From Segatella copri (GTDB lineage Bacteria > Bacteroidota > Bacteroidia > Bacteroidales > Paludibacteraceae): a DNA stretch of 64,000 nucleotides. The stretch spans positions 3,861-67,860 of the forward strand of contig CAVBBP010000003.1 of assembly GCA_963593685.1 (NCBI GenBank). The letters are read 5' to 3'. This document shows positions 1 to 64,000 of this stretch, one piece after another. The notes under the pieces were generated by a model, which saw only the letters and a list, made by a program, of their open reading frames with translations, was not told the DNA's origin and searched no databases. Position 1 is the stretch's first letter. Each line of letters opens with the position of its first letter. Both the position numbers and the translations under genes were made by a program.

Positions 1-1
1 C

Positions 2-868
2 GAAGCCTCGCTGTCTATCGGCACAGTCATTGTCGATGGCGACCGCTACAAACTGACCAAAGCGGGCTGGTTTCTGCAAAACGACAAAGTGGTTCAAGCC
101 AACCTCGATTTCAATCACGATGTGAACTATCTCGGACTTTTCCGCCTTGACGAGGCTTTGAAAACGGGCAAACCTGCTGGTTTGAAAGTCTTTGGCGACT
201 GGCCGACCATCTACGAAGGGCTATCGAGTCTGCCCGAACAGGTGCAGAAAAGTTGGTTCGGGTTCGACCATTTCTACTCCGACAACTCGTTCGATGAGGC
301 TCTGCGTGTGGTTTTTGCCAACAAACCGCGCACGCTGCTCGATGTGGGCGGCAACACGGGTCGCTGGGCGTTGCGCTGCGTCGGCTTCGACAAAAATGTG
401 GAGGTTACCATTATGGATTTGCCGCAACAACTCGGCATGATGCGCCAAAAAACGGCTGGTCTCGAAGGTGCCGACCGCATACACGGTCACGGCGCAAACC
501 TGCTCGATGCCAGCGTGCCGTTCCCCGAAGGATTCGATGCCATTTGGATGAGCCAATTTCTCGATTGCTTCTCCGAAACGGAAGTAACGAGCATTTTGCA
601 GCGTGCCGCCGCCGCCATGAACGACGACACGCGCCTCTACATCATGGAAACTTTTTGGGACAGACAAAAATTTGAAACTGCCGCCTACTGCCTCACGCTC
701 ACCAGTCTCTATTTCACCGCATTGGCCAACGGCAACAGCAAAATGTACCACTCCGACGACATGGCGCGCTGCGTTGCCGCCGCTGGCTTGGAGGTGGAGC
801 AGATAATCGACGGCCTTGGACTCGGACACTCTATTATGGTGTGCAAAAAAAGTCGTAAGACTTTTTAA
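2..868 (+). CDS. class I SAM-dependent O-methyltransferase, 5' end outside window
   Basis: Reading frame is open from nt 2 (EASLSIGTVIVDGDRYKLTKAGWFLQNDK) straight into track ORF 89..868, so GTG-89 is not the real start; SAM motif I LLDVGGNTGRWA, acidic loop IMDLP; heads a KS/ACP cluster. Confidence 0.8.
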   Translation, partial: EASLSIGTVIVDGDRYKLTKAGWFLQNDKVVQANLDFNHDVNYLGLFRLDEALKTGKPAGLKVFGDWPTIYEGLSSLPEQVQKSWFGFDHFYSDNSFDEALRVVFANKPRTLLDVGGNTGRWALRCVGFDKNVEVTIMDLPQQLGMMRQKTAGLEGADRIHGHGANLLDASVPFPEGFDAIWMSQFLDCFSETEVTSILQRAAAAMNDDTRLYIMETFWDRQKFETAAYCLTLTSLYFTALANGNSKMYHSDDMARCVAAAGLEVEQIIDGLGLGHSIMVCKKSRKTF

Positions 869-1038
869 TTTCAGATTTCAGATTTCAAATTGTAGGGACG
901 CACCGAGTGCGTCCGAAACGCTTCAACAGTTCAACGATTCAACAAATAACTAGAAACATAGAAACAAAAATTGCGGTAGCAATTTTGAGAAACAATTAGA
1001 AACTAGAAACCAGAAACTAGAAACTCAAAAACCAACCA
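869..1038 (+). repeat. mosaic intergenic repeat block (modules e-g-h-i-j-k-l)
   Basis: TTTCAGATTTCAGATTTCAAATT, g hairpin at 896..914, CTTCAACAGTTCAACGATTCAAC, CATAGAAAC, AAAATTGCGGTAGCAATTTT hairpin, TAGAAACTAGAAACCAGAAAC; same order recurs in 2728..3113, 16952..17167, 38798..39148 and reverse-complemented in 12123..12403. Confidence 0.9.
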
Positions 1039-2727
1039 ATGTCCCGCCATTCGCAAATACCAGCCGTCTATTGGGTTGCCGATCAGATGATTTCGGCGCT
1101 CGGATTTGGTACCGACCAAAACGCTGCGCAGATTTTGGCGTACCAATCGGGCGTGGTGCGGCACAGCGATACGAGCATCAGCGAAACGCCGTTCATGGCA
1201 GGGCAGATCGATTGGCAGCAAATCCCCGAAAATGCCGCTCTTACGCGCTTGGAGCGTTTGATGATTTTCGTGGTCGAACGCCTCAAAAAACAGGTGCCAG
1301 CGGTCGATTTTGCGCGCGATGATGTCGGTTTTGTGCTTTCGACTACCAAAGGCAACATCGACCTTTTGCAGGAACAGGGTTTGACCGACAAACGCATTTT
1401 TCTGCCCAATCTTGCCAAAAAAGTTGCCGATTTTTGCGGCATCACCACAGAGCCAATCGTTATTTCAAATGCTTGTATATCAGGCGTTTCTGCGCTTATT
1501 GTGGCGGCGCGACTCATCGAAGAGCGGCGCTACAAGCACATTTTGGTTGTGGGCGGCGACTTGCTCACGCAGTTTGTGGTGTCGGGTTTTCAGTCCTTCA
1601 AGTCGGTGAGCGAAAAACTTTGCCGCCCTTACGATGCGGCGCGCGACGGTCTGTCGATGGGCGAGGCGTGTGGCGCGGTTCTGCTCTCGAGCGACGAAAA
1701 TCTGCGTGGAAATCAGCCAGTTACGATTCTTGGCGGCAGCATTACCAACGATGCCAATCACATTTCGGGGCCATCGCGCACAGGCGATGGGCTGCACTAC
1801 GCCATACGCAACGCCATGGCCGAGGCGCAAGTGGTTGCGGCAGATTTGGCGTTTGTGAGCGCACACGGCACAGCCACCATTTATAACGACGAAATGGAGA
1901 GTAAATCCCTGAATTTGAGCGATTTACTCGATATTCCGACCAGCAGTCTGAAACCCTATTTCGGCCACACACTTGGCGCGTGCGGCGTGATAGAGAGCAT
2001 TCTTTGCGTGTGGCAACTGCGCCACAAAATGCTCTTTGGTACGCTCGGATTTGAAACGCTCGGCGTGCCTTATCCGATAACGGTTTCGGCTGAACATCAG
2101 GCAATTACGCATGGCGACTGCTGTCTGAAAATTGCTTCGGGCTTTGGCGGCTGCAATGCGGCGATGGTGCTGAAATTGGGAGTGGGCGAAAAAGTGGCGA
2201 ACAAATGGGACGAGTGTGCCATTAGTGTGCAGAAATCGGTGATTTTGGCATCCAATCGCCCCTTTGCCGAGTTTATCCGCGACGAATACCGTGCGTTGAA
2301 TGCGCCGAACATCAAGTTTTTCAAGATGGACGACCAGTGCAAATTGGGCTATGTGGCTGTCGAAAAACTGCTGCAAGGCGTTGATTTAGAGGACGATAGC
2401 ACACGCACTGCCATTGTTGTAGCCAACCACGCCGCCTCGCTCGACACCGATTTGCGCCACCAGCAACTGCTCAATGCGCACGAACCTGTGTCGCCAGCCG
2501 TGTTCGTTTACACGCTGCCAAACATCGTGAGTGGCGAAATCTGCATTCGGCACCACATTCAGGGCGAAAACACCTTTTTTGTGCAGAACGCCCCCGACGG
2601 CTTCACTCGCCAATACGCCGAAAATTTGCTGTGCCGTCGCATCGCCGACCGCGTCATCGTTGGCTGGTGCGAACTGCTCGGCGACCACTATACCGCGAAA
2701 TTTGATCTTTTAAGTCGCAAGATATGA
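1039..2727 (+). CDS. beta-ketoacyl-ACP synthase (KAS I/II type) with C-terminal inactive KS-like extension
   Basis: Cys-His-His contexts ISNACISGVSAL, SAHGTATIYND, FGHTLGACG; about 170 extra C-terminal residues without a catalytic Cys; last codons and stop lie in repeat module a. Confidence 0.85.
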   Translation: MSRHSQIPAVYWVADQMISALGFGTDQNAAQILAYQSGVVRHSDTSISETPFMAGQIDWQQIPENAALTRLERLMIFVVERLKKQVPAVDFARDDVGFVLSTTKGNIDLLQEQGLTDKRIFLPNLAKKVADFCGITTEPIVISNACISGVSALIVAARLIEERRYKHILVVGGDLLTQFVVSGFQSFKSVSEKLCRPYDAARDGLSMGEACGAVLLSSDENLRGNQPVTILGGSITNDANHISGPSRTGDGLHYAIRNAMAEAQVVAADLAFVSAHGTATIYNDEMESKSLNLSDLLDIPTSSLKPYFGHTLGACGVIESILCVWQLRHKMLFGTLGFETLGVPYPITVSAEHQAITHGDCCLKIASGFGGCNAAMVLKLGVGEKVANKWDECAISVQKSVILASNRPFAEFIRDEYRALNAPNIKFFKMDDQCKLGYVAVEKLLQGVDLEDDSTRTAIVVANHAASLDTDLRHQQLLNAHEPVSPAVFVYTLPNIVSGEICIRHHIQGENTFFVQNAPDGFTRQYAENLLCRRIADRVIVGWCELLGDHYTAKFDLLSRKI

Positions 2728-3113
2728 GTAGCAAGTAGCAAGAAAAATTAGGAGTGAGGAATTAGGAGTGAGGAATCTTTAGTGAGAAGTGAGCAGTGAG
2801 CAGTGAGCAGTGATGCGGCAAAGCCGCAATTTCAAATTTTATTTGATTTTTGCTCCGCTCGGCATAGTTCAAACGAGTTTGACTCTGCGCTCGCTTGTCG
2901 CACAAATTCAGAATTTCAAATTGTAGGGACGCACCGAGTGCGTCCGAAACAGTTCAACGATTAAACGATTCAACAAATAACCAGAAACATAGAAACTTAG
3001 AAACAAAAATTGCGGCAGCAATTTTGAGAAACAATTAGAAACCAGAAATTAGAAATAACTTTTTCACTTTACACACTTTATAGACTTTCAACTTTATAAA
3101 CTTTCACACTATT
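2728..3113 (+). repeat. mosaic intergenic repeat block, longest colinear copy (a-b-c-d-f-e-g-h-i-j-k-l-m)
   Basis: GTAGCAAGTAGCAAG, TTAGGAGTGAGGAATTAGGAGTGAGGAA, AGTGAGAAGTGAGCAGTGAGCAGTGAGC, GATGCGGCAAAGCCGCAAT hairpin, divergent f core, g hairpin 2927..2945, k hairpin, ACTTT words running up to the ACP start codon. Confidence 0.9.
2836..2912 (+). repeat. f core copy 1 (most divergent)
   Basis: TTTTATTTGATTTTTGCTCCGCTCGGCATAGTTCAAACGAGTTTGACTCTGCGCTCGCTTGTCGCACAAATTC aligns by eye with five other copies. Confidence 0.8.
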
Positions 3114-3371
3114 ATGGAACAACTGATTGAACAACTGAAACAGCAACTTATCGAGGCACTGAATTTGGAAGAGATGACGCCCGCCGACATCGATACCGAT
3201 GCGCCGCTTTTTGGCGCGGGCTTGGGCTTGGATTCGATTGATGCGCTCGAAATCATCTTGATTCTCGAACGCGAATACGGCATCAAACTGCCCGACCCGA
3301 AAGCCGCCAAAGCGCATTTTGCCTCGGTGCGCACACTGGCCGAATTCATCGCTGCCAACCGCACGAAATAG
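3114..3371 (+). CDS. acyl carrier protein (phosphopantetheine-binding)
   Basis: 85 aa, GLGLDSIDALEI with the conserved Ser; lies between two KS genes. Confidence 0.85.
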   Translation: MEQLIEQLKQQLIEALNLEEMTPADIDTDAPLFGAGLGLDSIDALEIILILEREYGIKLPDPKAAKAHFASVRTLAEFIAANRTK

Positions 3372-3380
3372 CAGCGAAAC

Positions 3381-3436
3381 TGACTTGCCGCAGTCAATTT
3401 TTTGAGGTAGAGTAGAGGCTCTGCCTACTGTTTTTT
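3381..3436 (+). terminator. two weak hairpin+T-run candidates after ACP (possible attenuator)
   Basis: TGACT-TGCCGC-AGTCA followed by ATTTTTT (3381..3403); GTAGAGGC-TCT-GCCTAC followed by TGTTTTTT (3412..3436); stems are short. Confidence 0.3.
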
Positions 3437-3477
3437 GGCACAAATCGCCACAAAAACTCTCCAATTCTTTCCAATGT

Positions 3478-3672
3478 TTGAAAGATTGGAAAGTTTGTAG
3501 GTTATAGTTTATAGTTTATAGTTTATAGACAAAAGAATAAAGAGTAAAGACAAAAGACCTAGGCTTTTCCCCCTTCGGGGGAAACGGGAAAGGGGGCTAC
3601 GACCATCACCAATGCGTTAAACCGATCAACCAATCAACTTTTCAACGACCAAATAACCAAATCCAAAAACTT
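3478..3672 (+). repeat. mosaic intergenic repeat block (n-o-p-q-i)
   Basis: GGTTATAGTTTATAGTTTATAGTTTATAGAC, AAAAGAATAAAGAGTAAAGACAAAAGAC, p module, AATGCGTTAAACCGATCAACCAATCAAC, AAATAACCAAATCC up to the GTG start of the next KS. Confidence 0.9.
3562..3600 (+). repeat. p module copy (5C/5G type)
   Basis: GGCTTTTCCCCCTTCGGGGGAAACGGGAAAGGGGGCTAC; TTTCCCCC pairs with GGGGGAAA around a TTC loop. Confidence 0.85.
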
Positions 3673-5625
3673 GTGATAAAAATCTCTGGCATAGGAATTG
3701 TATCGGCGTTGGGCGTGGGCGTGCAGCGCAACTGCGAGGCTTTGCGGGCAGGGCAGAGTGGTTTGGGCAGCGTGTCGCTGTTCAAAACGAACCACCGCGT
3801 GCCTGTGGGCGAAGTGAAACTGTCGAACGATGCACTGAAAAAGCGGCTTGGATTGCCTGAAAATGCCCCCTTTTCGCGTACGGCACTGCTCGGTATGCTG
3901 GCCGCCAAAGAGGCTGTCGATGATGCGCAAATTGCTGTTAATCAGCGCATTGGGTTAGTTTCGGCGACCTCGGTGGGCGGCATGGATCTGACCGAATGTT
4001 TCTACCGTGATTTCATGCACGACCCCAACAAAGGCCGCTTGCGCCTTGCTGCCCACCACGACAGTGCCGACAGCACGCTACAAATAGCCAATTACTGCGG
4101 CATTCACGACTTTTCAACAACCATTTCTACCGCCTGTTCGTCTGCGGCAAACGCCATCATGCTTGGTGCGCGACTGTTGCAGGCGGGGCTGCTCGATGTG
4201 GTGGTGGCTGGTGGCACCGATTCGCTCTGCCAATTCACGCTCAACGGCTTCAAATCGCTGATGATTTTGGACGAAAATCGCTGCCGACCGTTCGACGACA
4301 CGCGCGCTGGGCTCAATCTTGGCGAGGGTGCAGGTTTCATCGTGCTGCAACGCGCCGAAAGCCCATCAGCAAAGAGTTACGGCTATTTGCTCGGTTTTGC
4401 GAATGCCAATGACGCGACTCACCAAACAGCCACTTCGCAGACTGGCGATGGGGCTTTCCTCTCGATGTCGAAGGCGTTGGCGATGGCCAAGTTATCAACA
4501 GCCGACATCGACTATATCAATGTGCATGGCACTGGCACAAGCAACAACGACGCTTCGGAAGGTGCGGCGTTGCAGCGGCTTTTTGGCGCAAATGTGCCGA
4601 CATTCAGTTCGACCAAAGCCTTTACGGGACACACGCTGGCGGCCGCTGGCGGCATCGAGGCGGTGTTTGCGCTGCTATCGCTCCAGCAGGGTGCAGTGTG
4701 GCCGAACCTCAACTTTTCAACGCCGATGCACGAACTGCCGCTTGTGCCGCAAACCGATTTCGCCGAAAATCGCAATCTGCGCCATGTGATGAGCAATTCG
4801 TTTGGCTTTGGCGGTAATTGCGCCACGCTCATCTTTGGCAAAGATGCTACGAAATCGGACGAAAAATGGCACGAAAAACCTGTTTACATCAACATCGCCA
4901 CATCAGACAAAACACTGACAGATGACATAAAAACGTTGATTCCCGACGCTGCCTTGCGCCGCCGCATGAGCCGCATAGTGAAAATGGGCGTGAGCGTGGG
5001 CATGGCGTGCGTTCAGCGTTGCAGTCAGCCAATCGACGCCATCATCACGGCTACGGGCTTCGGCTGCTTGGACGACAGCGAAAAATTTCTGCGCACGCTT
5101 ATCGAAAACGACGAATCGCTGCTCAATCCCACGCCATTCATACAATCGACCTTCAACACGGTGGGCGGACAGATTGGGCTGCTCTGCAAAAATCACTGCT
5201 ACAACATGACTTACACGCACCGTGGGCGCAGTTTCGAGAGCGCGCTGCTCGATGCTATCTTGCTGATACAGAGCGGTGAAGCGCATTGTGTGCTGCTCGG
5301 CGGATTCGACAATAACACGCCGTCGCAACTGAAAATTATGGAGCGCATGGGACTTTGGCGGCACGCCACGGCAGGCGAAGGTGCCTACTTTTTTGTGCTT
5401 TCCGACAAACCGCAGCCCGAGGCGTTGGCGCAGGTGTTTCTGCCCGAATTTTTGTCCGAATTGCCCGCTGGCGCAACGGTCGATTATGCGGCGTGCGGCA
5501 CATTCCACACGGCCTCGGCGGCCGCCTTGTTTGCCGCCTTAACCGACTGCAAATCAGACAGATGGATTTATAACAGTTACTTCGATCAAGCACCGACCGC
5601 CATACACATCGCGCCCTGCAAATGA
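3673..5625 (+). CDS. beta-ketoacyl-ACP synthase fused to a chain-length-factor-like domain
   Basis: TACSSAANAI, NVHGTGTSNND, TGHTLAAAGG in residues 1-400; residues ~410-650 (RRRMSRIVKMGVSVG...) look like the inactive KS/CLF partner of aryl-polyene clusters; GTG start. Confidence 0.85.
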   Translation: MIKISGIGIVSALGVGVQRNCEALRAGQSGLGSVSLFKTNHRVPVGEVKLSNDALKKRLGLPENAPFSRTALLGMLAAKEAVDDAQIAVNQRIGLVSATSVGGMDLTECFYRDFMHDPNKGRLRLAAHHDSADSTLQIANYCGIHDFSTTISTACSSAANAIMLGARLLQAGLLDVVVAGGTDSLCQFTLNGFKSLMILDENRCRPFDDTRAGLNLGEGAGFIVLQRAESPSAKSYGYLLGFANANDATHQTATSQTGDGAFLSMSKALAMAKLSTADIDYINVHGTGTSNNDASEGAALQRLFGANVPTFSSTKAFTGHTLAAAGGIEAVFALLSLQQGAVWPNLNFSTPMHELPLVPQTDFAENRNLRHVMSNSFGFGGNCATLIFGKDATKSDEKWHEKPVYINIATSDKTLTDDIKTLIPDAALRRRMSRIVKMGVSVGMACVQRCSQPIDAIITATGFGCLDDSEKFLRTLIENDESLLNPTPFIQSTFNTVGGQIGLLCKNHCYNMTYTHRGRSFESALLDAILLIQSGEAHCVLLGGFDNNTPSQLKIMERMGLWRHATAGEGAYFFVLSDKPQPEALAQVFLPEFLSELPAGATVDYAACGTFHTASAAALFAALTDCKSDRWIYNSYFDQAPTAIHIAPCK

Positions 5626-6290
5626 CGCTTTTTTTGTCTATCATAGGAATTTTGCTTATCTTTACGCTCCTGTTTTTGGCGTCGTACAGTCTGCGTTTGA
5701 GCGTTTATGTGCGCGCTGTGTGCCGCCTGAAAACGGACAAAAGGGCAGTGGCTCTCACTTTCGACGATGGCTGCGATGCGGTGCAAACGCCGAAAATTTT
5801 GGACATTTTGCGCAAAAATGGCGTTCACGCTACCTTTTTTCTGATTGGCGAAAAGGCGGCGCAATGTCCCGATGTGGTGCGCCGTATGGTGGCCGAGGGG
5901 CATCGTGTGGGCATTCACACCATGCGCCACGAAAGCACATTTCCGCTCAAATCGACGCACAAAGTGATGGCCGACTTGCGTGCCACGCGCGAACTTTTGG
6001 AGCAGATTTGCGGCGAAAAAATCGACCTGTTTCGACCGCCATTTGGCGTTACAAATCCGCATATTGGTCTGGCAGTGAGGCGATTAGGCTTGAAAACCAT
6101 CGGTTGGAGCATACGCTCGTACGACACCAACGCGCGCCGCACACGCTGCGAGGTGGTGCAACACATCGAACGGCGGCTACATAGCGGCGCAATCATCTTG
6201 CTGCACGACGACCGCCCCGAAAGCGACCTGCTGCTCACGAAACTTTTGGAGATGCTGAAACGCCACGAATATGAAATTGTAACAATTTGA
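5622..6290 (+). CDS. polysaccharide deacetylase (NodB domain) with N-terminal TM helix
   Basis: LTFDDG, HTMRHE motifs; ATGA overlap with upstream KS stop. Confidence 0.8.
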   Translation: MTLFLSIIGILLIFTLLFLASYSLRLSVYVRAVCRLKTDKRAVALTFDDGCDAVQTPKILDILRKNGVHATFFLIGEKAAQCPDVVRRMVAEGHRVGIHTMRHESTFPLKSTHKVMADLRATRELLEQICGEKIDLFRPPFGVTNPHIGLAVRRLGLKTIGWSIRSYDTNARRTRCEVVQHIERRLHSGAIILLHDDRPESDLLLTKLLEMLKRHEYEIVTI

Positions 6291-6292
6291 TT

Positions 6293-6919
6293 ATGAAACG
6301 ATTATACATTTCGATACTTTCGGTTTTTGTCAGTTGCAGCGTGCTTTTTGCTGAAACTGAAACCGAAATTTTGACCAAAATCAGCGAAAATGGGGCAGCC
6401 ATTGCCACCATCGAGAGCCGTTTTTCGCAGCGAAAACACGCCAAAGCATTGAAAAACGATGCCCTGTCGAGCGGCCGTTTTTACTACCAAAAGAGCGACA
6501 AAGTCTGCATGGCTTACGACACGCCGCGCGGCGACCTGCTGCTGATGAACGGCGACGATTTTGTGATGGTTGTGGGCGGCAAACGCAGCGCCGCCAATGC
6601 GCAAAGCAACCCGATGCTCAAACAGATGCGCACGCTGCTAACTGCCTGTGTGAGTGGCGATTTCGAGCGACTGAAAACTGGACGAAACACCAAAATTTCG
6701 GTAACGGAAACCGACCGAAACTACATTTTGACCGCCGTTTTCGATGGCTCGGCCAAGAAATACTTTGCCAATGTGGTGCTGACATTCGACAAAAATAGCC
6801 TCGCATTGCTGGTTCTGCGTATGAACGAAGCCAACGGCAATTTCACTGAATATCAGTTCGAAAAGCCAGTGTTCAATCAGCCTATCGACGCTAAAATTTT
6901 TAGCAAAAATAATTTGTAA
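6293..6919 (+). CDS. LolA-like outer-membrane lipoprotein carrier family protein
   Basis: Signal peptide MKRLYISILSVFVSCSVLFA; ~200-aa protein in the position a LolA-like gene occupies in aryl-polyene clusters; I prefer ATG 6293 to track TTG 6287. Confidence 0.6.
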   Translation: MKRLYISILSVFVSCSVLFAETETEILTKISENGAAIATIESRFSQRKHAKALKNDALSSGRFYYQKSDKVCMAYDTPRGDLLLMNGDDFVMVVGGKRSAANAQSNPMLKQMRTLLTACVSGDFERLKTGRNTKISVTETDRNYILTAVFDGSAKKYFANVVLTFDKNSLALLVLRMNEANGNFTEYQFEKPVFNQPIDAKIFSKNNL

Positions 6920-6951
6920 TCGTCTGATTCGTAATTTCTTATAAATAAAAG

Positions 6952-8136
6952 TTGAAGTTTTACTTTAACGACATAAAACAGCGTATCAAGAACCTGAATT
7001 GCGTGGTGCTGATACCGACCTACAACAACGCTGGCACGCTGTTGCAGGTTATTGACGCTGTGCGCCGCTACGCTACCGACATAATGGTGGTGAACGACGG
7101 CAGCACCGACAACACCGCCGCACTTTTGGCCGCCAAACCCGACCTGCACACCATCGGTTATGCACGCAATCGCGGTAAGGGCTATGCGCTGAAAATGGGT
7201 CTGCGCGAGGCAGCACGCTTGGGCTACGCCTACGCCATCACCATCGACAGCGATGGGCAGCACTATGCCGACGACATCGCCGTGTTTGTGGCGGCCGCCG
7301 AGCAGCAACCCGACACGCTTTTTGTGGGTGCGCGCAACCTGCAAGCCGAAAATATGCCGCAACGCAACACCTTTGCCAACCGCTTTTCAAATTTTTGGTA
7401 TTGGGCGGAAACTGGCATCAAACTCACTGATACACAGTCGGGTTTTAGGCTCTATCCGTTGGCGAAATTGGCAAAAATGCGCTTCATCACATCGCGCTAC
7501 GAATTTGAGGTGGAGGTGCTGGTGCGTGCCGCTTGGAAGGGCATAAAGGTCGCAAATGTGCCGATAAAAGTCTATTATCCGCCCGCCGCCGAGCGTGTGT
7601 CGCATTTCCGTCCAGCGCGCGATTTCACGCGAATTTCGCTGCTGAACACCTACTTGGTGCTTGTCGCTCTGCTGATTTATTATCCGTGGCGTTTTCTGCA
7701 CGCGCTCACATGGACGAATGTGAAGCGTTTTGTGCAGCGCAATATCACGCAGTCGCCCGAGAGCAACCTGCGTATGTCGCTGGCCATCGGGTTGGGCATC
7801 TGTTGCGGCATACTGCCTGCGTGGGGTTACCAAATGTGGATTGCGTTGGGCGTGGCGCAGGTGGCGCGGCTCAACAAAGTGCTGGCTGTGGTGGCGAGCA
7901 ACATCAGTGTGCCGCCCATGATTCCGTTCATTCTGTTTGGCAGTTACGCCATCGGTTGTCGCCTGTTGGGCAATCCTATTGCGCTGCTGTTCAGCGAAGT
8001 AACCTTCGACAGCGTGATGGTGAACCTGTGGCAATATCTGCTCGGCGCATGCGTGCTGGCACTACTGGCTGGCCTCGTGGCGTGGTTGATTAGTTGGGCA
8101 TTGTTGGGAATTTTTAGGAAAGGGAAGCGCAGATGA
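6952..8136 (+). CDS. family 2 glycosyltransferase fused to DUF2062-like membrane domain
   Basis: VVLIPTYNNAGTL, DSDGQH (DxD) in the first ~230 aa; multi-TM C-terminus; TTG start (no upstream ATG). Confidence 0.75.
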   Translation: MKFYFNDIKQRIKNLNCVVLIPTYNNAGTLLQVIDAVRRYATDIMVVNDGSTDNTAALLAAKPDLHTIGYARNRGKGYALKMGLREAARLGYAYAITIDSDGQHYADDIAVFVAAAEQQPDTLFVGARNLQAENMPQRNTFANRFSNFWYWAETGIKLTDTQSGFRLYPLAKLAKMRFITSRYEFEVEVLVRAAWKGIKVANVPIKVYYPPAAERVSHFRPARDFTRISLLNTYLVLVALLIYYPWRFLHALTWTNVKRFVQRNITQSPESNLRMSLAIGLGICCGILPAWGYQMWIALGVAQVARLNKVLAVVASNISVPPMIPFILFGSYAIGCRLLGNPIALLFSEVTFDSVMVNLWQYLLGACVLALLAGLVAWLISWALLGIFRKGKRR

Positions 8137-9179
8137 TAGAAAAAACGCACACATTTATAGACCTTTTTTCTGGTTGTGGAGGCATGTCCTTAGGATTTGA
8201 AATGGCTGGTTTTGAAAGTATTTTGGCCATAGATAATTGGGCAGACGCTTTGAATACATATAAGTACAACAGACATGGAGCAAAAACTCTCTGTGTGGAT
8301 TTGGCAAGTATAGAAACGGAAGATGTAGAAAATGCCATAAATGGTAAAAGGGTAGATGTGATTATTGGTGGTCCTCCGTGTCAAGGCTTTTCTGTTGCTG
8401 GAAAAAGAATTGTTGACGACGAACGAAATATACTCTATAAGAGTTTTGTTCGCATGGTTCAATATTTTCAGCCCAAAGCCTTTGTAATGGAAAATGTGCC
8501 AAACATTTTAAGTATTGGTAATGGGATCGTAAAAAAATCTATTTTAAGTGATTTCGAAAAGTTGGGATATACTGTGAAAGTGCAAGTATTGACGGCTTCT
8601 GATTATGGCGTACCACAAAATAGGCGACGCGCCGTGTTTGTTGGTCTACTAAATGGAAAAGAGTTTGAATTTCCTACACCCATTGTAGATGTTGCTAACC
8701 GCGTTACTGCTTACGAAGCGTTGGGCGACTTGCCAGAATACTCGCTGCTAGACGGTGCAGATTATCCTGTAGAAGCGAGTTGTGCCTATCAAACATATGT
8801 AAGAGCCGATAGCAAAGGCGTGTATAATCATGAAATAACAATTCATAATGAGCAAACAAAATCTATAATAGCGATGGTTCCCGATGGCGGCAATTACAAA
8901 GACTTACCTGTAGAATTGCAACAGACGAGAAAGGTGCATATCGCTTGGACAAGACTCAACAGCAAGAAACCGAGTTTTACAATAGATTGTGGACATAGGC
9001 ATCACTTCCATTATGAATGGAACAGGATTCCGACTGTTAGGGAAAGCGCAAGGCTACAGTCTTTCCCAGATGATATTATCTTTTTGGGTACAAAAACAAG
9101 CCAATATAAGCAAGTTGGTAACGCAGTACCTCCTTTAATGGCAAAATCAATAGCAGATCAATTAAATAAAATACTATGA
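8133..9179 (+). CDS. DNA (cytosine-5)-methyltransferase, RM subunit M1
   Basis: Motif I FIDLFSGCGGMSLGF, motif IV GGPPCQGFS, ENV, QNRRR, GNAVPP; AT-rich codons; ATGA overlap with the GT2 stop. Confidence 0.95.
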   Translation: MIEKTHTFIDLFSGCGGMSLGFEMAGFESILAIDNWADALNTYKYNRHGAKTLCVDLASIETEDVENAINGKRVDVIIGGPPCQGFSVAGKRIVDDERNILYKSFVRMVQYFQPKAFVMENVPNILSIGNGIVKKSILSDFEKLGYTVKVQVLTASDYGVPQNRRRAVFVGLLNGKEFEFPTPIVDVANRVTAYEALGDLPEYSLLDGADYPVEASCAYQTYVRADSKGVYNHEITIHNEQTKSIIAMVPDGGNYKDLPVELQQTRKVHIAWTRLNSKKPSFTIDCGHRHHFHYEWNRIPTVRESARLQSFPDDIIFLGTKTSQYKQVGNAVPPLMAKSIADQLNKIL

Positions 9180-10663
9180 AAAAACAAGGAATAAAGTATT
9201 ATCAAGTTTCCAATAAGAATTGGTATAGGATACACTTTGTAAGACCACGATTCAAAAGTAATATAGAGAATGTCTTACTTTACATGGCCAACGAATGTTG
9301 CCGTATTCCTAAGTGTTCGTGTGCAGAATACAGCAAAAGGTATTTTAATGCTATTAAAATGTTTCCAGGTAATGTTGGTATGAAAAAGAAAACTCTCGAT
9401 AATTGGAGAACGGAAATACCTGCGCTGTTTGGATTTTATAAGGAGAATAAAGATCGTAACATCACGGAAACATCTCCAATGGCTGTGTTTTTACACGAGA
9501 ATCAAGATTTAACACAATTTTTAAGGATATTTTTATATTCCTTTCAGTTTCCTGGTGGACATATGAAATCCAACGATGTAAAGGATATCATATCTCATGG
9601 CATTAAATTCAAGCCAGCAAAGATAATTATACAAGTATTAATGGCAGGTAACGAAATTCTAAACAACGAGAATAGCTCAAAAGATATGTCTTTATCCGCA
9701 GAAGAAGCCACTTACTGTATATTCAATGATGTGCGCGTAACAAGTGGAAAACGCTCGCCTTCCGAAATCGCAAAAATTATATTGGAAAATCGGAAAAATT
9801 CTGTTAAATATTACAATTCCAAAGATGTAAAAATATGTTCATTGAGAGGAAATGCAAGAACAAAAGGCGACGTAACAAGATATGCTGGAGATATTCTTGA
9901 TTACATGGAAATAGCCAATTTATTGATTAAGAGAAATGGTTATTTTTCGTTGAAAGAGAACGAATTGTCAGCCCTAACGACCTTTGCAAATGATACAACA
10001 TGGTTTTGTGGATATGATAATTTTTATGGCAAAGAGAATGTGGAAACAACGGATATAGCAAAAATTGAACCAGAATGGTTTGAATATGTTAACAAATCTT
10101 TAAAGCCAGATCTTTTTAGGACGGATATTCGTTCAATTATGGCGGAAAATGACGAAATAGATGTTATTTTTACAGATAGAATAAAAGATCTCGTGGCATC
10201 TGATGATAGAACTACTAGAGATATCGGAAATCTTGGTGAAGCTATTATTTGTAGCCATGAAAAAATGAGGCTAAAAAAAAGTGGCTACGAGAAATTCATT
10301 CATGCTATTCAAATAGTCGATAGTCCTTCTTACCATCCTGGATATGATATTGATAGTTACGAGGCCGACGGAACGGAATGCCATAGATATATTGAAGTAA
10401 AAACTACTATTAGTAAGCAAAAAATACAAATGTATGGTTTCCATATGTCGCCAAATGAATGGCGAGTAGCGGCAACAATCAAAGAACATTATTGTGTATA
10501 TCGTTTAATGTTGAATGAACACAGCAAAACGCTTATTATTTTAAGAAATCCAGTGAATTTGTATAAAACAGACAAAATAGAGGCAGAACCGCATGATGGA
10601 ATGGAAATTTCGTTTTCTACAGAAACATTTGTACCAACAGAATTATTGATATGGAAAGAATAA
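9176..10663 (+). CDS. candidate type II restriction endonuclease (PD-(D/E)xK, DUF3883-like C-terminus)
   Basis: Sandwiched between and overlapping two m5C methyltransferase genes; C-terminal GNLGEAIICSHE...GYDIDSYEADG...RYIEVKTT...MSPNEWRVAA...YCVYRL fits a D..(E)xK nuclease core; I recognise nothing in the N-terminal ~340 aa. Confidence 0.55.
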   Translation: MKKQGIKYYQVSNKNWYRIHFVRPRFKSNIENVLLYMANECCRIPKCSCAEYSKRYFNAIKMFPGNVGMKKKTLDNWRTEIPALFGFYKENKDRNITETSPMAVFLHENQDLTQFLRIFLYSFQFPGGHMKSNDVKDIISHGIKFKPAKIIIQVLMAGNEILNNENSSKDMSLSAEEATYCIFNDVRVTSGKRSPSEIAKIILENRKNSVKYYNSKDVKICSLRGNARTKGDVTRYAGDILDYMEIANLLIKRNGYFSLKENELSALTTFANDTTWFCGYDNFYGKENVETTDIAKIEPEWFEYVNKSLKPDLFRTDIRSIMAENDEIDVIFTDRIKDLVASDDRTTRDIGNLGEAIICSHEKMRLKKSGYEKFIHAIQIVDSPSYHPGYDIDSYEADGTECHRYIEVKTTISKQKIQMYGFHMSPNEWRVAATIKEHYCVYRLMLNEHSKTLIILRNPVNLYKTDKIEAEPHDGMEISFSTETFVPTELLIWKE

Positions 10664-11640
10664 AAGTAGCCTCATTGTTTTGTGGTTGTGGTGGTATGGA
10701 TTTGGGAATACTTGGAGGATTCTCATATCTTGAAAAAAAGTATGAAAAAAATGCTTTTGATGTTGTGTATGCTGTAGACAATGACGAATATTGTACAAAA
10801 ATATATAACGAAAATTTCGAGCATAAGTGTATTGTCGAAGATGTACGACGAATAGAAATCGATAAGATCCCTAGTTTTGATATGCTTATAGGCGGTTTCC
10901 CTTGTCAGTCATTTTCCATTTCTGCTCAAAATCCTCCTCGTTTAGGTTGCAAAGATGAGAGGGGTATGTTATTTTTTGAAATGGTAAAAATTCTTAAAAT
11001 GCGTCAACCTCGCTTTTTTATTGCAGAAAATGTAAAGGGCATACTTTCTGCGAATAAGGGAGGAGCATTTCCAATGATTATAAGTGAATTTAGAAATGCA
11101 GGTTATAAGGTAACTTATAAATTACTAAATGCCTATGAATATGGTGTGCCACAAAAGAGAGAGCGCATAATAATCGTTGGTTTTCGTAACGAAAAAGATT
11201 ACACAAAATTTAGATTTCCACAGAAAGTAGATACATATAATCGTAAAGTATTGGGCGATGTTATATTGGAAGAAGCAAATAATGATGAACAACTTTTTTT
11301 TAGTAATAAGGCTGTTGAAGGCATGATGGCCGTACGACAAAAAATGAACAAAGGAAGGACTATGAAACTTGAACAACCATGTAATACAATAAGTGCACAC
11401 CTTGCAAAAGTTAGCCTTAATAGTACAGATCCTGTTTTAATGGTTGGCGACCGATATAGACGATTTTCACCAAGAGAAGCAGCAAGTATACAGTCGTTTC
11501 CAAATACTTTCAAATTAGATGCCGTTTCTCAAATACGCCAATATAAGGCTATCGGTAATGCAGTTCCGCCTGTAATGATGTGGCATATAGCAAAAGCATT
11601 GCAAGATGTTATGGAAAATTCTAACTCGACAACGCCATGA
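10651..11640 (+). CDS. DNA (cytosine-5)-methyltransferase, RM subunit M2
   Basis: VASLFCGCGGMDLG, GGFPCQSFS, ENVKG, QKRERIII, GNAVPP; 13-nt overlap with the nuclease ORF. Confidence 0.95.
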   Translation: MERIKVASLFCGCGGMDLGILGGFSYLEKKYEKNAFDVVYAVDNDEYCTKIYNENFEHKCIVEDVRRIEIDKIPSFDMLIGGFPCQSFSISAQNPPRLGCKDERGMLFFEMVKILKMRQPRFFIAENVKGILSANKGGAFPMIISEFRNAGYKVTYKLLNAYEYGVPQKRERIIIVGFRNEKDYTKFRFPQKVDTYNRKVLGDVILEEANNDEQLFFSNKAVEGMMAVRQKMNKGRTMKLEQPCNTISAHLAKVSLNSTDPVLMVGDRYRRFSPREAASIQSFPNTFKLDAVSQIRQYKAIGNAVPPVMMWHIAKALQDVMENSNSTTP

Positions 11641-12137
11641 CCTACGAAACCAAATACGCGTCGCCGTTGGGCGTGCTGGTGCTGCAGAGCGATGGTCGCT
11701 ATTTGACGCGCCTCTTTTTTGCTGATTCGCACGCTGCCGTGAAGGGCGGGGTGCAGGTCGAAGAGAAACGCCTCCCGATTTTTGAGCAAACAGTCCGCTG
11801 GCTCGACATCTATTTTGGTGGCGCAGTGCCCGATTTCACGCCCGAATACCGCATCGAAGGGAGCACGCCTTTTCGGCAGCAGGTGTTGCAGTTGGTGTGC
11901 CAAATTCCATACGGCCAAACGGCGACCTACGGCGATTTGGCGCAGCAGATAGCCGCCGCAAACGGCCTCGAAAAGATGTCGGCGCAGGCGGTGGGTGGCG
12001 CAGTTGGCTGGAATCCCATCTGTCTTGTAGTGCCGTGCCACCGCGTGGTCGGCGCACACGGCAACCTGACGGGCTACCGCGGCGGCCTCGCACGCAAAAA
12101 GCAGTTGCTGGACTTGGAAAGAGTAGAAAGTGTGTAA
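11637..12137 (+). CDS. ogt: methylated-DNA-protein-cysteine methyltransferase
   Basis: IPYGQTATYGDLA and active-site VPCHRVVG; GC returns to host level exactly at its ATG (ATGA overlap with M2 stop). Confidence 0.9.
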   Translation: MTYETKYASPLGVLVLQSDGRYLTRLFFADSHAAVKGGVQVEEKRLPIFEQTVRWLDIYFGGAVPDFTPEYRIEGSTPFRQQVLQLVCQIPYGQTATYGDLAQQIAAANGLEKMSAQAVGGAVGWNPICLVVPCHRVVGAHGNLTGYRGGLARKKQLLDLERVESV

Positions 12138-12403
12138 AGTTTATAAAGTAAAAAGTGTGTAAAGTGTGTAAAGTTATTTCTAATTTCTAGTTTCTAATTT
12201 CTAATTGTTTCTCAAAATTGCGGCAGCAATTTTTGTTTCTAGGTTTCTGGTTATTTGTTGAATCGTTTAATCGTTGAACTGTTGAAGCGTTTCGGACGCA
12301 CTCGGTGCGTCCCTACAATTTGAAATCTGAAATTTGAAATTCTGTCATTGCGGCTCTGCCGCATCACTCCTCACTCCTAATTCCTAACTCCTCACTCAAA
12401 AAC
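12123..12403 (-). repeat. mosaic repeat block, reverse complement of the 2728..3113 order (m-l-k-j-i-h-g-e-d-b)
   Basis: GTAGAAAGTGTGTAAAGTTTATAAAGT starts inside the last ogt codons; g hairpin 12294..12312 as GGACGCACTCGGTGCGTCC; ends CACTCCTCACTCCTAATTCCTAACTCCTCACTC just before ATG 12404. Confidence 0.9.
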
Positions 12404-15400
12404 ATGACTCGTTTTTTTCTGAAAATATACGATTTTTTTGAACGGCGGCGCGCGTTGATGTGGCTGCTGATGCTCGTTTCGGTGGTGGTGATGGCGCTGC
12501 TGGCGGCGCAACTGCGGTTGCACACCGACATCACCAGTTTTGTGCCTGAAAGTGCAGAGCAGGGCGGCAGCAAGGAGATTTTGGCGAATTTGAAGATAAA
12601 AGACCGCATTATCGTGCTGTTTTCGGCTGAAAATGAGGTGATTACGCCCGACGATTTGATTGCCGTAGCCGACGCTTTCGAGGACGAACTTTGGCAGCGC
12701 ACCGATTCGGCGCACATTCTCAATCTCGACGCGCACATCGATGTGTCGGTGGTTGATAACACCATCAATTTTATCTATCGCAATCTGCCTGTTTTTCTCG
12801 ATTCGGCCGACTACGCCGCGCTCGACAGCCTTTTGCAGCCGCAGGTTTGCGACGAACGCATGGCCGAAAATTACCGCGATTTGCTCTCGCCGATGAGCGT
12901 AGGTGTGCAGGATATTGTGCTACGCGATCCGTTCGGACTGGGCAGTCGCACGCTCGCTAAATTGCAGAATTTCAATCAGTTCGACGGATTCGCCATCTAC
13001 GACGACCGCCTTTTTTCTGACGATTTCAAAACGCTTTTTCTCTTTATCGATTCGCAGGACGGCAGCAACGCATCGCCGCTGAACGACGCACTGACCACTG
13101 CCATCGAGGAGAGTTTGGCGCAAGTGAACTCCGAAAATATCGCGGCTGAGTGCTACGGCGTGCCGATAATCGCCACCTATAATGCGCGGCAAATTCAGCG
13201 CGATTTGATGGTTACCGTCAATGTGGCGCTGTTGGTCATTATTGTGCTTATCTTGCTGGCTTTCAGGCGGAAACGAACCATTTTCTTGCTGATTTTGCCT
13301 GTGGTTTATGGCACACTGTTCGCTGCGGCGTGCATCTATCTGGCGCAAGGGCAGATTTCTGCCATCGCCATCGGCACAGGAGCGGTGGTTTTGGGCGTGG
13401 CGTTGAGTTATTCGGTGCATGTCATTTCGCACGCCGAGCATAGCAGCAACGCACGGCAGGTTATTGCCGAACTGACCTATCCGCTCACCATCGGCAGCAT
13501 CACCACCATCGGCGCATTTGTAGGTTTGCAGTTCACCAGTTCGCCGCTGTTGCAAGATTTTGGGCTGTTTGCCGCCTTGTGTTTGGTGGGAACAACGCTT
13601 TTTTGTCTCATTTTTCTGCCACATTTCTTGACGGCGGGCGGCGGCCAAACCAAACGGCGCGCCATGCGCATTATCGACAAGATAAACTCCTATCCCTACG
13701 ACCGAAATCGTTGGCTGATAGGCGGTTTGGCGGTGGTTACCATTGTTGCGCTCTTCACCTGCAACGATGTGCGTTTCAACTACGACATGATGCAACTCAG
13801 TTACCGACCGCCGCACCTCGAAAACGCTGGGAAACGCCTCCACAACCGCCCCGACGAGGATATGTCGATTTTGCTTGTGTCGCACAGCGGAAACGCCGAA
13901 AAAGCCGTTGCCGACTATGCCGCTACCAACGCCATTTTGCATGCGGCGTGCGATTCGCAGACGGTGCAGAAATATATGTCGGCCGCCGATTTTTTGCCGA
14001 CCATCAGCGTGCAAACCGAGCGCATTGCACATTGGAACGCCTATTTTTCGGCCGAAAAACGGGCGAAAATTGCCGCACAACTGCACCAATCGGCTCAAAA
14101 AGTGGGCTTTGCAAGCGACGCTTTCGACCAATTTTCCGAAATTATCGGGCAGAACTATGCGCCGCACAACCTTTTGGCCGAATCTGCGGGGCAGCCGTTG
14201 GCATTTTCGAGTTTGGTAGAGCAGAGCGACACAACCACGCTGCTGCTCACGCAAGTTTGGCTGGCCGACGCACACAAGCCCGACCTTTACGCGCAAGTTG
14301 CCAAAACTTCGGCCATCATCGACCAAAGTTATTTCATCGGGCAGGTGGCGCGCTCCATCAACGACGATTTCAACCTGATACTCGCCATCTCGTCGCTGCT
14401 GATATTTGGCGTGCTACTGATTTCGTACGGCCATTTGGTGCTGGCGTTGCTCGCTTTTCTGCCGATGTTTGTCAGTTGGTTCATCATTCTCGGCTTTATG
14501 GCCATTTTCGGCATCGAATTCAACATCGTCAATATCATTCTTTCGACATTCATTTTCGGCATTGGCGACGATTTCAGCATCTTTGTACTCGATGGTTTGC
14601 GCAGCGAATACCGCGAAGGGAAACCGCTACTGCCAGCGCACAAAAACGCCATTTTCTTCTCGTCGCTGATGACCGTTATCGGCATGGGCGCACTGCTTTT
14701 TGCGCACCACCCAGCGGTGCATTCGTTGGCGTTGGTGTCGCTGTTGGGCATTTTGGTGGTGGTGTTTGTGTCGTACATTTTGCAGCCGCTGCTGTTCCGC
14801 TGGTTGGTTACTTGGCCTGCCTCGAAAGGCGGTTGGCCTGTGGCTGTGAGCGACCTGCTGCGCACCGCTTATGTTTTCACTATCTTTCTGATTCTCTGTG
14901 TTTTAACGCAAATAGCCATCGTCGTTTTGCTGATTGTTCCATCGACCATGCGCTGGAAACGCCGCACGATGTGTCGCATTGTACGGCTGGTGCTTTACTG
15001 CACACACCACTGCGTTCCCGATGTGCGCAATAGCGTGGAGTGCGGCGGCGAAACATTCGAAAAACCAGCCATCATCATCGCCAATCACCAGTCGATTATC
15101 GACCTCACAGCCATCATCGGTATGGTGCCGAAATTGGTCGTTATCACCAAAAAATATGTCTGGCACTCGCCATTTTTCGGCTGGTCGGTGCGTATGGCGG
15201 GCTACATGCATTCCGAGCAGGGCGTCGAACAGATCGACCGCACAGTGGCGCAACGCATTGCCGAAGGCTATTCGGTGCTGATTTTCCCCGAAGGCACGCG
15301 CTCGCCCGACCTGAAAGTGCATCGCTTTCATCAAGGCGCGTTTCTGCTGGCCGAACGACACAAACTCGATATTCTGCCAATCGCTGTTTATGGCAATGGC

Positions 15401-15982
15401 ATGATTTTGTCGAAACGGCAGCCGTTGCTCGTGAAACCGGGGCATTCGGTGCTGAAAGTGCTGCCGCGCGTGGCTTATGACGACCCCACTTTTGGCACGA
15501 CTTACCAAGAGCGCAGCAAAAATTTCAGAATCTATCTGCAACAACAGTACGACCTGCTTTGCGACCGATACAATACGCCCGAAAACGCCTATTTCAGGGC
15601 AGAGTGGCGGCATCGACTGCTCTACAAAGAGACGCAAACCGAGTTGCAACTCTGCCTCAAAGCGCAGCGCGAACACTATTTTACCGCTCTCGATAGGCAG
15701 ATTCCGCGCACTGCCACGGTGGCGCAACTGGCGTGCGGTTACGCGCCCGAAGCGTTGATGTTGGCACTGCTCGCCGACGGACGCACCATTGTCGGTATCG
15801 ACAGCGATGCCACGAAAATCGCCGTTTGCAGCCACTACAACCTGCCCAACGCCACATTCGTCTGTGCCGACCCGCTCACCTGCGCATTACCGCAAGCCGA
15901 TTTCTATCTGGTGCAAAAAAACAATGCTGCGCTCGCCGTTCGCTGCCAACACGCTGGTTTTAAGGTGATTTTGTGCACCTAA
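12404..15982 (+). CDS. MMPL/RND-like transporter fused to lysophospholipid acyltransferase (PlsC) and a methyltransferase-like tail
   Basis: Residues ~1-800 have two multi-TM bundles separated by soluble loops; acyltransferase motifs ANHQSIIDL (HX4D) and FPEGTRS; C-terminal IVGIDSD / FVCADP class I MTase-like strands with a degenerate motif I (LACGYAPEA). Confidence 0.8.
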   Translation: MTRFFLKIYDFFERRRALMWLLMLVSVVVMALLAAQLRLHTDITSFVPESAEQGGSKEILANLKIKDRIIVLFSAENEVITPDDLIAVADAFEDELWQRTDSAHILNLDAHIDVSVVDNTINFIYRNLPVFLDSADYAALDSLLQPQVCDERMAENYRDLLSPMSVGVQDIVLRDPFGLGSRTLAKLQNFNQFDGFAIYDDRLFSDDFKTLFLFIDSQDGSNASPLNDALTTAIEESLAQVNSENIAAECYGVPIIATYNARQIQRDLMVTVNVALLVIIVLILLAFRRKRTIFLLILPVVYGTLFAAACIYLAQGQISAIAIGTGAVVLGVALSYSVHVISHAEHSSNARQVIAELTYPLTIGSITTIGAFVGLQFTSSPLLQDFGLFAALCLVGTTLFCLIFLPHFLTAGGGQTKRRAMRIIDKINSYPYDRNRWLIGGLAVVTIVALFTCNDVRFNYDMMQLSYRPPHLENAGKRLHNRPDEDMSILLVSHSGNAEKAVADYAATNAILHAACDSQTVQKYMSAADFLPTISVQTERIAHWNAYFSAEKRAKIAAQLHQSAQKVGFASDAFDQFSEIIGQNYAPHNLLAESAGQPLAFSSLVEQSDTTTLLLTQVWLADAHKPDLYAQVAKTSAIIDQSYFIGQVARSINDDFNLILAISSLLIFGVLLISYGHLVLALLAFLPMFVSWFIILGFMAIFGIEFNIVNIILSTFIFGIGDDFSIFVLDGLRSEYREGKPLLPAHKNAIFFSSLMTVIGMGALLFAHHPAVHSLALVSLLGILVVVFVSYILQPLLFRWLVTWPASKGGWPVAVSDLLRTAYVFTIFLILCVLTQIAIVVLLIVPSTMRWKRRTMCRIVRLVLYCTHHCVPDVRNSVECGGETFEKPAIIIANHQSIIDLTAIIGMVPKLVVITKKYVWHSPFFGWSVRMAGYMHSEQGVEQIDRTVAQRIAEGYSVLIFPEGTRSPDLKVHRFHQGAFLLAERHKLDILPIAVYGNGMILSKRQPLLVKPGHSVLKVLPRVAYDDPTFGTTYQERSKNFRIYLQQQYDLLCDRYNTPENAYFRAEWRHRLLYKETQTELQLCLKAQREHYFTALDRQIPRTATVAQLACGYAPEALMLALLADGRTIVGIDSDATKIAVCSHYNLPNATFVCADPLTCALPQADFYLVQKNNAALAVRCQHAGFKVILCT

Positions 15983-16039
15983 AAAGTCGTTGTTAATAAC
16001 TAAACGGCACAAAAAGGCGACAATTTGGCGTATTTTGAC

Positions 16040-16047
16040 TATCTTTG
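16040..16047 (+). promoter_or_regulatory. -7 box TATCTTTG (TAnnTTTG) for fabD
   Basis: Matches the Bacteroides -7 consensus, 35 nt upstream of ATG 16082. Confidence 0.5.
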
Positions 16048-16081
16048 TCGGTTATTTGATAACCAAAACATTTTGAAAGAT

Positions 16082-16951
16082 ATGAAAGCATTTGTTTTCC
16101 CCGGTCAAGGTGCGCAATTTGTCGGTATGGGCAAAGACCTTTACGAGTCGTCGCCGCTGGCCAAAAATTTGTTCGAAAAAGCTAACGAAATAGTTGGTTT
16201 TCGCATCACCGATTTGATGTTTGCTGGCACCGACGAGGATTTGCGCCAAACTAAAGTTACACAACCCGCCGTTTTTCTGCACTCGGTCATCTCGGCGTTG
16301 GTTTTGGGTGATAGTTTTCAGCCCGATATGGTCGCTGGCCACTCGTTGGGCGAATTTTCGGCATTGGTAGCCGCCCGCGCACTCTCGTTCGACGATGGTC
16401 TGAAACTAGTGTCGGCGCGCGCACAAGCCATGCAAAAAGCCTGCGAAAAACAGCCTGGCACGATGGCGGCCGTCATCGCCATGCCCGATGAAAAAATCGA
16501 GGAGATTTTGACGACAATCGACGGAATAGTCGTTCCCGCCAACTATAATTGCCCCGGACAATTAGTCATTTCTGGCGCAGTAGAAGCCATCGACGAGGCG
16601 TGCGAAAAGTTGAAGGCCGCAGGTGCCAAACGCGCCATCAAACTGGCTGTGGGCGGAGCGTTCCACTCGCCGTTGATGGAGCCAGCACGCGCCGAACTCG
16701 AAACGGCCATTCGTGCTACCGAATTTCATGCGCCCATCTGCCCCATCTACCAAAATTTCGATGCGCAACCGCACACCTGCCCCGACGAGATAAAAGCCAA
16801 CCTCATCGCCCAACTGACGGGCGCAGTGCGCTGGTCGCAAAGCGTGCAGAATATGATTGCCGACGGTGCCGACTATTTCAAAGAACTCGGCCCCGGCACC
16901 GTGCTGCAAGGCTTGGTACGCAAAATCAATCCCGATGTTACCGCAGAGTAA
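16082..16951 (+). CDS. fabD: malonyl CoA-ACP transacylase
   Basis: MKAFVFPGQGAQ start, GHSLGEFSAL active site; track start 16025 lies upstream of the promoter box, so ATG 16082 is preferred. Confidence 0.9.
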   Translation: MKAFVFPGQGAQFVGMGKDLYESSPLAKNLFEKANEIVGFRITDLMFAGTDEDLRQTKVTQPAVFLHSVISALVLGDSFQPDMVAGHSLGEFSALVAARALSFDDGLKLVSARAQAMQKACEKQPGTMAAVIAMPDEKIEEILTTIDGIVVPANYNCPGQLVISGAVEAIDEACEKLKAAGAKRAIKLAVGGAFHSPLMEPARAELETAIRATEFHAPICPIYQNFDAQPHTCPDEIKANLIAQLTGAVRWSQSVQNMIADGADYFKELGPGTVLQGLVRKINPDVTAE

Positions 16952-17167
16952 TGAGATTTCAAAATTTCAAATTCCAAATTTCAGAATTTCAAATTGTAGG
17001 GACGCACCGCGTGCGTCCGAACGCTTCAACAGTTCAACGATTAAACAAAACATAGAAACAGCGCGAAGCGCGAGAGACTTAGAAACAAAAATTGCGGCAG
17101 CAATTTTGAGAAACAATTAGAAACTATAAATCAGAAATCAGAAATAACCAAATCCACAACAAAAAAA
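16952..17167 (+). repeat. mosaic repeat block (e-g-h-j-k-l-i)
   Basis: g hairpin variant GGACGCACCGCGTGCGTCC at 17000..17018; AGCGCGAAGCGCGAG; AAAATTGCGGCAGCAATTTT; ends AAATCCACAACAAAAAAA before the nagB ATG. Confidence 0.9.
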
Positions 17168-17977
17168 ATGAGACTTATCATTCAACCAGATTACAACGAG
17201 GTGTCGCGCTGGGCGGCACACTATGTCGCACACCGCATACTGGAAGCGCAGCCAACGACCGAAAAACCGTTTGTGCTGGGACTTCCAACGGGTTCGTCGC
17301 CGCTGGGCATGTACCGCGAACTCATCAATCTGAACAAACAGGGTATCATCTCGTTCCAAAATGTCATTACATTCAACATGGACGAGTACATCGGGCTGCC
17401 CGAAGAACACCCCGAAAGTTACCACGCTTTCATGTGGAACAATTTTTTCAAACACATCGACATCAATCGCGAAAATGTGAACATTCTCAACGGCAACGCT
17501 GCCGATTTGGACGCTGAATGTGCCGACTACGAGGCGCGCATCAAAGCGGTGGGCGGAATCGATCTGTTTTTGGGCGGCATTGGTCCCGACGGACATATCG
17601 CTTTCAACGAACCGGGTTCGTCGCTGGCATCGCGCACACGCCAAAAAACGCTGACGACCGACACTATCATTGCCAATTCGCGCTTCTTCGACAATGATGT
17701 GAACAAAGTGCCGAAAACCGCGCTCACCGTCGGCGTTGGCACCGTTTTGGACGCACGCGAAGTGCTGATTATCGTGAACGGCCACAACAAGGCGCGCGCC
17801 CTGAAACACGCGGTGGAAGAGGGCGTTTCGCAAATGTGGACCGTGAGCGCACTGCAACTGCACCCGCGCAGCATCATCGTGTGCGACTACGAGGCGTGCT
17901 ACGAACTGAAAGTCGGCACTTACCGCTACTTCCTCGACATCGAAAAAGAAAACCTGAACGCCGAAAATCTTTTGTGA
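17168..17977 (+). CDS. nagB: glucosamine-6-phosphate deaminase
   Basis: MRLIIQPDY..., [23 protein letters not shown]. Confidence 0.92.
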
Positions 17978-18175
17978 AATTAGAATTATTTGAAGATTTG
18001 AAAATTTGAAAATTGTGGCTTTCTTGATTCCTACAACCTGAAACTTGAAATCTAAAATAACCCTCACAAACCAACACCAATACATTAAACTTTTCAACTT
18101 ATCAACTCATCAACTTTTCAACGACCAATCAACTAATCAACTAATCAACCAATCAACTGATCAACTCAAATAGAA
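17978..18175 (+). repeat. mosaic repeat block (r/t-u-q)
   Basis: TTTGAAGATTTGAAAATTTGAAAATTG, CCTGAAACTTGAAATC, then CAACTTATCAACTCATCAAC...CAATCAACTAATCAACTAATCAACCAATCAACTGATCAAC up to the alr ATG. Confidence 0.85.
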
Positions 18176-19714
18176 ATGCTTGACAATCGACAACCGCGTT
18201 TCGAGGTGGAGGCTGGCATCAACGGCTGTCTGCTTGTGCGCGACACGCACAACTCCGACCTGACATCGCTCACCAAGCACGCGCTCAGTTTTATGGAACA
18301 GCAATCGGCCAACCAAAACCTGAAGCGCACACTCATCGTGAGCGACATCAACGGCGACGACATCGTGTGCGAGATGTTCTACGCAAACATTTGCAAGGTG
18401 ATAGCATCGCAGTCTGTGAATAGGGTCATTTTTATTGGAAATGAACTATCTTCGCACTCGAAACTGTTTGATATTCAGGAGAAATCGTTTTTCTGCACAA
18501 CGCGCGAATTTTTGCTTTCCGACGAGTTACAAACACTCCGCAACGAGGTCATTTTGCTGAAAATTGCGCCCGAATTTGAGCCGCAACGCATCTTGTCGCA
18601 CCTCTGCTTGCTGGCGCACGACACGGTGATGGAGATCAATTTCGATGCCATGTTTCACAACATCGACTACTTCCGCTCGAAGTTGAAACCGACCACCAAA
18701 CTGATGTGTATGGTGAAAGCATCGGCCTACGGCAGCGGTTCGGTCGAGGTGGCGCAAGCCATGCAACATCACGGGGTCGATTATCTTGGCGTGGCGTTTG
18801 TGAACGAGGGCGTGGAACTGCGCCAAGCGGGCATACGCCTGCCCATCATCGTGCTCGACCCGATGAAAACCGCCTTGCACCACTTGATAAAATACCAGTT
18901 GGAACCCGAAGTTTGCTCGTTCCAATTTCTCGAAACGATGATCGACGAGGCGCAGCAGCACGGTTTGAAAGAGTATCCGATTCACATCAAACTCGATACG
19001 GGAATGCACCGCGCTGGCTTCGAGGCGGCCGATTTGCCAAAACTGTTGCAGATGTTGCGCAGCCAATCGGCGTTGAAAGTGGCTTCGACCTTTTCGCATT
19101 TGGCCGCTGCCGACGAGCCATCGCCCGAAATGGACGCTTTCACGCTGCAACAAATCGCACTCTTCCGCCAAAACGCCGAAACATTGGAACGCGGTTTGGG
19201 CTACCAAGTCATCAAACACACGCTCAACACGGCTGGCATCGAGCGTTTCAGCGAATACCAGTTCGATATGGCGCGACTCGGCATCGGGCTGTGGGGCATG
19301 AACTGCGTGAACGAGGAAAAACTGCGCAATGTCTGCTCGCTCAGCACGCGCATTATGCAACTGAAAACGGTGAAAGCCGGCGACACGGTGGGTTACAACC
19401 GTCGCGGAAAAATAACGAAAGACGCTGAAATTGCGCTGCTGCCGCTCGGTTACGCCGATGGCATCGACCGCCGCCTCGGCAATGGCGTTGGCTCGTTTTT
19501 CTACAAGGGGCAGCGCGTGCCGATTGTCGGCAATGTCTGCATGGACTTGCTCATGGTCGATGTTACTGGGCTGCACGCCGCCGTTGGCGACGAGATAGTC
19601 GTCTTCAACGACGAGCAACGCATTTCAAGCATTGCCAAACTGCTCGGCACCATTCCCTACGAAGTGCTGACCTCCATTTCGCCACGCGTACGACGAGTTT
19701 ATTTCAGAGAATAG
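18176..19714 (+). CDS. alr: alanine racemase with a residual MurF C-terminal-domain-like N-terminus
   Basis: PLP-lysine context VKASAYGSG and a complete Alr fold from about residue 150; residues 1-130 (RFEVEAGINGCLLVRDTHNSDLTSL...KRTLIVSDI) match only the last domain of the Mur-ligase half of Bacteroidota MurF-Alr fusions. Confidence 0.85.
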   Translation: MLDNRQPRFEVEAGINGCLLVRDTHNSDLTSLTKHALSFMEQQSANQNLKRTLIVSDINGDDIVCEMFYANICKVIASQSVNRVIFIGNELSSHSKLFDIQEKSFFCTTREFLLSDELQTLRNEVILLKIAPEFEPQRILSHLCLLAHDTVMEINFDAMFHNIDYFRSKLKPTTKLMCMVKASAYGSGSVEVAQAMQHHGVDYLGVAFVNEGVELRQAGIRLPIIVLDPMKTALHHLIKYQLEPEVCSFQFLETMIDEAQQHGLKEYPIHIKLDTGMHRAGFEAADLPKLLQMLRSQSALKVASTFSHLAAADEPSPEMDAFTLQQIALFRQNAETLERGLGYQVIKHTLNTAGIERFSEYQFDMARLGIGLWGMNCVNEEKLRNVCSLSTRIMQLKTVKAGDTVGYNRRGKITKDAEIALLPLGYADGIDRRLGNGVGSFFYKGQRVPIVGNVCMDLLMVDVTGLHAAVGDEIVVFNDEQRISSIAKLLGTIPYEVLTSISPRVRRVYFRE

Positions 19715-19879
19715 TTTATAATTGTATAATTGCTTAATTTCCAATTACTTAATTATTTGAAAATTTGAAAATTTGAAGATTTGAAAATTGGGTTTGCCGC
19801 CCCGACCTTTATTGATGCGTTAAACTTATCAACTGATCAACTTATCAACTCATTTGAAACCGTGCGTAGCACGAAAAAC
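19715..19879 (+). repeat. mosaic repeat block (s-t-q)
   Basis: TAATTTCCAATTACTTAATTA, TTTGAAAATTTGAAAATTTGAAGATTTGAAAATTG, CCTTTATTGATGCGTTAAACTTATCAACTGATCAACTTATCAAC. Confidence 0.85.
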
Positions 19880-20485
19880 ATGGACACCTATACGACCATA
19901 GTTGCACCTGCACAGGGCATTTACAAGGAGAAAGGAAGCAAATTTTTGGCTTTTGCCTTTCCTGTTGCTACGCTCGATGCGGTGAAAACGCTGGTCGAAA
20001 CGAAACGCAAAGAGTACCACGATGCACGCCATGTTTGCTACGCCTATATGCTCGGGGCAGCGCACACCGATTTTCGAGCCAATGACGACGGAGAACCTTC
20101 TGGCACAGCGGGCAAACCGATTCTCGGACAGATTAACGCCAATGGCCTCACCAACATTTTGATAGTGGTTGTGCGCTATTTTGGCGGCATTCTGCTCGGC
20201 ACAGGCGGACTCACTGTCGCCTACAAAATGGCGGCTGCCGAAGCCCTCGCCGCAGCGCAAACGGTCGAACGGCTAGTCGAGGCGCACTATCGGATTACAA
20301 CGCCATACACGGCGCTCAATCGCGCGATGCGACTTGTTAAAGAATTGCAAATGAGTGTGTTAGAACAAAAACAAAGTGCCGAATGCGAACTTACGGTGGC
20401 TGTCCGCCAGTCGCACGAAGAGCAGTTGGCGGCGCGGCTCGAACAGATGGCGTTCGAGGGCGTTTCGTTCAGCAAAATCGATTGA
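19880..20485 (+). CDS. yigZ: YigZ/IMPACT family protein
   Basis: GSKFLAFAFPV, DDGEPSGTAGKPIL; ATG 19880 preferred because the track start 19781 translates repeat words. Confidence 0.75.
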   Translation: MDTYTTIVAPAQGIYKEKGSKFLAFAFPVATLDAVKTLVETKRKEYHDARHVCYAYMLGAAHTDFRANDDGEPSGTAGKPILGQINANGLTNILIVVVRYFGGILLGTGGLTVAYKMAAAEALAAAQTVERLVEAHYRITTPYTALNRAMRLVKELQMSVLEQKQSAECELTVAVRQSHEEQLAARLEQMAFEGVSFSKID

Positions 20486-20489
20486 CAAC

Positions 20490-20969
20490 ATGAACGGCAA
20501 CATCAAAAAGACCAATGTGGCGCGGCTGCTCGATGCGCACAAAATCGCCTATCGCCTGATTGCATACGACCCTGGCGAGGTGGAGTTGGGTGCGCAGCAT
20601 GTGGCCGACCAACTGGGCGAACCCATCGAGCGTGTGTTCAAAACGCTGGTGCTGAAAGGCGACCGCAACGGTCATTTTGTCTGCGTCGTTCCCGGCAACA
20701 AGGAGGTCGATTTGAAACTGGCCGCCAAACTTTCGGGCAACAAAAGTTGCGACCTCATTCCTGTGAAAGACCTGCTCGGACTCACGGGTTACATTCGTGG
20801 CGGCTGCTCGCCCATCGGCATGAAAAAGCATTTTCCCACATTCCTACACGAGAGTTGCACCGATTTTCCAACGATTTTCGTCAGTGCAGGCATGCGTGGT
20901 CTTCAAGTCGAAATCGCCCCAGCGGATTTGCAACACATCACCGATGCCACCGTTTGCAGACTTTTTTAA
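20490..20969 (+). CDS. ybaK: Cys-tRNA(Pro)/Cys-tRNA(Cys) deacylase
   Basis: MNGNIKKTNVARLLD..., FKTLVLKGD, GGCSPIG; the track start 20376 overlaps yigZ in another frame. Confidence 0.85.
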   Translation: MNGNIKKTNVARLLDAHKIAYRLIAYDPGEVELGAQHVADQLGEPIERVFKTLVLKGDRNGHFVCVVPGNKEVDLKLAAKLSGNKSCDLIPVKDLLGLTGYIRGGCSPIGMKKHFPTFLHESCTDFPTIFVSAGMRGLQVEIAPADLQHITDATVCRLF

Positions 20970-21195
20970 TGAGTGAGGAATTAGGAATTAGGAGTGAGGA
21001 ATTTTTTAGTGAGAAGTGAGCAGTGAGAAGTGAGCAGTGAGGCGGCGAAGCCGCAATGACAGATTTCAGATTTCAGATTTCAAAATTTCAAATTTCAGAA
21101 TTTCAAATTGTCGGATTAACCAACTCATCAAATAACCAAATAACCAAATAACCAAATCAACGATTCAACGCTTCAACAGTTCAACAATAAAAAAA
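20968..21195 (+). repeat. mosaic repeat block (b-c-d-e-i-h)
   Basis: TGAGTGAGGAATTAGGAATTAGGAGTGAGGAA, AGTGAGAAGTGAGCAGTGAGAAGTGAGCAGTGA, GGCGGCGAAGCCGC hairpin, (ATTTCAG)n, (AAATAACC)3, TTCAACG words. Confidence 0.9.
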
Positions 21196-21429
21196 ATGAC
21201 CATAAAAGTTCTACTTGAAACGGATTGTTCGGGCTGCAAGGCCACGCTCGAAGCCGTGCGTGCAGCGGCGGCCGAAATCGGCGGCATCGAGGTGCTGCCA
21301 ATAACCGATGTGAAAACCATTCTCGGCTACAAAGTGTGGCGCATGCCCGCCATCGTCATTGACGAAAAAGTGGTGTCCGTCGGCAAAAACCTCAACCTCG
21401 AACAAGCAAAAAAGTTGATACTTAAATAG
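21196..21429 (+). CDS. small thioredoxin-fold (CxxC) protein
   Basis: 77 aa, CSGC near the N-terminus, WRMPAIVIDEKVV; resembles the Thioredoxin_3 small redox-active family. Confidence 0.6.
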   Translation: MTIKVLLETDCSGCKATLEAVRAAAAEIGGIEVLPITDVKTILGYKVWRMPAIVIDEKVVSVGKNLNLEQAKKLILK

Positions 21430-21657
21430 TCGCAAGTCGCAAGAGAGTTTGAAAGTGTATAAAGTCTATAAAGTGGAAAGTAGGGATGCATCGAGTGCGT
21501 CCGAACGCTTCAACGATTAAACGCTTCAACGATAACCAAACAACAACGAAACATAGAAACAGCGCGCAGCGCGAGAAACTTAGAAACTATACGAAACAGC
21601 GCGTAGCGCAATCTGAAATTCTGAAATCTGAAATTCTGAAATTAAAAAAAAATTACC
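21427..21657. repeat. mosaic repeat block (a, m reversed, degenerate g, h, j, u)
   Basis: TAGTCGCAAGTCGCAAG begins with the stop codon; GGATGCATCGAGTGCGTCC 21484..21502; AGCGCGCAGCGCGAG; TCTGAAATTCTGAAATCTGAAATTCTGAAATT. Confidence 0.85.
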
Positions 21658-22932
21658 ATGAAAAATCAAAAAACCAACACTTTGGCCATCGCTGTGATGT
21701 TTTGCCTGTTCTTTATGATTGCCTTCGTTACGCATTTTGCGGGTTCGATGGGCGTGATTGTAAAAAACCAGTTCCTTGGCGACAGCAGTAGCGCGAAAGC
21801 ACTTTCGCAACTCGGCTCGCTTGCCAATTTTATCGCTTACGCCTGCATGGGTATTCCGGGCGGCCTCATTCTCAAACGCCGCGGCTACAAATTTACGGCA
21901 CTTTTGGCCGTTTGCATCGGTTTGGTGGGCGTCGCCATTCAGTGGATTTCGGGTCCAGCCGAGTCGTTTCTTGTCTATGTGATTGGCGCACTCGTTGCTG
22001 GATTCTCGATGTGTCTGCTCAATATCGTGGTCAATCCAATGCTCAACACGCTGGGCGGCGGCGGCAACACAGGCAACCGCTTGATGCAGTTTGGCGGTTC
22101 GTGTAACTCTATTGGCGGCACTCTTGCCCCCGTTTTGCTGGGCTATCTGATTGGTAGCAATTTCGAAAACGCTTCGGTAGGCGATGTGGCACCAGCCATG
22201 ATTATCGCTATGGTGATTTTTGCGCTTGCAGCGGTCATTATCGGCTTTACAAAAATTCCAGAACCACACATGGAAACGCCCGAAGAGCGTGCCGCTCGCA
22301 AGGCTGGGCGCATTGTCAAAGACGAACACAGCCCACTTTCGTTCCGCCATTTTGTGTTGGGAGCAGTGGCCATTTTCCTCTACATGGGCTTGGAAATCGG
22401 CATTCCAAACACGGCAAATGTCTATTTTTCTGAAATAAAATGGATTGGTCCAGCACTCACAGGTGCTATGATTAGCGGCTATTTTCTCTGCATGATGATA
22501 GGCCGACTGTGTGGCGGATTGCTTGGCGGCAAAGTGTCGTCGCGGGCGATGTTGGCGGCCACCGCCTTGCTTGGCATTGTTTTTTGCCTCTGCATTATGT
22601 TCTTGCCCGAGTCGATTACGGTTTCGCTGTTTGGCAAAACAATTCCGCTGGCACTCGTCTTTGTGATGCTTTGCGGCCTTTGTACCTCCATCATGTGGGG
22701 CGCAATTTTCAACCTCGCCACCGAAGGTTTGGGACGCTACACAGCCACGGCATCGGGCATTTTCATGACTCTCGTTTGCGGCGGCGGCATCATTCCATTT
22801 TTGCAAAATTTGCTGGCCGACCACATCGGTTCGTTGCAGAGTTACGGACTGCTGGTCGTTTGTATGCTTTACCTTGTCTATTACGCATTTTTTGGCTCAA
22901 AAAATGTGAACACCGACATCAAAACTGAATAA
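21658..22932 (+). CDS. sugar MFS transporter (GluP/FucP/NagP-like)
   Basis: 12-TM profile, GIPGGLILKRRGYK loop motif; next to a ROK kinase. Confidence 0.75.
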   Translation: MKNQKTNTLAIAVMFCLFFMIAFVTHFAGSMGVIVKNQFLGDSSSAKALSQLGSLANFIAYACMGIPGGLILKRRGYKFTALLAVCIGLVGVAIQWISGPAESFLVYVIGALVAGFSMCLLNIVVNPMLNTLGGGGNTGNRLMQFGGSCNSIGGTLAPVLLGYLIGSNFENASVGDVAPAMIIAMVIFALAAVIIGFTKIPEPHMETPEERAARKAGRIVKDEHSPLSFRHFVLGAVAIFLYMGLEIGIPNTANVYFSEIKWIGPALTGAMISGYFLCMMIGRLCGGLLGGKVSSRAMLAATALLGIVFCLCIMFLPESITVSLFGKTIPLALVFVMLCGLCTSIMWGAIFNLATEGLGRYTATASGIFMTLVCGGGIIPFLQNLLADHIGSLQSYGLLVVCMLYLVYYAFFGSKNVNTDIKTE

Positions 22933-22960
22933 TTTTCTCACAAAAAAATAGCGAAATATC

Positions 22961-23923
22961 ATGGAAAAACCTTATGTAGTGGGCATCGACATCGGTGCTA
23001 CAACCGCCAAAATTGGGCTCGTCGATATGCGCGGCAATGTGCTGGCGCAAACCGCCATTCGCAGCAACGATACCACTGACGCTCAACAGTTTATCGACAA
23101 TTTGTGCGACGCTGTGCGCAAAGTTGTGGAGCAAAATTACAGCCTATCGCAAATTCGCGGCATCGGCATTGGCGCACCCAACGCCAATTTCTACAAAGGC
23201 ACCATCGAAAACACGGTGAATCTCACTTGGGGCGGTGCAAAAATCATTCCGTTTTCGGAGATGATGACGGCGTGTATCGGTCTGCCCGTGCGCATTACCA
23301 ACGATGCCAACGCCGCCGCAGTGGGCGAAATGACCTACGGCGTGGCACGCGGCATGAAAAATTTTATCATGATAACGCTCGGCACTGGCGTTGGCTCGGG
23401 CATTGTGGTGAACGGCGAAGTGCTGCTCGGCCACGACGGTTTTGCGGGCGAACTCGGCCATGTTACCATGATTCGCAACAACGGTCGCCTCTGCGGCTGT
23501 GGCAAAACGGGCTGCCTCGAAGCCTATGCGTCGGCCACAGGTGTGGCGCGTACCGCACGCGAACTGCTCGAAACAACCGATCGTCAGAGCCTTTTGCGCA
23601 ACATTCCGCCCGAGGACATCACCTCGAAAGATGTGTTCGACGCAGCAAAGCAGGACGATGAACTGGCTTGCGAAATTTTCTCTTTCACAGGCAAAATGCT
23701 CGGCGAGGCGTTGGCCGATTTTGTGGCGTTCAGTTCGCCCGAAGCCATCGTGCTGTTTGGCGGCCTCACCAAGGCTGGCGACCTCATCATGAAACCCGTA
23801 GTCGAAAGCATGAACGCTAATGTGATGCCACTTTGGAAAAACAAAATCAAAGTGCTACTCTCGCAACTAAAAGAATCGGATGCTGCCATACTCGGTGCAA
23901 GCGCACTGGCGTGGGAGTTGTAA
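22961..23923 (+). CDS. ROK family sugar kinase
   Basis: VGIDIGATTAK, NDANAAAVGE, GHxxxxxxGxxCxCGxxGC (GHVTMIRNNGRLCGCGKTGCLE). Confidence 0.82.
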   Translation: MEKPYVVGIDIGATTAKIGLVDMRGNVLAQTAIRSNDTTDAQQFIDNLCDAVRKVVEQNYSLSQIRGIGIGAPNANFYKGTIENTVNLTWGGAKIIPFSEMMTACIGLPVRITNDANAAAVGEMTYGVARGMKNFIMITLGTGVGSGIVVNGEVLLGHDGFAGELGHVTMIRNNGRLCGCGKTGCLEAYASATGVARTARELLETTDRQSLLRNIPPEDITSKDVFDAAKQDDELACEIFSFTGKMLGEALADFVAFSSPEAIVLFGGLTKAGDLIMKPVVESMNANVMPLWKNKIKVLLSQLKESDAAILGASALAWEL

Positions 23924-24251
23924 AGCGGCAAAGCCGCGATTTCAGATTGTTAGTAGCAAGATATGAGTAGCAAGAAGAGATTTTAAGAAGATAGAACATA
24001 GAACATAGACTATGACAACTTGAAACTTGAAGTCCTGAAACTCTGAATTTCTGAAACTTGAAACACAGAAACAGCGCGCAGCGACGACCAACTGCAGAAA
24101 GTTGTGGCGTGCGAAACTTTATGAACTTTATAACTTTATAAACTTGATGAACTTCTGATCAACCAATCAACTAATCAACTGATCAACTAATCAACTAATC
24201 AACCCAATCTGTAACTCTAAAACTTGAAACAATAAGAAAAACAAACAAAAT
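23924..24251. repeat. mosaic repeat block (d-a-n-u-j-m-q)
   Basis: AGCGGCAAAGCCGCG hairpin directly after the stop; AGTAGCAAGATATGAGTAGCAAG 23952..23974; AGATAGAACATAGAACATAGAC; CTGAAAC words; AACTTTAT words; (CWAATCAAC)n. Confidence 0.85.
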
Positions 24252-26006
24252 ATGTACAGAACAGTAACTTGCGGCGAACTGCGCGCCGCCAACGCAGGAC
24301 AAACGGTAACCCTTGCCGGCTGGGTGCAACGCATCCGCAAAATGGGCGGTATGACTTTCATCGACTTGCGCGACCGCTACGGCATTACGCAACTGGCTTT
24401 CAATCAGGAGGTTGATGCCGATTTGTGCGACCGTGCCAATCGCCTCGGACGCGAATTTGTGATACAAGCCACTGGCACGGTGGCCGAGCGTTACAGCAAA
24501 AACGCCCACATGCCGACGGGCGACATCGAAATAATTGTCTCGGCACTGAATGTGCTGAACGAGTCTGCCACGCCGCCATTCACCATCGAGGACGAAACCG
24601 ACGGCGGCGACGATCTGCGCATGAAATACCGCTACCTCGACCTGCGCCGCTCGTGCGTGCGCCAAAACCTCGAATTGCGCCACAAAATGGCGTTCGAAGT
24701 GCGCCGTTATCTTGATGAACAGGGATTTTTGGAGGTGGAAACGCCCGTGTTGGTAAATTCTACGCCCGAAGGTGCCCGCGATTTTGTGGTGCCGAGCCGC
24801 ATGAATCCAGGACAATTCTACGCCCTGCCACAAAGTCCGCAAACACTCAAACAACTGCTGATGGTCAGCGGGTTCGACCGCTACTTCCAGATTGTGAAGT
24901 GCTTCCGCGACGAAGATCTGCGTGCCGACCGCCAGCCCGAATTTACGCAAATCGACTGCGAAATGTCGTTCGTCGAGCAGGAAGATATTTTGAATATGTT
25001 CGAGGGCATGAGCCGCCATCTGTTCAAGGCCATCAAAGGCATCGACCTGCCAAAATTGCCGCGCATGACATGGGCTGACGCTATGAAATTCTACGGCAGC
25101 GACAAGCCCGACACGCGTTTCGATATGCGTTTTGTGGAACTGATGGAGGTGCTGCAAGGCCACGGATTCGGCGTGTTCGACAGCGCAACCTACATCGGCG
25201 GCATCTGTGCCAAAGGGGCGGCCGCCTACACACGCAAGCAAATCGACCAACTGACCGACTATGTGCGCCGTCCGCAAATTGGCGCGAAAGGCTTGGTTTA
25301 TGCCCGCATCGAAGCCGATGGCACGGTGAAATCGAGCGTCGATAAATTCTACACGCAAGAGGTGCTGCAACAACTCAAAGCCGCCATGAACGCCGAGGTA
25401 GGCGACTTGATTCTGATTTTGAGCGGCGACGACGCGATGAAAACGCGCAAACAACTCTGCGAATTGCGCCTCGAAATGGGACGCCAACTCGGACTGCGCG
25501 ACCCGAACAAATACAGTTGCCTCTGGGTGGTCGATTTCCCGATGTACGAGTGGAGCGACGAGGAGAACCGCCTGATGGCGATGCACCACCCATTCACTGC
25601 GCCCAAACCCGAAGACATTCCGCTGCTCGATACCGATCCAGCCAGCGTGCGCGCCAACGCCTACGATATGGTGATAAACGGTGTCGAAGTGGGTGGCGGC
25701 AGCATCCGCATACACGATGCGAAACTGCAAGAAAAGGTATTCGAAATTCTCGGATTCACGCCCGAACAGGCACAAACCAAGTTCGGATTCCTGATGAACG
25801 CCTTCAAATTTGGTGCGCCTCCTCACGGCGGTTTGGCCTACGGCCTCGACCGTTTTGTGTCGCTTTTCGCTGGTCTCGACAGCATTCGCGACTGCATCGC
25901 CTTCCCCAAAAACAACCAAGGCCGCGATGTGATGCTCGGTGCCCCCAGCCTCATCGACCAAATCCAACTCGACGAACTGAAACTGAAAGTAGATCTGAAA
26001 GAGTAG
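24252..26006 (+). CDS. aspS: aspartate-tRNA ligase
   Basis: Full-length class IIb aaRS: OB fold [48 protein letters not shown]. Confidence 0.97.
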
Positions 26007-26182
26007 CCATGAAATTTTTGAAAGGTTATAGGTTAGAGGTTATCGTTTATAGAACATAGATTGTAGGGACGCACCGAGTGCGTCCGAAACGATTCAACGA
26101 TTCAACAAATAACCAAATTCACAAATCAACAGAAACATAGAAACCAAAATTGCGTTAGCAATTTTGAAAACCAACGACTAAA
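26007..26182 (+). repeat. mosaic repeat block (n-g-h-i-j-k)
   Basis: GGTTATAGGTTAGAGGTTATCGTTTATAGAACATAGA, g hairpin 26067..26085, AAAATTGCGTTAGCAATTTT. Confidence 0.9.
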
Positions 26183-26881
26183 ATGCCAAAAATCGTAGTT
26201 CTCACTGGCGCTGGCATTTCGGCGGAGAGCGGTCTGGGCACTTTTCGCGACAACGACGGCCTTTGGGCGCGCTACCGCATCGAAGATGTCTGCACGCCCG
26301 AAGCGCTGGCACGCAACCGCGCCTTGGTCATCGATTTCTACAACCAACGCCGCCGCGAGACGCTGGCTGCACAACCCAATGCGGCGCACCTTGCGCTGAA
26401 ACGCCTCGAGGAGCAGTTCGAGGTGCATATCGTTACGCAAAACATCGACAATCTGCACGAACGCGCTGGAAGTCAGCATATTACGCACTTGCACGGTGAG
26501 ATTACCAAACTGCGCAGCAGCCGCAACGAACTGGCTACCGTGCCGCTCGAAGGGTGGGAGCAACCGCTCGACGCGCGCCACCTCGACGGGTCGCTGCTGC
26601 GGCCGTTTATCGTCTTTTTTGGCGAGTCGGTGCCGCTGTTGCCGCGCGCCATCGAGGAGGTGGAGCAGGCCGACATTTTCATCGTTGTCGGCACTTCGCT
26701 GGCGGTCTATCCTGCGGCCTCGCTGGTCTATTATGTGCGCCCGAGCGTGCCGATTTACTTGGTCGATCCGGGCAATCCCGACACGCACGCCATCACCAAT
26801 CCGTTCACGCACATTCGGGCGGCGGCTTCGGTGGGCGTGCCGCAGTTAGTCGATGAACTTTTGCAAAAATACAAGTCTTAA
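26183..26881 (+). CDS. cobB: NAD-dependent protein deacylase (Sir2/CobB family)
   Basis: GAGISAESGLGTFRD, QNIDNLHERAG, HLHGE; no Cys4 zinc ribbon is visible. Confidence 0.85.
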   Translation: MPKIVVLTGAGISAESGLGTFRDNDGLWARYRIEDVCTPEALARNRALVIDFYNQRRRETLAAQPNAAHLALKRLEEQFEVHIVTQNIDNLHERAGSQHITHLHGEITKLRSSRNELATVPLEGWEQPLDARHLDGSLLRPFIVFFGESVPLLPRAIEEVEQADIFIVVGTSLAVYPAASLVYYVRPSVPIYLVDPGNPDTHAITNPFTHIRAAASVGVPQLVDELLQKYKS

Positions 26882-26892
26882 TTTGCTGAAAA

Positions 26893-27588
26893 TCAGGCAA
26901 TTCGACAGTAATTCAATATCGCTTCGGCAATGAGTTGATGCCCCGCTTCGTTGGGGTGCATGCCATCGGGGCAGTAGTAGTTGCTCAGGTCGCGCTGCTC
27001 GAGAAACACGCTACTGATGTCGATGACTGGCACGCGTTGCTCCACCGCAATTTTGAACACTTCGAGGTTGTACTGCTCGTGCCAATTCTGAATGTAATTG
27101 ACATTTTGCCCGATGAACTGCATGATTTTGGCACGGTCGAGTCCTTGACACACATGGTCGAAAAACAGTTGCCCATCGATGGGCGGCAGCGAGAGCAGCA
27201 CAGGCCGACCGCCCAGCGCACGCACCTTGCGCACCACCTCGATATAGGTCTGCCGAAACGCCTCGAGCGTTGTGAATGGCTGGTGTTTGCCCTCGGGGTT
27301 GGCGGCCACAGCGCGCCAATCGAAGTTGCAGTCGTTGCCGCCGAACTCCAGTACCACATAGTCGCCTTGCGCTATTTTTGTGCTGTTCATGCTCAGACTT
27401 TTCATACCGTTTATAATGGTGCTGCCGAAGCGCGCCAAGTTGTTGATTGGGAAACCGAATTTGCGCTCGCAGCGCGCTACAAACGAATTGTCGCTCAATT
27501 TGTATTTCACCACACCATTGCCAAGCAGTTGTGGGTCGGCCACCACACCTTTCATGATTGAGTCGCCGAATGTTAGAATTTTTGCCAT
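26893..27588 (-). CDS. SGNH/GDSL hydrolase
   Basis: MAKILTFGDSIMKG (block I Ser), GGNDCN, DGMHPN (Asp-His); ATG at 27588 preferred, since the track extension to 27828 passes the promoter box. Confidence 0.75.
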   Translation of the reverse strand: MAKILTFGDSIMKGVVADPQLLGNGVVKYKLSDNSFVARCERKFGFPINNLARFGSTIINGMKSLSMNSTKIAQGDYVVLEFGGNDCNFDWRAVAANPEGKHQPFTTLEAFRQTYIEVVRKVRALGGRPVLLSLPPIDGQLFFDHVCQGLDRAKIMQFIGQNVNYIQNWHEQYNLEVFKIAVEQRVPVIDISSVFLEQRDLSNYYCPDGMHPNEAGHQLIAEAILNYCRIA

Positions 27589-27619
27589 AGTTAGAAAAAT
27601 TTCAGATTGATTTTTGCTG

Positions 27620-27627
27620 CAAAAATA
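27620..27627 (-). promoter_or_regulatory. -7 box TATTTTTG for the SGNH hydrolase gene
   Basis: CAAAAATA on +, 32 nt upstream of the minus-strand ATG. Confidence 0.45.
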
Positions 27628-27792
27628 GAGATTTTGCCTACCGCTTCCAAAGAAAAGTGATGTATGGCGAAAAATGACGCAGAAACCTTGTTTTGGTATC
27701 GAAAAAGCCATTTTTAGGGACGAAAATCGAAAAATTTTACTTTCATCACACTTTTTTGGTGACAAAAGTGATAAAATTCGACACTTTTTTCG

Positions 27793-27800
27793 TACCTTTG
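27793..27800 (+). promoter_or_regulatory. -7 box TACCTTTG for the LytTR protein gene
   Basis: CGTACCTTTGCAG, 34 nt upstream of ATG 27834. Confidence 0.55.
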
Positions 27801-27833
27801 CAGGGTCAAAATCGAGCAAAAACGACACGCACC

Positions 27834-28685
27834 ATGACTAAAATTGCCAACGCCTTCTATTCGTGGAAATTTATTTTCGCTTGGGTGCTCTGCATCACGC
27901 TTTGGACGGTGCTTTTCCCAGTTATCTATATGCCCACATTCGGTTGGCCTTACGAAATTATTTGGGACTCGCACGCCACATTTCGCATCTCGATACTCAC
28001 CGCCATCGTCTTTGGTGTAACGCTGGTGAGCCGCCTATTGCTCTATTTCTGCACGCGCCACAACCACCTGACCATCTTCGAACACATCGTTTGGCTGCTG
28101 TGCGAACTCATTGTGCTGTGCCTTTTTTGCGACCTGTTTCTCGCATTGCACGCGCATTGCGGTTATTTCGACCTGCTGCCAAAAATACTGATGTGTGCCT
28201 CGCTGTCGCTGGTCATTCCCTACGGCATTTTGTGGCTGGCGGGCGAAAAAAGCCAAAGTGATACCACGGTAACCGAAAATGCCGCGCTCATTGCCGACCT
28301 GAAAGCGGGCGCGGAACATGCAGCCGAAAATGCCGTGCGCTTCAGCGACAGCAAAGGCAATGTGAAACTCGCCGTCGATACAAACAGCCTGTTTTATATT
28401 GCATCGGCGGGAAATTATGTCGATATTTGCTACGAAAATCGTGGGAAAATGGCGCGTTACAGTCTGCGCAACTCGATGAAAGGCATCGAAGCGGCCTGCG
28501 AGGCGAACCAGATAGTGCGCTGCCACCGCTCGTACTACATCAATCTGCAAAAAGTGAAACTGATAAAGCACCTCAGCAGCGGTCTTTTCGCCGAACTGAA
28601 CGCCGACGGCATCGACGATATTCCCATCTCGCCCATCTATTCGGGCAGGGTAGTGGAACTATTTTCGGCCTTGGCACCGCAGTGA
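27834..28685 (+). CDS. membrane protein with C-terminal LytTR DNA-binding domain
   Basis: 4-5 N-terminal TM helices; LytTR-like segment SLFYIASAGNYVDICYENRGKMARYSLRNSMKGIE...VRCHRSYYINL. Confidence 0.7.
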   Translation: MTKIANAFYSWKFIFAWVLCITLWTVLFPVIYMPTFGWPYEIIWDSHATFRISILTAIVFGVTLVSRLLLYFCTRHNHLTIFEHIVWLLCELIVLCLFCDLFLALHAHCGYFDLLPKILMCASLSLVIPYGILWLAGEKSQSDTTVTENAALIADLKAGAEHAAENAVRFSDSKGNVKLAVDTNSLFYIASAGNYVDICYENRGKMARYSLRNSMKGIEAACEANQIVRCHRSYYINLQKVKLIKHLSSGLFAELNADGIDDIPISPIYSGRVVELFSALAPQ

Positions 28686-28960
28686 CAGAATTTCAAATTT
28701 CAGAATTTTTAGTCGCAAGATGTGAGTAGCAAGTCGCAAGACAAGTGAGGAATGAGGAATTAGGAGTGAGGAATTTTTTAGTTAGAAGTGAGAAGTGGAA
28801 AACTAAGACGAAAACTTTTGATTAAGACCAAAGGCCTTTCCCCCTCTCGGGGGAAACGGGAAAGGGGGCTACAACTAGAAATAAACCTCACAGACTTTCC
28901 ACAATGCGTTAAACTTATCAACCAATCAACCAATCAACCAATCAACCAGAAATAAAAAAC
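28686..28960 (+). repeat. mosaic repeat block (e-a-b-c-o-p-q)
   Basis: AGTCGCAAGATGTGAGTAGCAAGTCGCAAG 28711..28740, GAGGAATGAGGAATTAGGAGTGAGGAA, p module, AAATAAACCTCACAGAC, AATGCGTTAAACTTATCAACCAATCAACCAATCAACCAATCAACC. Confidence 0.9.
28833..28872 (+). repeat. p module copy (5C/5G type)
   Basis: GGCCTTTCCCCCTCTCGGGGGAAACGGGAAAGGGGGCTAC. Confidence 0.85.
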
Positions 28961-30142
28961 ATGTCCAAAATCAATCTGAATTACGCAAAATTGGAGGAGA
29001 ATTATCTCTTTGTGGAGGTGGCGCAGCGTACCGCCAATTTCCAAAAAGCGCACCCCGAGGCGCATGTGATAAAACTTGGCATTGGCGATGTTACGCGCCC
29101 CATCGCTGCGGTGGCGGCCGACGCTATGATGCGTGCCAACGAGGAGTTGAAACACGCCGAAACATTCCGTGGATACGGCCCCGAACTCGGTTACAAATTT
29201 GCCAAAGCCGCCGTGCAACGCTACTACGCACGCCGTGGCGTGGCGGTCGATTTCGACGAACTGACCATCGGCGACGGCATCGGCTCCGATTTGGCTAACA
29301 TCACCGACCTGTTTGCGTCGGACAACGCTGTGCTGATTCCCGACCCCGTCTATCCGCTCTACAAAGCCACTTCGATAATGGACGGACAGCGTTTGACCTA
29401 CCTCGAATGTTCGGCCGAAAACAATTTTTTGCCCACACCGCCCGATTTCCCGTCGGATATGATTTACCTCTGCTCGCCCAACAACCCCACAGGTGCCACA
29501 TTCGACCATCAGCAACTGAAAGCGTGGGTCGATTATGCCAATGCGTGCGGCGCAATCATCTTGTACGACGCCGCCTACGAGCGTTTCATCACCGAGGCCG
29601 ACAAACCGCATTCCATCTTCGAACTCGACGGAGCGCGAACCTGCGCCATCGAGTTTTGCAGTATGTCGAAAACAGCGGGATTCACCAGCGTGCGCAGCGG
29701 TTGGACTTTTGTGCCGAAAGAACTTGTGCGCGACGGCATGAGCCTGAATCGCATGTGGCAACAACGCCAATCGACCAAATACAACGGTTCGCCTTACGCC
29801 ACGCAGCGCGGTTTGGAAGCCGCCCTGTCGGACGACGGTCTGCGTCAATCCGACGAAAATATCGCCTACTACAAGCAAAATGTGAAGACCATAACCGATG
29901 TACTCGACCGAAAAGGCATTTTTTACAGTGGCGGCATCAATTCGCCCTACATTTGGTTGCGCTGCCCGAACGGTATGTGCTCGTGGGACTTTTTCGATTG
30001 GTTGCTGAACACCGCGCAAGTAGTCGGTACGCCGGGCGTTGGGTTTGGTCAGCACGGCGAAGGTTTTTTCCGCCTTTCGACCTTCAACACGCACGAAGCC
30101 ACCCAAGAGGCCATGGCGCGAATAGAGCGACTGATAGATTGA
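28961..30142 (+). CDS. dapL: LL-diaminopimelate aminotransferase
   Basis: N-terminal NLNYAKLEENYLF, PLP-lysine context CSMSKTAGFTSVRSGWT, ~390 aa. Confidence 0.8.
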   Translation: MSKINLNYAKLEENYLFVEVAQRTANFQKAHPEAHVIKLGIGDVTRPIAAVAADAMMRANEELKHAETFRGYGPELGYKFAKAAVQRYYARRGVAVDFDELTIGDGIGSDLANITDLFASDNAVLIPDPVYPLYKATSIMDGQRLTYLECSAENNFLPTPPDFPSDMIYLCSPNNPTGATFDHQQLKAWVDYANACGAIILYDAAYERFITEADKPHSIFELDGARTCAIEFCSMSKTAGFTSVRSGWTFVPKELVRDGMSLNRMWQQRQSTKYNGSPYATQRGLEAALSDDGLRQSDENIAYYKQNVKTITDVLDRKGIFYSGGINSPYIWLRCPNGMCSWDFFDWLLNTAQVVGTPGVGFGQHGEGFFRLSTFNTHEATQEAMARIERLID

Positions 30143-30472
30143 GAATTAGTCGCAAGAATTTTGGAATAAAGAGTAAGGACAAAAGAATAAAGACTTTTTT
30201 AATTATCCAATTATCTAATTTCCAATTATTTAATTAGAAAAAAATGGCGGCTTTGTTGAGCGCACCTAATTCTTAATTCTTAATTCAAAATTCTTAATTA
30301 GACGCATGGCTTTTCCCCCTTCGGGGGAAACGGGAAAGGGGGCTACAACCAGAAACTTGAAACTAGAAATAGAAAACGCTTCAACAAAACTCTGAAATTC
30401 TGAAACGCTGAAACACTGAAACCGTGCGAAGCGCGAGAAATAACCAAATCCCCAACTCCCCAAATCCCCCAC
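30143..30472. repeat. mosaic repeat block (a-o-s-r reversed-p-l-u-j-i)
   Basis: TTAGTCGCAAG, AATAAAGAGTAAGGACAAAAGAATAAAGAC, ATCCAATTATCTAATTTCCAATTATTTAATTA, CTTAATTCTTAATTC, p module, CTGAAATTCTGAAACGCTGAAACACTGAAAC. Confidence 0.85.
30308..30346 (+). repeat. p module copy (5C/5G type)
   Basis: GGCTTTTCCCCCTTCGGGGGAAACGGGAAAGGGGGCTAC, identical to the copy at 3562. Confidence 0.85.
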
Positions 30473-30515
30473 ACAAAAAAAAGCAGCCGCACTCCGCATT
30501 GTGCCACCGCTTTTT
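30473..30515 (-). terminator. intrinsic terminator of the lipoprotein gene
   Basis: Minus strand reads AGCGGTGGCAC-AATGCGGA-GTGCGGCTGCT (about 10 pairs including G-U, one mismatch) followed by TTTTTTTT. Confidence 0.55.
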
Positions 30516-30541
30516 ATTAGAAAAAATCGAATCTCGGTTCG

Positions 30542-31570
30542 TTATCGGCGTGCGCCTTTGTGTTTGCGTGGTGCTGAGTTTGCCGTTTGGGTCGAGTCTT
30601 GCCGATTGTACTCCTCGAGTGCGAATTTTCCTCGGTAGGAGAAATGAATCTCGGAGCCGTAGTGCGTTTTCACCTCGCCCGCAAGGTCGATAATTGCCGA
30701 ATCGGGATACGACACCGTGATTTGGCCGCTATCGTAGTAGTAGGTGTCTTTCCACTCCTCGCTACCCTCGATATAAACGCCCATGTACGAGGTCAAATCC
30801 TGATTATAACTCACAATATAACCTTCCGATGCAGCCACAGTGCCAGATTTGTAGGTGTCGCTTATCGGATAAACGCCCGCCAAAAGTGCCGAATCGACAA
30901 AAAATGTGATGTTCATAAAGGTCTTTTTGTTGTCGAGAAAAACCTGCACCTCTTTGAAATCTTTGATGTCGTCGTAACCGAGAAATTCGGTATACACCTC
31001 GTTAAACACCGTTTTTTCGGTGGGTTCGTAGCCCCAACGCTGGTCGAAACCGGCAATGGCGGTGGCGGTCATCACATAGACCACGCCATCGTAGGTGAGC
31101 CGCCCATCGAGGTCGTACTTGTCGCCGTTCATGCCCACGGTGATGCACATGATGTCGGGCACCAAAAAGTCTTTCGACTGCGACGATGGCGTGTAGTTGG
31201 GCAGAAAATTGCAATACCGCTGGCGCATTGTGCCTTCGGATAGCGAAAAATGCCCCACAAACGAAGCCTCTGTCGGAATCACGCAAAATGTGGCGTAATA
31301 CTCCACGCCGTCTTTGTCTTTGCCCACCAACACAAGGTTGTAGTCGCCGTTTGGCTTGTAGTAGTCCACGAAACCGAAAGTGCGAACGGCAATCATCACC
31401 GTGTCGCCCTTGGTATGCACATGCGTGCTGTCCCTTTGGGTGCTGTCTTTTGCGATACTGTCCGTTGGAGTGGGCTTTTCGGGGTTCGGTTCTTGTGTTT
31501 TTTTGGGGTTGCAACCTGCCCAAAAGAGTGTTGCGGCTACTGTTGCCACAACAAAAAGAGTTCTCTTCAT
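30542..31570 (-). CDS. hypothetical lipoprotein
   Basis: MKRTLFVVATVAATLFWAGC lipobox, low-complexity linker, then ~290 aa with no motif I recognise. Confidence 0.7.
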   Translation of the reverse strand: MKRTLFVVATVAATLFWAGCNPKKTQEPNPEKPTPTDSIAKDSTQRDSTHVHTKGDTVMIAVRTFGFVDYYKPNGDYNLVLVGKDKDGVEYYATFCVIPTEASFVGHFSLSEGTMRQRYCNFLPNYTPSSQSKDFLVPDIMCITVGMNGDKYDLDGRLTYDGVVYVMTATAIAGFDQRWGYEPTEKTVFNEVYTEFLGYDDIKDFKEVQVFLDNKKTFMNITFFVDSALLAGVYPISDTYKSGTVAASEGYIVSYNQDLTSYMGVYIEGSEEWKDTYYYDSGQITVSYPDSAIIDLAGEVKTHYGSEIHFSYRGKFALEEYNRQDSTQTANSAPRKHKGARR

Positions 31571-31818
31571 AATAAGTTAATAAATGTTAAATTTTAGTTA
31601 AAATTTGGCTTTGCAGTTGCACTCCGAAAATGCGGAAAGAGTGTAATGCGCCGCAAAATTAGCGCAGCGCCACGACATAAACAAGCAGATTAACAAAATT
31701 TTAGTCGTTTGGCACGCTTTTTGACGATATTTATGAAATTTCATTTCTGATTGTGTTAAACTATCTTAAATCGCCATTTTCACTTGTTGCAAACTTGCTT
31801 TTATCGAAAACTTTTTTC

Positions 31819-31826
31819 TACCTTTG
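31819..31826 (+). promoter_or_regulatory. -7 box TACCTTTG about 400 nt upstream of gene 32231
   Basis: TTCTACCTTTGCAGC; no other TAnnTTTG lies between it and ATG 32231, and the whole interval is a repeat block. Confidence 0.4.
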
Positions 31827-31839
31827 CAGCCCAAAAAAA

Positions 31840-32215
31840 GTTTATAGGTTATATGTTAGCGTTTATCGTTTATAGAACATAGAAGATAGAACATAGAGCA
31901 TAGACAAAATAGTGTGAAAGTGAGAAGGTATGAAAGTACGAAAGTAGGAACGCACCGAGTGTGTCCGAGTAAAATTAACGATAAAAAAATGAACAATGAA
32001 TAATAGTTGTGGCTTTTGGGATACCGAAAATTTGAAATTCTGAATTTTTGCGATAAGCGAGCGCAGTGCCAAACTTGTTTGAGCAATGCCGAACGGAGCA
32101 AAAATCAAATAAAATTTGAAATTCTGAAATTACATTTCTTGCGACTTGCTACTCATATCTTGCGACTATTTAGAAACTGCGCACAGCGCAAACACAGTAT
32201 TAACAGTATTATTTT
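31840..32215. repeat. mosaic repeat block (n, m reversed, g variant, e/f/a reversed, j)
   Basis: TTTATAGGTTATATG...AGAACATAGAAGATAGAACATAGA; GGAACGCACCGAGTGTGTCC 31946..31965; reversed f core; CTTGCGACTTGCTACTCATATCTTGCGACT 32138..32167. Confidence 0.85.
32042..32114 (-). repeat. f core copy 2
   Basis: GAATTTTTGCGATAAGCGAGCGCAGTGCCAAACTTGTTTGAGCAATGCCGAACGGAGCAAAAATCAAATAAAA. Confidence 0.9.
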
Positions 32216-32230
32216 TAGGTAAAAAAAACT

Positions 32231-33511
32231 ATGAAAAAGATTTGGACTATTGTGGCAGCAATGGCGGCGACGCTTTGCGCCACGGCACAAAACAGTGAAA
32301 ATGGCCACGAGTGGGTCGATCTCGGTCTGCCGAGCGGCCTGAAATGGGCAACAATGAATGTGGGCGCAACCACGCCCGAAGGTTATGGAAATGCCTACGC
32401 TTGGGGCGAAACCGAACCGAAAACAAGGTACGATTTCACAACCTACAAATACGGCGACGGCACAACTTTTAGCAAGTACAACAGTACCGACGGCAAAGAG
32501 GTGCTCGACCTCGAGGACGACGCTGCACGAGTGAATTGGGGTGGCTCGTGGCGCATGCCTACCGCTGCCGATTTTGAAGAACTTTTGAACAACTGCACAT
32601 GGATTTACAACGAATCCAATGGCGGTTACACGGTGCAGGGGAGCAATGGTAACACCATTTTTTTGCCGAAAACGAACTTCTACTATGGCACGAATCCGTC
32701 TGATTGGGCAGGTTTCTACCGCACAAGTAATTTGAGCGACACTCAATGGAAAGCGTCCAAGTATTTTGCCCATTGGGATCCTGAATGGGGACAGAACGGT
32801 ATTGCTGCTATTGATATTGAGCGTGGACACGGCATGGCGGTGCGTCCAGTCTGCATTCCCACCAAGTGGTACGCTGTAGAGGTTAAAACCGATTTGGAAG
32901 GTGGCTCTGTTACTGCCGATTTTCTAAAAGCCAAAGAGGACGACCTCGTTACGCTGACCATCGCACCTGCCAGTGGCTACGAACTCGCCAAAATCGAGGT
33001 AAAAGACGCTGACAACCAAGCAGTTGAACTCAACGGCAACAAATTTACCATGCCAGCAAGCGCAGTTACGGTGCGTGCCGAGTTTGTGAAAACGAATTAC
33101 ACCATTACCGTTGCTGAAATCGAAAATGGCACTGTGGAAGCCAACCACCAAACGGCGCAACTCGGCGACGAAATTACGCTGACCATCAAAGCCGCTACTG
33201 GCTACGAACTTGCCAAAATCGAGGTAAAAGACGCTGACAATCAAGCGGTTGAACTTGACGGCGACAAATTTACCATGCCAGCCAGCGCAGTTAAGGTGAG
33301 TGCGGTATTCAAACGCCAAACGCCCACTTCGCTCCAAAGTGCGGAAACGGTCGCTATCTACACCGAAAACGGCCGCATTGTCTGTGAGCAGGAGTTCCGC
33401 ATCTACGACCTATTCGGTCACGATGTTACACGCATGAATGGTTCGCTGAACGGTGTTTATATCGTGAAATTTGGAGAGAAGGCGCAGAAAGTGATTGTTA
33501 GTCGCAAGTAG
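32231..33511 (+). CDS. T9SS-secreted surface protein (lectin-like N-domain, two tandem beta-repeat domains, C-terminal sorting domain)
   Basis: Signal peptide MKKIWTIVAAMAATLCATAQ; SWRMPTAADFEELL as in FISUMP/DUF1566-type domains; two ~75-aa repeats GYELAKIEVKDADNQAVEL.G.KFTMPASAV; tail NGVYIVKFGEKAQKVIV typical of a T9SS CTD. Confidence 0.7.
   Translation: MKKIWTIVAAMAATLCATAQNSENGHEWVDLGLPSGLKWATMNVGATTPEGYGNAYAWGETEPKTRYDFTTYKYGDGTTFSKYNSTDGKEVLDLEDDAARVNWGGSWRMPTAADFEELLNNCTWIYNESNGGYTVQGSNGNTIFLPKTNFYYGTNPSDWAGFYRTSNLSDTQWKASKYFAHWDPEWGQNGIAAIDIERGHGMAVRPVCIPTKWYAVEVKTDLEGGSVTADFLKAKEDDLVTLTIAPASGYELAKIEVKDADNQAVELNGNKFTMPASAVTVRAEFVKTNYTITVAEIENGTVEANHQTAQLGDEITLTIKAATGYELAKIEVKDADNQAVELDGDKFTMPASAVKVSAVFKRQTPTSLQSAETVAIYTENGRIVCEQEFRIYDLFGHDVTRMNGSLNGVYIVKFGEKAQKVIVSRK
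32951..33294 (+). repeat. intragenic tandem duplication (two ~119-nt near-identical segments 225 nt apart)
   Basis: 32951..33069 and 33176..33294 share ACGCTGACCATC...GGCTACGAACTYGCCAAAATCGAGGTAAAAGACGCTGACAAYCAAGC...AAATTTACCATGCCAGC. Confidence 0.85.
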
Positions 33512-33940
33512 CAAGAAGCAAGTAGCAAGAAAAGATTTTTAGAACATAGAAGATAGAACATAGATTGTAGAGCCGTCACAATGTGGCGGCTCTGCTGTTT
33601 TTTGTTATGCAGAAGGCGCTGGGAACCGCCTAATTCGCTACGCGCCCAACAACATCACACAATTCAAAATTCTTAATTGGATGCAATTCTGTCCCCCTGC
33701 TTGAAGCGAAGCGGAAAGATAGGGGGACGAGCGAAGCGGAGGGGGTTGAAAAATCAAATCTCCAAATAACCAAATCCACAAATCACCAAAAAAGGACGTG
33801 GCATGCCGCGTCCCTACTTTCAACTTTATGAACTTTACAAACTTTCCACTTTATAGACTTTATACACTTTCAAACTTTCAAACTTTCCACACTTTACAAA
33901 CTTTTTCCGAAAAACATTTGGTGGTTACGAAAGAAAAGCG
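33499..33940. repeat. mosaic repeat block (a-n-r-p variant-i-g variant-m)
   Basis: TAGTCGCAAGTAGCAAGAAGCAAGTAGCAAG covers the stop codon; palindrome GGACGTGGCATGCCGCGTCC 33794..33813; a long ACTTT-word array ends at the rpsO promoter. Confidence 0.85.
33567..33603 (+). terminator. intrinsic terminator of gene 32231..33511
   Basis: GTAGAGCCG-TCACAATGTGG-CGGCTCTGC followed by TGTTTTTT. Confidence 0.7.
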
Positions 33941-33948
33941 TACCTTTG
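33941..33948 (+). promoter_or_regulatory. -7 box TACCTTTG with -33 TTTG (33917..33920) for rpsO
   Basis: 20-bp spacing between TTTG and TAnnTTTG matches the Bacteroides promoter consensus; 53 nt upstream of the ATG. Confidence 0.7.
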
Positions 33949-34000
33949 CAGTCCCAAAATGGGGCAAAAAAAATTATTTAATCATTAGTTTTTATTTTCT

Positions 34001-34270
34001 ATGTATTTAGACGCAGAAAAAAAACAGGAGATCTTCGGCAAATACGGAAAGTCTAACACTGACACGGGTTCCCCCGAATCGCAGATTGCTTTGTTTTCCT
34101 ACCGTATCAGCCATTTGACTGAACACTTGAAGTCAAATCACAAAGATCATAGCACGCAACGCTCTTTGCGTATGTTGGTGGGCAAACGCCGTCGCCAACT
34201 CGACTACCTGAAACAGGTGGATATCGAGCGTTACCGCGCTATCATCAAGGAACTCGGTTTGAGACGATAA
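34001..34270 (+). CDS. rpsO: 30S ribosomal protein S15
   Basis: 89 aa, SPESQIALFSYRISHLTEHLK, GKRRRQLDYL. Confidence 0.97.
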   Translation: MYLDAEKKQEIFGKYGKSNTDTGSPESQIALFSYRISHLTEHLKSNHKDHSTQRSLRMLVGKRRRQLDYLKQVDIERYRAIIKELGLRR

Positions 34271-34293
34271 CCGCTTCCTGCGCGAAACAAAAG

Positions 34294-34324
34294 GCACTCC
34301 GAAACTCTTGGAGTGCTTTTTTTT
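34294..34324 (+). terminator. intrinsic terminator of rpsO
   Basis: GCACTCC-GAAACTCTT-GGAGTGC followed by TTTTTTTT. Confidence 0.8.
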
Positions 34325-34565
34325 GTGCCGCCATCGCCGCTTGTGTTAATTTTTTTTGTAACTTTGTGCTTTTATTAGTCGCAAGATGTGAGTAGCAAGA
34401 TAAATTAGGAGTTAGGAATGAGGAATGAGGAGTTTTTTTAGTGAGAAGTTAGAAGTGAATTTAATTACCCAATTATCTAATTTCCAATTATTTAATTAAT
34501 TTTTGGAAGCGTTTTGGAATGCGAAAACTCATAATTCAAAATTCATAATTCATAATTTCCCAAAA

Positions 34566-34606
34566 GGCTTTTCCCCTTTTGGGAAAACGGGAAAAGAGGC
34601 CGTAAC
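34566..34606 (+). repeat. p module copy (4C/4G type)
   Basis: GGCTTTTCCCCTTTTGGGAAAACGGGAAAAGAGGCCGTAAC. Confidence 0.8.
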
Positions 34607-34623
34607 CAGAAACTAGAAATTAG

Positions 34624-34688
34624 AATTTTTTCGATAAGCGAGCGCAGTGCCAAACTCGTTTGAGCAATGCCGAGCGGAGAAAAAATCT
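34624..34688 (-). repeat. f core copy 3
   Basis: AATTTTTTCGATAAGCGAGCGCAGTGCCAAACTCGTTTGAGCAATGCCGAGCGGAGAAAAAATC. Confidence 0.9.
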
Positions 34689-34786
34689 ATAAATTAGAAA
34701 TAAACCTCACAGACCCTTATTGATGCGTTAAACTAATCAACTCATCAACCAATCAACTCATCAACCAAAAATTAAACCAACCACTT

Positions 34787-35998
34787 ATGCATATATTCTA
34801 CAACTTTGCAATGCGCCTGATGCAGGCTTTTGTGGCTGTGGCAGCCCCGTTCGATGCAAAACTGTATGCGCGCCATCGTGGTGGGCGCGAGGCTTTCGAG
34901 GTTCTCCGCCGTGCTGGCACTACGGGCTATGTGTGGTTTCACGCGGCCTCGCTCGGCGAGTTCGAACAGGCACGCCCGATGATTGAACGCCTACGCCGCA
35001 ACGACCCCAACCGAAAAATTCTGCTGACCTTTTTTTCGCCGTCTGGCTACGAGGTGCGCAAAAACTACGATCAAGTGGATTTGGTCTGCTATTTGCCGTT
35101 CGATACGCCCGAAAATGTGCGCCGTTTTCTCGACTTGGTGCAGCCCGAAAAGGCAATTTTTGTGAAATACGAATTTTGGGCGAACTACCTTTTGGAACTC
35201 AAACGCCGCGCCATACCAACCTATATTATTTCATCGATTTTCCGCCCGAAACAGATATTTTTCAAATCGTATGGCGCATTTTTTCGGAGTTTATTACACT
35301 GTTACACAACGCTTTATGTGCAGAACGAAGCCTCGAAACAGTTGCTCGAAAAACATGGCATCACCAATGTGGTTGTGGGCGACGACACCCGTTTCGACCG
35401 TGTGGCCGACATTGCCGCTGCCGCCAAAGATCTGCCCATCGCTGCCGCTTTTGCTGCCGATAACAAAGTGCTTGTAGCAGGCAGCACTTGGGAACCCGAC
35501 GAAGATCTGCTCACGCGCTACATCAACGCCAACAAAGACATTTGCCGCATGGTGATTGCGCCGCATGTGGTTTCGCCGCTGCATATCGAACGGCTTTGCG
35601 CCAAACTGCGCTGCAATTTTGTGCTTTATTCGCACACCACGCCCGAGGAGGCTGCCAAAGCCAACTGCCTTGTGGTCGATACGATTGGCGTGCTGTCGTC
35701 GCTCTACCGCTATGGGCGCGTGGCGTATGTGGGCGGCGGTTTTGGCGTGGGCATACACAATACGCTCGAAGCCGCTGTGTGGCAGATTCCCGTTGTTTTC
35801 GGGCCTAACTACGCTAAATTCCGCGAAGCAAACGACCTGATTGCTTGCGGAGGCGGCTTTTGCGTGCGCTCGTACCGCCATCTCGAAGATTGCATCACGG
35901 CACTGCTCATCGACCACGACGCAGGCCAACGCGCTGGCGAATATGTCAGAAAACATGTAGGCGCAACTGAAAAAATTTCGAAAGAAATTTTTTCTTAA
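34787..35998 (+). CDS. waaA: 3-deoxy-D-manno-octulosonic acid (Kdo) transferase
   Basis: WFHAASLGEFEQARPMIERL, GGSF/GGGF-type C-terminal GT30 fold, ~400 aa. Confidence 0.85.
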   Translation: MHIFYNFAMRLMQAFVAVAAPFDAKLYARHRGGREAFEVLRRAGTTGYVWFHAASLGEFEQARPMIERLRRNDPNRKILLTFFSPSGYEVRKNYDQVDLVCYLPFDTPENVRRFLDLVQPEKAIFVKYEFWANYLLELKRRAIPTYIISSIFRPKQIFFKSYGAFFRSLLHCYTTLYVQNEASKQLLEKHGITNVVVGDDTRFDRVADIAAAAKDLPIAAAFAADNKVLVAGSTWEPDEDLLTRYINANKDICRMVIAPHVVSPLHIERLCAKLRCNFVLYSHTTPEEAAKANCLVVDTIGVLSSLYRYGRVAYVGGGFGVGIHNTLEAAVWQIPVVFGPNYAKFREANDLIACGGGFCVRSYRHLEDCITALLIDHDAGQRAGEYVRKHVGATEKISKEIFS

Positions 35999-36004
35999 AA
36001 AAAA

Positions 36005-36040
36005 GGTTGATCAGTTGATTAGTTGATCGGTTGATCAGTT
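36005..36040 (-). repeat. short q-word array (reversed)
   Basis: GGTTGATCAGTTGATTAGTTGATCGGTTGATCAGTT. Confidence 0.7.
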
Positions 36041-36088
36041 AAATGATTCTACAATTTTTCCTGCAATTTTTGTCAAATAGAAAGGAAT

Positions 36089-36493
36089 ATGAATTTTCTC
36101 GGTTATAGAAAATTGGTTGCATATCAACAAGCGTTGGAGGTTGTGAAACTTGTTTATACACTTGTGAAAAAATTTCCGAAAGAAGAACAATTCGCATTGT
36201 GCAGCCAACTTCGTCGTGCTGCGGTATCGGTTACATCGAACATTGCCGAAGGCGTTTCGCGATATTCGTATAAGGATAAAATTCATTTTTTAGAAATCGC
36301 ATTTGGTTCGTTAATGGAAGTTATGAGCCAAATAGAAATTGCCACAGAAATGGGCTATATTTCTGTAGATGATATGGGAAATATTGAAAATCATATAAAT
36401 AAAGCAGCGCAACTTATTACAAGTTTGCAGTTTAGTTTCATGAAAAAAGATGAAAATGGGAATATAGTTAAACCACATTCAAAAGAAAATTAA
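36089..36493 (+). CDS. four-helix-bundle protein (23S rRNA IVS protein / Avd-like family)
   Basis: YRKLVAYQQALEVVKLVYTLVKKFPKEEQFALCSQLRRAAVSVTSNIAEG is the family signature; AT-rich relative to neighbours. Confidence 0.75.
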   Translation: MNFLGYRKLVAYQQALEVVKLVYTLVKKFPKEEQFALCSQLRRAAVSVTSNIAEGVSRYSYKDKIHFLEIAFGSLMEVMSQIEIATEMGYISVDDMGNIENHINKAAQLITSLQFSFMKKDENGNIVKPHSKEN

Positions 36494-36560
36494 ACACTAA
36501 ATAAATGCTCATAATTAACCCAATAACCAACTTAATCTAATTGCTTAAGACTTCCACTAA

Positions 36561-36596
36561 ACCGTTAAACTAATCAACTAATCAACTAATCAACTC
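36561..36596 (+). repeat. short q-module array
   Basis: ACCGTTAAACTAATCAACTAATCAACTAATCAACTC directly before ATG 36604. Confidence 0.75.
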
Positions 36597-36603
36597 AAAA
36601 AAC

Positions 36604-38811
36604 ATGAAAAAATACGACTGGAAATTTTCGCAAGTGGGCGGTGTGCCGCGTGTTAGAATAGAAACGGGCAGCGATATTGCCCATTTGGGCGAACTCGACC
36701 AAAAAATGTGGACGGTTTTGAGTTGCCCTGTGAAAGGACTCGAAATCGACGAACGCACGCTCGAACTGATGGACAGCGACCACGACGGCAAAATTCGTGT
36801 ACACGAGGTTGTTGCTGCTTCCAAATGGCTTACTTCGGTGCTTGTCAATCCCGATTTGTTGCTGAAACAGAGCAGCACGCTGCGCCTAATCGACATCAGC
36901 CAAAAGAGCGACGACGGCAAAAAAATCTACCATTCGGCCAAAGAGATTTTGAAAAATCTTGGATTGGAGAAGGAGGAGATTAGCCTTGCCGACATCGCCG
37001 ACCGCACCGCCATTTTTGCCAAAACGCAATTCAATGGCGATGGCGTTATCACCGCACAATCGACCGACGACGAAGCCGCCCAAAACGCCATTGCCGCCTG
37101 CATTCAGACCATTGGCGCGACGCCAGACCGCAGCGGAATTGACGGCGTAACGGCCGAACAAATCGCGGCGTTTTATACCGCACTTGCCGACTATGCCGCA
37201 TGGAATGCTAGTCGTTGCGACTTGCCCTACGGCGACAATACCGAAGTCGCCTTGTCGGCCTACAATGCCTTGAAAGAGAAGATTGACGACTACTTTGTGC
37301 GCTGCAAATTGGCGGCGTTCAATGCGTCGGCATTGGCCACGCTCGATGTGTCGCTGGAGCGAATCGAAAACGCCAATGAAAAAAATCTGACCGCCTGCAT
37401 GGACGAGATTGCCGCACTGCCGTTGGCACGCATCGCTGCGGCTGGACTGCCGTGCGAAGGCGGTATCAATCCTGCGTGGGAGAGCGCATTCGCAGCACTG
37501 AAACAGTTGGTTTTCGATGTCGATTTTCCGCACGCAAAAGTCATCAGCGAGGCCGAATGGCAGCAGGTGGCCGACAAATTTGCGCCTTACATCGCTTGGA
37601 AAGCCGCCAAAAAAGGCGATGCCGTGGAGCCGCTCGGACTTGATGCTGTGACGAAACTGCTAAAACAGGACAAAAAAGCCGATTTGCTCGCTCTCGTCGA
37701 GAACGACAAGGCGTTCGAAGGCGATGCCGATGCCATCGAACTGGTGGACAAACTGCTGCACTTGTGCCGCGATTTCTACACGCTGTTGCGGAATTTTGTA
37801 ACCTTCGCCGATTTTTATGTGCGCGACACAAACAAAAAAGCCATTTTTCAGGCAGGTACGCTCTATATCGACCAACGCAGTTGCGATTTGTGCCTAAAAG
37901 TGGCAGATATGGGGCGGCACAACACAATGGCGGCCGCCAGCGGTATGTTCCTGATCTATTGCGACTGCTATTCGAAGCAAAAAGACCAAACAATGAGCAT
38001 TGTGGCGGTGATGACCAGCGGCGATGTGAACAACCTGACCGTGGGCAAAAACGCCGTTTTCTACGACCGCGATGGCCTCGACTGGGACGCCACTGTAACC
38101 AAAATTGTCGATAACCCGATAAGCATCGGGCAGGCGTTTTGGTCGCCCTACCGCAAATTTGGCAAATTCATCGAAGAGCAAATCAACAAATTTGCCGCCG
38201 AGAAAGATAACAAACTCACGGGCGAAGTTACGGGTAAAATCTCCGAATCGACCGAAAAAATGGCCACTGCCGATGTGGCCGCCACGCCGCCCGCCGACAA
38301 AAAAACGCAGGCGTTCGACATCGCCAAATTCTGTGGTATCTTTGCTGCCATCGGCATGGCGTTGGGCTATATTGGCGGATTTTTGGTGTCGTGCGTTACA
38401 GGCTTCCTCGCCCTCGCTTGGTGGCAGATGCCGCTCGCACTGATTGCTATCATGCTGCTCATTTCGGGGCCGTCGATGATTATGGCGTGGCTCAAACTGC
38501 GCCGCCGCAATCTGTCACCGCTGCTCAACGCCAACGGCTGGGCGGTGAACTCGAATGTGCCTGTGAACATACTCTTTGGTGCAACGCTCACCAAAACGGC
38601 CGCCTTCCCCAAACTCAATCTGAAAGACCCATTTGTCAAACGCGGTATGCCGACATGGCGCAAAGTGCTCTACATTGTGCTGGCTGCCATCGTAGTGCTG
38701 CTGACCGTGCTGTACTTCACCGACATGCTCGCATGCGTTGGGCTGCCATTCCACCACGCCGCCGCCGATGTTGTAGAGCAAGCGGCAATGGACAGTATTA
38801 GTAGCAAGTAG
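36604..38811 (+). CDS. large uncharacterised protein with an N-terminal EF-hand loop and C-terminal TM helices
   Basis: Canonical 12-residue loop DSDHDGKIRVHE (nt 36772..36807); hydrophobic segments FCGIFAAIGMALGYIGGFLVSCVTGFLALAWW, LALIAIMLLISGPSMIMAWL, VLYIVLAAIVVLLTVLYF; I recognise no catalytic motif. Confidence 0.7.
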   Translation: MKKYDWKFSQVGGVPRVRIETGSDIAHLGELDQKMWTVLSCPVKGLEIDERTLELMDSDHDGKIRVHEVVAASKWLTSVLVNPDLLLKQSSTLRLIDISQKSDDGKKIYHSAKEILKNLGLEKEEISLADIADRTAIFAKTQFNGDGVITAQSTDDEAAQNAIAACIQTIGATPDRSGIDGVTAEQIAAFYTALADYAAWNASRCDLPYGDNTEVALSAYNALKEKIDDYFVRCKLAAFNASALATLDVSLERIENANEKNLTACMDEIAALPLARIAAAGLPCEGGINPAWESAFAALKQLVFDVDFPHAKVISEAEWQQVADKFAPYIAWKAAKKGDAVEPLGLDAVTKLLKQDKKADLLALVENDKAFEGDADAIELVDKLLHLCRDFYTLLRNFVTFADFYVRDTNKKAIFQAGTLYIDQRSCDLCLKVADMGRHNTMAAASGMFLIYCDCYSKQKDQTMSIVAVMTSGDVNNLTVGKNAVFYDRDGLDWDATVTKIVDNPISIGQAFWSPYRKFGKFIEEQINKFAAEKDNKLTGEVTGKISESTEKMATADVAATPPADKKTQAFDIAKFCGIFAAIGMALGYIGGFLVSCVTGFLALAWWQMPLALIAIMLLISGPSMIMAWLKLRRRNLSPLLNANGWAVNSNVPVNILFGATLTKTAAFPKLNLKDPFVKRGMPTWRKVLYIVLAAIVVLLTVLYFTDMLACVGLPFHHAAADVVEQAAMDSISSK

Positions 38812-38875
38812 CAAGACGAGTGAGGAGTTAGGAGTGAGGAGTGATGCGGCGGAGTTGCAATTTCAGATTTCAAAT

Positions 38876-38947
38876 TTTATTTGATTTTTGCTCCGCTCGG
38901 CATTGCTCAAACGAGTTTGGCACTGCGCTCGCTTATCGCAAAAATTC
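38876..38947 (+). repeat. f core copy 4
   Basis: TTTTATTTGATTTTTGCTCCGCTCGGCATTGCTCAAACGAGTTTGGCACTGCGCTCGCTTATCGCAAAAATT. Confidence 0.9.
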
Positions 38948-39082
38948 AGAATTTCAGATTCCAAATTGTAGGGACGCACCGAGTGCGTCCGAACGCTTCA
39001 ACAGTTCAACAATTCAACGATTAACCAAATAACCGAATAACCAAATCAACAAATAACCAGAAACTAGAAACCAGAAATTAGA

Positions 39083-39117
39083 AAAAAATAAGGACGCACT
39101 CGGTGCGTCCTTATTTT
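39083..39117. terminator. bidirectional intrinsic terminator between convergent genes
   Basis: AAAAAAATAAGGACGCAC-TCGG-GTGCGTCCTTATTTT: the g hairpin extended to a 13-bp stem, with an A-run on one side and a T-run on the other; lies between 36604..38811(+) and pepD(-). Confidence 0.75.
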
Positions 39118-39148
39118 CTACTTTACAAACTTTATAAACTTTCTACTT

Positions 39149-40606
39149 TCAACTTTTCACTGGAATGGCTTCGAGGGTGGCGACGATGAAGCGCCAGAAG
39201 CGTTCGACGCTGGCGATGTTCACCTTTTCGTCGGGCGTGTGAGGGTGGCGCATCGTGGGACCGACCGACACCATATCCAAACGCGGCTCGGTGGCACCGA
39301 TGATACCGCACTCCAAACCAGCGTGTACCACGCGCACTACGGCTGGCTTGCCAAACTCTTTTTGATAGACATCGGCCATCGTTTTCAGTATGGGCGAGTC
39401 CATGTTTGGATTCCAGCCCGAATAGCCGCCCGAAAATTCCACTTTGGCACCAGCCAACGCAAACACGCTCTCGATCATCGAGGCGAGTTCCTCTTTTTTG
39501 CTATCGACCGAACTGCGCAGCAAGCATCTCACGCTGATGTCGGTGCTGTTGGCCACAACGATGGAGAGGTTCGTCGAGGTTTCGACCGTGTCGGGAATCT
39601 CTGGAATCATGCGGAAAACGCCATTGGGACACGCCGTTACAGCGTTCACAAAGTCGTCTTGTATCTCTTCGGGAATGAGCGCGTTGGGCAGTTCCACTTG
39701 GCGCACTTCGACAAAAATGCCGTTTTCGATGGCTTTGTATTCGTCGTTGAATGTTTCGGCGTACTCTTCGGCCAGTTTTTCAATCTCTTTTTTATTGTCG
39801 GCAGGGATTGTAATCACGGCTTTGGCTTCGCGCGGAATGGCGTTGCGCATATTGCCGCCTTCGACCGACGCCAAACGCGCTTCGTACTGCATAATCGCCT
39901 CTTTCAGAAAACGGAAGAGCAGTTTGTTGGCATTGGCGCGACCACAGTCGATTTCGAGTCCCGAATGGCCGCCTTTGAGCCCTTTTACAAGAATTTCGAG
40001 CGCAATGTCGTCGTCGGGAACGGGTGCACTGTTGAATTTCCAAGTCATATCGGCATCGAGTCCGCCAGCGCAACCGACATAGAGTTCGCCTTCGTCCTCC
40101 GAGTCCATATTCAGCAGAATATCGCCTTGCAGCAGCCCCGCTTCCATGCCGAATGCACCCACCATGCCAGTCTCTTCGTCGATGGTGAAAAACGCTTCGA
40201 TTGGACCGTGTTTCAACTCTTTGCTTTCGAGCACGGCCATGGCTGCTGCCACACCGATGCCGTCGTCAGCGCCGAGTGTAGTGCCATCGGCTGTAACCCA
40301 ATCGCCGTCGATGTAGGCTGTGATGGGGTCTTTGACAAAATCGTGCTGTTTGTCGCTATTTTTTTGCGGCACCATGTCGAGGTGTGCTTGCAGCACCACT
40401 GGCGTGCGGTTTTCCATGCCGGGCGTGGCAGGTTTGCGTATCAGCACGCTGCCCGTCTTATCGACAATGGTTTCCAAACCAAGCGCATGGCCAAAATCGA
40501 CCATAAATTTCGTTACTGCCTCCATGTGGTGCGACGGACGCGGCACTTGCGTCAGTTTGTAGAAGTTGCTCCACAGGGCTTTCGGTGCCAATTCTCGAAT
40601 TTCCAT
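39149..40606 (-). CDS. pepD: aminoacyl-histidine dipeptidase (M20 family)
   Basis: MEIRELAPKALWSNFYKLTQVPRPSHHME start typical of PepD; HLDMV, GADDGIGVA, DEETGM metal ligand contexts; ATG 40606 preferred to the track start 40693. Confidence 0.85.
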   Translation of the reverse strand: MEIRELAPKALWSNFYKLTQVPRPSHHMEAVTKFMVDFGHALGLETIVDKTGSVLIRKPATPGMENRTPVVLQAHLDMVPQKNSDKQHDFVKDPITAYIDGDWVTADGTTLGADDGIGVAAAMAVLESKELKHGPIEAFFTIDEETGMVGAFGMEAGLLQGDILLNMDSEDEGELYVGCAGGLDADMTWKFNSAPVPDDDIALEILVKGLKGGHSGLEIDCGRANANKLLFRFLKEAIMQYEARLASVEGGNMRNAIPREAKAVITIPADNKKEIEKLAEEYAETFNDEYKAIENGIFVEVRQVELPNALIPEEIQDDFVNAVTACPNGVFRMIPEIPDTVETSTNLSIVVANSTDISVRCLLRSSVDSKKEELASMIESVFALAGAKVEFSGGYSGWNPNMDSPILKTMADVYQKEFGKPAVVRVVHAGLECGIIGATEPRLDMVSVGPTMRHPHTPDEKVNIASVERFWRFIVATLEAIPVKS

Positions 40607-40639
40607 AGTTTGTTCTCTTTTTTTTGACTGATTACAGCG

Positions 40640-40647
40640 CAAAGGTA
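40640..40647 (-). promoter_or_regulatory. -7 box TACCTTTG for pepD
   Basis: CAAAGGTA on +, 34 nt upstream of ATG 40606. Confidence 0.55.
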
Positions 40648-40700
40648 GTAAAAAAAGAGAAATCGGCGCGCATTTTATCGATATTTTTTGCAAAAAAATG

Positions 40701-41936
40701 CTAATTCACCGCAATTTTGTGCGTGTGGTTGCCGATTTTTACCAGATAAATGCCCGCATTTGGTAGTGTAAATATCTGATTATCAACTTGTATTTCGCTG
40801 CTGACGATTGCGCCGTTGGCGTTGTAGATGGTCAGTGGTGCGCCGTTGGCTTGCGCTATGCTGATTTGGCGACCGTGAACGGCAATTTGTGGCGATGCAG
40901 TGCTGGCTTCGAGCGCAGTGGGCGTGCGTCCATCGATGATTTGAGTGGCGTAGTAACCCACCATGCCGTGTGTAGTGGCACCAGCCACAATGTTGAGCGC
41001 ACTGCGGTTGAGTATGGTTGCCAAACGGGTGCAGCCACGAAACGCATAATCGTCAATCGATTGCAGCGTTGTTGGCAGTTCGAGCGCATAGAGAGCCGTA
41101 TTTTCGAATGCGCTGCGCCCGATGGTTTTCAAACATTTGCCCAGATAGAGCAACGACAAATCGCTACAGCCGTCGAATGCGTTTGCGCCAATTGATTCGA
41201 GTTGCGTGTTTTGAAAATTGACGATTTGCAGATAGACACACTCGGTGAATGCGTTGCGTTCGATGGTTTTCAAACCTGTGCCAAAATTGACTTCGGCCAG
41301 TGCTGAACATTTCTGAAATGCGCCATCTTTTATGGTAACAACACTATTTGGCAGCGTTACGCTCGAAATAAGTGTGTTGTATTGGAATGCTGTACTCGAA
41401 ATTTCTGTCAATCCATCGGGCAGTGTAATGTTGCCTTCGAGTGAACGCGGTACGAAAAAAATCGCCAGCGGCGAACGCTCGTACATAATGCCGTCTTGTG
41501 AAACAAATTTTGGATTGGCTGCATCGACAACAATGCTGCTCAACGCATTGCATAGCGTGAAAGTGCCATCACCAAAAGTTACAAGCGTTGCAGGAATGGT
41601 GAGCGAAGTCATCAGTTCGCTGCCATAAAACACATTGTTGCTAGCAGCGGTAACGGTATAGGTTGTGCCGTCGTAGTCGAAAGTTGCAGGAATTACAACA
41701 TCGCCCACATAAAGATCCGACGGACCATTGGTGCCGTACATATCTTGGTACACTTGGTAGTAGTAGTAACTCCAACCGTTGTCTGGGCTGGTTTGGCTGG
41801 CGTGTTGGCGGCAGACGACGGTGGCAGTTTTGGCCGTTTCGTCGATGCGGTAGTGAATGTCGTTTACCGTGATGTACTGCGTGGCACTGGCATGCAACAG
41901 CAGCAGAGTGAGCAGGGTAGTGGCAAATGTTCTCAT
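40701..41936 (-). CDS. BspA-type leucine-rich-repeat surface protein with T9SS C-terminal sorting domain
   Basis: Signal peptide MRTFATTLLTLLLLHASA; repeated I...AF..C..L..I.LP units; tail AGIYLVKIGNHTHKIAVN; ATG 41936 preferred. Confidence 0.75.
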   Translation of the reverse strand: MRTFATTLLTLLLLHASATQYITVNDIHYRIDETAKTATVVCRQHASQTSPDNGWSYYYYQVYQDMYGTNGPSDLYVGDVVIPATFDYDGTTYTVTAASNNVFYGSELMTSLTIPATLVTFGDGTFTLCNALSSIVVDAANPKFVSQDGIMYERSPLAIFFVPRSLEGNITLPDGLTEISSTAFQYNTLISSVTLPNSVVTIKDGAFQKCSALAEVNFGTGLKTIERNAFTECVYLQIVNFQNTQLESIGANAFDGCSDLSLLYLGKCLKTIGRSAFENTALYALELPTTLQSIDDYAFRGCTRLATILNRSALNIVAGATTHGMVGYYATQIIDGRTPTALEASTASPQIAVHGRQISIAQANGAPLTIYNANGAIVSSEIQVDNQIFTLPNAGIYLVKIGNHTHKIAVN

Positions 41937-41961
41937 AGCGGTCGGTGTTTTTGATTTTGGA

Positions 41962-41969
41962 CAAAAGTA
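41962..41969 (-). promoter_or_regulatory. -7 box TACTTTTG for the LRR protein gene
   Basis: CAAAAGTA on +, 26 nt upstream of ATG 41936. Confidence 0.5.
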
Positions 41970-42043
41970 GGCATAATTTCTTGCCCGACCAAGCCGCACC
42001 GTAATTTTTAACTAACAAAAAGGAATTTTAACTTTAGTTGTGT

Positions 42044-42358
42044 GATTATTTGAAAATTTGAAGATTGCGGCGTTTCAACAGAAAGGACGTGGCATGCCGC
42101 GTCCCTACAACCTGAAACTTGAAACAGTGCGCAGTGCGAGAATTTTTGCGATAAGCGAGTGCAGTGCCAAACTCGTTTGAGCAATGCCGAGCGGAGCAAA
42201 AATCTTGCGAAGCAAAAACATAGAAACAAAAATTGCGTCAGCAATTTTGAGAAACCAAAAATAAACCTCACAGACCCTTATTGATGCGTTAAACTTATCA
42301 ACTTATCAACTCATCAACTGATCAACCAACTTTTCAACACTTTTTTACTTTCAACAAA
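42044..42358. repeat. mosaic repeat block (t-g variant-u-j-f reversed-j-k-q-m)
   Basis: TTTGAAAATTTGAAGATTG; palindrome GGACGTGGCATGCCGCGTCC 42085..42104; reversed f core; AAAATTGCGTCAGCAATTTT; AAATAAACCTCACAGACCCTTATTGATGCGTTAAAC plus CAAC words. Confidence 0.9.
42140..42204 (-). repeat. f core copy 5
   Basis: GAATTTTTGCGATAAGCGAGTGCAGTGCCAAACTCGTTTGAGCAATGCCGAGCGGAGCAAAAATC. Confidence 0.9.
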
Positions 42359-42364
42359 AATTCG

Positions 42365-42372
42365 TATCTTTG
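42365..42372 (+). promoter_or_regulatory. -7 box TATCTTTG for the amidase gene
   Basis: CGTATCTTTGCAAG, 45 nt upstream of ATG 42417. Confidence 0.55.
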
Positions 42373-42416
42373 CAAGTTGTTATATGGGTTAGTATCTGAT
42401 TTTGCTTGATTGAGAG

Positions 42417-43604
42417 ATGAAACGCTTTGTGCATTTGTTGCTTTTTTGTGCTGCTGCGCTTGTGGCTGTGGCCAAGCCGTTCACTGTGGTGATCGATGCG
42501 GGGCATGGCGGCAAAGACCCTGGCGCACTAGGCGCACGCGGGCGCGAAAAGGACATCAATCTGAGTGTGGCACTCAAATTTGGCCGCTTGGTGAACGAAA
42601 ATATGCCCACAGTGAAAGTGGTTTACACGCGCGACAAAGATGTGTTTGTGCCGCTGCAAGACCGCTGCACGATAGCCAACAAAGCCAACGGCGACCTCTT
42701 TGTTTCGATCCATGTGAACGCCTCGAAATCGAGTGCAGCCTACGGAGTCGAAACCTACACCATCGGTCTGTCGAAATCGGATGCCAACTTCGAGGTGGCG
42801 AAGCGCGAAAACTCGGTGATTCTGCTCGAAGATGGCTACAAAGAGCGTTACCAAGGCTTCGACCCACGCTCGCCCGAATCGTACATCATGTTCGAGTTTA
42901 TGCAGTCGAAATTTAGCGACCAAAGCATCGAAATGGCGGCCTACACGCAGGACGAATTCATCGAAATGAAACGCTACAACCGCGGCGTGCGGCAGGAGAA
43001 TTTTTGGGTGTTGCACCAGACCAAAATGCCGAGCGTGCTGATTGAGTTGGGCTTCATCTCGAACCGCGAAGAGGAGAAATATCTGCTCTCCGACAAGGGT
43101 CAGCAAGAGTTGGCACTCTCCATTTTTCGCGCTTTCGAACGCTACAAACACGAGTACGACCGCAAAAATACCGTGTCGGTGGTGGAGCGCCCTGCCGACG
43201 ATGCGCCTGTGAAACCAACCACGCCCGCCAAGCCCGAAAAGACGACAAAGCCCGAAAAATCAGAAAAAACAGAAAAAACAACGCCCAAAACCAAAACTGA
43301 ATCGGCATCAGCACTGTCGGTGGAGTACGAAAAAGGCGTTAAAGCCATCTACAAACTGCAAATTTTCACCACAAGCCAAAAAATCGACGACTCGTCGGAC
43401 GCGCGCTTCAAAGGGCTGGCGTGCGACTACTACGAAGAGGACGGCATGTTCAAATACACGCACGGCGCCAACGCAAATTTGGGCTTGATGTTGAAATTGA
43501 AAGCCGAAATCAAAGGCAAATTTCCGCAAGCCTTTTTGGTGGCATTCTACAAAGGCAAAAAAATAACGCTGCAAGAGGCAAAAGAGATAAATTCGCGGCG
43601 ATAA
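42417..43604 (+). CDS. N-acetylmuramoyl-L-alanine amidase (Amidase_3) with C-terminal SPOR-like domain
   Basis: VVIDAGHGGKDPGA, SIHVNA, ELGFISN; Pro/Lys/Thr-rich linker; C-terminal YKLQIFTT...FLVAFYKGKKITLQEA. Confidence 0.85.
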   Translation: MKRFVHLLLFCAAALVAVAKPFTVVIDAGHGGKDPGALGARGREKDINLSVALKFGRLVNENMPTVKVVYTRDKDVFVPLQDRCTIANKANGDLFVSIHVNASKSSAAYGVETYTIGLSKSDANFEVAKRENSVILLEDGYKERYQGFDPRSPESYIMFEFMQSKFSDQSIEMAAYTQDEFIEMKRYNRGVRQENFWVLHQTKMPSVLIELGFISNREEEKYLLSDKGQQELALSIFRAFERYKHEYDRKNTVSVVERPADDAPVKPTTPAKPEKTTKPEKSEKTEKTTPKTKTESASALSVEYEKGVKAIYKLQIFTTSQKIDDSSDARFKGLACDYYEEDGMFKYTHGANANLGLMLKLKAEIKGKFPQAFLVAFYKGKKITLQEAKEINSRR

Positions 43605-43647
43605 CCGCACAAAAATTGGCATACACCCTATAAAAAAGGTTTTCTCT

Positions 43648-44553
43648 ATGAAAAAGATATTTACGCGCGAAGTGAAAATCGGATTGTCGTTCATCGTGAC
43701 AATCGTCTGCATTGTGGTGGGCATCAACTACTTGAAAGGCATCAATGTGTTTGCGCCGAGCAACCACTACTACGCCAAATTCGACCGATTGGACGGTCTT
43801 GTGGTGTCGAACAATGTGATGGTGCGCGGCTACAAAGTGGGGCAGGTGAGCCATATCGCCTACGATTTTACCTGCGAACACCCGTTCACAATTACCATTC
43901 TTGTCGATGACGAAGTGCGCCTGCCGCTCGGGTCGAAACTCGTTTTGTGCGACGATGGTCTGCTGGGCGGCAAGGTGATAGATGTGCGCTACGGCACCGA
44001 CACGCAGTTTTACGCTTCGGGCGACACCGTTTCGTCCGACATCGATGCGGGGCTGATGGCGACCGTTGCCACGCTGGTGCCGAAACTCGAAGGCACTATC
44101 GAGCGCGTCGATTCGGTGCTCGAATCGGTACACCGCATCACCTCGTCGAAAGAGTTGAAAAACAGCCTCCGCTCGATAGAAACGGCCGCCGCCGACCTGA
44201 AAACCTCGTCGGCACAACTCAAACGCCTGATGAACACGCAAGTGCCAAAAATTGTGGACGATGTGAATGTCATCACTGGCGACCTGAAAAAGGTCTCAGG
44301 CGACCTGAAACAGGTGGAATTTGCCGCCCTCTTTGCGCGCATCGACCACACGGTGAACAATCTGCAACTCTTCTCCGACAAACTCAACTCGAGCGAAGGT
44401 ACCATCGGCAAACTGATGAACGACAACGGCCTTTACGACAATATCAACACCACCGTTACAAGTGTGAACGATTTGGTCATCGATCTGAAGGCCAATCCGA
44501 AGCGTTATGTGCATTTTTCGCTCTTCGGTGCCAAGGAAAAGAAGAAAAAATAG
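43648..44553 (+). CDS. MlaD/MCE family protein
   Basis: N-terminal TM helix, MCE-like beta-barrel segment VMVRGYKVGQVSHIAYD, coiled C-terminus. Confidence 0.7.
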   Translation: MKKIFTREVKIGLSFIVTIVCIVVGINYLKGINVFAPSNHYYAKFDRLDGLVVSNNVMVRGYKVGQVSHIAYDFTCEHPFTITILVDDEVRLPLGSKLVLCDDGLLGGKVIDVRYGTDTQFYASGDTVSSDIDAGLMATVATLVPKLEGTIERVDSVLESVHRITSSKELKNSLRSIETAAADLKTSSAQLKRLMNTQVPKIVDDVNVITGDLKKVSGDLKQVEFAALFARIDHTVNNLQLFSDKLNSSEGTIGKLMNDNGLYDNINTTVTSVNDLVIDLKANPKRYVHFSLFGAKEKKKK

Positions 44554-44571
44554 CGACGATTTTAGCGCATT

Positions 44572-44596
44572 CTTATTTAGACTGAATCTAAATAAG
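44572..44596 (+). other. AT-rich perfect 9-bp hairpin after the MlaD gene
   Basis: CTTATTTAG-ACTGAAT-CTAAATAAG; followed by an A-run rather than a T-run, so terminator function is doubtful. Confidence 0.3.
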
Positions 44597-44842
44597 CAAA
44601 AAAATGAAATAAATTTCGACTATAAAATCGTAACTCTCGAACCGCCCAAATTTCAAGCAGTTCGGGAGTTTTTTGTTCGCCGCGCGATGAATCGAAACGA
44701 AAAAATAAGTTGCTGTTAATCAGACAGTTGCGCCTAAAACGCTGAAAGTCAGAAGCCCGTCCGACCGTTTGAAAATCAAAGTGTTATAAATGTGAATTTT
44801 TCCCAAAAAATCTGACCATTTTTTTGTTTGAAAAAAGAGTGC

Positions 44843-44850
44843 GACCTTTG
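44843..44850 (+). promoter_or_regulatory. -7-like box GACCTTTG for dnaA (non-canonical first base)
   Basis: GCGACCTTTGCAG has the same context as the TACCTTTGCAG boxes elsewhere; 70 nt upstream of the ATG. Confidence 0.35.
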
Positions 44851-44862
44851 CAGCAGAAAAAT

Positions 44863-44871
44863 TGTTGATAA
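44863..44871 (+). promoter_or_regulatory. single DnaA-box-like 9-mer in the dnaA leader
   Basis: TGTTGATAA matches TGTGGATAA at 8 of 9 positions; isolated, with no cluster. Confidence 0.25.
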
Positions 44872-44919
44872 AATTTCAAAAAAGATATAAACAACCAAAC
44901 ACTACATTTTTTTAGGACG

Positions 44920-46308
44920 ATGATGACACCCCAAGAGTTGTGGAACAGATGTTTGAAGGTAATCAAGGACAACATACCCGATGCCGCCTATGCGACATGG
45001 TTTGAACCGATTGTCCCGCTGAAGTACGAAAACGGCGAGTTTGTGCTGCAAGTGCCGAGCATGTTTTTCTACGAATATATCGAAGAGAAATTTGCCGAAC
45101 TGCTGCGCGTAACGCTCTACCGCGAGGTGGGGCAGGGCACAAAACTGCTCTACCAAATCCGTGTGGACAAAGCCTCGACCACAACGCTTCCGTCGGCCAG
45201 CCAAAATGCTGTAGAAACCGTGCCAGAACAGGTGCGCTCCATCATCAACGACCCGTTCCAGCGCGTGGTGCAAAAGGAGATTGACCCACAGTTGAACGCC
45301 GCCTACAGTTTCAACACCTACATCGAGGGGGCGAGCAACAAACTGGCGCGCGCCGCTGGCGTGAGCATCGCCAACGAACCGGGCAAAACCATCTTCAACC
45401 CGTTGTTTCTTTACGGAAAATCGGGCGTGGGCAAAACGCACTTGGTAAACGCCATCGGCATCATGGCCAAGCAACTCTATCCCGAAAAACGCGTGCTGTA
45501 TGTCTCGGCAAATCTGTTCCAAATTCAATACACCGACGCTGTGCGCCGCAACGAGCAGAACGATTTTCTGAACTTTTACAGCAATATCGATGTGCTGATT
45601 TTGGACGATATTCACGAGTTTATGGACAAGGTGGGCACGCAGAAGACATTCTTCAACATATTCAACCACCTGCACCAAAACGGCAAGCAGATAATCATGA
45701 CTTGCGACCGTGCGCCGGGCTCGCTCGAAGGCATGGAAGAACGGCTGCTCACACGCTTCAAATGGGGCTTGAGTGCCGAAATAGAGATGCCCGATTTCGA
45801 ACTGCGCAAAGCCATTCTGAAGAGCAAAATATACAAAGACGGACTCGAAGTGCCCGAAGAGGTGATCGACTATATCGCCGAAAATGTAACCGACAGCGTG
45901 CGCAACCTCGAAGGCGTGCTGGTGTCGCTGCTGGCGCACGCCACGCTCACCGACGAAGATATCGACCTTGCTTTGGCCGAAAAAGTTGTGGGCAAAGTGG
46001 TGGCTCCCGCCAACAATGTCATTTCGGTGGAGAAAATCAGAGATATGGTGTGCGACTATTTTGCGCTGCCGCTCGAAGCGTTCATGTCGAAAACACGCAA
46101 ACGCGAAATCGCTACGGCGCGGCAGGTGGCGATGTACCTGTCGAAACAGTACACCAAAAGTTCGCTCTCGGCCATCGGCAAACTGATTGGCGGCCGCGAC
46201 CACGCCACCGTGCTCCACGCTTGCGGCGTAGTGAACGACCTGATGGACACCGACAAAAGTTTCCGCATGAGCGTAAAAGAACTCGAACAACAACTGCTGA
46301 AGAATTAG
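44920..46308 (+). CDS. dnaA: chromosomal replication initiator protein DnaA
   Basis: NPLFLYGKSGVGKTHL Walker A, LILDDIH, C-terminal HTH DHATVLHA; 462 aa. Confidence 0.97.
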   Translation: MMTPQELWNRCLKVIKDNIPDAAYATWFEPIVPLKYENGEFVLQVPSMFFYEYIEEKFAELLRVTLYREVGQGTKLLYQIRVDKASTTTLPSASQNAVETVPEQVRSIINDPFQRVVQKEIDPQLNAAYSFNTYIEGASNKLARAAGVSIANEPGKTIFNPLFLYGKSGVGKTHLVNAIGIMAKQLYPEKRVLYVSANLFQIQYTDAVRRNEQNDFLNFYSNIDVLILDDIHEFMDKVGTQKTFFNIFNHLHQNGKQIIMTCDRAPGSLEGMEERLLTRFKWGLSAEIEMPDFELRKAILKSKIYKDGLEVPEEVIDYIAENVTDSVRNLEGVLVSLLAHATLTDEDIDLALAEKVVGKVVAPANNVISVEKIRDMVCDYFALPLEAFMSKTRKREIATARQVAMYLSKQYTKSSLSAIGKLIGGRDHATVLHACGVVNDLMDTDKSFRMSVKELEQQLLKN

Positions 46309-46393
46309 GAGTGAGGAATTAGGAGTGAGGAGTGAGGCGGCAGAGCCGCAGAATTTCAGATTTCAGATTTCAGATTTCAAATTTCAGAATTTC

Positions 46394-46462
46394 ATTTGAT
46401 TTTTGCTCCGCTCGGCATTGCTCAAACAAGTTTGGCACTGCGCTCGCTTATCGCAAAAATTC
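46394..46462 (+). repeat. f core copy 6
   Basis: ATTTGATTTTTGCTCCGCTCGGCATTGCTCAAACAAGTTTGGCACTGCGCTCGCTTATCGCAAAAATTC. Confidence 0.9.
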
Positions 46463-46556
46463 AGATTTCAAATTGTAGGGACGCACCGAGTGCGTCCGAG
46501 AAGGTTAGCGGTTATAGGTTAGAGTTTATAGGGAACAGACAAAGAATAAGACCAAA

Positions 46557-46592
46557 GGCTTTTCCCCTTCGGGGAAAACGGGAAAAGAGGCC
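46557..46592 (+). repeat. p module copy (4C/4G type)
   Basis: GGCTTTTCCCCTTCGGGGAAAACGGGAAAAGAGGCC; TTTTCCCC pairs with GGGGAAAA. Confidence 0.8.
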
Positions 46593-46785
46593 ACTGCCAA
46601 GAAAACTAACAATGAACAATGAATAATAATTGCGGCGTTTCTGCTACCGAAACTCTGAAACACTGAAACTCTGAAACACTGAAACCCGCACGAAGTGCGA
46701 AAAACCTAGAAACTTTGAAAAAAATGGTTAGGAGAGGCATCCAAGAGCGTTAGCGTTTTTGGATGTTCTTTTTCGCTGGAAACGC

Positions 46786-47712
46786 ATGGCAAACGCTTAC
46801 GACATACTCACTATTCTTGGACCGACGGCTTCGGGCAAAACCGCTTTGGCTGTGGCTTTGGCGGCGCGGCTCGATGGCGAAATTCTCAGCGCCGACTCGC
46901 GGCAGGTCTATCGCGGTATGGACATTGGCACGGGCAAAGATTTGGCGGAATATACCATCGCCGAGCGTGCCATTCCGTACCACCTTATCGACATTGCCGA
47001 CGCTGGCTACAAGTACAATCTGTTCGAGTATCAGCGCGATTTTGCAGCGGCGTACAAGACGGTTGTTGCGCGCCACAAAACACCGATTTTGTGCGGTGGC
47101 ACAGGACTTTACATCGAGGCGGTGTTGGGCGGTTACCAACTGGTGGCTGTGCCAGAAAATGCGGAACTGCGCGCCGCTTTGGCGGACAAAACGCTGCCCG
47201 AACTTGCCGACATTCTGCGCGGCTACAAAACACTGCACAACACCACCGACATCGACACGACAAAACGCGCCATTCGCGCCATCGAAATAGCCGATTACAG
47301 CCGCCAACACCCCGAATTGCAGTCCACTGGCGAGCGGTTGCGCCCACTCATTGTTGGCGTGAACATCGACCGCGAATTGCGCCGCCAAAAAATTACCGAA
47401 CGCCTGCACCAACGGTTAGAATCGGGCATGATCGAAGAGGTGGAGCGTCTGTTGCAGGCTGGCATTCCACCCGAAAATTTGACCTACTATGGGTTGGAAT
47501 ACAAATTCGTAACTCTCTATCTGACAGGCGTTTTGACTTACGAAACGATGGTGGCGCAACTCGAAATAGCGATACACCAGTTTGCCAAACGCCAAATGAC
47601 ATGGTTTCGTGGCATGGAGCGGCGCGGTTTTGTCATCAACTGGCTCGATGCCACTTGGCCGATGACCGAGAAGGTTGATTTTGTCGAAAAACTGTGGCTC
47701 AAAAAACGGTAA
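46786..47712 (+). CDS. miaA: tRNA dimethylallyltransferase
   Basis: ILGPTASGKTALAVALA P-loop, SADSRQVYRGMDIGT; ATG 46786 preferred. Confidence 0.9.
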   Translation: MANAYDILTILGPTASGKTALAVALAARLDGEILSADSRQVYRGMDIGTGKDLAEYTIAERAIPYHLIDIADAGYKYNLFEYQRDFAAAYKTVVARHKTPILCGGTGLYIEAVLGGYQLVAVPENAELRAALADKTLPELADILRGYKTLHNTTDIDTTKRAIRAIEIADYSRQHPELQSTGERLRPLIVGVNIDRELRRQKITERLHQRLESGMIEEVERLLQAGIPPENLTYYGLEYKFVTLYLTGVLTYETMVAQLEIAIHQFAKRQMTWFRGMERRGFVINWLDATWPMTEKVDFVEKLWLKKR

Positions 47713-47770
47713 ATCGTCGCTTTTCGCAAAAATAATTGCCGCAGAGCGCGTTTATTATGATTTTTTTTAC

Positions 47771-47778
47771 TACCTTTG
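47771..47778 (+). promoter_or_regulatory. -7 box TACCTTTG for the TPR-ribH unit
   Basis: TTACTACCTTTGCAAAC, 80 nt upstream of ATG 47858. Confidence 0.5.
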
Positions 47779-47857
47779 CAAACTGGTAGCGCAATGGCAC
47801 GCAATGCGCGGCAAATTGCACGAAAAAGTTTGGTAAAAGTTTAATAATCAGGCAATT

Positions 47858-48544
47858 ATGGCTAAAAGTAAAAAACAAGAAGAAGATGTAAAAATGGAGA
47901 GTGTGCAGGAAGCGTTGAGCCGTTCCGAGGCATTTCTCGAAAAATATCGCAGACAAATACTCATTGTCGGTGGCGTTGTGGTTGCTGTGGTGGTGGCTAT
48001 TTTGCTCATTCACACCTACTACATGGTGCCGAAAAACGAGGAGGCGCAAGAGGCGATGTTGCCTGCTGTGGCTGCGTTCGAAAACGACCAGTACGAGTTG
48101 GCACTGCGTGGCGACGAAGAGAACGACGGTTTTGCCGCCATCGTCGATGAATATGGCATGACCGATGCCGCCGAACTGGCTGCCTACTACGCTGGCGTGT
48201 GCGCCTACAACTTGGGCGAATACCAAGAGGCCGCCGACTATCTGAAAGGCGTTGATAACCGCTCGGTGAACCTTGCTCCAGCCGCCAAAATGTTGCTCGG
48301 CGACTGCTATGTGCAACTCGACGAGTACGGAAAAGCGGTGAAATGCTTTGAAAAGGCAGCGAAACACGAAAATCTGTTGATTGCCCCGAAAGCCCTGAAA
48401 AAAGCAGGTTTGGCTTACGAAAAAATGGGCGAATACGCCAAGGCCGCCAAAGCCTACACCAAAATCAAAGAGACCTATTTTCAGTCGCAAGAGGCCGTTG
48501 ATATCGAAAAATATATCGACCGCGCCAACGCACTGGCCAAGTAA
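47858..48544 (+). CDS. membrane-anchored tetratricopeptide-repeat protein
   Basis: N-terminal TM helix ILIVGGVVVAVVVAILLI; TPR-like AAYYAGVCAYNLGEYQEAADYL, LLGDCYVQLDEYGKAVKCFEKA, GLAYEKMGEYAKAAKAY. Confidence 0.6.
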   Translation: MAKSKKQEEDVKMESVQEALSRSEAFLEKYRRQILIVGGVVVAVVVAILLIHTYYMVPKNEEAQEAMLPAVAAFENDQYELALRGDEENDGFAAIVDEYGMTDAAELAAYYAGVCAYNLGEYQEAADYLKGVDNRSVNLAPAAKMLLGDCYVQLDEYGKAVKCFEKAAKHENLLIAPKALKKAGLAYEKMGEYAKAAKAYTKIKETYFQSQEAVDIEKYIDRANALAK

Positions 48545-48570
48545 AAAAGCCTGAAAAATAGACTTGAAAA

Positions 48571-48605
48571 CCGTTTTGGGCTTGCGTCCGAAACGGATTT
48601 TTTTT
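48571..48605 (+). terminator. intrinsic terminator after the TPR gene
   Basis: CCGTTTTGG-GCTTGCGT-CCGAAACGG (9 pairs including one G-U) followed by ATTTTTTTT. Confidence 0.75.
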
Positions 48606-48694
48606 AATTTAGAATTAAGAATTTAGAATTAAGAATTAGGCGGCAGACCCGCATCATTTCTCACTTCTCACTGCTAACTACTCACTAAAAAATT
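48606..48694. repeat. mosaic repeat block (r, d-like, c reversed)
   Basis: AATTTAGAATTAAGAATTTAGAATTAAGAATTAGG, CGGCAGACCCGC, TTCTCACTTCTCACTGCTAACTACTCAC up to the ribH ATG. Confidence 0.85.
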
Positions 48695-49192
48695 ATGGCA
48701 ACAAAATATCACAATTTGAGCGATTACGATGCGCAGGCCATGCCAGATAGGCAAGAGGTTCAGAATCAGCACTATGCCATTGTTGTGGCCGACTGGAACG
48801 ACAATGTAACCTTTCGGCTGCTTGATGGTGCGATTGATGCGCTGATAGAGAACGGTGTGCGGCGCGAAAACATCACGGTGAAGCATGTTCCAGGCACTTT
48901 CGAACTGACTTTTGCTGCAAAAATGATACTGCGCGAGCAGTCGTCGGTGAATGCGGTTATCGTCATCGGGTGCGTTGTGCAGGGCGACACGCCGCATTTC
49001 GACTTTGTATGCCGTGGTGTAACGCAGGGCATTGCCGCGCTCAATGCCGACGAAAAATACCGTGTGCCGATTATCTTCAGTGTGCTGACTACCAACACGA
49101 TGCAGCAAGCCCTCGACCGTGCGGGCGGTTCACTCGGCAACAAAGGCGTGGAGGGTGCTGTTACCGCCATTAAAATGGCAAATCTGTTTTAG
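48695..49192 (+). CDS. ribH: 6,7-dimethyl-8-ribityllumazine synthase
   Basis: [39 protein letters not shown]. Confidence 0.92.
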
Positions 49193-49213
49193 CGCAAACA
49201 AATTTTTGGAACG

Positions 49214-49348
49214 AAAAATATGTAAAATAAGGCGTTCTGATTCGTCAAAATATGTAAAATAAGGCGTTGTGATTTGCTGAAATATGTAAAATAAGGCGTT
49301 GTAGTTTGCTAAAAAGTGTAAAATAAGGCGTTGTGTTCGATTTTTTTT
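49214..49348 (+). repeat. four tandem 32-bp direct repeats
   Basis: TGTAAAATAAGGCGTT begins at 49221, 49253, 49285 and 49317 (exact 32-nt spacing); the unit tails diverge; immediately upstream of the promoter box at 49350. Confidence 0.9.
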
Positions 49349-49349
49349 G

Positions 49350-49357
49350 TAATTTTG
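49350..49357 (+). promoter_or_regulatory. -7 box TAATTTTG for the ATPase gene 49384
   Basis: 27 nt upstream of the ATG. Confidence 0.45.
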
Positions 49358-49383
49358 CGGCATAATTCAAAAATGCGGAACAA

Positions 49384-50691
49384 ATGAATGAGCCAATAGA
49401 CAAAAGGACGCTGGAGGTTGTATTACGCGACCAAAAGGTTGAAATAGAGAATCGTGCGCGCCGGCATTTGTGCGCTCGTAACGAAGAAAAACTTGTGGAC
49501 TTGGACAGTCCGCAGGCGCAGGTGGTTATAGGCGTGCGGCGTAGTGGAAAATCAACATTGTGTTTGCAGACGCTGGTAAGAGCAAAAGTTCGGTTTGCTT
49601 ATATCGATTTCGACGATGAGCGATTGGCTTATTTGGGCGTTAATCAGTTGAACGATGTTTTGGAGGTGCTTTACAAAATTTACGAAAAATTTGAGCATAT
49701 CTTTCTCGACGAGATTCAGAATGTCGATGGTTGGCCGCTCTTTGTCAATCGACTTTTGCGTACTGGAATGCATGTGATTTTGACGGGTAGTAATGCAAAA
49801 TTGTTAAGCAACGATTTGGCAACACATCTCACTGGTCGGAGCAGCGAAATAGCGCTTTATCCGTTTTCGTTTGGCGAATACTGCAATATGAAAGGCGTAG
49901 ATTGTAGTCGGCGAACCACTCAAGGCATTGCTATGCAGCGCAAGGCGTTCGACGATTATTTGCAGCAAGGCGGTTTCCCAGAATTGTTGCAAATTAAAAA
50001 CAGCAAGATATACATCAAAAATCTTCTCAACAACATTTTGACACGCGATATTGAGCAGCGTTACAAAATATCGTATCGCGCACAATTCGAGAATTTGGCG
50101 CAGCACATTCTCAATATATCGCCTTGCGTGGTGGCGACTTCCGACTGGGCAAACTTGTTTGGTTTCCGATCGGCTCACACGGTTCACAACTATTTGAAAT
50201 ATCTCAAAGAAGCGTATCTACTTGTTGGCGTAAAAAAATACTCTCGAAAAAGTAGAGTGCGTACGGTTGGCGAAAAAATTTATGCTATTGATGTCTCTTT
50301 GATGAACCAGCGCGACAACGCTTTTTCGGGCGAAAATCTTGGCTGGCGGCTCGAAACGGTGGTGCTTATTCACATTCTTCGAAAATGTAAAAACGAAGGT
50401 TGGAACATATACTATCTGAAAGAGCGTTCGGGCGAATGTGATTTTGTGGTGTGCGATGGCAATAGAGTGCTTCAGTGCATACAAGTTTCGTATGATATTT
50501 CGTCGGAAAAGACACGCAAACGCGAAATTGATGGGCTGCTTCTTGCCAACAAAAAGACCAAATGCGAAAATTTGTTGCTGCTTACCGACCACACATACGA
50601 AGAGTTTGAAAAAGATGGTCATCGCGTTCTGATAAGACCAGTGTATGAATGGGCGGCAGAGATTTTTGGCGAGGCGTTTGTAAATGTTTAG
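49384..50691 (+). CDS. AAA-type ATPase with DUF4143-like C-terminal domain
   Basis: Walker A GVRRSGKST, Walker B IFLDEIQ; C-terminal ECDFVV...IQVSY nuclease-fold-like segment common to this family. Confidence 0.75.
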   Translation: MNEPIDKRTLEVVLRDQKVEIENRARRHLCARNEEKLVDLDSPQAQVVIGVRRSGKSTLCLQTLVRAKVRFAYIDFDDERLAYLGVNQLNDVLEVLYKIYEKFEHIFLDEIQNVDGWPLFVNRLLRTGMHVILTGSNAKLLSNDLATHLTGRSSEIALYPFSFGEYCNMKGVDCSRRTTQGIAMQRKAFDDYLQQGGFPELLQIKNSKIYIKNLLNNILTRDIEQRYKISYRAQFENLAQHILNISPCVVATSDWANLFGFRSAHTVHNYLKYLKEAYLLVGVKKYSRKSRVRTVGEKIYAIDVSLMNQRDNAFSGENLGWRLETVVLIHILRKCKNEGWNIYYLKERSGECDFVVCDGNRVLQCIQVSYDISSEKTRKREIDGLLLANKKTKCENLLLLTDHTYEEFEKDGHRVLIRPVYEWAAEIFGEAFVNV

Positions 50692-50707
50692 TTGGACGAT
50701 AGCGAAA

Positions 50708-50778
50708 AACCCGCCCATAAGTCTGTAGAGATGCGCTCTCTATGGGCTTTTTTGTGCTTTTGGGCGGCGTTTTTTTTA
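50708..50778 (+). terminator. nested hairpins with T-runs after the ATPase gene
   Basis: GCCCATA...TATGGGC followed by TTTTTT (50713..50753), enclosed by CCGCCCA...TGGGCGG followed by CGTTTTTTTT. Confidence 0.6.
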
Positions 50779-50807
50779 TAGCATTTGCAAGTGTGAACGA
50801 AAAGCCG

Positions 50808-50815
50808 TACCTTTG
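50808..50815 (+). promoter_or_regulatory. -7 box TACCTTTG with -33 TTTG (50784..50787) for wecB
   Basis: 20-bp spacing; 77 nt upstream of ATG 50892. Confidence 0.65.
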
Positions 50816-50891
50816 TAAGTTAGTTGAATTGCTCTGTTGCAAGTTGCTGTGCAGAGCGTTTTGTGCGAATAAAAGAGCTTTTTGTTGTAGT

Positions 50892-52043
50892 ATGAAAACG
50901 GTACTATTGGTTTTTGGTACGCGCCCCGAGGCCATCAAAATGGCTCCATTGGTGAAGATGTTGCAGGCAATGCCCGACAAATTTCGCACTGTGGTGTGCG
51001 TTACTGGGCAGCACCGCGAAATGCTCGACCAAGTGCTGTCGTTGTTCGAAATAGTGCCGGACTATGACTTGAACATTATGCGTCCGAACCAAGATTTGTA
51101 CGACATTACATCGAAAATAATTCTTGGCATGCGCGATGTGTTAAAAACAACAATGCCCGATGTTGTTCTTGTACACGGCGACACCACCACATCTACGGCA
51201 GCCGCTCTTGCCGCATTCTATCAGCAAATTCCAGTTGGGCATGTCGAGGCGGGTTTGCGCACAGGAAATATCTACAGTCCGTGGCCCGAAGAGATGAACC
51301 GTCGGCTGACGGGGCGCATAGCCACACACCATTTTGCCCCGACGGCTTTGGCACGCCAAAATCTATTGCACGAATCGGTCGATGATGCAAAAATTTGCGT
51401 TACGGGCAATACGGTTATCGATGCCTTGCATTGGGTGGTAGGGCAGTTGGCTGTTAATCCTGATTTGTGCCGAAAGACCGAACAAGAGATACTTTGCGAT
51501 GGCTACGACACGCACCGTTTGTCCGATGCTCGGAGAATGGTTCTTATTACGGGTCATCGCCGCGAAAATTTCGGAGAAGGATTTCGGCAGATTTGTCGTG
51601 CTATTCGCAGTTTGGCTGAGCGTTATCCGCAGGTCGATTTTGTTTATCCCATGCACCTGAATCCGAATGTACGAAAACCCATATTCGAAATACTGGGCGA
51701 CGGTGTCGAACAAAACATATTTTTGATAGAGCCGTTGCAGTATTTGCCGTTTGTCTATATGATGCAGCATGCTCATTTGTTGTTAACCGATTCGGGTGGT
51801 GTGCAAGAAGAGGCACCTGCGTTGGGAAAGCCTGTGCTTGTGATGCGCGACACCACCGAACGCCCCGAGGCTGTAGAGGCTGGCACGGTACTGCTTGTTG
51901 GCACCGACCAAAACGAGATAGAGCAGGGCGTTTCTCGCTTGCTCGACGACGCTCAACAATACAAAACGATGAGCGCAGCCATCAATCCCTACGGCGATGG
52001 GAAAGCGTGTGAACGGATAGTGGAATATCTGTTAAAAAACTGA
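50892..52043 (+). CDS. wecB: UDP-N-acetylglucosamine 2-epimerase (non-hydrolysing)
   Basis: [41 protein letters not shown]; the track start 50742 lies upstream of the promoter and terminator. Confidence 0.92.
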
Positions 52044-52048
52044 TAGTT

Positions 52049-53124
52049 ATGAAAAATATTGGCATACTTACGCTGCATAGAGCGTTGAATTACGGCGCAG
52101 TGTGGCAGTGTTGGGCGCTGAAACGAGCGTGCGAGAAGTTGGGCTATCATGTCGATGTTATCGACTACAATCCTTGGGGGCATTACACCTATCGTGGGGC
52201 GTTGTGCCATAAGCCTATGCGTGCCTATCACTATACAAAAATGCTCTATCTTTTCAATCAGTTTGTGACGAACCGACTAAATCCGACTACGCACGCCGAA
52301 TCGCACGACTATATGGTACAGAACCCGCCTCGGGTCGATGCTTGCATAGTTGGTTCCGATACTGTGTGGAACAACGATCTTGTAGGAGATTTTGTCTATT
52401 CATATTTGTTTGATTTTACGCCCCCAAACACGCCTAGAATTGCCTATGCGGCATCGACGGGGGGGGGTATATTCTTGATAATCAGAAAGTTAGAGGGCTT
52501 TTACAGCGCTTTACAGCCATATCGTTGCGCGAGCAACAATCGGTGGCGCAGTTGATAGAAATGACTGGCAAACCTGTAGTCGATGTGTGCGACCCGTCGT
52601 TGTTGATTGACAAGGCGGAGTATGCGCAAGAAGCAAAATATACCTGTTTTTTGCCTAAACATTACATCGCTTTTATGGATATGACCAACGACCCATTCGC
52701 CAAAGAGGTGGTTATCGCCTTGCGGAAGAGGTTGAAAATGCCTATCGTGAGCATTACGGGCAACTATTATCGCGGAATCGATAGGCATAAATTAGGTTTG
52801 AGTCCCGAAAAATGGCTCTATGTGATGGCGCATGCCGACTGTGTGTGTACGAATAGTTTTCACGGAACGGCTTTTTCTGTTGTTTTCGAGCGGCCATTTG
52901 TGTGCTGTCAAGTAAAAGTGGGCGGCAGAGCAAAAACCAACGGTCGTGTCGAAAATCTGTTGGCACAATGCGACCTGAGCCGCCAATATGTGTCGGACTT
53001 CGGCCAAATAGATACCGCGTTGGACATTGACTATGCGTTGACTAGAAACGCCATCGACGCATACAGAACACGGTCGTTCGAGTGGCTAAAGAAATCGTTA
53101 TCAGATGCAACAGACAAAAAATGA
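52049..53124 (+). pseudogene. polysaccharide pyruvyl transferase interrupted by a frameshift in a G9 tract
   Basis: Track ORFs 52049..52555 and 52525..53124 are the N- and C-halves of one PS_pyruv_trans-like protein. The second frame is open back to the G-run (GGGYILDNQKVRGLLQRFTAISLREQQ...). 10 G or 7 G would give one 358-aa ORF. Confidence 0.8.
52459..52467 (+). repeat. homopolymeric G9 tract
   Basis: GACGGGGGGGGGTAT counted directly; it is the frameshift site of the pyruvyl transferase. Confidence 0.95.
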
Positions 53125-54088
53125 TATCGGAATACAGTGGCGGCGAAAGATAAAATCGCTGTTATTCGGAGCGTGTAACTTTTTTCGGCACTATTGTCGT
53201 GCGGTGCGTAACATAAATGCCAATTACTACGCTTCGGAAGAGAATTTTCTGCCGATACTTACAGCCAATTACCACGCCATAGAGAAGAGTTTGGCTATGC
53301 CAAAGTTTGAACCCGGACACGCCAAAGAGCGTGTAGCGGTAGTTTGCGGCGACATTTTGCAGTACAAGTCGCTTGGCTTCGACACGACCAATGTGCAGTT
53401 TGTTGGGGCTTTGCAGGCCGTAGATGCTTACAGGCGCATACATCAGAAAATTGGTTACGACTTGGGTACTATGTTGAATGCGACCATCGAGGCGGCGTTG
53501 GGTGCGGCCTCGTTCGAACCGTGCGATCAGCCGTATGTAACTTCTGAGCAATTTTTCGCCGATGTGGTGGATTATGGAGCGTTTGCTAAATCGCGGCACA
53601 GCGTGAGGGCTTTTTCCGATAGGGAAATTCCTCGCGAAATCATCGAAAACTGTATCGACATTGCACGCACTACGCCAACGGCTTGCAATAGGCAGCCCAA
53701 TACCACTTATGTCGTAACCGATGCTGCCGCCATTGGTCACATAGCGTCCCTACAGGGTGGCGGACGCGGTTTTGTCGAAAAGGCGAAAGCTATTTTGGTC
53801 GTTACGAGCCGTGTTTCGTGTTTCAGTTACAACGAAATAATGGAGGCTTTCAAATCGGGAGGCATGTACACGATGAATCTGCTGCTTGCCCTGCATAGTT
53901 TTCGCATTGGCGCATGCACTTTGGAGTGGAACGAGCGTCGGCGCGAGGACAACAAACTGCGGAGAATGCTTTTGATTCCCGATAACGAAGAGATTGTTAT
54001 GCTTGTGGCCGCTGGCTATCCGCCCGACGAATTTTCGTATGTGGCCTCGATGCGTAATCCGCTTGAAAAATCGTGCAAATTCGTTTAA
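53105..54088 (+). CDS. nitroreductase family protein
   Basis: SRHSVRAFSDREIP and PTACNRQP contexts, ~330 aa; overlaps the upstream gene by 20 nt. Confidence 0.65.
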   Translation: MQQTKNDIGIQWRRKIKSLLFGACNFFRHYCRAVRNINANYYASEENFLPILTANYHAIEKSLAMPKFEPGHAKERVAVVCGDILQYKSLGFDTTNVQFVGALQAVDAYRRIHQKIGYDLGTMLNATIEAALGAASFEPCDQPYVTSEQFFADVVDYGAFAKSRHSVRAFSDREIPREIIENCIDIARTTPTACNRQPNTTYVVTDAAAIGHIASLQGGGRGFVEKAKAILVVTSRVSCFSYNEIMEAFKSGGMYTMNLLLALHSFRIGACTLEWNERRREDNKLRRMLLIPDNEEIVMLVAAGYPPDEFSYVASMRNPLEKSCKFV

Positions 54089-54280
54089 GGGGACTTCTAT
54101 AAATTCCCCGTTTTGTAAAAAAGTTCAACAAATAATAAATTTCAGAACACTTTTGTGTGCTTTCGTTCAAGCCAAACATCTGCTAGTTCAAAATTCAAAA
54201 ATCACTACAAAGGAATTTATAGAAATCCCCTTGAAAAAATATATCGGTTTTGTTGAAATTTTGCAGCCTTAATCGGTGCT

Positions 54281-54311
54281 AATCCAAAAAAATATGCTGA
54301 TTTTTTGGATT
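54281..54311 (+). terminator. perfect 11-bp AT-rich hairpin after the nitroreductase operon
   Basis: AATCCAAAAAA-TATGCTGA-TTTTTTGGATT; an imperfect second copy AATCCGAAAAA...ATTTTGGATT follows at 54314..54346. Confidence 0.4.
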
Positions 54312-54359
54312 ATAATCCGAAAAATTGTACTGATATTTTGGATTATTGGAAATTGTTTG

Positions 54360-54367
54360 TACCTTTG
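54360..54367 (+). promoter_or_regulatory. -7 box TACCTTTG with -33 TTTG (54337..54340) for the ATPase gene 54388
   Basis: 19-bp spacing; 21 nt upstream of the ATG. Confidence 0.65.
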
Positions 54368-54387
54368 CTGTGCCGAATAGATAGCGT

Positions 54388-55536
54388 ATGGAATTTATCT
54401 ACCGAAAATTACAGTCCGTCATTCAAAGCCAACTTTTTCGTGGTAAGGCTATTTTGTTGATTGGAGCGAGGCAAGTGGGTAAATCTACTTTGTTTCGGCA
54501 GGTGCTCGATAGTGCCGATTTGCCGTGCGCAAAGGAGCAGATTCTGATGCTCGATTGCGATGATCCAGAAACACGGTTACTGCTGACCAATCTCAATTTG
54601 GAACAGATTGCGCAGTTGGTTGCCAACAAGCGCATTGTGTTGATAGACGAAGCGCAGCGTGTGTTGGGCATTGGGCTGACACTCAAGATGATAACCGACC
54701 ATTTTCCCGCTGTTCAATTGTTGGTAACTGGTTCTTCGTCCCTGTTTTTGCAAGGGCAACTCAACGAGCCGCTCACGGGGCGCAAGTTCGAGTATCGCCT
54801 CTATCCCATATCGACGCAGGAACTTTATGATGATGGCGGTTTGCTTCGTGTCAATCGTACATTGGAGTCGCGCCTTGTGTTTGGCTCGTATCCCGATGTG
54901 GTGCGCAATGCAGGCAATCAGAAAGAACTTTTGATGAACCTTTCGGGCAGTTATCTGTATCAAGATTTGCTTTCGGTGGAGGGTATTCGCAAACCAGCAC
55001 TGTTAGAAAAACTATTGGTGGCGTTGGCGTTGCAGGTAGGCAGCGAGGTGTCGTACAACGAGTTGGCGCAAACCATTGGCACCGATAGCAAAACCGTGGA
55101 AAAGTACATTGATTTATTGGAAAAGTGCTGCATAGTATTTCGTTTGTTGGCGTTGAGCCGCAATGTTCGCACCGAACTCAAAAAGAGTCGCAAAATCTAT
55201 TTCTACGACAATGGTATTCGTAATGCGCTGATTCACAACTTGAATCCGATGTCGATTCGCCAAGATACAGGTGCGCTGTGGGAGAATTTTTTCGTCAGTG
55301 AGCGTTTGAAATACAATCACTACAATGGGCGTTATGTCAATGCCTATTTTTGGCGCACAACGCAGCAACAAGAGATTGACTATATAGAGGAAGCAGACGG
55401 TGTGATGACGGCTTTCGAGATGAAATGGAATCCAAAGAAGGCAAATGCCGTGATACCAAGCGCATTTTGTAAGGCATATCCCGTCAAAGAGAGTGTGGTA
55501 GTTACGCCCGAAAATTACTTGTCGTATCTGTTATAA
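54388..55536 (+). CDS. AAA-type ATPase with DUF4143-like C-terminal domain (paralogue of 49384)
   Basis: Walker A GARQVGKST, Walker B VLIDEAQ; C-terminal QEIDYIEE...AFEMKW. Confidence 0.75.
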   Translation: MEFIYRKLQSVIQSQLFRGKAILLIGARQVGKSTLFRQVLDSADLPCAKEQILMLDCDDPETRLLLTNLNLEQIAQLVANKRIVLIDEAQRVLGIGLTLKMITDHFPAVQLLVTGSSSLFLQGQLNEPLTGRKFEYRLYPISTQELYDDGGLLRVNRTLESRLVFGSYPDVVRNAGNQKELLMNLSGSYLYQDLLSVEGIRKPALLEKLLVALALQVGSEVSYNELAQTIGTDSKTVEKYIDLLEKCCIVFRLLALSRNVRTELKKSRKIYFYDNGIRNALIHNLNPMSIRQDTGALWENFFVSERLKYNHYNGRYVNAYFWRTTQQQEIDYIEEADGVMTAFEMKWNPKKANAVIPSAFCKAYPVKESVVVTPENYLSYLL

Positions 55537-55551
55537 TTATCGTTTTGTCGT

Positions 55552-56289
55552 ATGATACCGAAAATTATACACTATTGTTGGTTTGGTGGGAAGCCGTTGC
55601 CCGAATTGGCGCAAAAATGCATAGCCAGTTGGCGGATTTATCTGCCCGATTTCGAGTTGCGCTTGTGGAACGAGGAGAATTTCGATGTGAATGCAGTACC
55701 GTATGTGAAAGAGGCTTACGAAAGTAGAAAATATGCGTTTGTAACGGACTATGTGCGTCTTTGGGCACTCGAAAAGTTTGGCGGCGTGTATATGGATACC
55801 GATGTCGAAATGTTGCGGCCGCTGGACGATTTGCTGGCTTTGCCTGCATTTACGGGTTACGAGGCGAGTTCTGCCATGGCGCCCGTTACAGGAATAATGG
55901 CGAGCGAGCCGCACGGTGTTTGGGTGCGCGAGCAGTTGGCCTATTATGCGCCCGACAGGCATTTTTGCTTGCCCAATGGCACATGCGACACCACAACAAA
56001 CACTACCACTATTTCGCGCATTATGCAAGAAAATGGTTTTGTAATTGACGGCAAATATGCTGTTTATAAGAACGATATGCACATTTTCCCAGTCGATTAT
56101 TTTTGCCCATTGACCAGCACGCGTGTGTTGAAACTGACCAAAAACACCTATTGCATTCACCACTTTGCAGGCAGTTGGCAAGAATTGACCGTGGGGCAGC
56201 GGTGCAAATTATTCATTACCAGAAAAATACTTGGTGTGCGGCTCACCGACAGATTGGTGCAACTGAAACGCCGTTTGAAAGGTCGCTAA
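55552..56289 (+). CDS. GT32-like glycosyltransferase (sugar-binding DXD family)
   Basis: IPKIIHYCWFGG, DYVRLWALEKFGGVYMDTDVE. Confidence 0.75.
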   Translation: MIPKIIHYCWFGGKPLPELAQKCIASWRIYLPDFELRLWNEENFDVNAVPYVKEAYESRKYAFVTDYVRLWALEKFGGVYMDTDVEMLRPLDDLLALPAFTGYEASSAMAPVTGIMASEPHGVWVREQLAYYAPDRHFCLPNGTCDTTTNTTTISRIMQENGFVIDGKYAVYKNDMHIFPVDYFCPLTSTRVLKLTKNTYCIHHFAGSWQELTVGQRCKLFITRKILGVRLTDRLVQLKRRLKGR

Positions 56290-56293
56290 AAAG

Positions 56294-57709
56294 ATGTTGA
56301 ACTACTATTTTCCAAAATACATTTCGTCGAGAGCCATCTATTTGTACATTGTTTTGTTGGTGGCTACTCCCATCATTTTTGGATACCCGATGGAGTGGTA
56401 TTTTTGGCTATTCGGACTGGTCGAAGTTGTCGGATTTTTCTATTTTTCGCATCAATTGTCCATTCAGTGGGGAGGCTATTCGTCGAAATTTTTTGCCAAA
56501 AAACTAGTTACTACGGCACTTGTCGTGCGCATCGTTTATGTGCTTTTTAGTTATTTGTTTTTCGAAATAATGACTGGCACGCCATACGAATTCCACGCTG
56601 CCGATGTGGGCTTTTATCACGCCATGGGAAAATATGGCGCATCGCTTATTTGGAATGGTGATTTTAACTTGTTAGCGCATTTCGATGAGGCTGCTCAAAT
56701 TAACATTTCTGATGCTGGCTACCCAATTTATTTGAGCGTTGTGTATGCTCTGACGGGCGATTCGATTTTGATAACCCGTCTGCTGAAAGCCGTTTGGAGT
56801 GCGTGGACGGTACTGCTTGTTTACAAAATTGCTTCGCGCAATTTCGACGAAAGCACGGCGCGTATGGCGGCGATTTTTTGCCTGCTCATGCCCAACCTAA
56901 TTTACTATTGTGGCATGCACTTGAAAGAGACCGAAATGCTCTTTCTCACAGTGCTTTTTATTGAGCAGGCCGACCTGCTTTTACACTCGAAAAAGTTTAT
57001 TCTTGCCCCCACTATTATCATGGTTTTGATGGGGTTGTACGCCTTTATGTTTCGCACAGTATTGGGGGCGGTATTGTTTATTTCGTTCTTCATGGCGCTG
57101 GCTTTTACAAGTACGCATATTGTGAATTGGGGTAAGCGTATCATCGTTGGGTTGTTGACGGTAGCCATCGTTGGTATGGCATTGAGCGACCGTATCGCAA
57201 GCGAATTGGAAGAGGTTTGGGACACCAAAAACACGACTCAAGAATCGAACATGGCTTGGCGTGCCGAGCGCGAAAATGGTAATGTTTTTGCTAAGTATGC
57301 GAGTTCCGCTGTATTTGCTCCTCTGATTTTCACTATTCCATTTCCAACAATGGTCAATACTATAGGGCAGGAGAATCAGCGCATGATTCACGGCGGCAAT
57401 TTTGTAAAAAATGTTACTTCGTTTTTTACCCTTTTGGCACTTATAATGCTCCTATTTTCGGGCGATTGGCGCAAATATGTCTTGCCGCTGTCGTTTTTGT
57501 GCGGCTATTTGGTGGTGCTGGTATTTAGCAATTTTGCGCAATCGGAGCGTTTCCACTTGCCAACAATTCCGTTTGCGTTGATGTTTGCTGCGTATGGCGT
57601 TTCACATTTGTCGAACAAAGGTAAAAAAATCTACAACTACTGGTTGATTATTATATTTGTAGCGAATATCGCTTGGAGTTGGTTCAAACTGAGAGGAAGG
57701 GGAATGTAA
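56294..57709 (+). CDS. polytopic membrane protein, GT-C-like glycosyltransferase or O-antigen polymerase candidate
   Basis: More than 10 hydrophobic segments and the periplasmic-loop-like DAGYPIYLSVVYAL; function is assigned only from topology and locus context. Confidence 0.45.
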   Translation: MLNYYFPKYISSRAIYLYIVLLVATPIIFGYPMEWYFWLFGLVEVVGFFYFSHQLSIQWGGYSSKFFAKKLVTTALVVRIVYVLFSYLFFEIMTGTPYEFHAADVGFYHAMGKYGASLIWNGDFNLLAHFDEAAQINISDAGYPIYLSVVYALTGDSILITRLLKAVWSAWTVLLVYKIASRNFDESTARMAAIFCLLMPNLIYYCGMHLKETEMLFLTVLFIEQADLLLHSKKFILAPTIIMVLMGLYAFMFRTVLGAVLFISFFMALAFTSTHIVNWGKRIIVGLLTVAIVGMALSDRIASELEEVWDTKNTTQESNMAWRAERENGNVFAKYASSAVFAPLIFTIPFPTMVNTIGQENQRMIHGGNFVKNVTSFFTLLALIMLLFSGDWRKYVLPLSFLCGYLVVLVFSNFAQSERFHLPTIPFALMFAAYGVSHLSNKGKKIYNYWLIIIFVANIAWSWFKLRGRGM

Positions 57710-57710
57710 C

Positions 57711-58622
57711 ATGCGCATTTTGTTCGTGGCATCGTATAACAAGGGTCGTTTTGCGCCGTTCGTTACCGAGCAGGCCGAAGCCTTGCGCCGTGCTGGTTGC
57801 GAGGTCGATTGCTTTGGCGTTGTAGGCAAAGGCGCAACGGGTTATCTGAAAGCGTTTGCTGCCTTGCGACGGAAACTGAAAGCCTTCGCACCCGATGTGG
57901 TGCATGCACACTATGGGCTTTGCGGCGTGCTGGCCAACTTGCAGCGGCGAGTACCTGTGGTTACCACTTACCACGGTTCCGACATCAACGAGCCGCGCGT
58001 TTTGCGACTGTCGCGTGTGGCGATGCAATTGTCGGCGTGGAATGTGTTTGTGTCGCCACAGAGCCAAGCCATTGCCAACCTCAAGTGCAACTACAGTTTA
58101 ATACCCTGTGGCGTGGATTTGTACGACAAAAATGATGCCGATGTGGCCGCCGTTCGGGCGAGGGTAGGGTGGAAGGCTGATAAAAAATATGTGGTTTTTG
58201 CTGGCGCTTTCGACAATCGCGTGAAAAATGCGCCTTTGGCACAAGCGGCTGTTGCTTTGCTGAACGATGTTGTTTTGCTCGAACTCAAAGGTTACAGCCG
58301 TGCGCAGGTGGTGGCGTTGCTTTATGCCGCAAATGCACTTCTGATGACCTCATACACAGAGGGTTCGCCACAAATCATAAAAGAAGCCATGGCGTGCGGT
58401 TGCCCCATAGTGAGCGTCGATGTGGGCGATGTGGCGGAACGCATTGCTGGGTTGGACGGCTGCGCGTTGGCGGAACGCACGCCCCAAAGCATCGCCGATA
58501 AACTGGAACAAGTCATCGCCTTCGACCGCCCCACGCAAGGCCGCGAACGGATAATCGCTTCGAATTTGACCAACGATTCAGTCGCTAAACAGTTGATAGA
58601 AATTTACGAAAAGGTGTTATAA
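57711..58622 (+). CDS. GT4 (group 1) glycosyltransferase
   Basis: MRILFVASYNKG, C-terminal EGSPQIIKEAMACGCPIVSVDVGD (EX7E-like). Confidence 0.8.
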   Translation: MRILFVASYNKGRFAPFVTEQAEALRRAGCEVDCFGVVGKGATGYLKAFAALRRKLKAFAPDVVHAHYGLCGVLANLQRRVPVVTTYHGSDINEPRVLRLSRVAMQLSAWNVFVSPQSQAIANLKCNYSLIPCGVDLYDKNDADVAAVRARVGWKADKKYVVFAGAFDNRVKNAPLAQAAVALLNDVVLLELKGYSRAQVVALLYAANALLMTSYTEGSPQIIKEAMACGCPIVSVDVGDVAERIAGLDGCALAERTPQSIADKLEQVIAFDRPTQGRERIIASNLTNDSVAKQLIEIYEKVL

Positions 58623-58672
58623 AAACTCCCTTAAATCGCTGAAAAAGTTGTATATTTGCTTGTTCAATTGAG

Positions 58673-59677
58673 ATGATCGACATCATTTCCGACATAGCGC
58701 ATATCGATGTAGGGCAGTGGCGCACGCTTGTGACCGAATCGCCAACAGCCACTTGGTTTCAGATGCGCGAAGCGTACGATTTTTATGCCTCGCTGTCCAA
58801 CGAAATGAGGGCGTTTGTCTATGCCGTTGCCGAGAATGGAAAACTTATGGGCGTGGTGGTCGGTTACATCACGCACGAACAGAGCAAAGTCAAGCAGTTT
58901 TTTACGCGCCGCGCTATCATCATCGGTGGGGCGATGCTCGACGAAACTATCACAGACGAGGCACTCTCTGCGCTGCTTACTGCTGTACGCCATGGACTGC
59001 AACAGAAGGCAATTTATATCGAATTGCGCAATTTCCACGACTACAGCCGCTGGCGAAGTGTTTTTGAAAAGTGTGGTTTCGCCTATCAGCCTCATTTGAA
59101 TTTCCACATCAATACAAGTTCGCTGGCGGTGGTCGAACAGAATCTTGGCAAGAGCCGCAAGCGCGACATCAAAACCACTATCCGCGATGGGGTAGAGTCC
59201 GTACTAAATCCAACCATAGAGCAAGTGCGGGAGTACTACACGCTGCTCCAAACGCTCTATCGCACCAAAGTGAAAACGCCACTTTTCTCGTGGAATTTTT
59301 TCGCGCAACTCTACAAAACCGATGGCAGGCGGTTCTTGCTCTGCGCCTATAATGGGCGAATTATCGGCGGCACAGTTTGCGTTTGTTTGCCTGCGAAAGG
59401 CGTGTACGAGTGGTTTGTTTGCGGCGAAGACGGCAAGTACAACCATATTTTCCCCTCGTCGTATGCCACCTATCTCGGCATTTGCTACGCAGCCGAGGGC
59501 GACTATCCGCTGTTTGATATGATGGGTGCTGGCAAACCCAACGACGCATACGGCGTGCGTGCTTTCAAAGCACATTTTGGTGGCAAAGAGGTGGAACATG
59601 GACGCTATTTGCACATCTGTCGCCCGATTTTGTATCAAATGGGTAAATTGGGTGTAAAACTACTGAAAAAGAGATAA
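58673..59677 (+). CDS. FemAB/GNAT-fold aminoacyl- or acyl-transferase family protein
   Basis: ~330 aa, two GNAT-like halves, C-terminal GAGKPNDAYGVRAFKAHFGGK resembles the FemX/lipid II glycyltransferase family. Confidence 0.5.
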   Translation: MIDIISDIAHIDVGQWRTLVTESPTATWFQMREAYDFYASLSNEMRAFVYAVAENGKLMGVVVGYITHEQSKVKQFFTRRAIIIGGAMLDETITDEALSALLTAVRHGLQQKAIYIELRNFHDYSRWRSVFEKCGFAYQPHLNFHINTSSLAVVEQNLGKSRKRDIKTTIRDGVESVLNPTIEQVREYYTLLQTLYRTKVKTPLFSWNFFAQLYKTDGRRFLLCAYNGRIIGGTVCVCLPAKGVYEWFVCGEDGKYNHIFPSSYATYLGICYAAEGDYPLFDMMGAGKPNDAYGVRAFKAHFGGKEVEHGRYLHICRPILYQMGKLGVKLLKKR

Positions 59678-59699
59678 CCGCACAATTTCGGGCGATACA

Positions 59700-59781
59700 A
59701 ATCAAGATGCGCGCGCATCCCTACTTTCTACTTTATAAACTTTCAACTTTACGAACTTTTTCCACTTTCAAACTATTTTCG
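59700..59781 (+). repeat. mosaic repeat block (GC palindrome + m)
   Basis: GATGCGCGCGCATC 59706..59719, then CCTACTTTCTACTTTATAAACTTTCAACTTTACGAACTTTTTCCACTTTCAAAC abutting the hisS promoter. Confidence 0.8.
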
Positions 59782-59789
59782 TATCTTTG
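59782..59789 (+). promoter_or_regulatory. -7 box TATCTTTG for hisS
   Basis: CGTATCTTTGCAAG, 65 nt upstream of ATG 59854. Confidence 0.55.
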
Positions 59790-59853
59790 CAAGATGGTGT
59801 GCGCGGGTGCGCTATCGCCGTAAAGTAACGAAAAAACAGAACTTTTCACAAAA

Positions 59854-61227
59854 ATGAACATAGGAATACCCAAGGGAACACGCGATTTTTCGCCTGCCGA
59901 GATGGCAAAACGCAACTACATTTTCGATACGATTCGTGGCGTTTTTGCGCGCTACGGATTTCAGCAAATCGAGACGCCTGCGCTCGAAAACCTATCGACG
60001 CTGATGGGAAAATATGGCGACGAGGGCGACAAATTGCTGTTCAAAGTGCTGAATTCGGGCGATTTTGCCGCCAAACTTACCGACGAGGAACTGCTGGCGC
60101 ACAACAGCCGCCAACTGACCAACCGAATCGCCGAAAAAGGGCTGCGCTACGACCTCACGGTGCCGTTTGCGCGCTATGTGGTGATGCACCGCGACGAGTT
60201 GCAATTCCCTTTCAAACGCTTTCAGATACAGCCCGTTTGGCGCGCCGACCGCCCACAAAAAGGGCGTTATCGTGAGTTCTACCAGTGCGATGCCGATGTG
60301 GTGGGCTGCAATTCGCTGCTCTGCGAAGCCGAACTCATCGAGATGATCGACGAGGCGTTCAAAGCGTTCAAAATTCCTGTGGCAATTAAACTGAATAACC
60401 GCAAAATTTTGGCAGGAATCGCCGAACTTATTGGTGCTGCCGACCAGATAACCGACATCACGGTGGCTATCGACAAGATGGACAAAATCGGACTCGACAA
60501 TGTGAATGCCGAACTGCTTTCCAAAGGAATTTCGGCCGATGCAGTGGCGAAATTGCAGCCGATTTTGTTGCTCGAAGGCGACAACACGGCCAAACTTGCG
60601 CAACTGAAAACGATTTTGGCCGCCTCGGAAGTAGGGCAGAGGGGCATCGCCGAACTGGAAGAGGTGCTGGGCTATGTGCGCGCGGCCGAACTGACCAATC
60701 GCGTGGAACTCGACTTGACGCTGGCGCGTGGTCTGAACTACTACACGGGTGCTATCGTCGAGGTGAAGGCCATTGGCGTGGAGATGGGCAGCATTTCGGG
60801 CGGCGGACGTTACGACAATCTGACGGGCGTTTTTGGCTTGCCGAATGTGTCGGGCGTGGGCTTTTCGTTCGGCGCCGACCGCATCTACGATGTGCTGAAC
60901 CAACTCGACCTGTTCCCAAAAGCGACCGCCAGCGGCGTGCAGTTGCTCTTTGCCGCTTTCGACGACAAAGGGTTGAACTACTGTCTGCCGCTGTTGCGCC
61001 AAGTGCGCCGCGCTGGCATTGCGGCCGAACTCTATCCCGAACCCGCCAAAATGAAAAAGCAGATGGCCTACGCCAACGCCAAACAGATTCCGTTCGTTGC
61101 CATCGTCGGCGACAACGAAATGGCCGCCAACAGCCTGATGCTCAAAGATATGAACACCGGCGAACAACAACTCACAACCATCGAGGAAGCGATTGAAAAA
61201 GTAATTCAAATTGGGTTGATGAGTTGA
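59854..61227 (+). CDS. hisS: histidine-tRNA ligase
   Basis: [34 protein letters not shown]. Confidence 0.95.
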
Positions 61228-61505
61228 TTGGTTGATGAGTTGATAAGTTTAACGCATTAGTGTTGGTCGTAGCCCCCTTTCCCGTTTCCCCCGATAGGGG
61301 GAAAGCCTTTAGTTAATTAAGAATTTAGAATTATGAATCGTTCGCATTCAATAATGCCTTAATCTTCAAATCTTCAAATTTTCAAATCTTCAAATCTTCA
61401 AATAAAAAACTTTACACTTTATAGACTTTATACACTTTCTACTTTACGAACTTTACAAACTTTTTCACTTTCACACTTTCATACTTTCACACTAAATAAA
61501 GAAAT
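61228..61505. repeat. mosaic repeat block (q reversed-p reversed-r-t reversed-m)
   Basis: GTTGATGAGTTGATAAGTTTAACGCATT, reversed p module, AATTAAGAATTTAGAATTATGAAT, CTTCAAATCTTCAAATTTTCAAATCTTCAAATCTTCAAAT, long ACTTT-word array up to ATG 61506. Confidence 0.9.
61269..61307 (-). repeat. p module copy (5C/5G type, inverted)
   Basis: GTAGCCCCCTTTCCCGTTTCCCCCGATAGGGGGAAAGCC. Confidence 0.85.
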
Positions 61506-63485
61506 ATGTATCGCAAACTAACTTCTGACGAGATTGCGCAGTTGCAGGCCAACCGCTGCACTGCCGACGATTGGAACAATATCGAGGTGGCAGAGGGCTT
61601 TTCGCCCGAACATATTGCCGAAATCGAGTTTTCGGGACAAATCCGTTTGGGGCGTTTCGAAAAGACATTTCTACTAGCGGGCGGACTTGCGGCGCACGTG
61701 GGTCTGCGCAAGGCGCGGCTGCACAATGTGATTATCGACAACGATGTGTGCGTGCGCGAAATCCACAACTACATCGCCAACTACCACATCGGCGAAGGCA
61801 CTTACATCGAAAATACCAATGTCATTGTGGTCGATGGCGAAACCTCGTTTGGCAACGGCGTGCGCGTGCCTGTGATGAACGAAGGCGGCGGCCGCGAAAT
61901 ACCGATTTTCGACGGATTGTCGGCACATTTGGCCTACATTCTCACGCTCTATCGCTACAATCACGCCGTGATCGACAATCTGCAAAAACGCATCGATGCT
62001 TATGCCGAAACACAAAAATCGACCATGGGCGAAATCGGTCGCAATGTGCGCATTGTGAATTGCGGAATGCTAAAAAATGTGCGTATCGGCGATTATGCCC
62101 AAATTGGCGGCGCATCGAAACTGAAAAACGGCAGCATCAACAGCAATATCGAAGCCCCTGTGAAAATCGGTTCGAGCGTGAAATGCAAAGATTTTATCAT
62201 CTCGTCGGGCGCGTCGATTATGGATTCTACGCTGGTTTCGCGCTGTTTTGTGGGGCAGGGCTGCATCATGGACAAGCACTATTCGGCGCTCGATTCGCTC
62301 TTTTTTGCGAATTGCCAAGGTATGCACGGCGAGGCGACCGCTATTTTTGCTGGCCCTTACACCGTGTCGCACCACAAATCGAGCCTGCTCATTGCTGGTA
62401 TGTTCTCGTTCCTGAACGCAGGCAGCGGTTCGAACCAGAGCAACCACATGTACAAACTTGGACCCATACATCAAGGCGTGGCCGAGCGCGGCTCCAAAAC
62501 CACCAGCGACTCGTATCTGCTTTGGCCAGCACGCATTGGCGCATTCACGCTGGTGATGGGACGCCACACCAAACACTGCGACACATCAGATTTGCCGTTC
62601 TCGTATCTGATAGAAAATGCCACGGAAAGTTACCTTGTGCCAGCCGTAAATTTGCGCAGTGTCGGCACCGTGCGCGATGCGCAAAAGTGGCCCAAACGCG
62701 ACGAACGCAAGGACAGCCGCAAGATTGACCAAATCAATTTCAACCTGCTGAGCCCCTACACGATACAAAAAATGATAGCGGGCGTAGAGGTGCTCGAGCG
62801 GCTGCAACGCATTTCGGGCGAAAATACCGAAGAATACGCCTATCAGAATTGCAAAATTCGCAATTCATCGCTGCGCAACGGCCTCAAACTCTACAAAATT
62901 GCCATTACCAAATTTTTGGGCAACTCGCTCATCAGCCGTTTGGGCGACACCAACTACCGCACGATGGCGCAAGTACGCGAGCGGTTGCGCCCAACAGCAC
63001 CGTCGGGCTTGTGCGATTGGAGCGACCTGTCGGGATTGATTGTGCCGCACGACGAAGTGGCGCGCCTTTTGGACGATATTGCCGCCGACCGCCTGTCGCT
63101 CGACGACATTCAGCAGCGGTTCGAGCAACTGCACGCCAATTACTACGACTACGAATGGACTTGGGCTTACGACAAACTGCTGAAATACTGGAAAAAACCG
63201 ATAGAAAAAGTTACCGTCGGCGACCTTATTGCGCTAATCGAAGCGTGGAAAGAGGCGGTCGTTTCGCTCGACAAAATGTTGTATAACGATGCCAAAAAAG
63301 AGTTCAACCTCAATGCCAAAACAGGCTTCGGCATCGATGGCGACGAGCAGCAAAAAACTGCCGATTTCGAGTCGGTGCGCGGTCGCTTCGAGAGCAACCC
63401 ATTTGTGTGCGAAGTGCTGAATCACATCGAACGAAAATCGAAATTGGGCGACGAAATGATAAGCCGCCTGCAAAAAATTGCATAA
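61506..63485 (+). CDS. DUF4954-like protein with a left-handed beta-helix (hexapeptide) region
   Basis: 659 aa; hexapeptide-like VRIVNCGMLKNVRIGDYAQIGGASKLKNGSINS; the N-terminus YRKLTSDEIAQLQANRCTADDWNNIEV matches my memory of the Bacteroidota DUF4954 family (not verified). Confidence 0.5.
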   Translation: MYRKLTSDEIAQLQANRCTADDWNNIEVAEGFSPEHIAEIEFSGQIRLGRFEKTFLLAGGLAAHVGLRKARLHNVIIDNDVCVREIHNYIANYHIGEGTYIENTNVIVVDGETSFGNGVRVPVMNEGGGREIPIFDGLSAHLAYILTLYRYNHAVIDNLQKRIDAYAETQKSTMGEIGRNVRIVNCGMLKNVRIGDYAQIGGASKLKNGSINSNIEAPVKIGSSVKCKDFIISSGASIMDSTLVSRCFVGQGCIMDKHYSALDSLFFANCQGMHGEATAIFAGPYTVSHHKSSLLIAGMFSFLNAGSGSNQSNHMYKLGPIHQGVAERGSKTTSDSYLLWPARIGAFTLVMGRHTKHCDTSDLPFSYLIENATESYLVPAVNLRSVGTVRDAQKWPKRDERKDSRKIDQINFNLLSPYTIQKMIAGVEVLERLQRISGENTEEYAYQNCKIRNSSLRNGLKLYKIAITKFLGNSLISRLGDTNYRTMAQVRERLRPTAPSGLCDWSDLSGLIVPHDEVARLLDDIAADRLSLDDIQQRFEQLHANYYDYEWTWAYDKLLKYWKKPIEKVTVGDLIALIEAWKEAVVSLDKMLYNDAKKEFNLNAKTGFGIDGDEQQKTADFESVRGRFESNPFVCEVLNHIERKSKLGDEMISRLQKIA

Positions 63486-63568
63486 TTTTGTAAATTACTG
63501 ATAATCAGTTGCGAATAGATTATATAAAAATGTTTTAATATGCCATTCGCAAAATAAAAACCGACACT

Positions 63569-64000: not shown

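What the first reader, a model, noticed from the sequence alone, without database searches (positions are those of the whole stretch)
8125..11645. The RM cassette is spliced in seamlessly: ATGA start/stop overlaps at both junctions form a 4-bp direct repeat
The left junction is ...GGGAAGCGCAG-ATGA-TAGAAAAAACG, where TGA stops the host GT2-DUF2062 gene and ATG starts M1. The right junction is ...CGACAACGCC-ATGA-CCTACGAAACC, where TGA stops M2 and ATG starts host ogt. The GC shift coincides with these tetranucleotides to within a few bases. Removing 8137..11640 would leave ...GCGCAG-ATGA-CCTACG..., a host GT2 stop overlapping the ogt start. The cassette therefore looks like an insertion into a pre-existing ATGA gene junction. 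It has no promoter, repeat block or spacer of its own, so it would be transcribed and translationally coupled as part of the host operon. This is an unusually clean way for a selfish RM unit to embed itself. It also differs from every native junction nearby, which carry mosaic repeat blocks.
Basis: partly seen in the sequence, partly recalled or inferred. Interest (0 to 1): 0.6.

Follow-up and report, generated by a model that had tools for sequence, protein, structure and literature searches.

The report
Restriction cassette spliced into operon junction
A foreign three-gene restriction-modification system sits exactly in the overlapping stop/start junction between two genes of a gut Bacteroidales lipid operon. 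Sister strains still carry the empty junction, so this is a well-documented but fairly ordinary case of a defence system embedded, without a promoter of its own, in a host operon.

Summary
ATGA stop/start overlaps lie at 8133-8136 (GT2/M1) and 11637-11640 (M2/ogt), bounding a 35.5% GC M1-R-M2 cassette in roughly 54-59% GC host DNA.

The cassette is a BpuJI-type Type IIS restriction-modification system: two m5C methylases flank a BpuJI_N + PD-(D/E)XK nuclease.

Same-species and sister-species assemblies without the cassette read GT2-ATGA-ogt.

The splice is not perfectly seamless:
- On the left, four host bases (ACGA) are replaced by G. GT2 is 394 aa in every filled allele examined and 395 aa in every empty one examined.
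- The right edge reads CAACGccATGA against host CAACGaATGA, which suggests microhomology.
- The left ATGA belongs to M1 and the right one to the host, so this is not a target-site duplication.

Free-standing relatives usually have an upstream leader, often with a TAnnTTTG promoter box, and usually a longer M2; one has an HTH gene. All are missing here, so expression by operon read-through is likely but untested.

New findings:
- ogt is itself an earlier insertion at the ancestral GT2-ATGA-MMPL junction.
- The site has three cassette alleles with the same junction sequences wherever these are assembled. One has R and most of M2 swapped.
- ATGA overlaps are common locally, including a native one at 5622.

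Verdict: real, neat, and a new member of a known kind.

The parts
6952..8136 (+). Host GT2-DUF2062 glycosyltransferase gene. Its stop codon TGA (8134-8136) overlaps the M1 start. The filled allele is 394 aa (tail GKRR*); empty alleles are 395 aa (tail GKRNE* and variants).
   Evidence: Pfam Glycos_transf_2 1.5e-19 and DUF2062 3.4e-16. All four 394-aa alleles listed are filled. The 395-aa alleles whose context was read are empty: P0023 in L173/L174, plus L001, L002 and L184.
8131..8133 (+). Left breakpoint. Host homology ends at A8131. G8132 replaces host ACGA. The M1 ATG starts at 8133.
   Evidence: Junction alignment of the window with empty alleles L173, L174, L001 and L002.
8133..9179 (+). 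M1, an m5C DNA methyltransferase of 348 aa (PCQ82, ENV120, QNRRR162, GNA329).
   Evidence: Pfam DNA_methylase 4.1e-75; TIGR00675 dcm 2.6e-66; motifs.
9176..10663 (+). R, a BpuJI-like Type IIS restriction endonuclease of 495 aa. It has an N-terminal BpuJI_N recognition domain and a C-terminal NOV_C / PD-(D/E)XK nuclease (D...EVK around residue 407). Its start overlaps the M1 stop by ATGA.
   Evidence: Pfam BpuJI_N 2e-121 and NOV_C 8.8e-14. PDB 5hlt/2vla (R.BpuJI N-terminal domain) 7e-17. Motif.
10651..11640 (+). M2, an m5C DNA methyltransferase of 329 aa (PCQ84, ENV126, QKRER168, GNA302). It overlaps R by 13 nt. This is a short form lacking the ~150-aa C-terminal extension found in most Bacteroidales homologues. 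Its stop TGA is the host junction's TGA.
   Evidence: Pfam DNA_methylase 9.2e-76; TIGR00675 2.1e-87. C-terminal alignment with homologues.
11616..11636 (+). Right breakpoint zone. Family homology of M2 ends at about 11615. Bases 11616-11629 cannot be assigned. Bases 11630-11634 (CAACG) match the host. Bases 11635-11636 are CC where the host has A.
   Evidence: BLAST aligns empty alleles to the window from 11630 onward, with differences only at 11635-11636. M2 tail alignment.
11637..12137 (+). ogt (methylated-DNA-protein-cysteine methyltransferase, 166 aa, PCHR site intact). Its ATG overlaps the M2 stop. It is itself a lineage-specific insert, present at this site only in G000, G002 and G005.
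   Evidence: Pfam DNA_binding_1 6.9e-31 and Methyltransf_1N 3.9e-08. Genus survey. More distant relatives have GT2 directly followed by MMPL.
9174..11453 (+). Segment replaced in allele type C (L183, L185). There, R is only 24% aa identical and M2 is 53%, while M1 and the last ~180 nt of M2 stay 89-93% nt identical.
   Evidence: blastn and blastp of L183 and L185 against the window and L188.
12138..12403 (+). ogt-MMPL spacer made of 7-9-nt tandem-repeat blocks, lying 3' of ogt, the earlier insert. MMPL starts ATGAC at 12404.
   Evidence: Tandem Repeats Finder rows 12122-12397; sequence.

Best explanation
A BpuJI-type Type IIS restriction-modification unit was inserted once into the translationally coupled GT2-ATGA-ogt junction of an aryl-polyene-like lipid operon in a Paludibacteraceae species. 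The unit is M1(m5C)-R-M2(m5C), 3505 nt and 35.5% GC. Insertion was by recombinase-independent (illegitimate, microhomology-assisted) recombination.

The event replaced host ACGA with G plus the cassette. On the left it removed whatever 5' leader or regulator the donor carried; free-standing relatives often have a TAnnTTTG promoter box there, and one has an HTH gene. On the right it ended just after the M2 catalytic core, so M2 now terminates on the host junction's TGA. As a result GT2/M1, M1/R and M2/ogt are all ATGA overlaps.

Inferred, not shown: the unit is transcribed by read-through from the host operon, is translationally coupled, and in turn carries transcription on to ogt.

Shown: the insertion persists as a presence/absence polymorphism. 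It is under purifying selection and moves among strains by homologous recombination in the flanks. It has diversified in place, including a swap of R and most of M2 for those of another BpuJI-family system.
For: - Identity of the system: Pfam, NCBIfam and PDB hits. The gene order M1-R-M2 matches the published BpuJI system (PMC1874659) and about 70 homologous loci.
- Foreign origin: GC 0.355 against 0.55-0.59 in the flanks. R is absent from the other 14 species of the genus.
- Empty sites: L173, L174, L184, L001 and L002 read ...GCGCAACGA-ATGA-CCTACG....
- Single event: the same left junction (CAG-ATGA-TAG) occurs in alleles A, B and C. The same right junction (CGACAACGCC-ATGA) occurs in A and C.
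- No mobility signature: no terminal inverted or direct repeats, and the cassette's three ORFs are all RM genes, so there is no integrase or transposase inside it. There is no plasmid or phage carrier.
- Microhomology: BLAST extends host homology to 8131 on the left and from 11630 (CAACG..ATGA) on the right.
- Lost parts: homologues mostly have an AT-rich leader, often with a TAnnTTTG box. One has an HTH_3 gene. Most have a long M2.
- Promoter and terminator scans: no + strand TAnnTTTG in 1-10871. No terminator-like site in 6800-12500, against 6.2 expected.
- Function maintained: dN/dS between lineages A and B is 0.06-0.12. Catalytic motifs are intact.
- Spread by homologous recombination: A-type cassettes differ at 0-2 of 3505 nt, while GT2 differs at 28-61 of 1181 nt.
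Against: - No donor closer than 77% (R) exists among 5.8 billion protein clusters. The donor's ends, and therefore the exact breakpoints, cannot be fixed.
- The right edge needs either a chance CAACG match or an extra A-to-CC change.
- ORF-precise ends on both sides are improbable for one random illegitimate event, unless strong selection or later trimming acted.
- Read-through transcription and coupling are inferred from motif absence only. Bacteroidota promoters can be degenerate, and internal promoters are common in RM operons.
- Most comparison sequences are MAG or metagenome contigs, which can blend strains.
- The right junction of lineage B was not recovered.
Confidence: 0.78

Rival explanations
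1. Two-step origin. A larger unit (leader, possibly an HTH controller, long M2, some donor flank) first inserted near the GT2/ogt junction. Deletions then trimmed it to ORF-precise ATGA overlaps, under selection to restore coupling of ogt and to express M1.
For: Most free-standing relatives carry a 5' leader, and one carries an HTH gene; most also have a ~150-aa M2 extension. Both-sided 4-nt overlap is unique among about 50 family loci examined. The right edge looks like host CAACG plus a frame-adjusting A-to-CC change.
Against: No intermediate allele was found. All filled alleles (A, B, C) share the same junctions. Short-M2 relatives with similar tails exist (L122, L114, L117), so truncation need not have occurred here.
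Confidence: 0.15
2. The cassette is transcriptionally autonomous. A promoter inside the 3' end of GT2, or inside M1 or R, drives the RM genes, and the operon context is incidental.
For: AT-rich foreign DNA often contains fortuitous promoters. The sigma-70-type scan finds 24 promoter-like sites in 6800-12500 against 13.0 +/- 3.9 in shuffles. One + strand TAnnTTTG lies at 10872-10879. Many RM systems have internal promoters (general knowledge; review PMC3874152, listed).
Against: There is no canonical Bacteroidota -7 box (TAnnTTTG) on the + strand upstream of M1, R or M2. The sigma-70 consensus is not the Bacteroidota promoter type. All four junctions are overlaps with no room for regulatory DNA.
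Confidence: 0.2
3. ATGA is a target-site duplication made by a site-specific or transposon-like mobile RM unit.
For: A 4-bp identical sequence lies at both ends. Furuta et al. 2010 describe some RM units with short target duplications (PMC2853133).
Against: A true duplication would leave host ...CGCAACGA-ATGA on the left, but the observed sequence is CGCAG-ATGA. The left ATGA is M1 coding sequence, and many homologues also start ATGA. There are no terminal inverted repeats, and none of the cassette's three ORFs is a recombinase. Other family members sit in unrelated contexts without ATGA bounds.
Confidence: 0.03
4. The cassette is ancestral and the empty alleles are deletions, or the junction is an assembly chimera.
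For: Lineages A and B differ at synonymous sites (pS 0.12-0.23) as much as the host GT2 does (0.11), so the insertion is old.
Against: There is a 20-point GC deficit. The cassette is absent from 14 of 15 species of the genus. The two sister species have the same empty architecture and the 395-aa GT2 tail. One or both junctions were recovered independently in a dozen or more assemblies and runs.
Confidence: 0.02

Closest known systems
BpuJI restriction-modification system of Bacillus pumilus (Type IIS, CCCGT; Sukackaite et al. 2007, PMC1874659; PDB 2VLA, 5HLT)
   Same: A single R gene flanked by two separate m5C methyltransferase genes. R has an N-terminal BpuJI_N recognition domain (Pfam 2e-121) and a C-terminal nuclease related to archaeal Holliday-junction resolvases, a PD-(D/E)XK fold (NOV_C; D...EVK).
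   Different: Similarity to BpuJI itself is weak (E 7e-17 over the N-terminal domain), so specificity is probably different and is unknown. The system is chromosomal, lacks its own promoter and sits in a Bacteroidales biosynthetic operon. M2 is a short form.
RM gene complexes inserted into operon-like gene clusters (Kobayashi group: Furuta, Abe & Kobayashi 2010, PMC2853133; review PMC2993543)
   Same: A Type II RM unit is found between co-directional genes of an operon-like cluster, with an empty site in related genomes. The insertion point is at a translation start/stop site, leaving both neighbours intact.
   Different: There is no long target duplication and no flanking repeats. Both ends are 4-nt stop/start overlaps, the cassette's own leader is missing, and M2 uses the host junction's stop codon. 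Here the same junction had already accepted another gene (ogt).
Allelic substitution and variable RM loci (for example the Type III versus Type I+IV substitution in Furuta 2010)
   Same: One chromosomal site holds alternative RM contents: empty, A, B or C. Exchange occurs through conserved flanks, and here also through the conserved M1 and the conserved motif X region of M2.
   Different: The swap is internal to the cassette (R plus about 290 aa of M2). The original junctions and M1 are kept.
Integron gene cassettes (functional analogy only)
   Same: Promoterless foreign ORFs are stacked one after another at one site and expressed from an upstream resident promoter. The newest insert lies closest to the promoter (RM before ogt).
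   Different: There is no attC or attI. No integrase lies within or directly next to the cassette, and a wider search was not made. Junctions are start/stop overlaps with no room for recombination sites.
Microhomology-assisted or homology-facilitated illegitimate recombination of foreign DNA (general knowledge, not tested here)
   Same: A small deletion of target bases (ACGA), short GC-rich matches at the joints (CA; CAACG..ATGA), and no recombinase footprint.
   Different: The uptake route and any homologous anchor are unknown, and the donor sequence was not sampled.

Membership tests
BpuJI-like Type IIS RM system | Endonuclease with a BpuJI N-terminal DNA-recognition domain | tested here: met
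   Pfam PF11564 BpuJI_N 2e-121, residues 9-302, full profile length. PDB R.BpuJI N-terminal domain 6.8e-17.
BpuJI-like Type IIS RM system | C-terminal PD-(D/E)XK (archaeal Holliday-junction-resolvase-like) catalytic domain with acidic residues and lysine | tested here: met
   Pfam NOV_C 8.8e-14, residues 354-450. The motif D...EVK is present at ...GYDIDSYEADGTECHRYIEVKTT.
BpuJI-like Type IIS RM system | Two separate m5C methyltransferase genes flanking R, one per strand of an asymmetric site | tested here: met
   M1 and M2 both hit PF00145 (about 1e-75) and TIGR00675. PCQ, ENV, QxRxR and GNA motifs are present. The order M1-R-M2 matches PMC1874659.
BpuJI-like Type IIS RM system | Recognition of an asymmetric sequence (CCCGT for BpuJI), cleavage nearby and strand-specific methylation | not testable with these tools
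   This needs a methylome or enzyme assay. Low identity to BpuJI makes a transfer of specificity unsafe.
RM insertion into an operon-like cluster (Kobayashi class) | Empty site in closely related genomes with the two neighbours adjacent and co-directional | tested here: met
   L173, L174, L184, L001 and L002 read GT2-ATGA-ogt.
RM 'insertion with long target duplication' | Long (~100 bp) direct repeats of target sequence flanking the RM unit | tested here: not met
   No flanking direct repeat beyond ATGA or CA.
Transposon-like RM unit | Terminal inverted repeats, a short exact target duplication, and a transposase or integrase in or near the unit | tested here: not met
   No terminal inverted repeats. 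Host ACGA is lost rather than duplicated. The only ORFs inside are M1, R and M2.
Integron gene cassette | An attC recombination site at the 3' end of each cassette | tested here: not met
   The M2 stop overlaps the ogt start, so no non-coding 3' sequence exists. No imperfect palindrome at the end.
Operon-embedded, read-through-expressed cassette | A joint transcript with upstream host genes, and no promoter of its own | tested here: inconclusive
   Motif scans only. No + strand TAnnTTTG in 1-10871 and no terminators. RNA data could not be reached.

The most novel reading that the evidence does not exclude
The translationally coupled stop/start overlap after GT2 may act as a recurrent, recombinase-free docking site. 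Promoterless foreign ORFs would be captured one after another: ogt first, then the RM unit, and a thioredoxin-like ORF in a sister species. Each newcomer would take over the ATGA coupling to GT2. This would be an integron-like way of stacking genes, driven by ATGA-centred microhomology plus selection for expression, and possibly general to tight operon junctions.
Probability: 0.1. Interest if true: 0.7.

Novelty: new member of a known kind. Interest (0 to 1): 0.35.

Why it matters
This is an unusually well-resolved natural example of how a defence system becomes part of a host operon. Base-level empty and filled alleles are available in the same species. The case shows loss of the cassette's own control region, capture of a host stop codon, nested insertion at a junction that had already accepted another gene, and in-place swapping of the specificity-determining genes.

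It makes some questions testable. Does an RM unit placed under a lipid-biosynthesis operon's control stay safely balanced (methylase made before nuclease)? Do tight ATGA junctions act as preferred entry points for promoterless genes?

It does not reveal a new kind of system. RM units inserted into operon-like clusters and variable RM loci are already described.

Tried and rejected
No RNA-seq or read-level test of co-transcription or within-sample polymorphism was possible, and read laying was not attempted without valid run ids.
- Donor search: the nearest R outside this locus is 77% identical among 5.8 billion protein clusters. The best match among species-representative genomes is 76%. There is no plasmid or phage carrier. 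Donor ends therefore could not be defined.
- Target-site-duplication reading of ATGA: rejected, because host ACGA is lost and the left ATGA is M1 coding sequence.
- Terminal repeats or mobile-element signature: none. The repeats found are only M1/M2 paralogous motifs.
- CAACG at 11630-11634: I considered whether it is host-derived or cassette-native. It stays unresolved. Short-M2 relatives (L122) have vaguely similar tails.
- Specificity: I did not infer CCCGT, because identity to BpuJI is too low.
- Right junction of lineage B: not recovered, because contig L181 ends inside M2.
- Searches failed on wrong coordinates for a side ORF in L005. This was solved by entering the peptide directly.
- The M2 C-terminal extension of homologues has no Pfam match.


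Full report
**1. Observation**

The + strand carries five ORFs: GT2-DUF2062 at 6952-8136, M1 at 8133-9179, R at 9176-10663, M2 at 10651-11640 and ogt at 11637-12137.

The cassette (8132-11636, 3505 nt) is 35.5% GC. GT2 is 55.3%, ogt 59.1% and the MMPL gene 53.5%. The shift happens within one 300-nt window of each junction.

There are no terminal direct or inverted repeats. The only repeats found are paralogous M1/M2 methylase motifs. There is no terminator-like hairpin in 6800-12500, against 6.2 expected in shuffles.

ATGA overlaps are not foreign to this neighbourhood:
- The native ketosynthase/deacetylase junction at 5622-5625 is ATGA, and so is M1/R at 9176-9179.
- A crude ORF-based count on the whole genome gives ATGA overlaps at 58 of 1034 co-directional neighbour pairs, about 5.6%.
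- Repeat-block spacers are real (for example 12122-12397), but they sit at looser junctions.

**2. What the cassette is**

M1 and M2 are m5C DNA methyltransferases. Both hit PF00145 at about 1e-75 and TIGR00675, and both keep the PCQ, ENV, QxRxR and GNA motifs.

R has a full-length BpuJI_N domain (2e-121) and a NOV_C / PD-(D/E)XK domain with D...EVK. It also matches the solved N-terminal domain of R.BpuJI at 7e-17.

The published BpuJI system has the same layout: one R gene flanked by two m5C methylase genes, typical of Type IIS systems with asymmetric sites (PMC1874659).

The M1-R-M2 order is conserved in about 70 species representatives, mostly gut Bacteroidales with a more distant clade in Clostridia.

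**3. Empty sites**

The host belongs to a Paludibacteraceae genus, judged by the record titles of its relatives. The window is G000:C3.

Several assemblies lack the cassette and read GT2 directly overlapping ogt: ...GGGAAGCGCAACGA-ATGA-CCTACGAAACC...
- L173 and L174, two MAGs whose junction-proximal flanks are identical to the window's.
- L184, a further metagenome contig.
- L001 (G002, GT2 97% aa) and L002 (G005, 94% aa), the two sister species.

GT2 length tracks the state in the 90%-identity GT2 cluster. All four 394-aa alleles listed (tail GKRR or GKGR) are filled. The 395-aa alleles whose context was read (tail ..NE) are empty: P0023 in L173/L174, plus L001, L002 and L184.

**4. The splice is not perfectly seamless**

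Empty allele: GCGCA-ACGA-ATGACC.
Filled, left side: GCGCA-G-ATGATAG.
Filled, right side...CTCGA-CAACG-CC-ATGACC.

BLAST aligns the empty alleles to the window up to 8131 and again from 11630. The only differences there are at 11635-11636. Three things follow:
- Four host bases were replaced by G on the left. GT2 lost one codon but still stops on a TGA that now belongs to M1's ATG-ATA.
- The right edge carries CAACGccATGA where the host has CAACGaATGA. This could be an imperfect 9-of-10 microhomology or a later adjustment.
- The left ATGA is cassette coding sequence; many M1 homologues also begin ATGA. The right ATGA is the host's old junction. The '4-bp direct repeat' is therefore not a target-site duplication.

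**5. What the cassette lost**

- In homologous loci M1 is usually preceded by an AT-rich leader. Many of these contain the Bacteroidota -7 box TAnnTTTG, for example L116, L127, L128, L132, L134, L137, L139, L141, L144 and L145.
- One free-standing relative (L188) has an HTH_3 controller-like gene upstream.
- Here nothing from the cassette precedes the M1 ATG except one to three bases.
- The window has no + strand TAnnTTTG anywhere between 1 and 10871.
- Most Bacteroidales homologues have an M2 about 150 aa longer. Here M2 stops about seven to nine residues after the catalytic core, on the host's TGA.
- In a crude context survey, 10 of 48 family loci have a co-directional ORF ending within 50 nt upstream, and 22 of 53 have one starting within 50 nt downstream. 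Only this locus has -4/-4 at both ends.

Tight embedding therefore recurs in the family, but the both-sided overlap is exceptional.

**6. History of the site**

Across Bacteroidales, GT2 is normally followed directly by the MMPL-acyltransferase gene, very often with an ATGA overlap (L007, L008, L012, L023, L029, L040).

Only G000, G002 and G005 carry ogt between the two genes. The other species of the genus have a different ogt (37-49% identity) elsewhere. In a fourth species (L005) a Thioredoxin_3 ORF plus repeat blocks sit at the same junction.

The site has therefore accepted at least three different inserts. In this lineage two are nested: ogt first, then the RM unit, each taking over the ATGA coupling to GT2.

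**7. Population genetics of the cassette**

Three cassette types were found at this site, with the same junction sequences wherever a junction was assembled.
- Type A occurs in the window, L178, L179 and L180, plus the partial contig L172. It differs at 0-2 of 3505 nt among copies, while GT2 differs at 28-61 of 1181 nt and ogt at 8-16 sites. This fits spread of one cassette copy through diverged strains by homologous recombination close to its edges.
- Type B (L175-L177, L181) is 95-97% identical to A. dN/dS is 0.06-0.12 and pS is 0.12-0.23, comparable to the host GT2 value of 0.11. The insertion is therefore old and the genes are under purifying selection.
- Type C (L183, L185-L187) keeps M1 (93.6% aa) and the last ~35 residues of M2. 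Its R is 24% identical and most of its M2 is 53% identical. Those parts are 85-86% identical to a free-standing cassette, L188. The right crossover lies in the conserved GNAVPPVMMW motif.

The locus is thus a small variable RM site with fixed junctions.

**8. Mechanism**

Shown:
- Foreign origin and a single insertion at a pre-existing coupled junction.
- Loss of four host bases.
- Absence of recombinase genes or terminal repeats.
- Purifying selection.
- Cassette identity much higher than flank identity, and the internal swap.

Inferred:
- Joining by microhomology-assisted illegitimate recombination.
- Transcription by read-through from the operon promoter, translation coupling at the ATGA overlaps, and onward supply of transcript to ogt.
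- Whether the ORF-precise ends arose in one step or by later trimming is open. I give about 0.15 to the two-step rival.

**9. Comparison with what is known**

Kobayashi and co-workers already reported Type II RM units inserted into operon-like structures. They also noted that RM insertion repeats often span start or stop sites, leaving neighbours intact (PMC2853133; PMC2993543). Allelic substitution at RM loci is also known.

This case lacks the long target duplication and inverted repeats of their mobile classes. It adds base-level resolution, promoter loss, stop-codon capture, nested insertion and an internal swap.

I file it as a new member of a known kind, of moderate interest (0.35).

The boldest reading still open is that tight ATGA junctions act as general recombinase-free docking sites for promoterless genes. 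I give that about 0.1.

Noticed in passing
window 868-1025, 2727-3110, 3492-3638, 12122-12397, 16956-16995, 18088-18166, 19717-19850; also L001 7680-7966, L002 7675-7718, L005 7030-7260: Many intergenic spacers are mosaics of short tandem repeats with 7-9-nt periods (ATTTCTA, GTTGAATC, AATTTGA, TCACTCC, AAAGTGTGT and others). The same style of spacer occurs in sister species. It looks like a genus-wide feature of unknown function.
   Followed up: partly
L101-L113, L118-L120, L124, L125, L128-L132, L134 (M2 genes, about 7440-7900 in locus coordinates): Most Bacteroidales homologues of M2 carry a conserved C-terminal extension of about 150 aa (...NVLISLVKADNIEQYLD...IWRTFTDTT...). It has no Pfam match and is absent from the window's M2.
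   Followed up: partly
window 11637-12137; G000-G014: The ogt at this site is the only ogt found in G000. It is only 37-49% identical to the ogt genes of the other species of the genus, which lie elsewhere. This looks like displacement of the usual ogt by a foreign copy in the G000/G002/G005 clade.
   Followed up: partly
L005 7267-7503: In a sister species, a 78-aa Thioredoxin_3 ORF flanked by repeat blocks occupies the same GT2/MMPL junction. This is a third independent insert at the site.
   Followed up: partly
L188 627-836: A free-standing relative of the type C cassette has a 69-aa HTH_3 (controller-protein-like) gene about 160 nt upstream of M1. The operon-embedded alleles have none.
   Followed up: partly
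L001, L002, L005, L006 (record titles): Contigs that clearly belong to this Paludibacteraceae genus (GT2 82-97% identical, same operon) are deposited under unrelated names: Acutalibacteraceae, Erysipelotrichaceae, Leyella stercorea and Flexilinea. Labels in that MAG series appear unreliable.
   Followed up: no
L180 about 2500-3850 (window equivalent about 6271-6515): In one filled MAG allele the alignment to the window breaks between the deacetylase and LolA genes, and the gene calls there differ. This could be a local rearrangement or an assembly problem.
   Followed up: no
window 12404-15982: The MMPL-acyltransferase gene starts ATGAC, as does ogt (ATGACC). ATGA(C) therefore recurs at three successive gene starts: 8133, 11637 and 12404.
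   Followed up: partly
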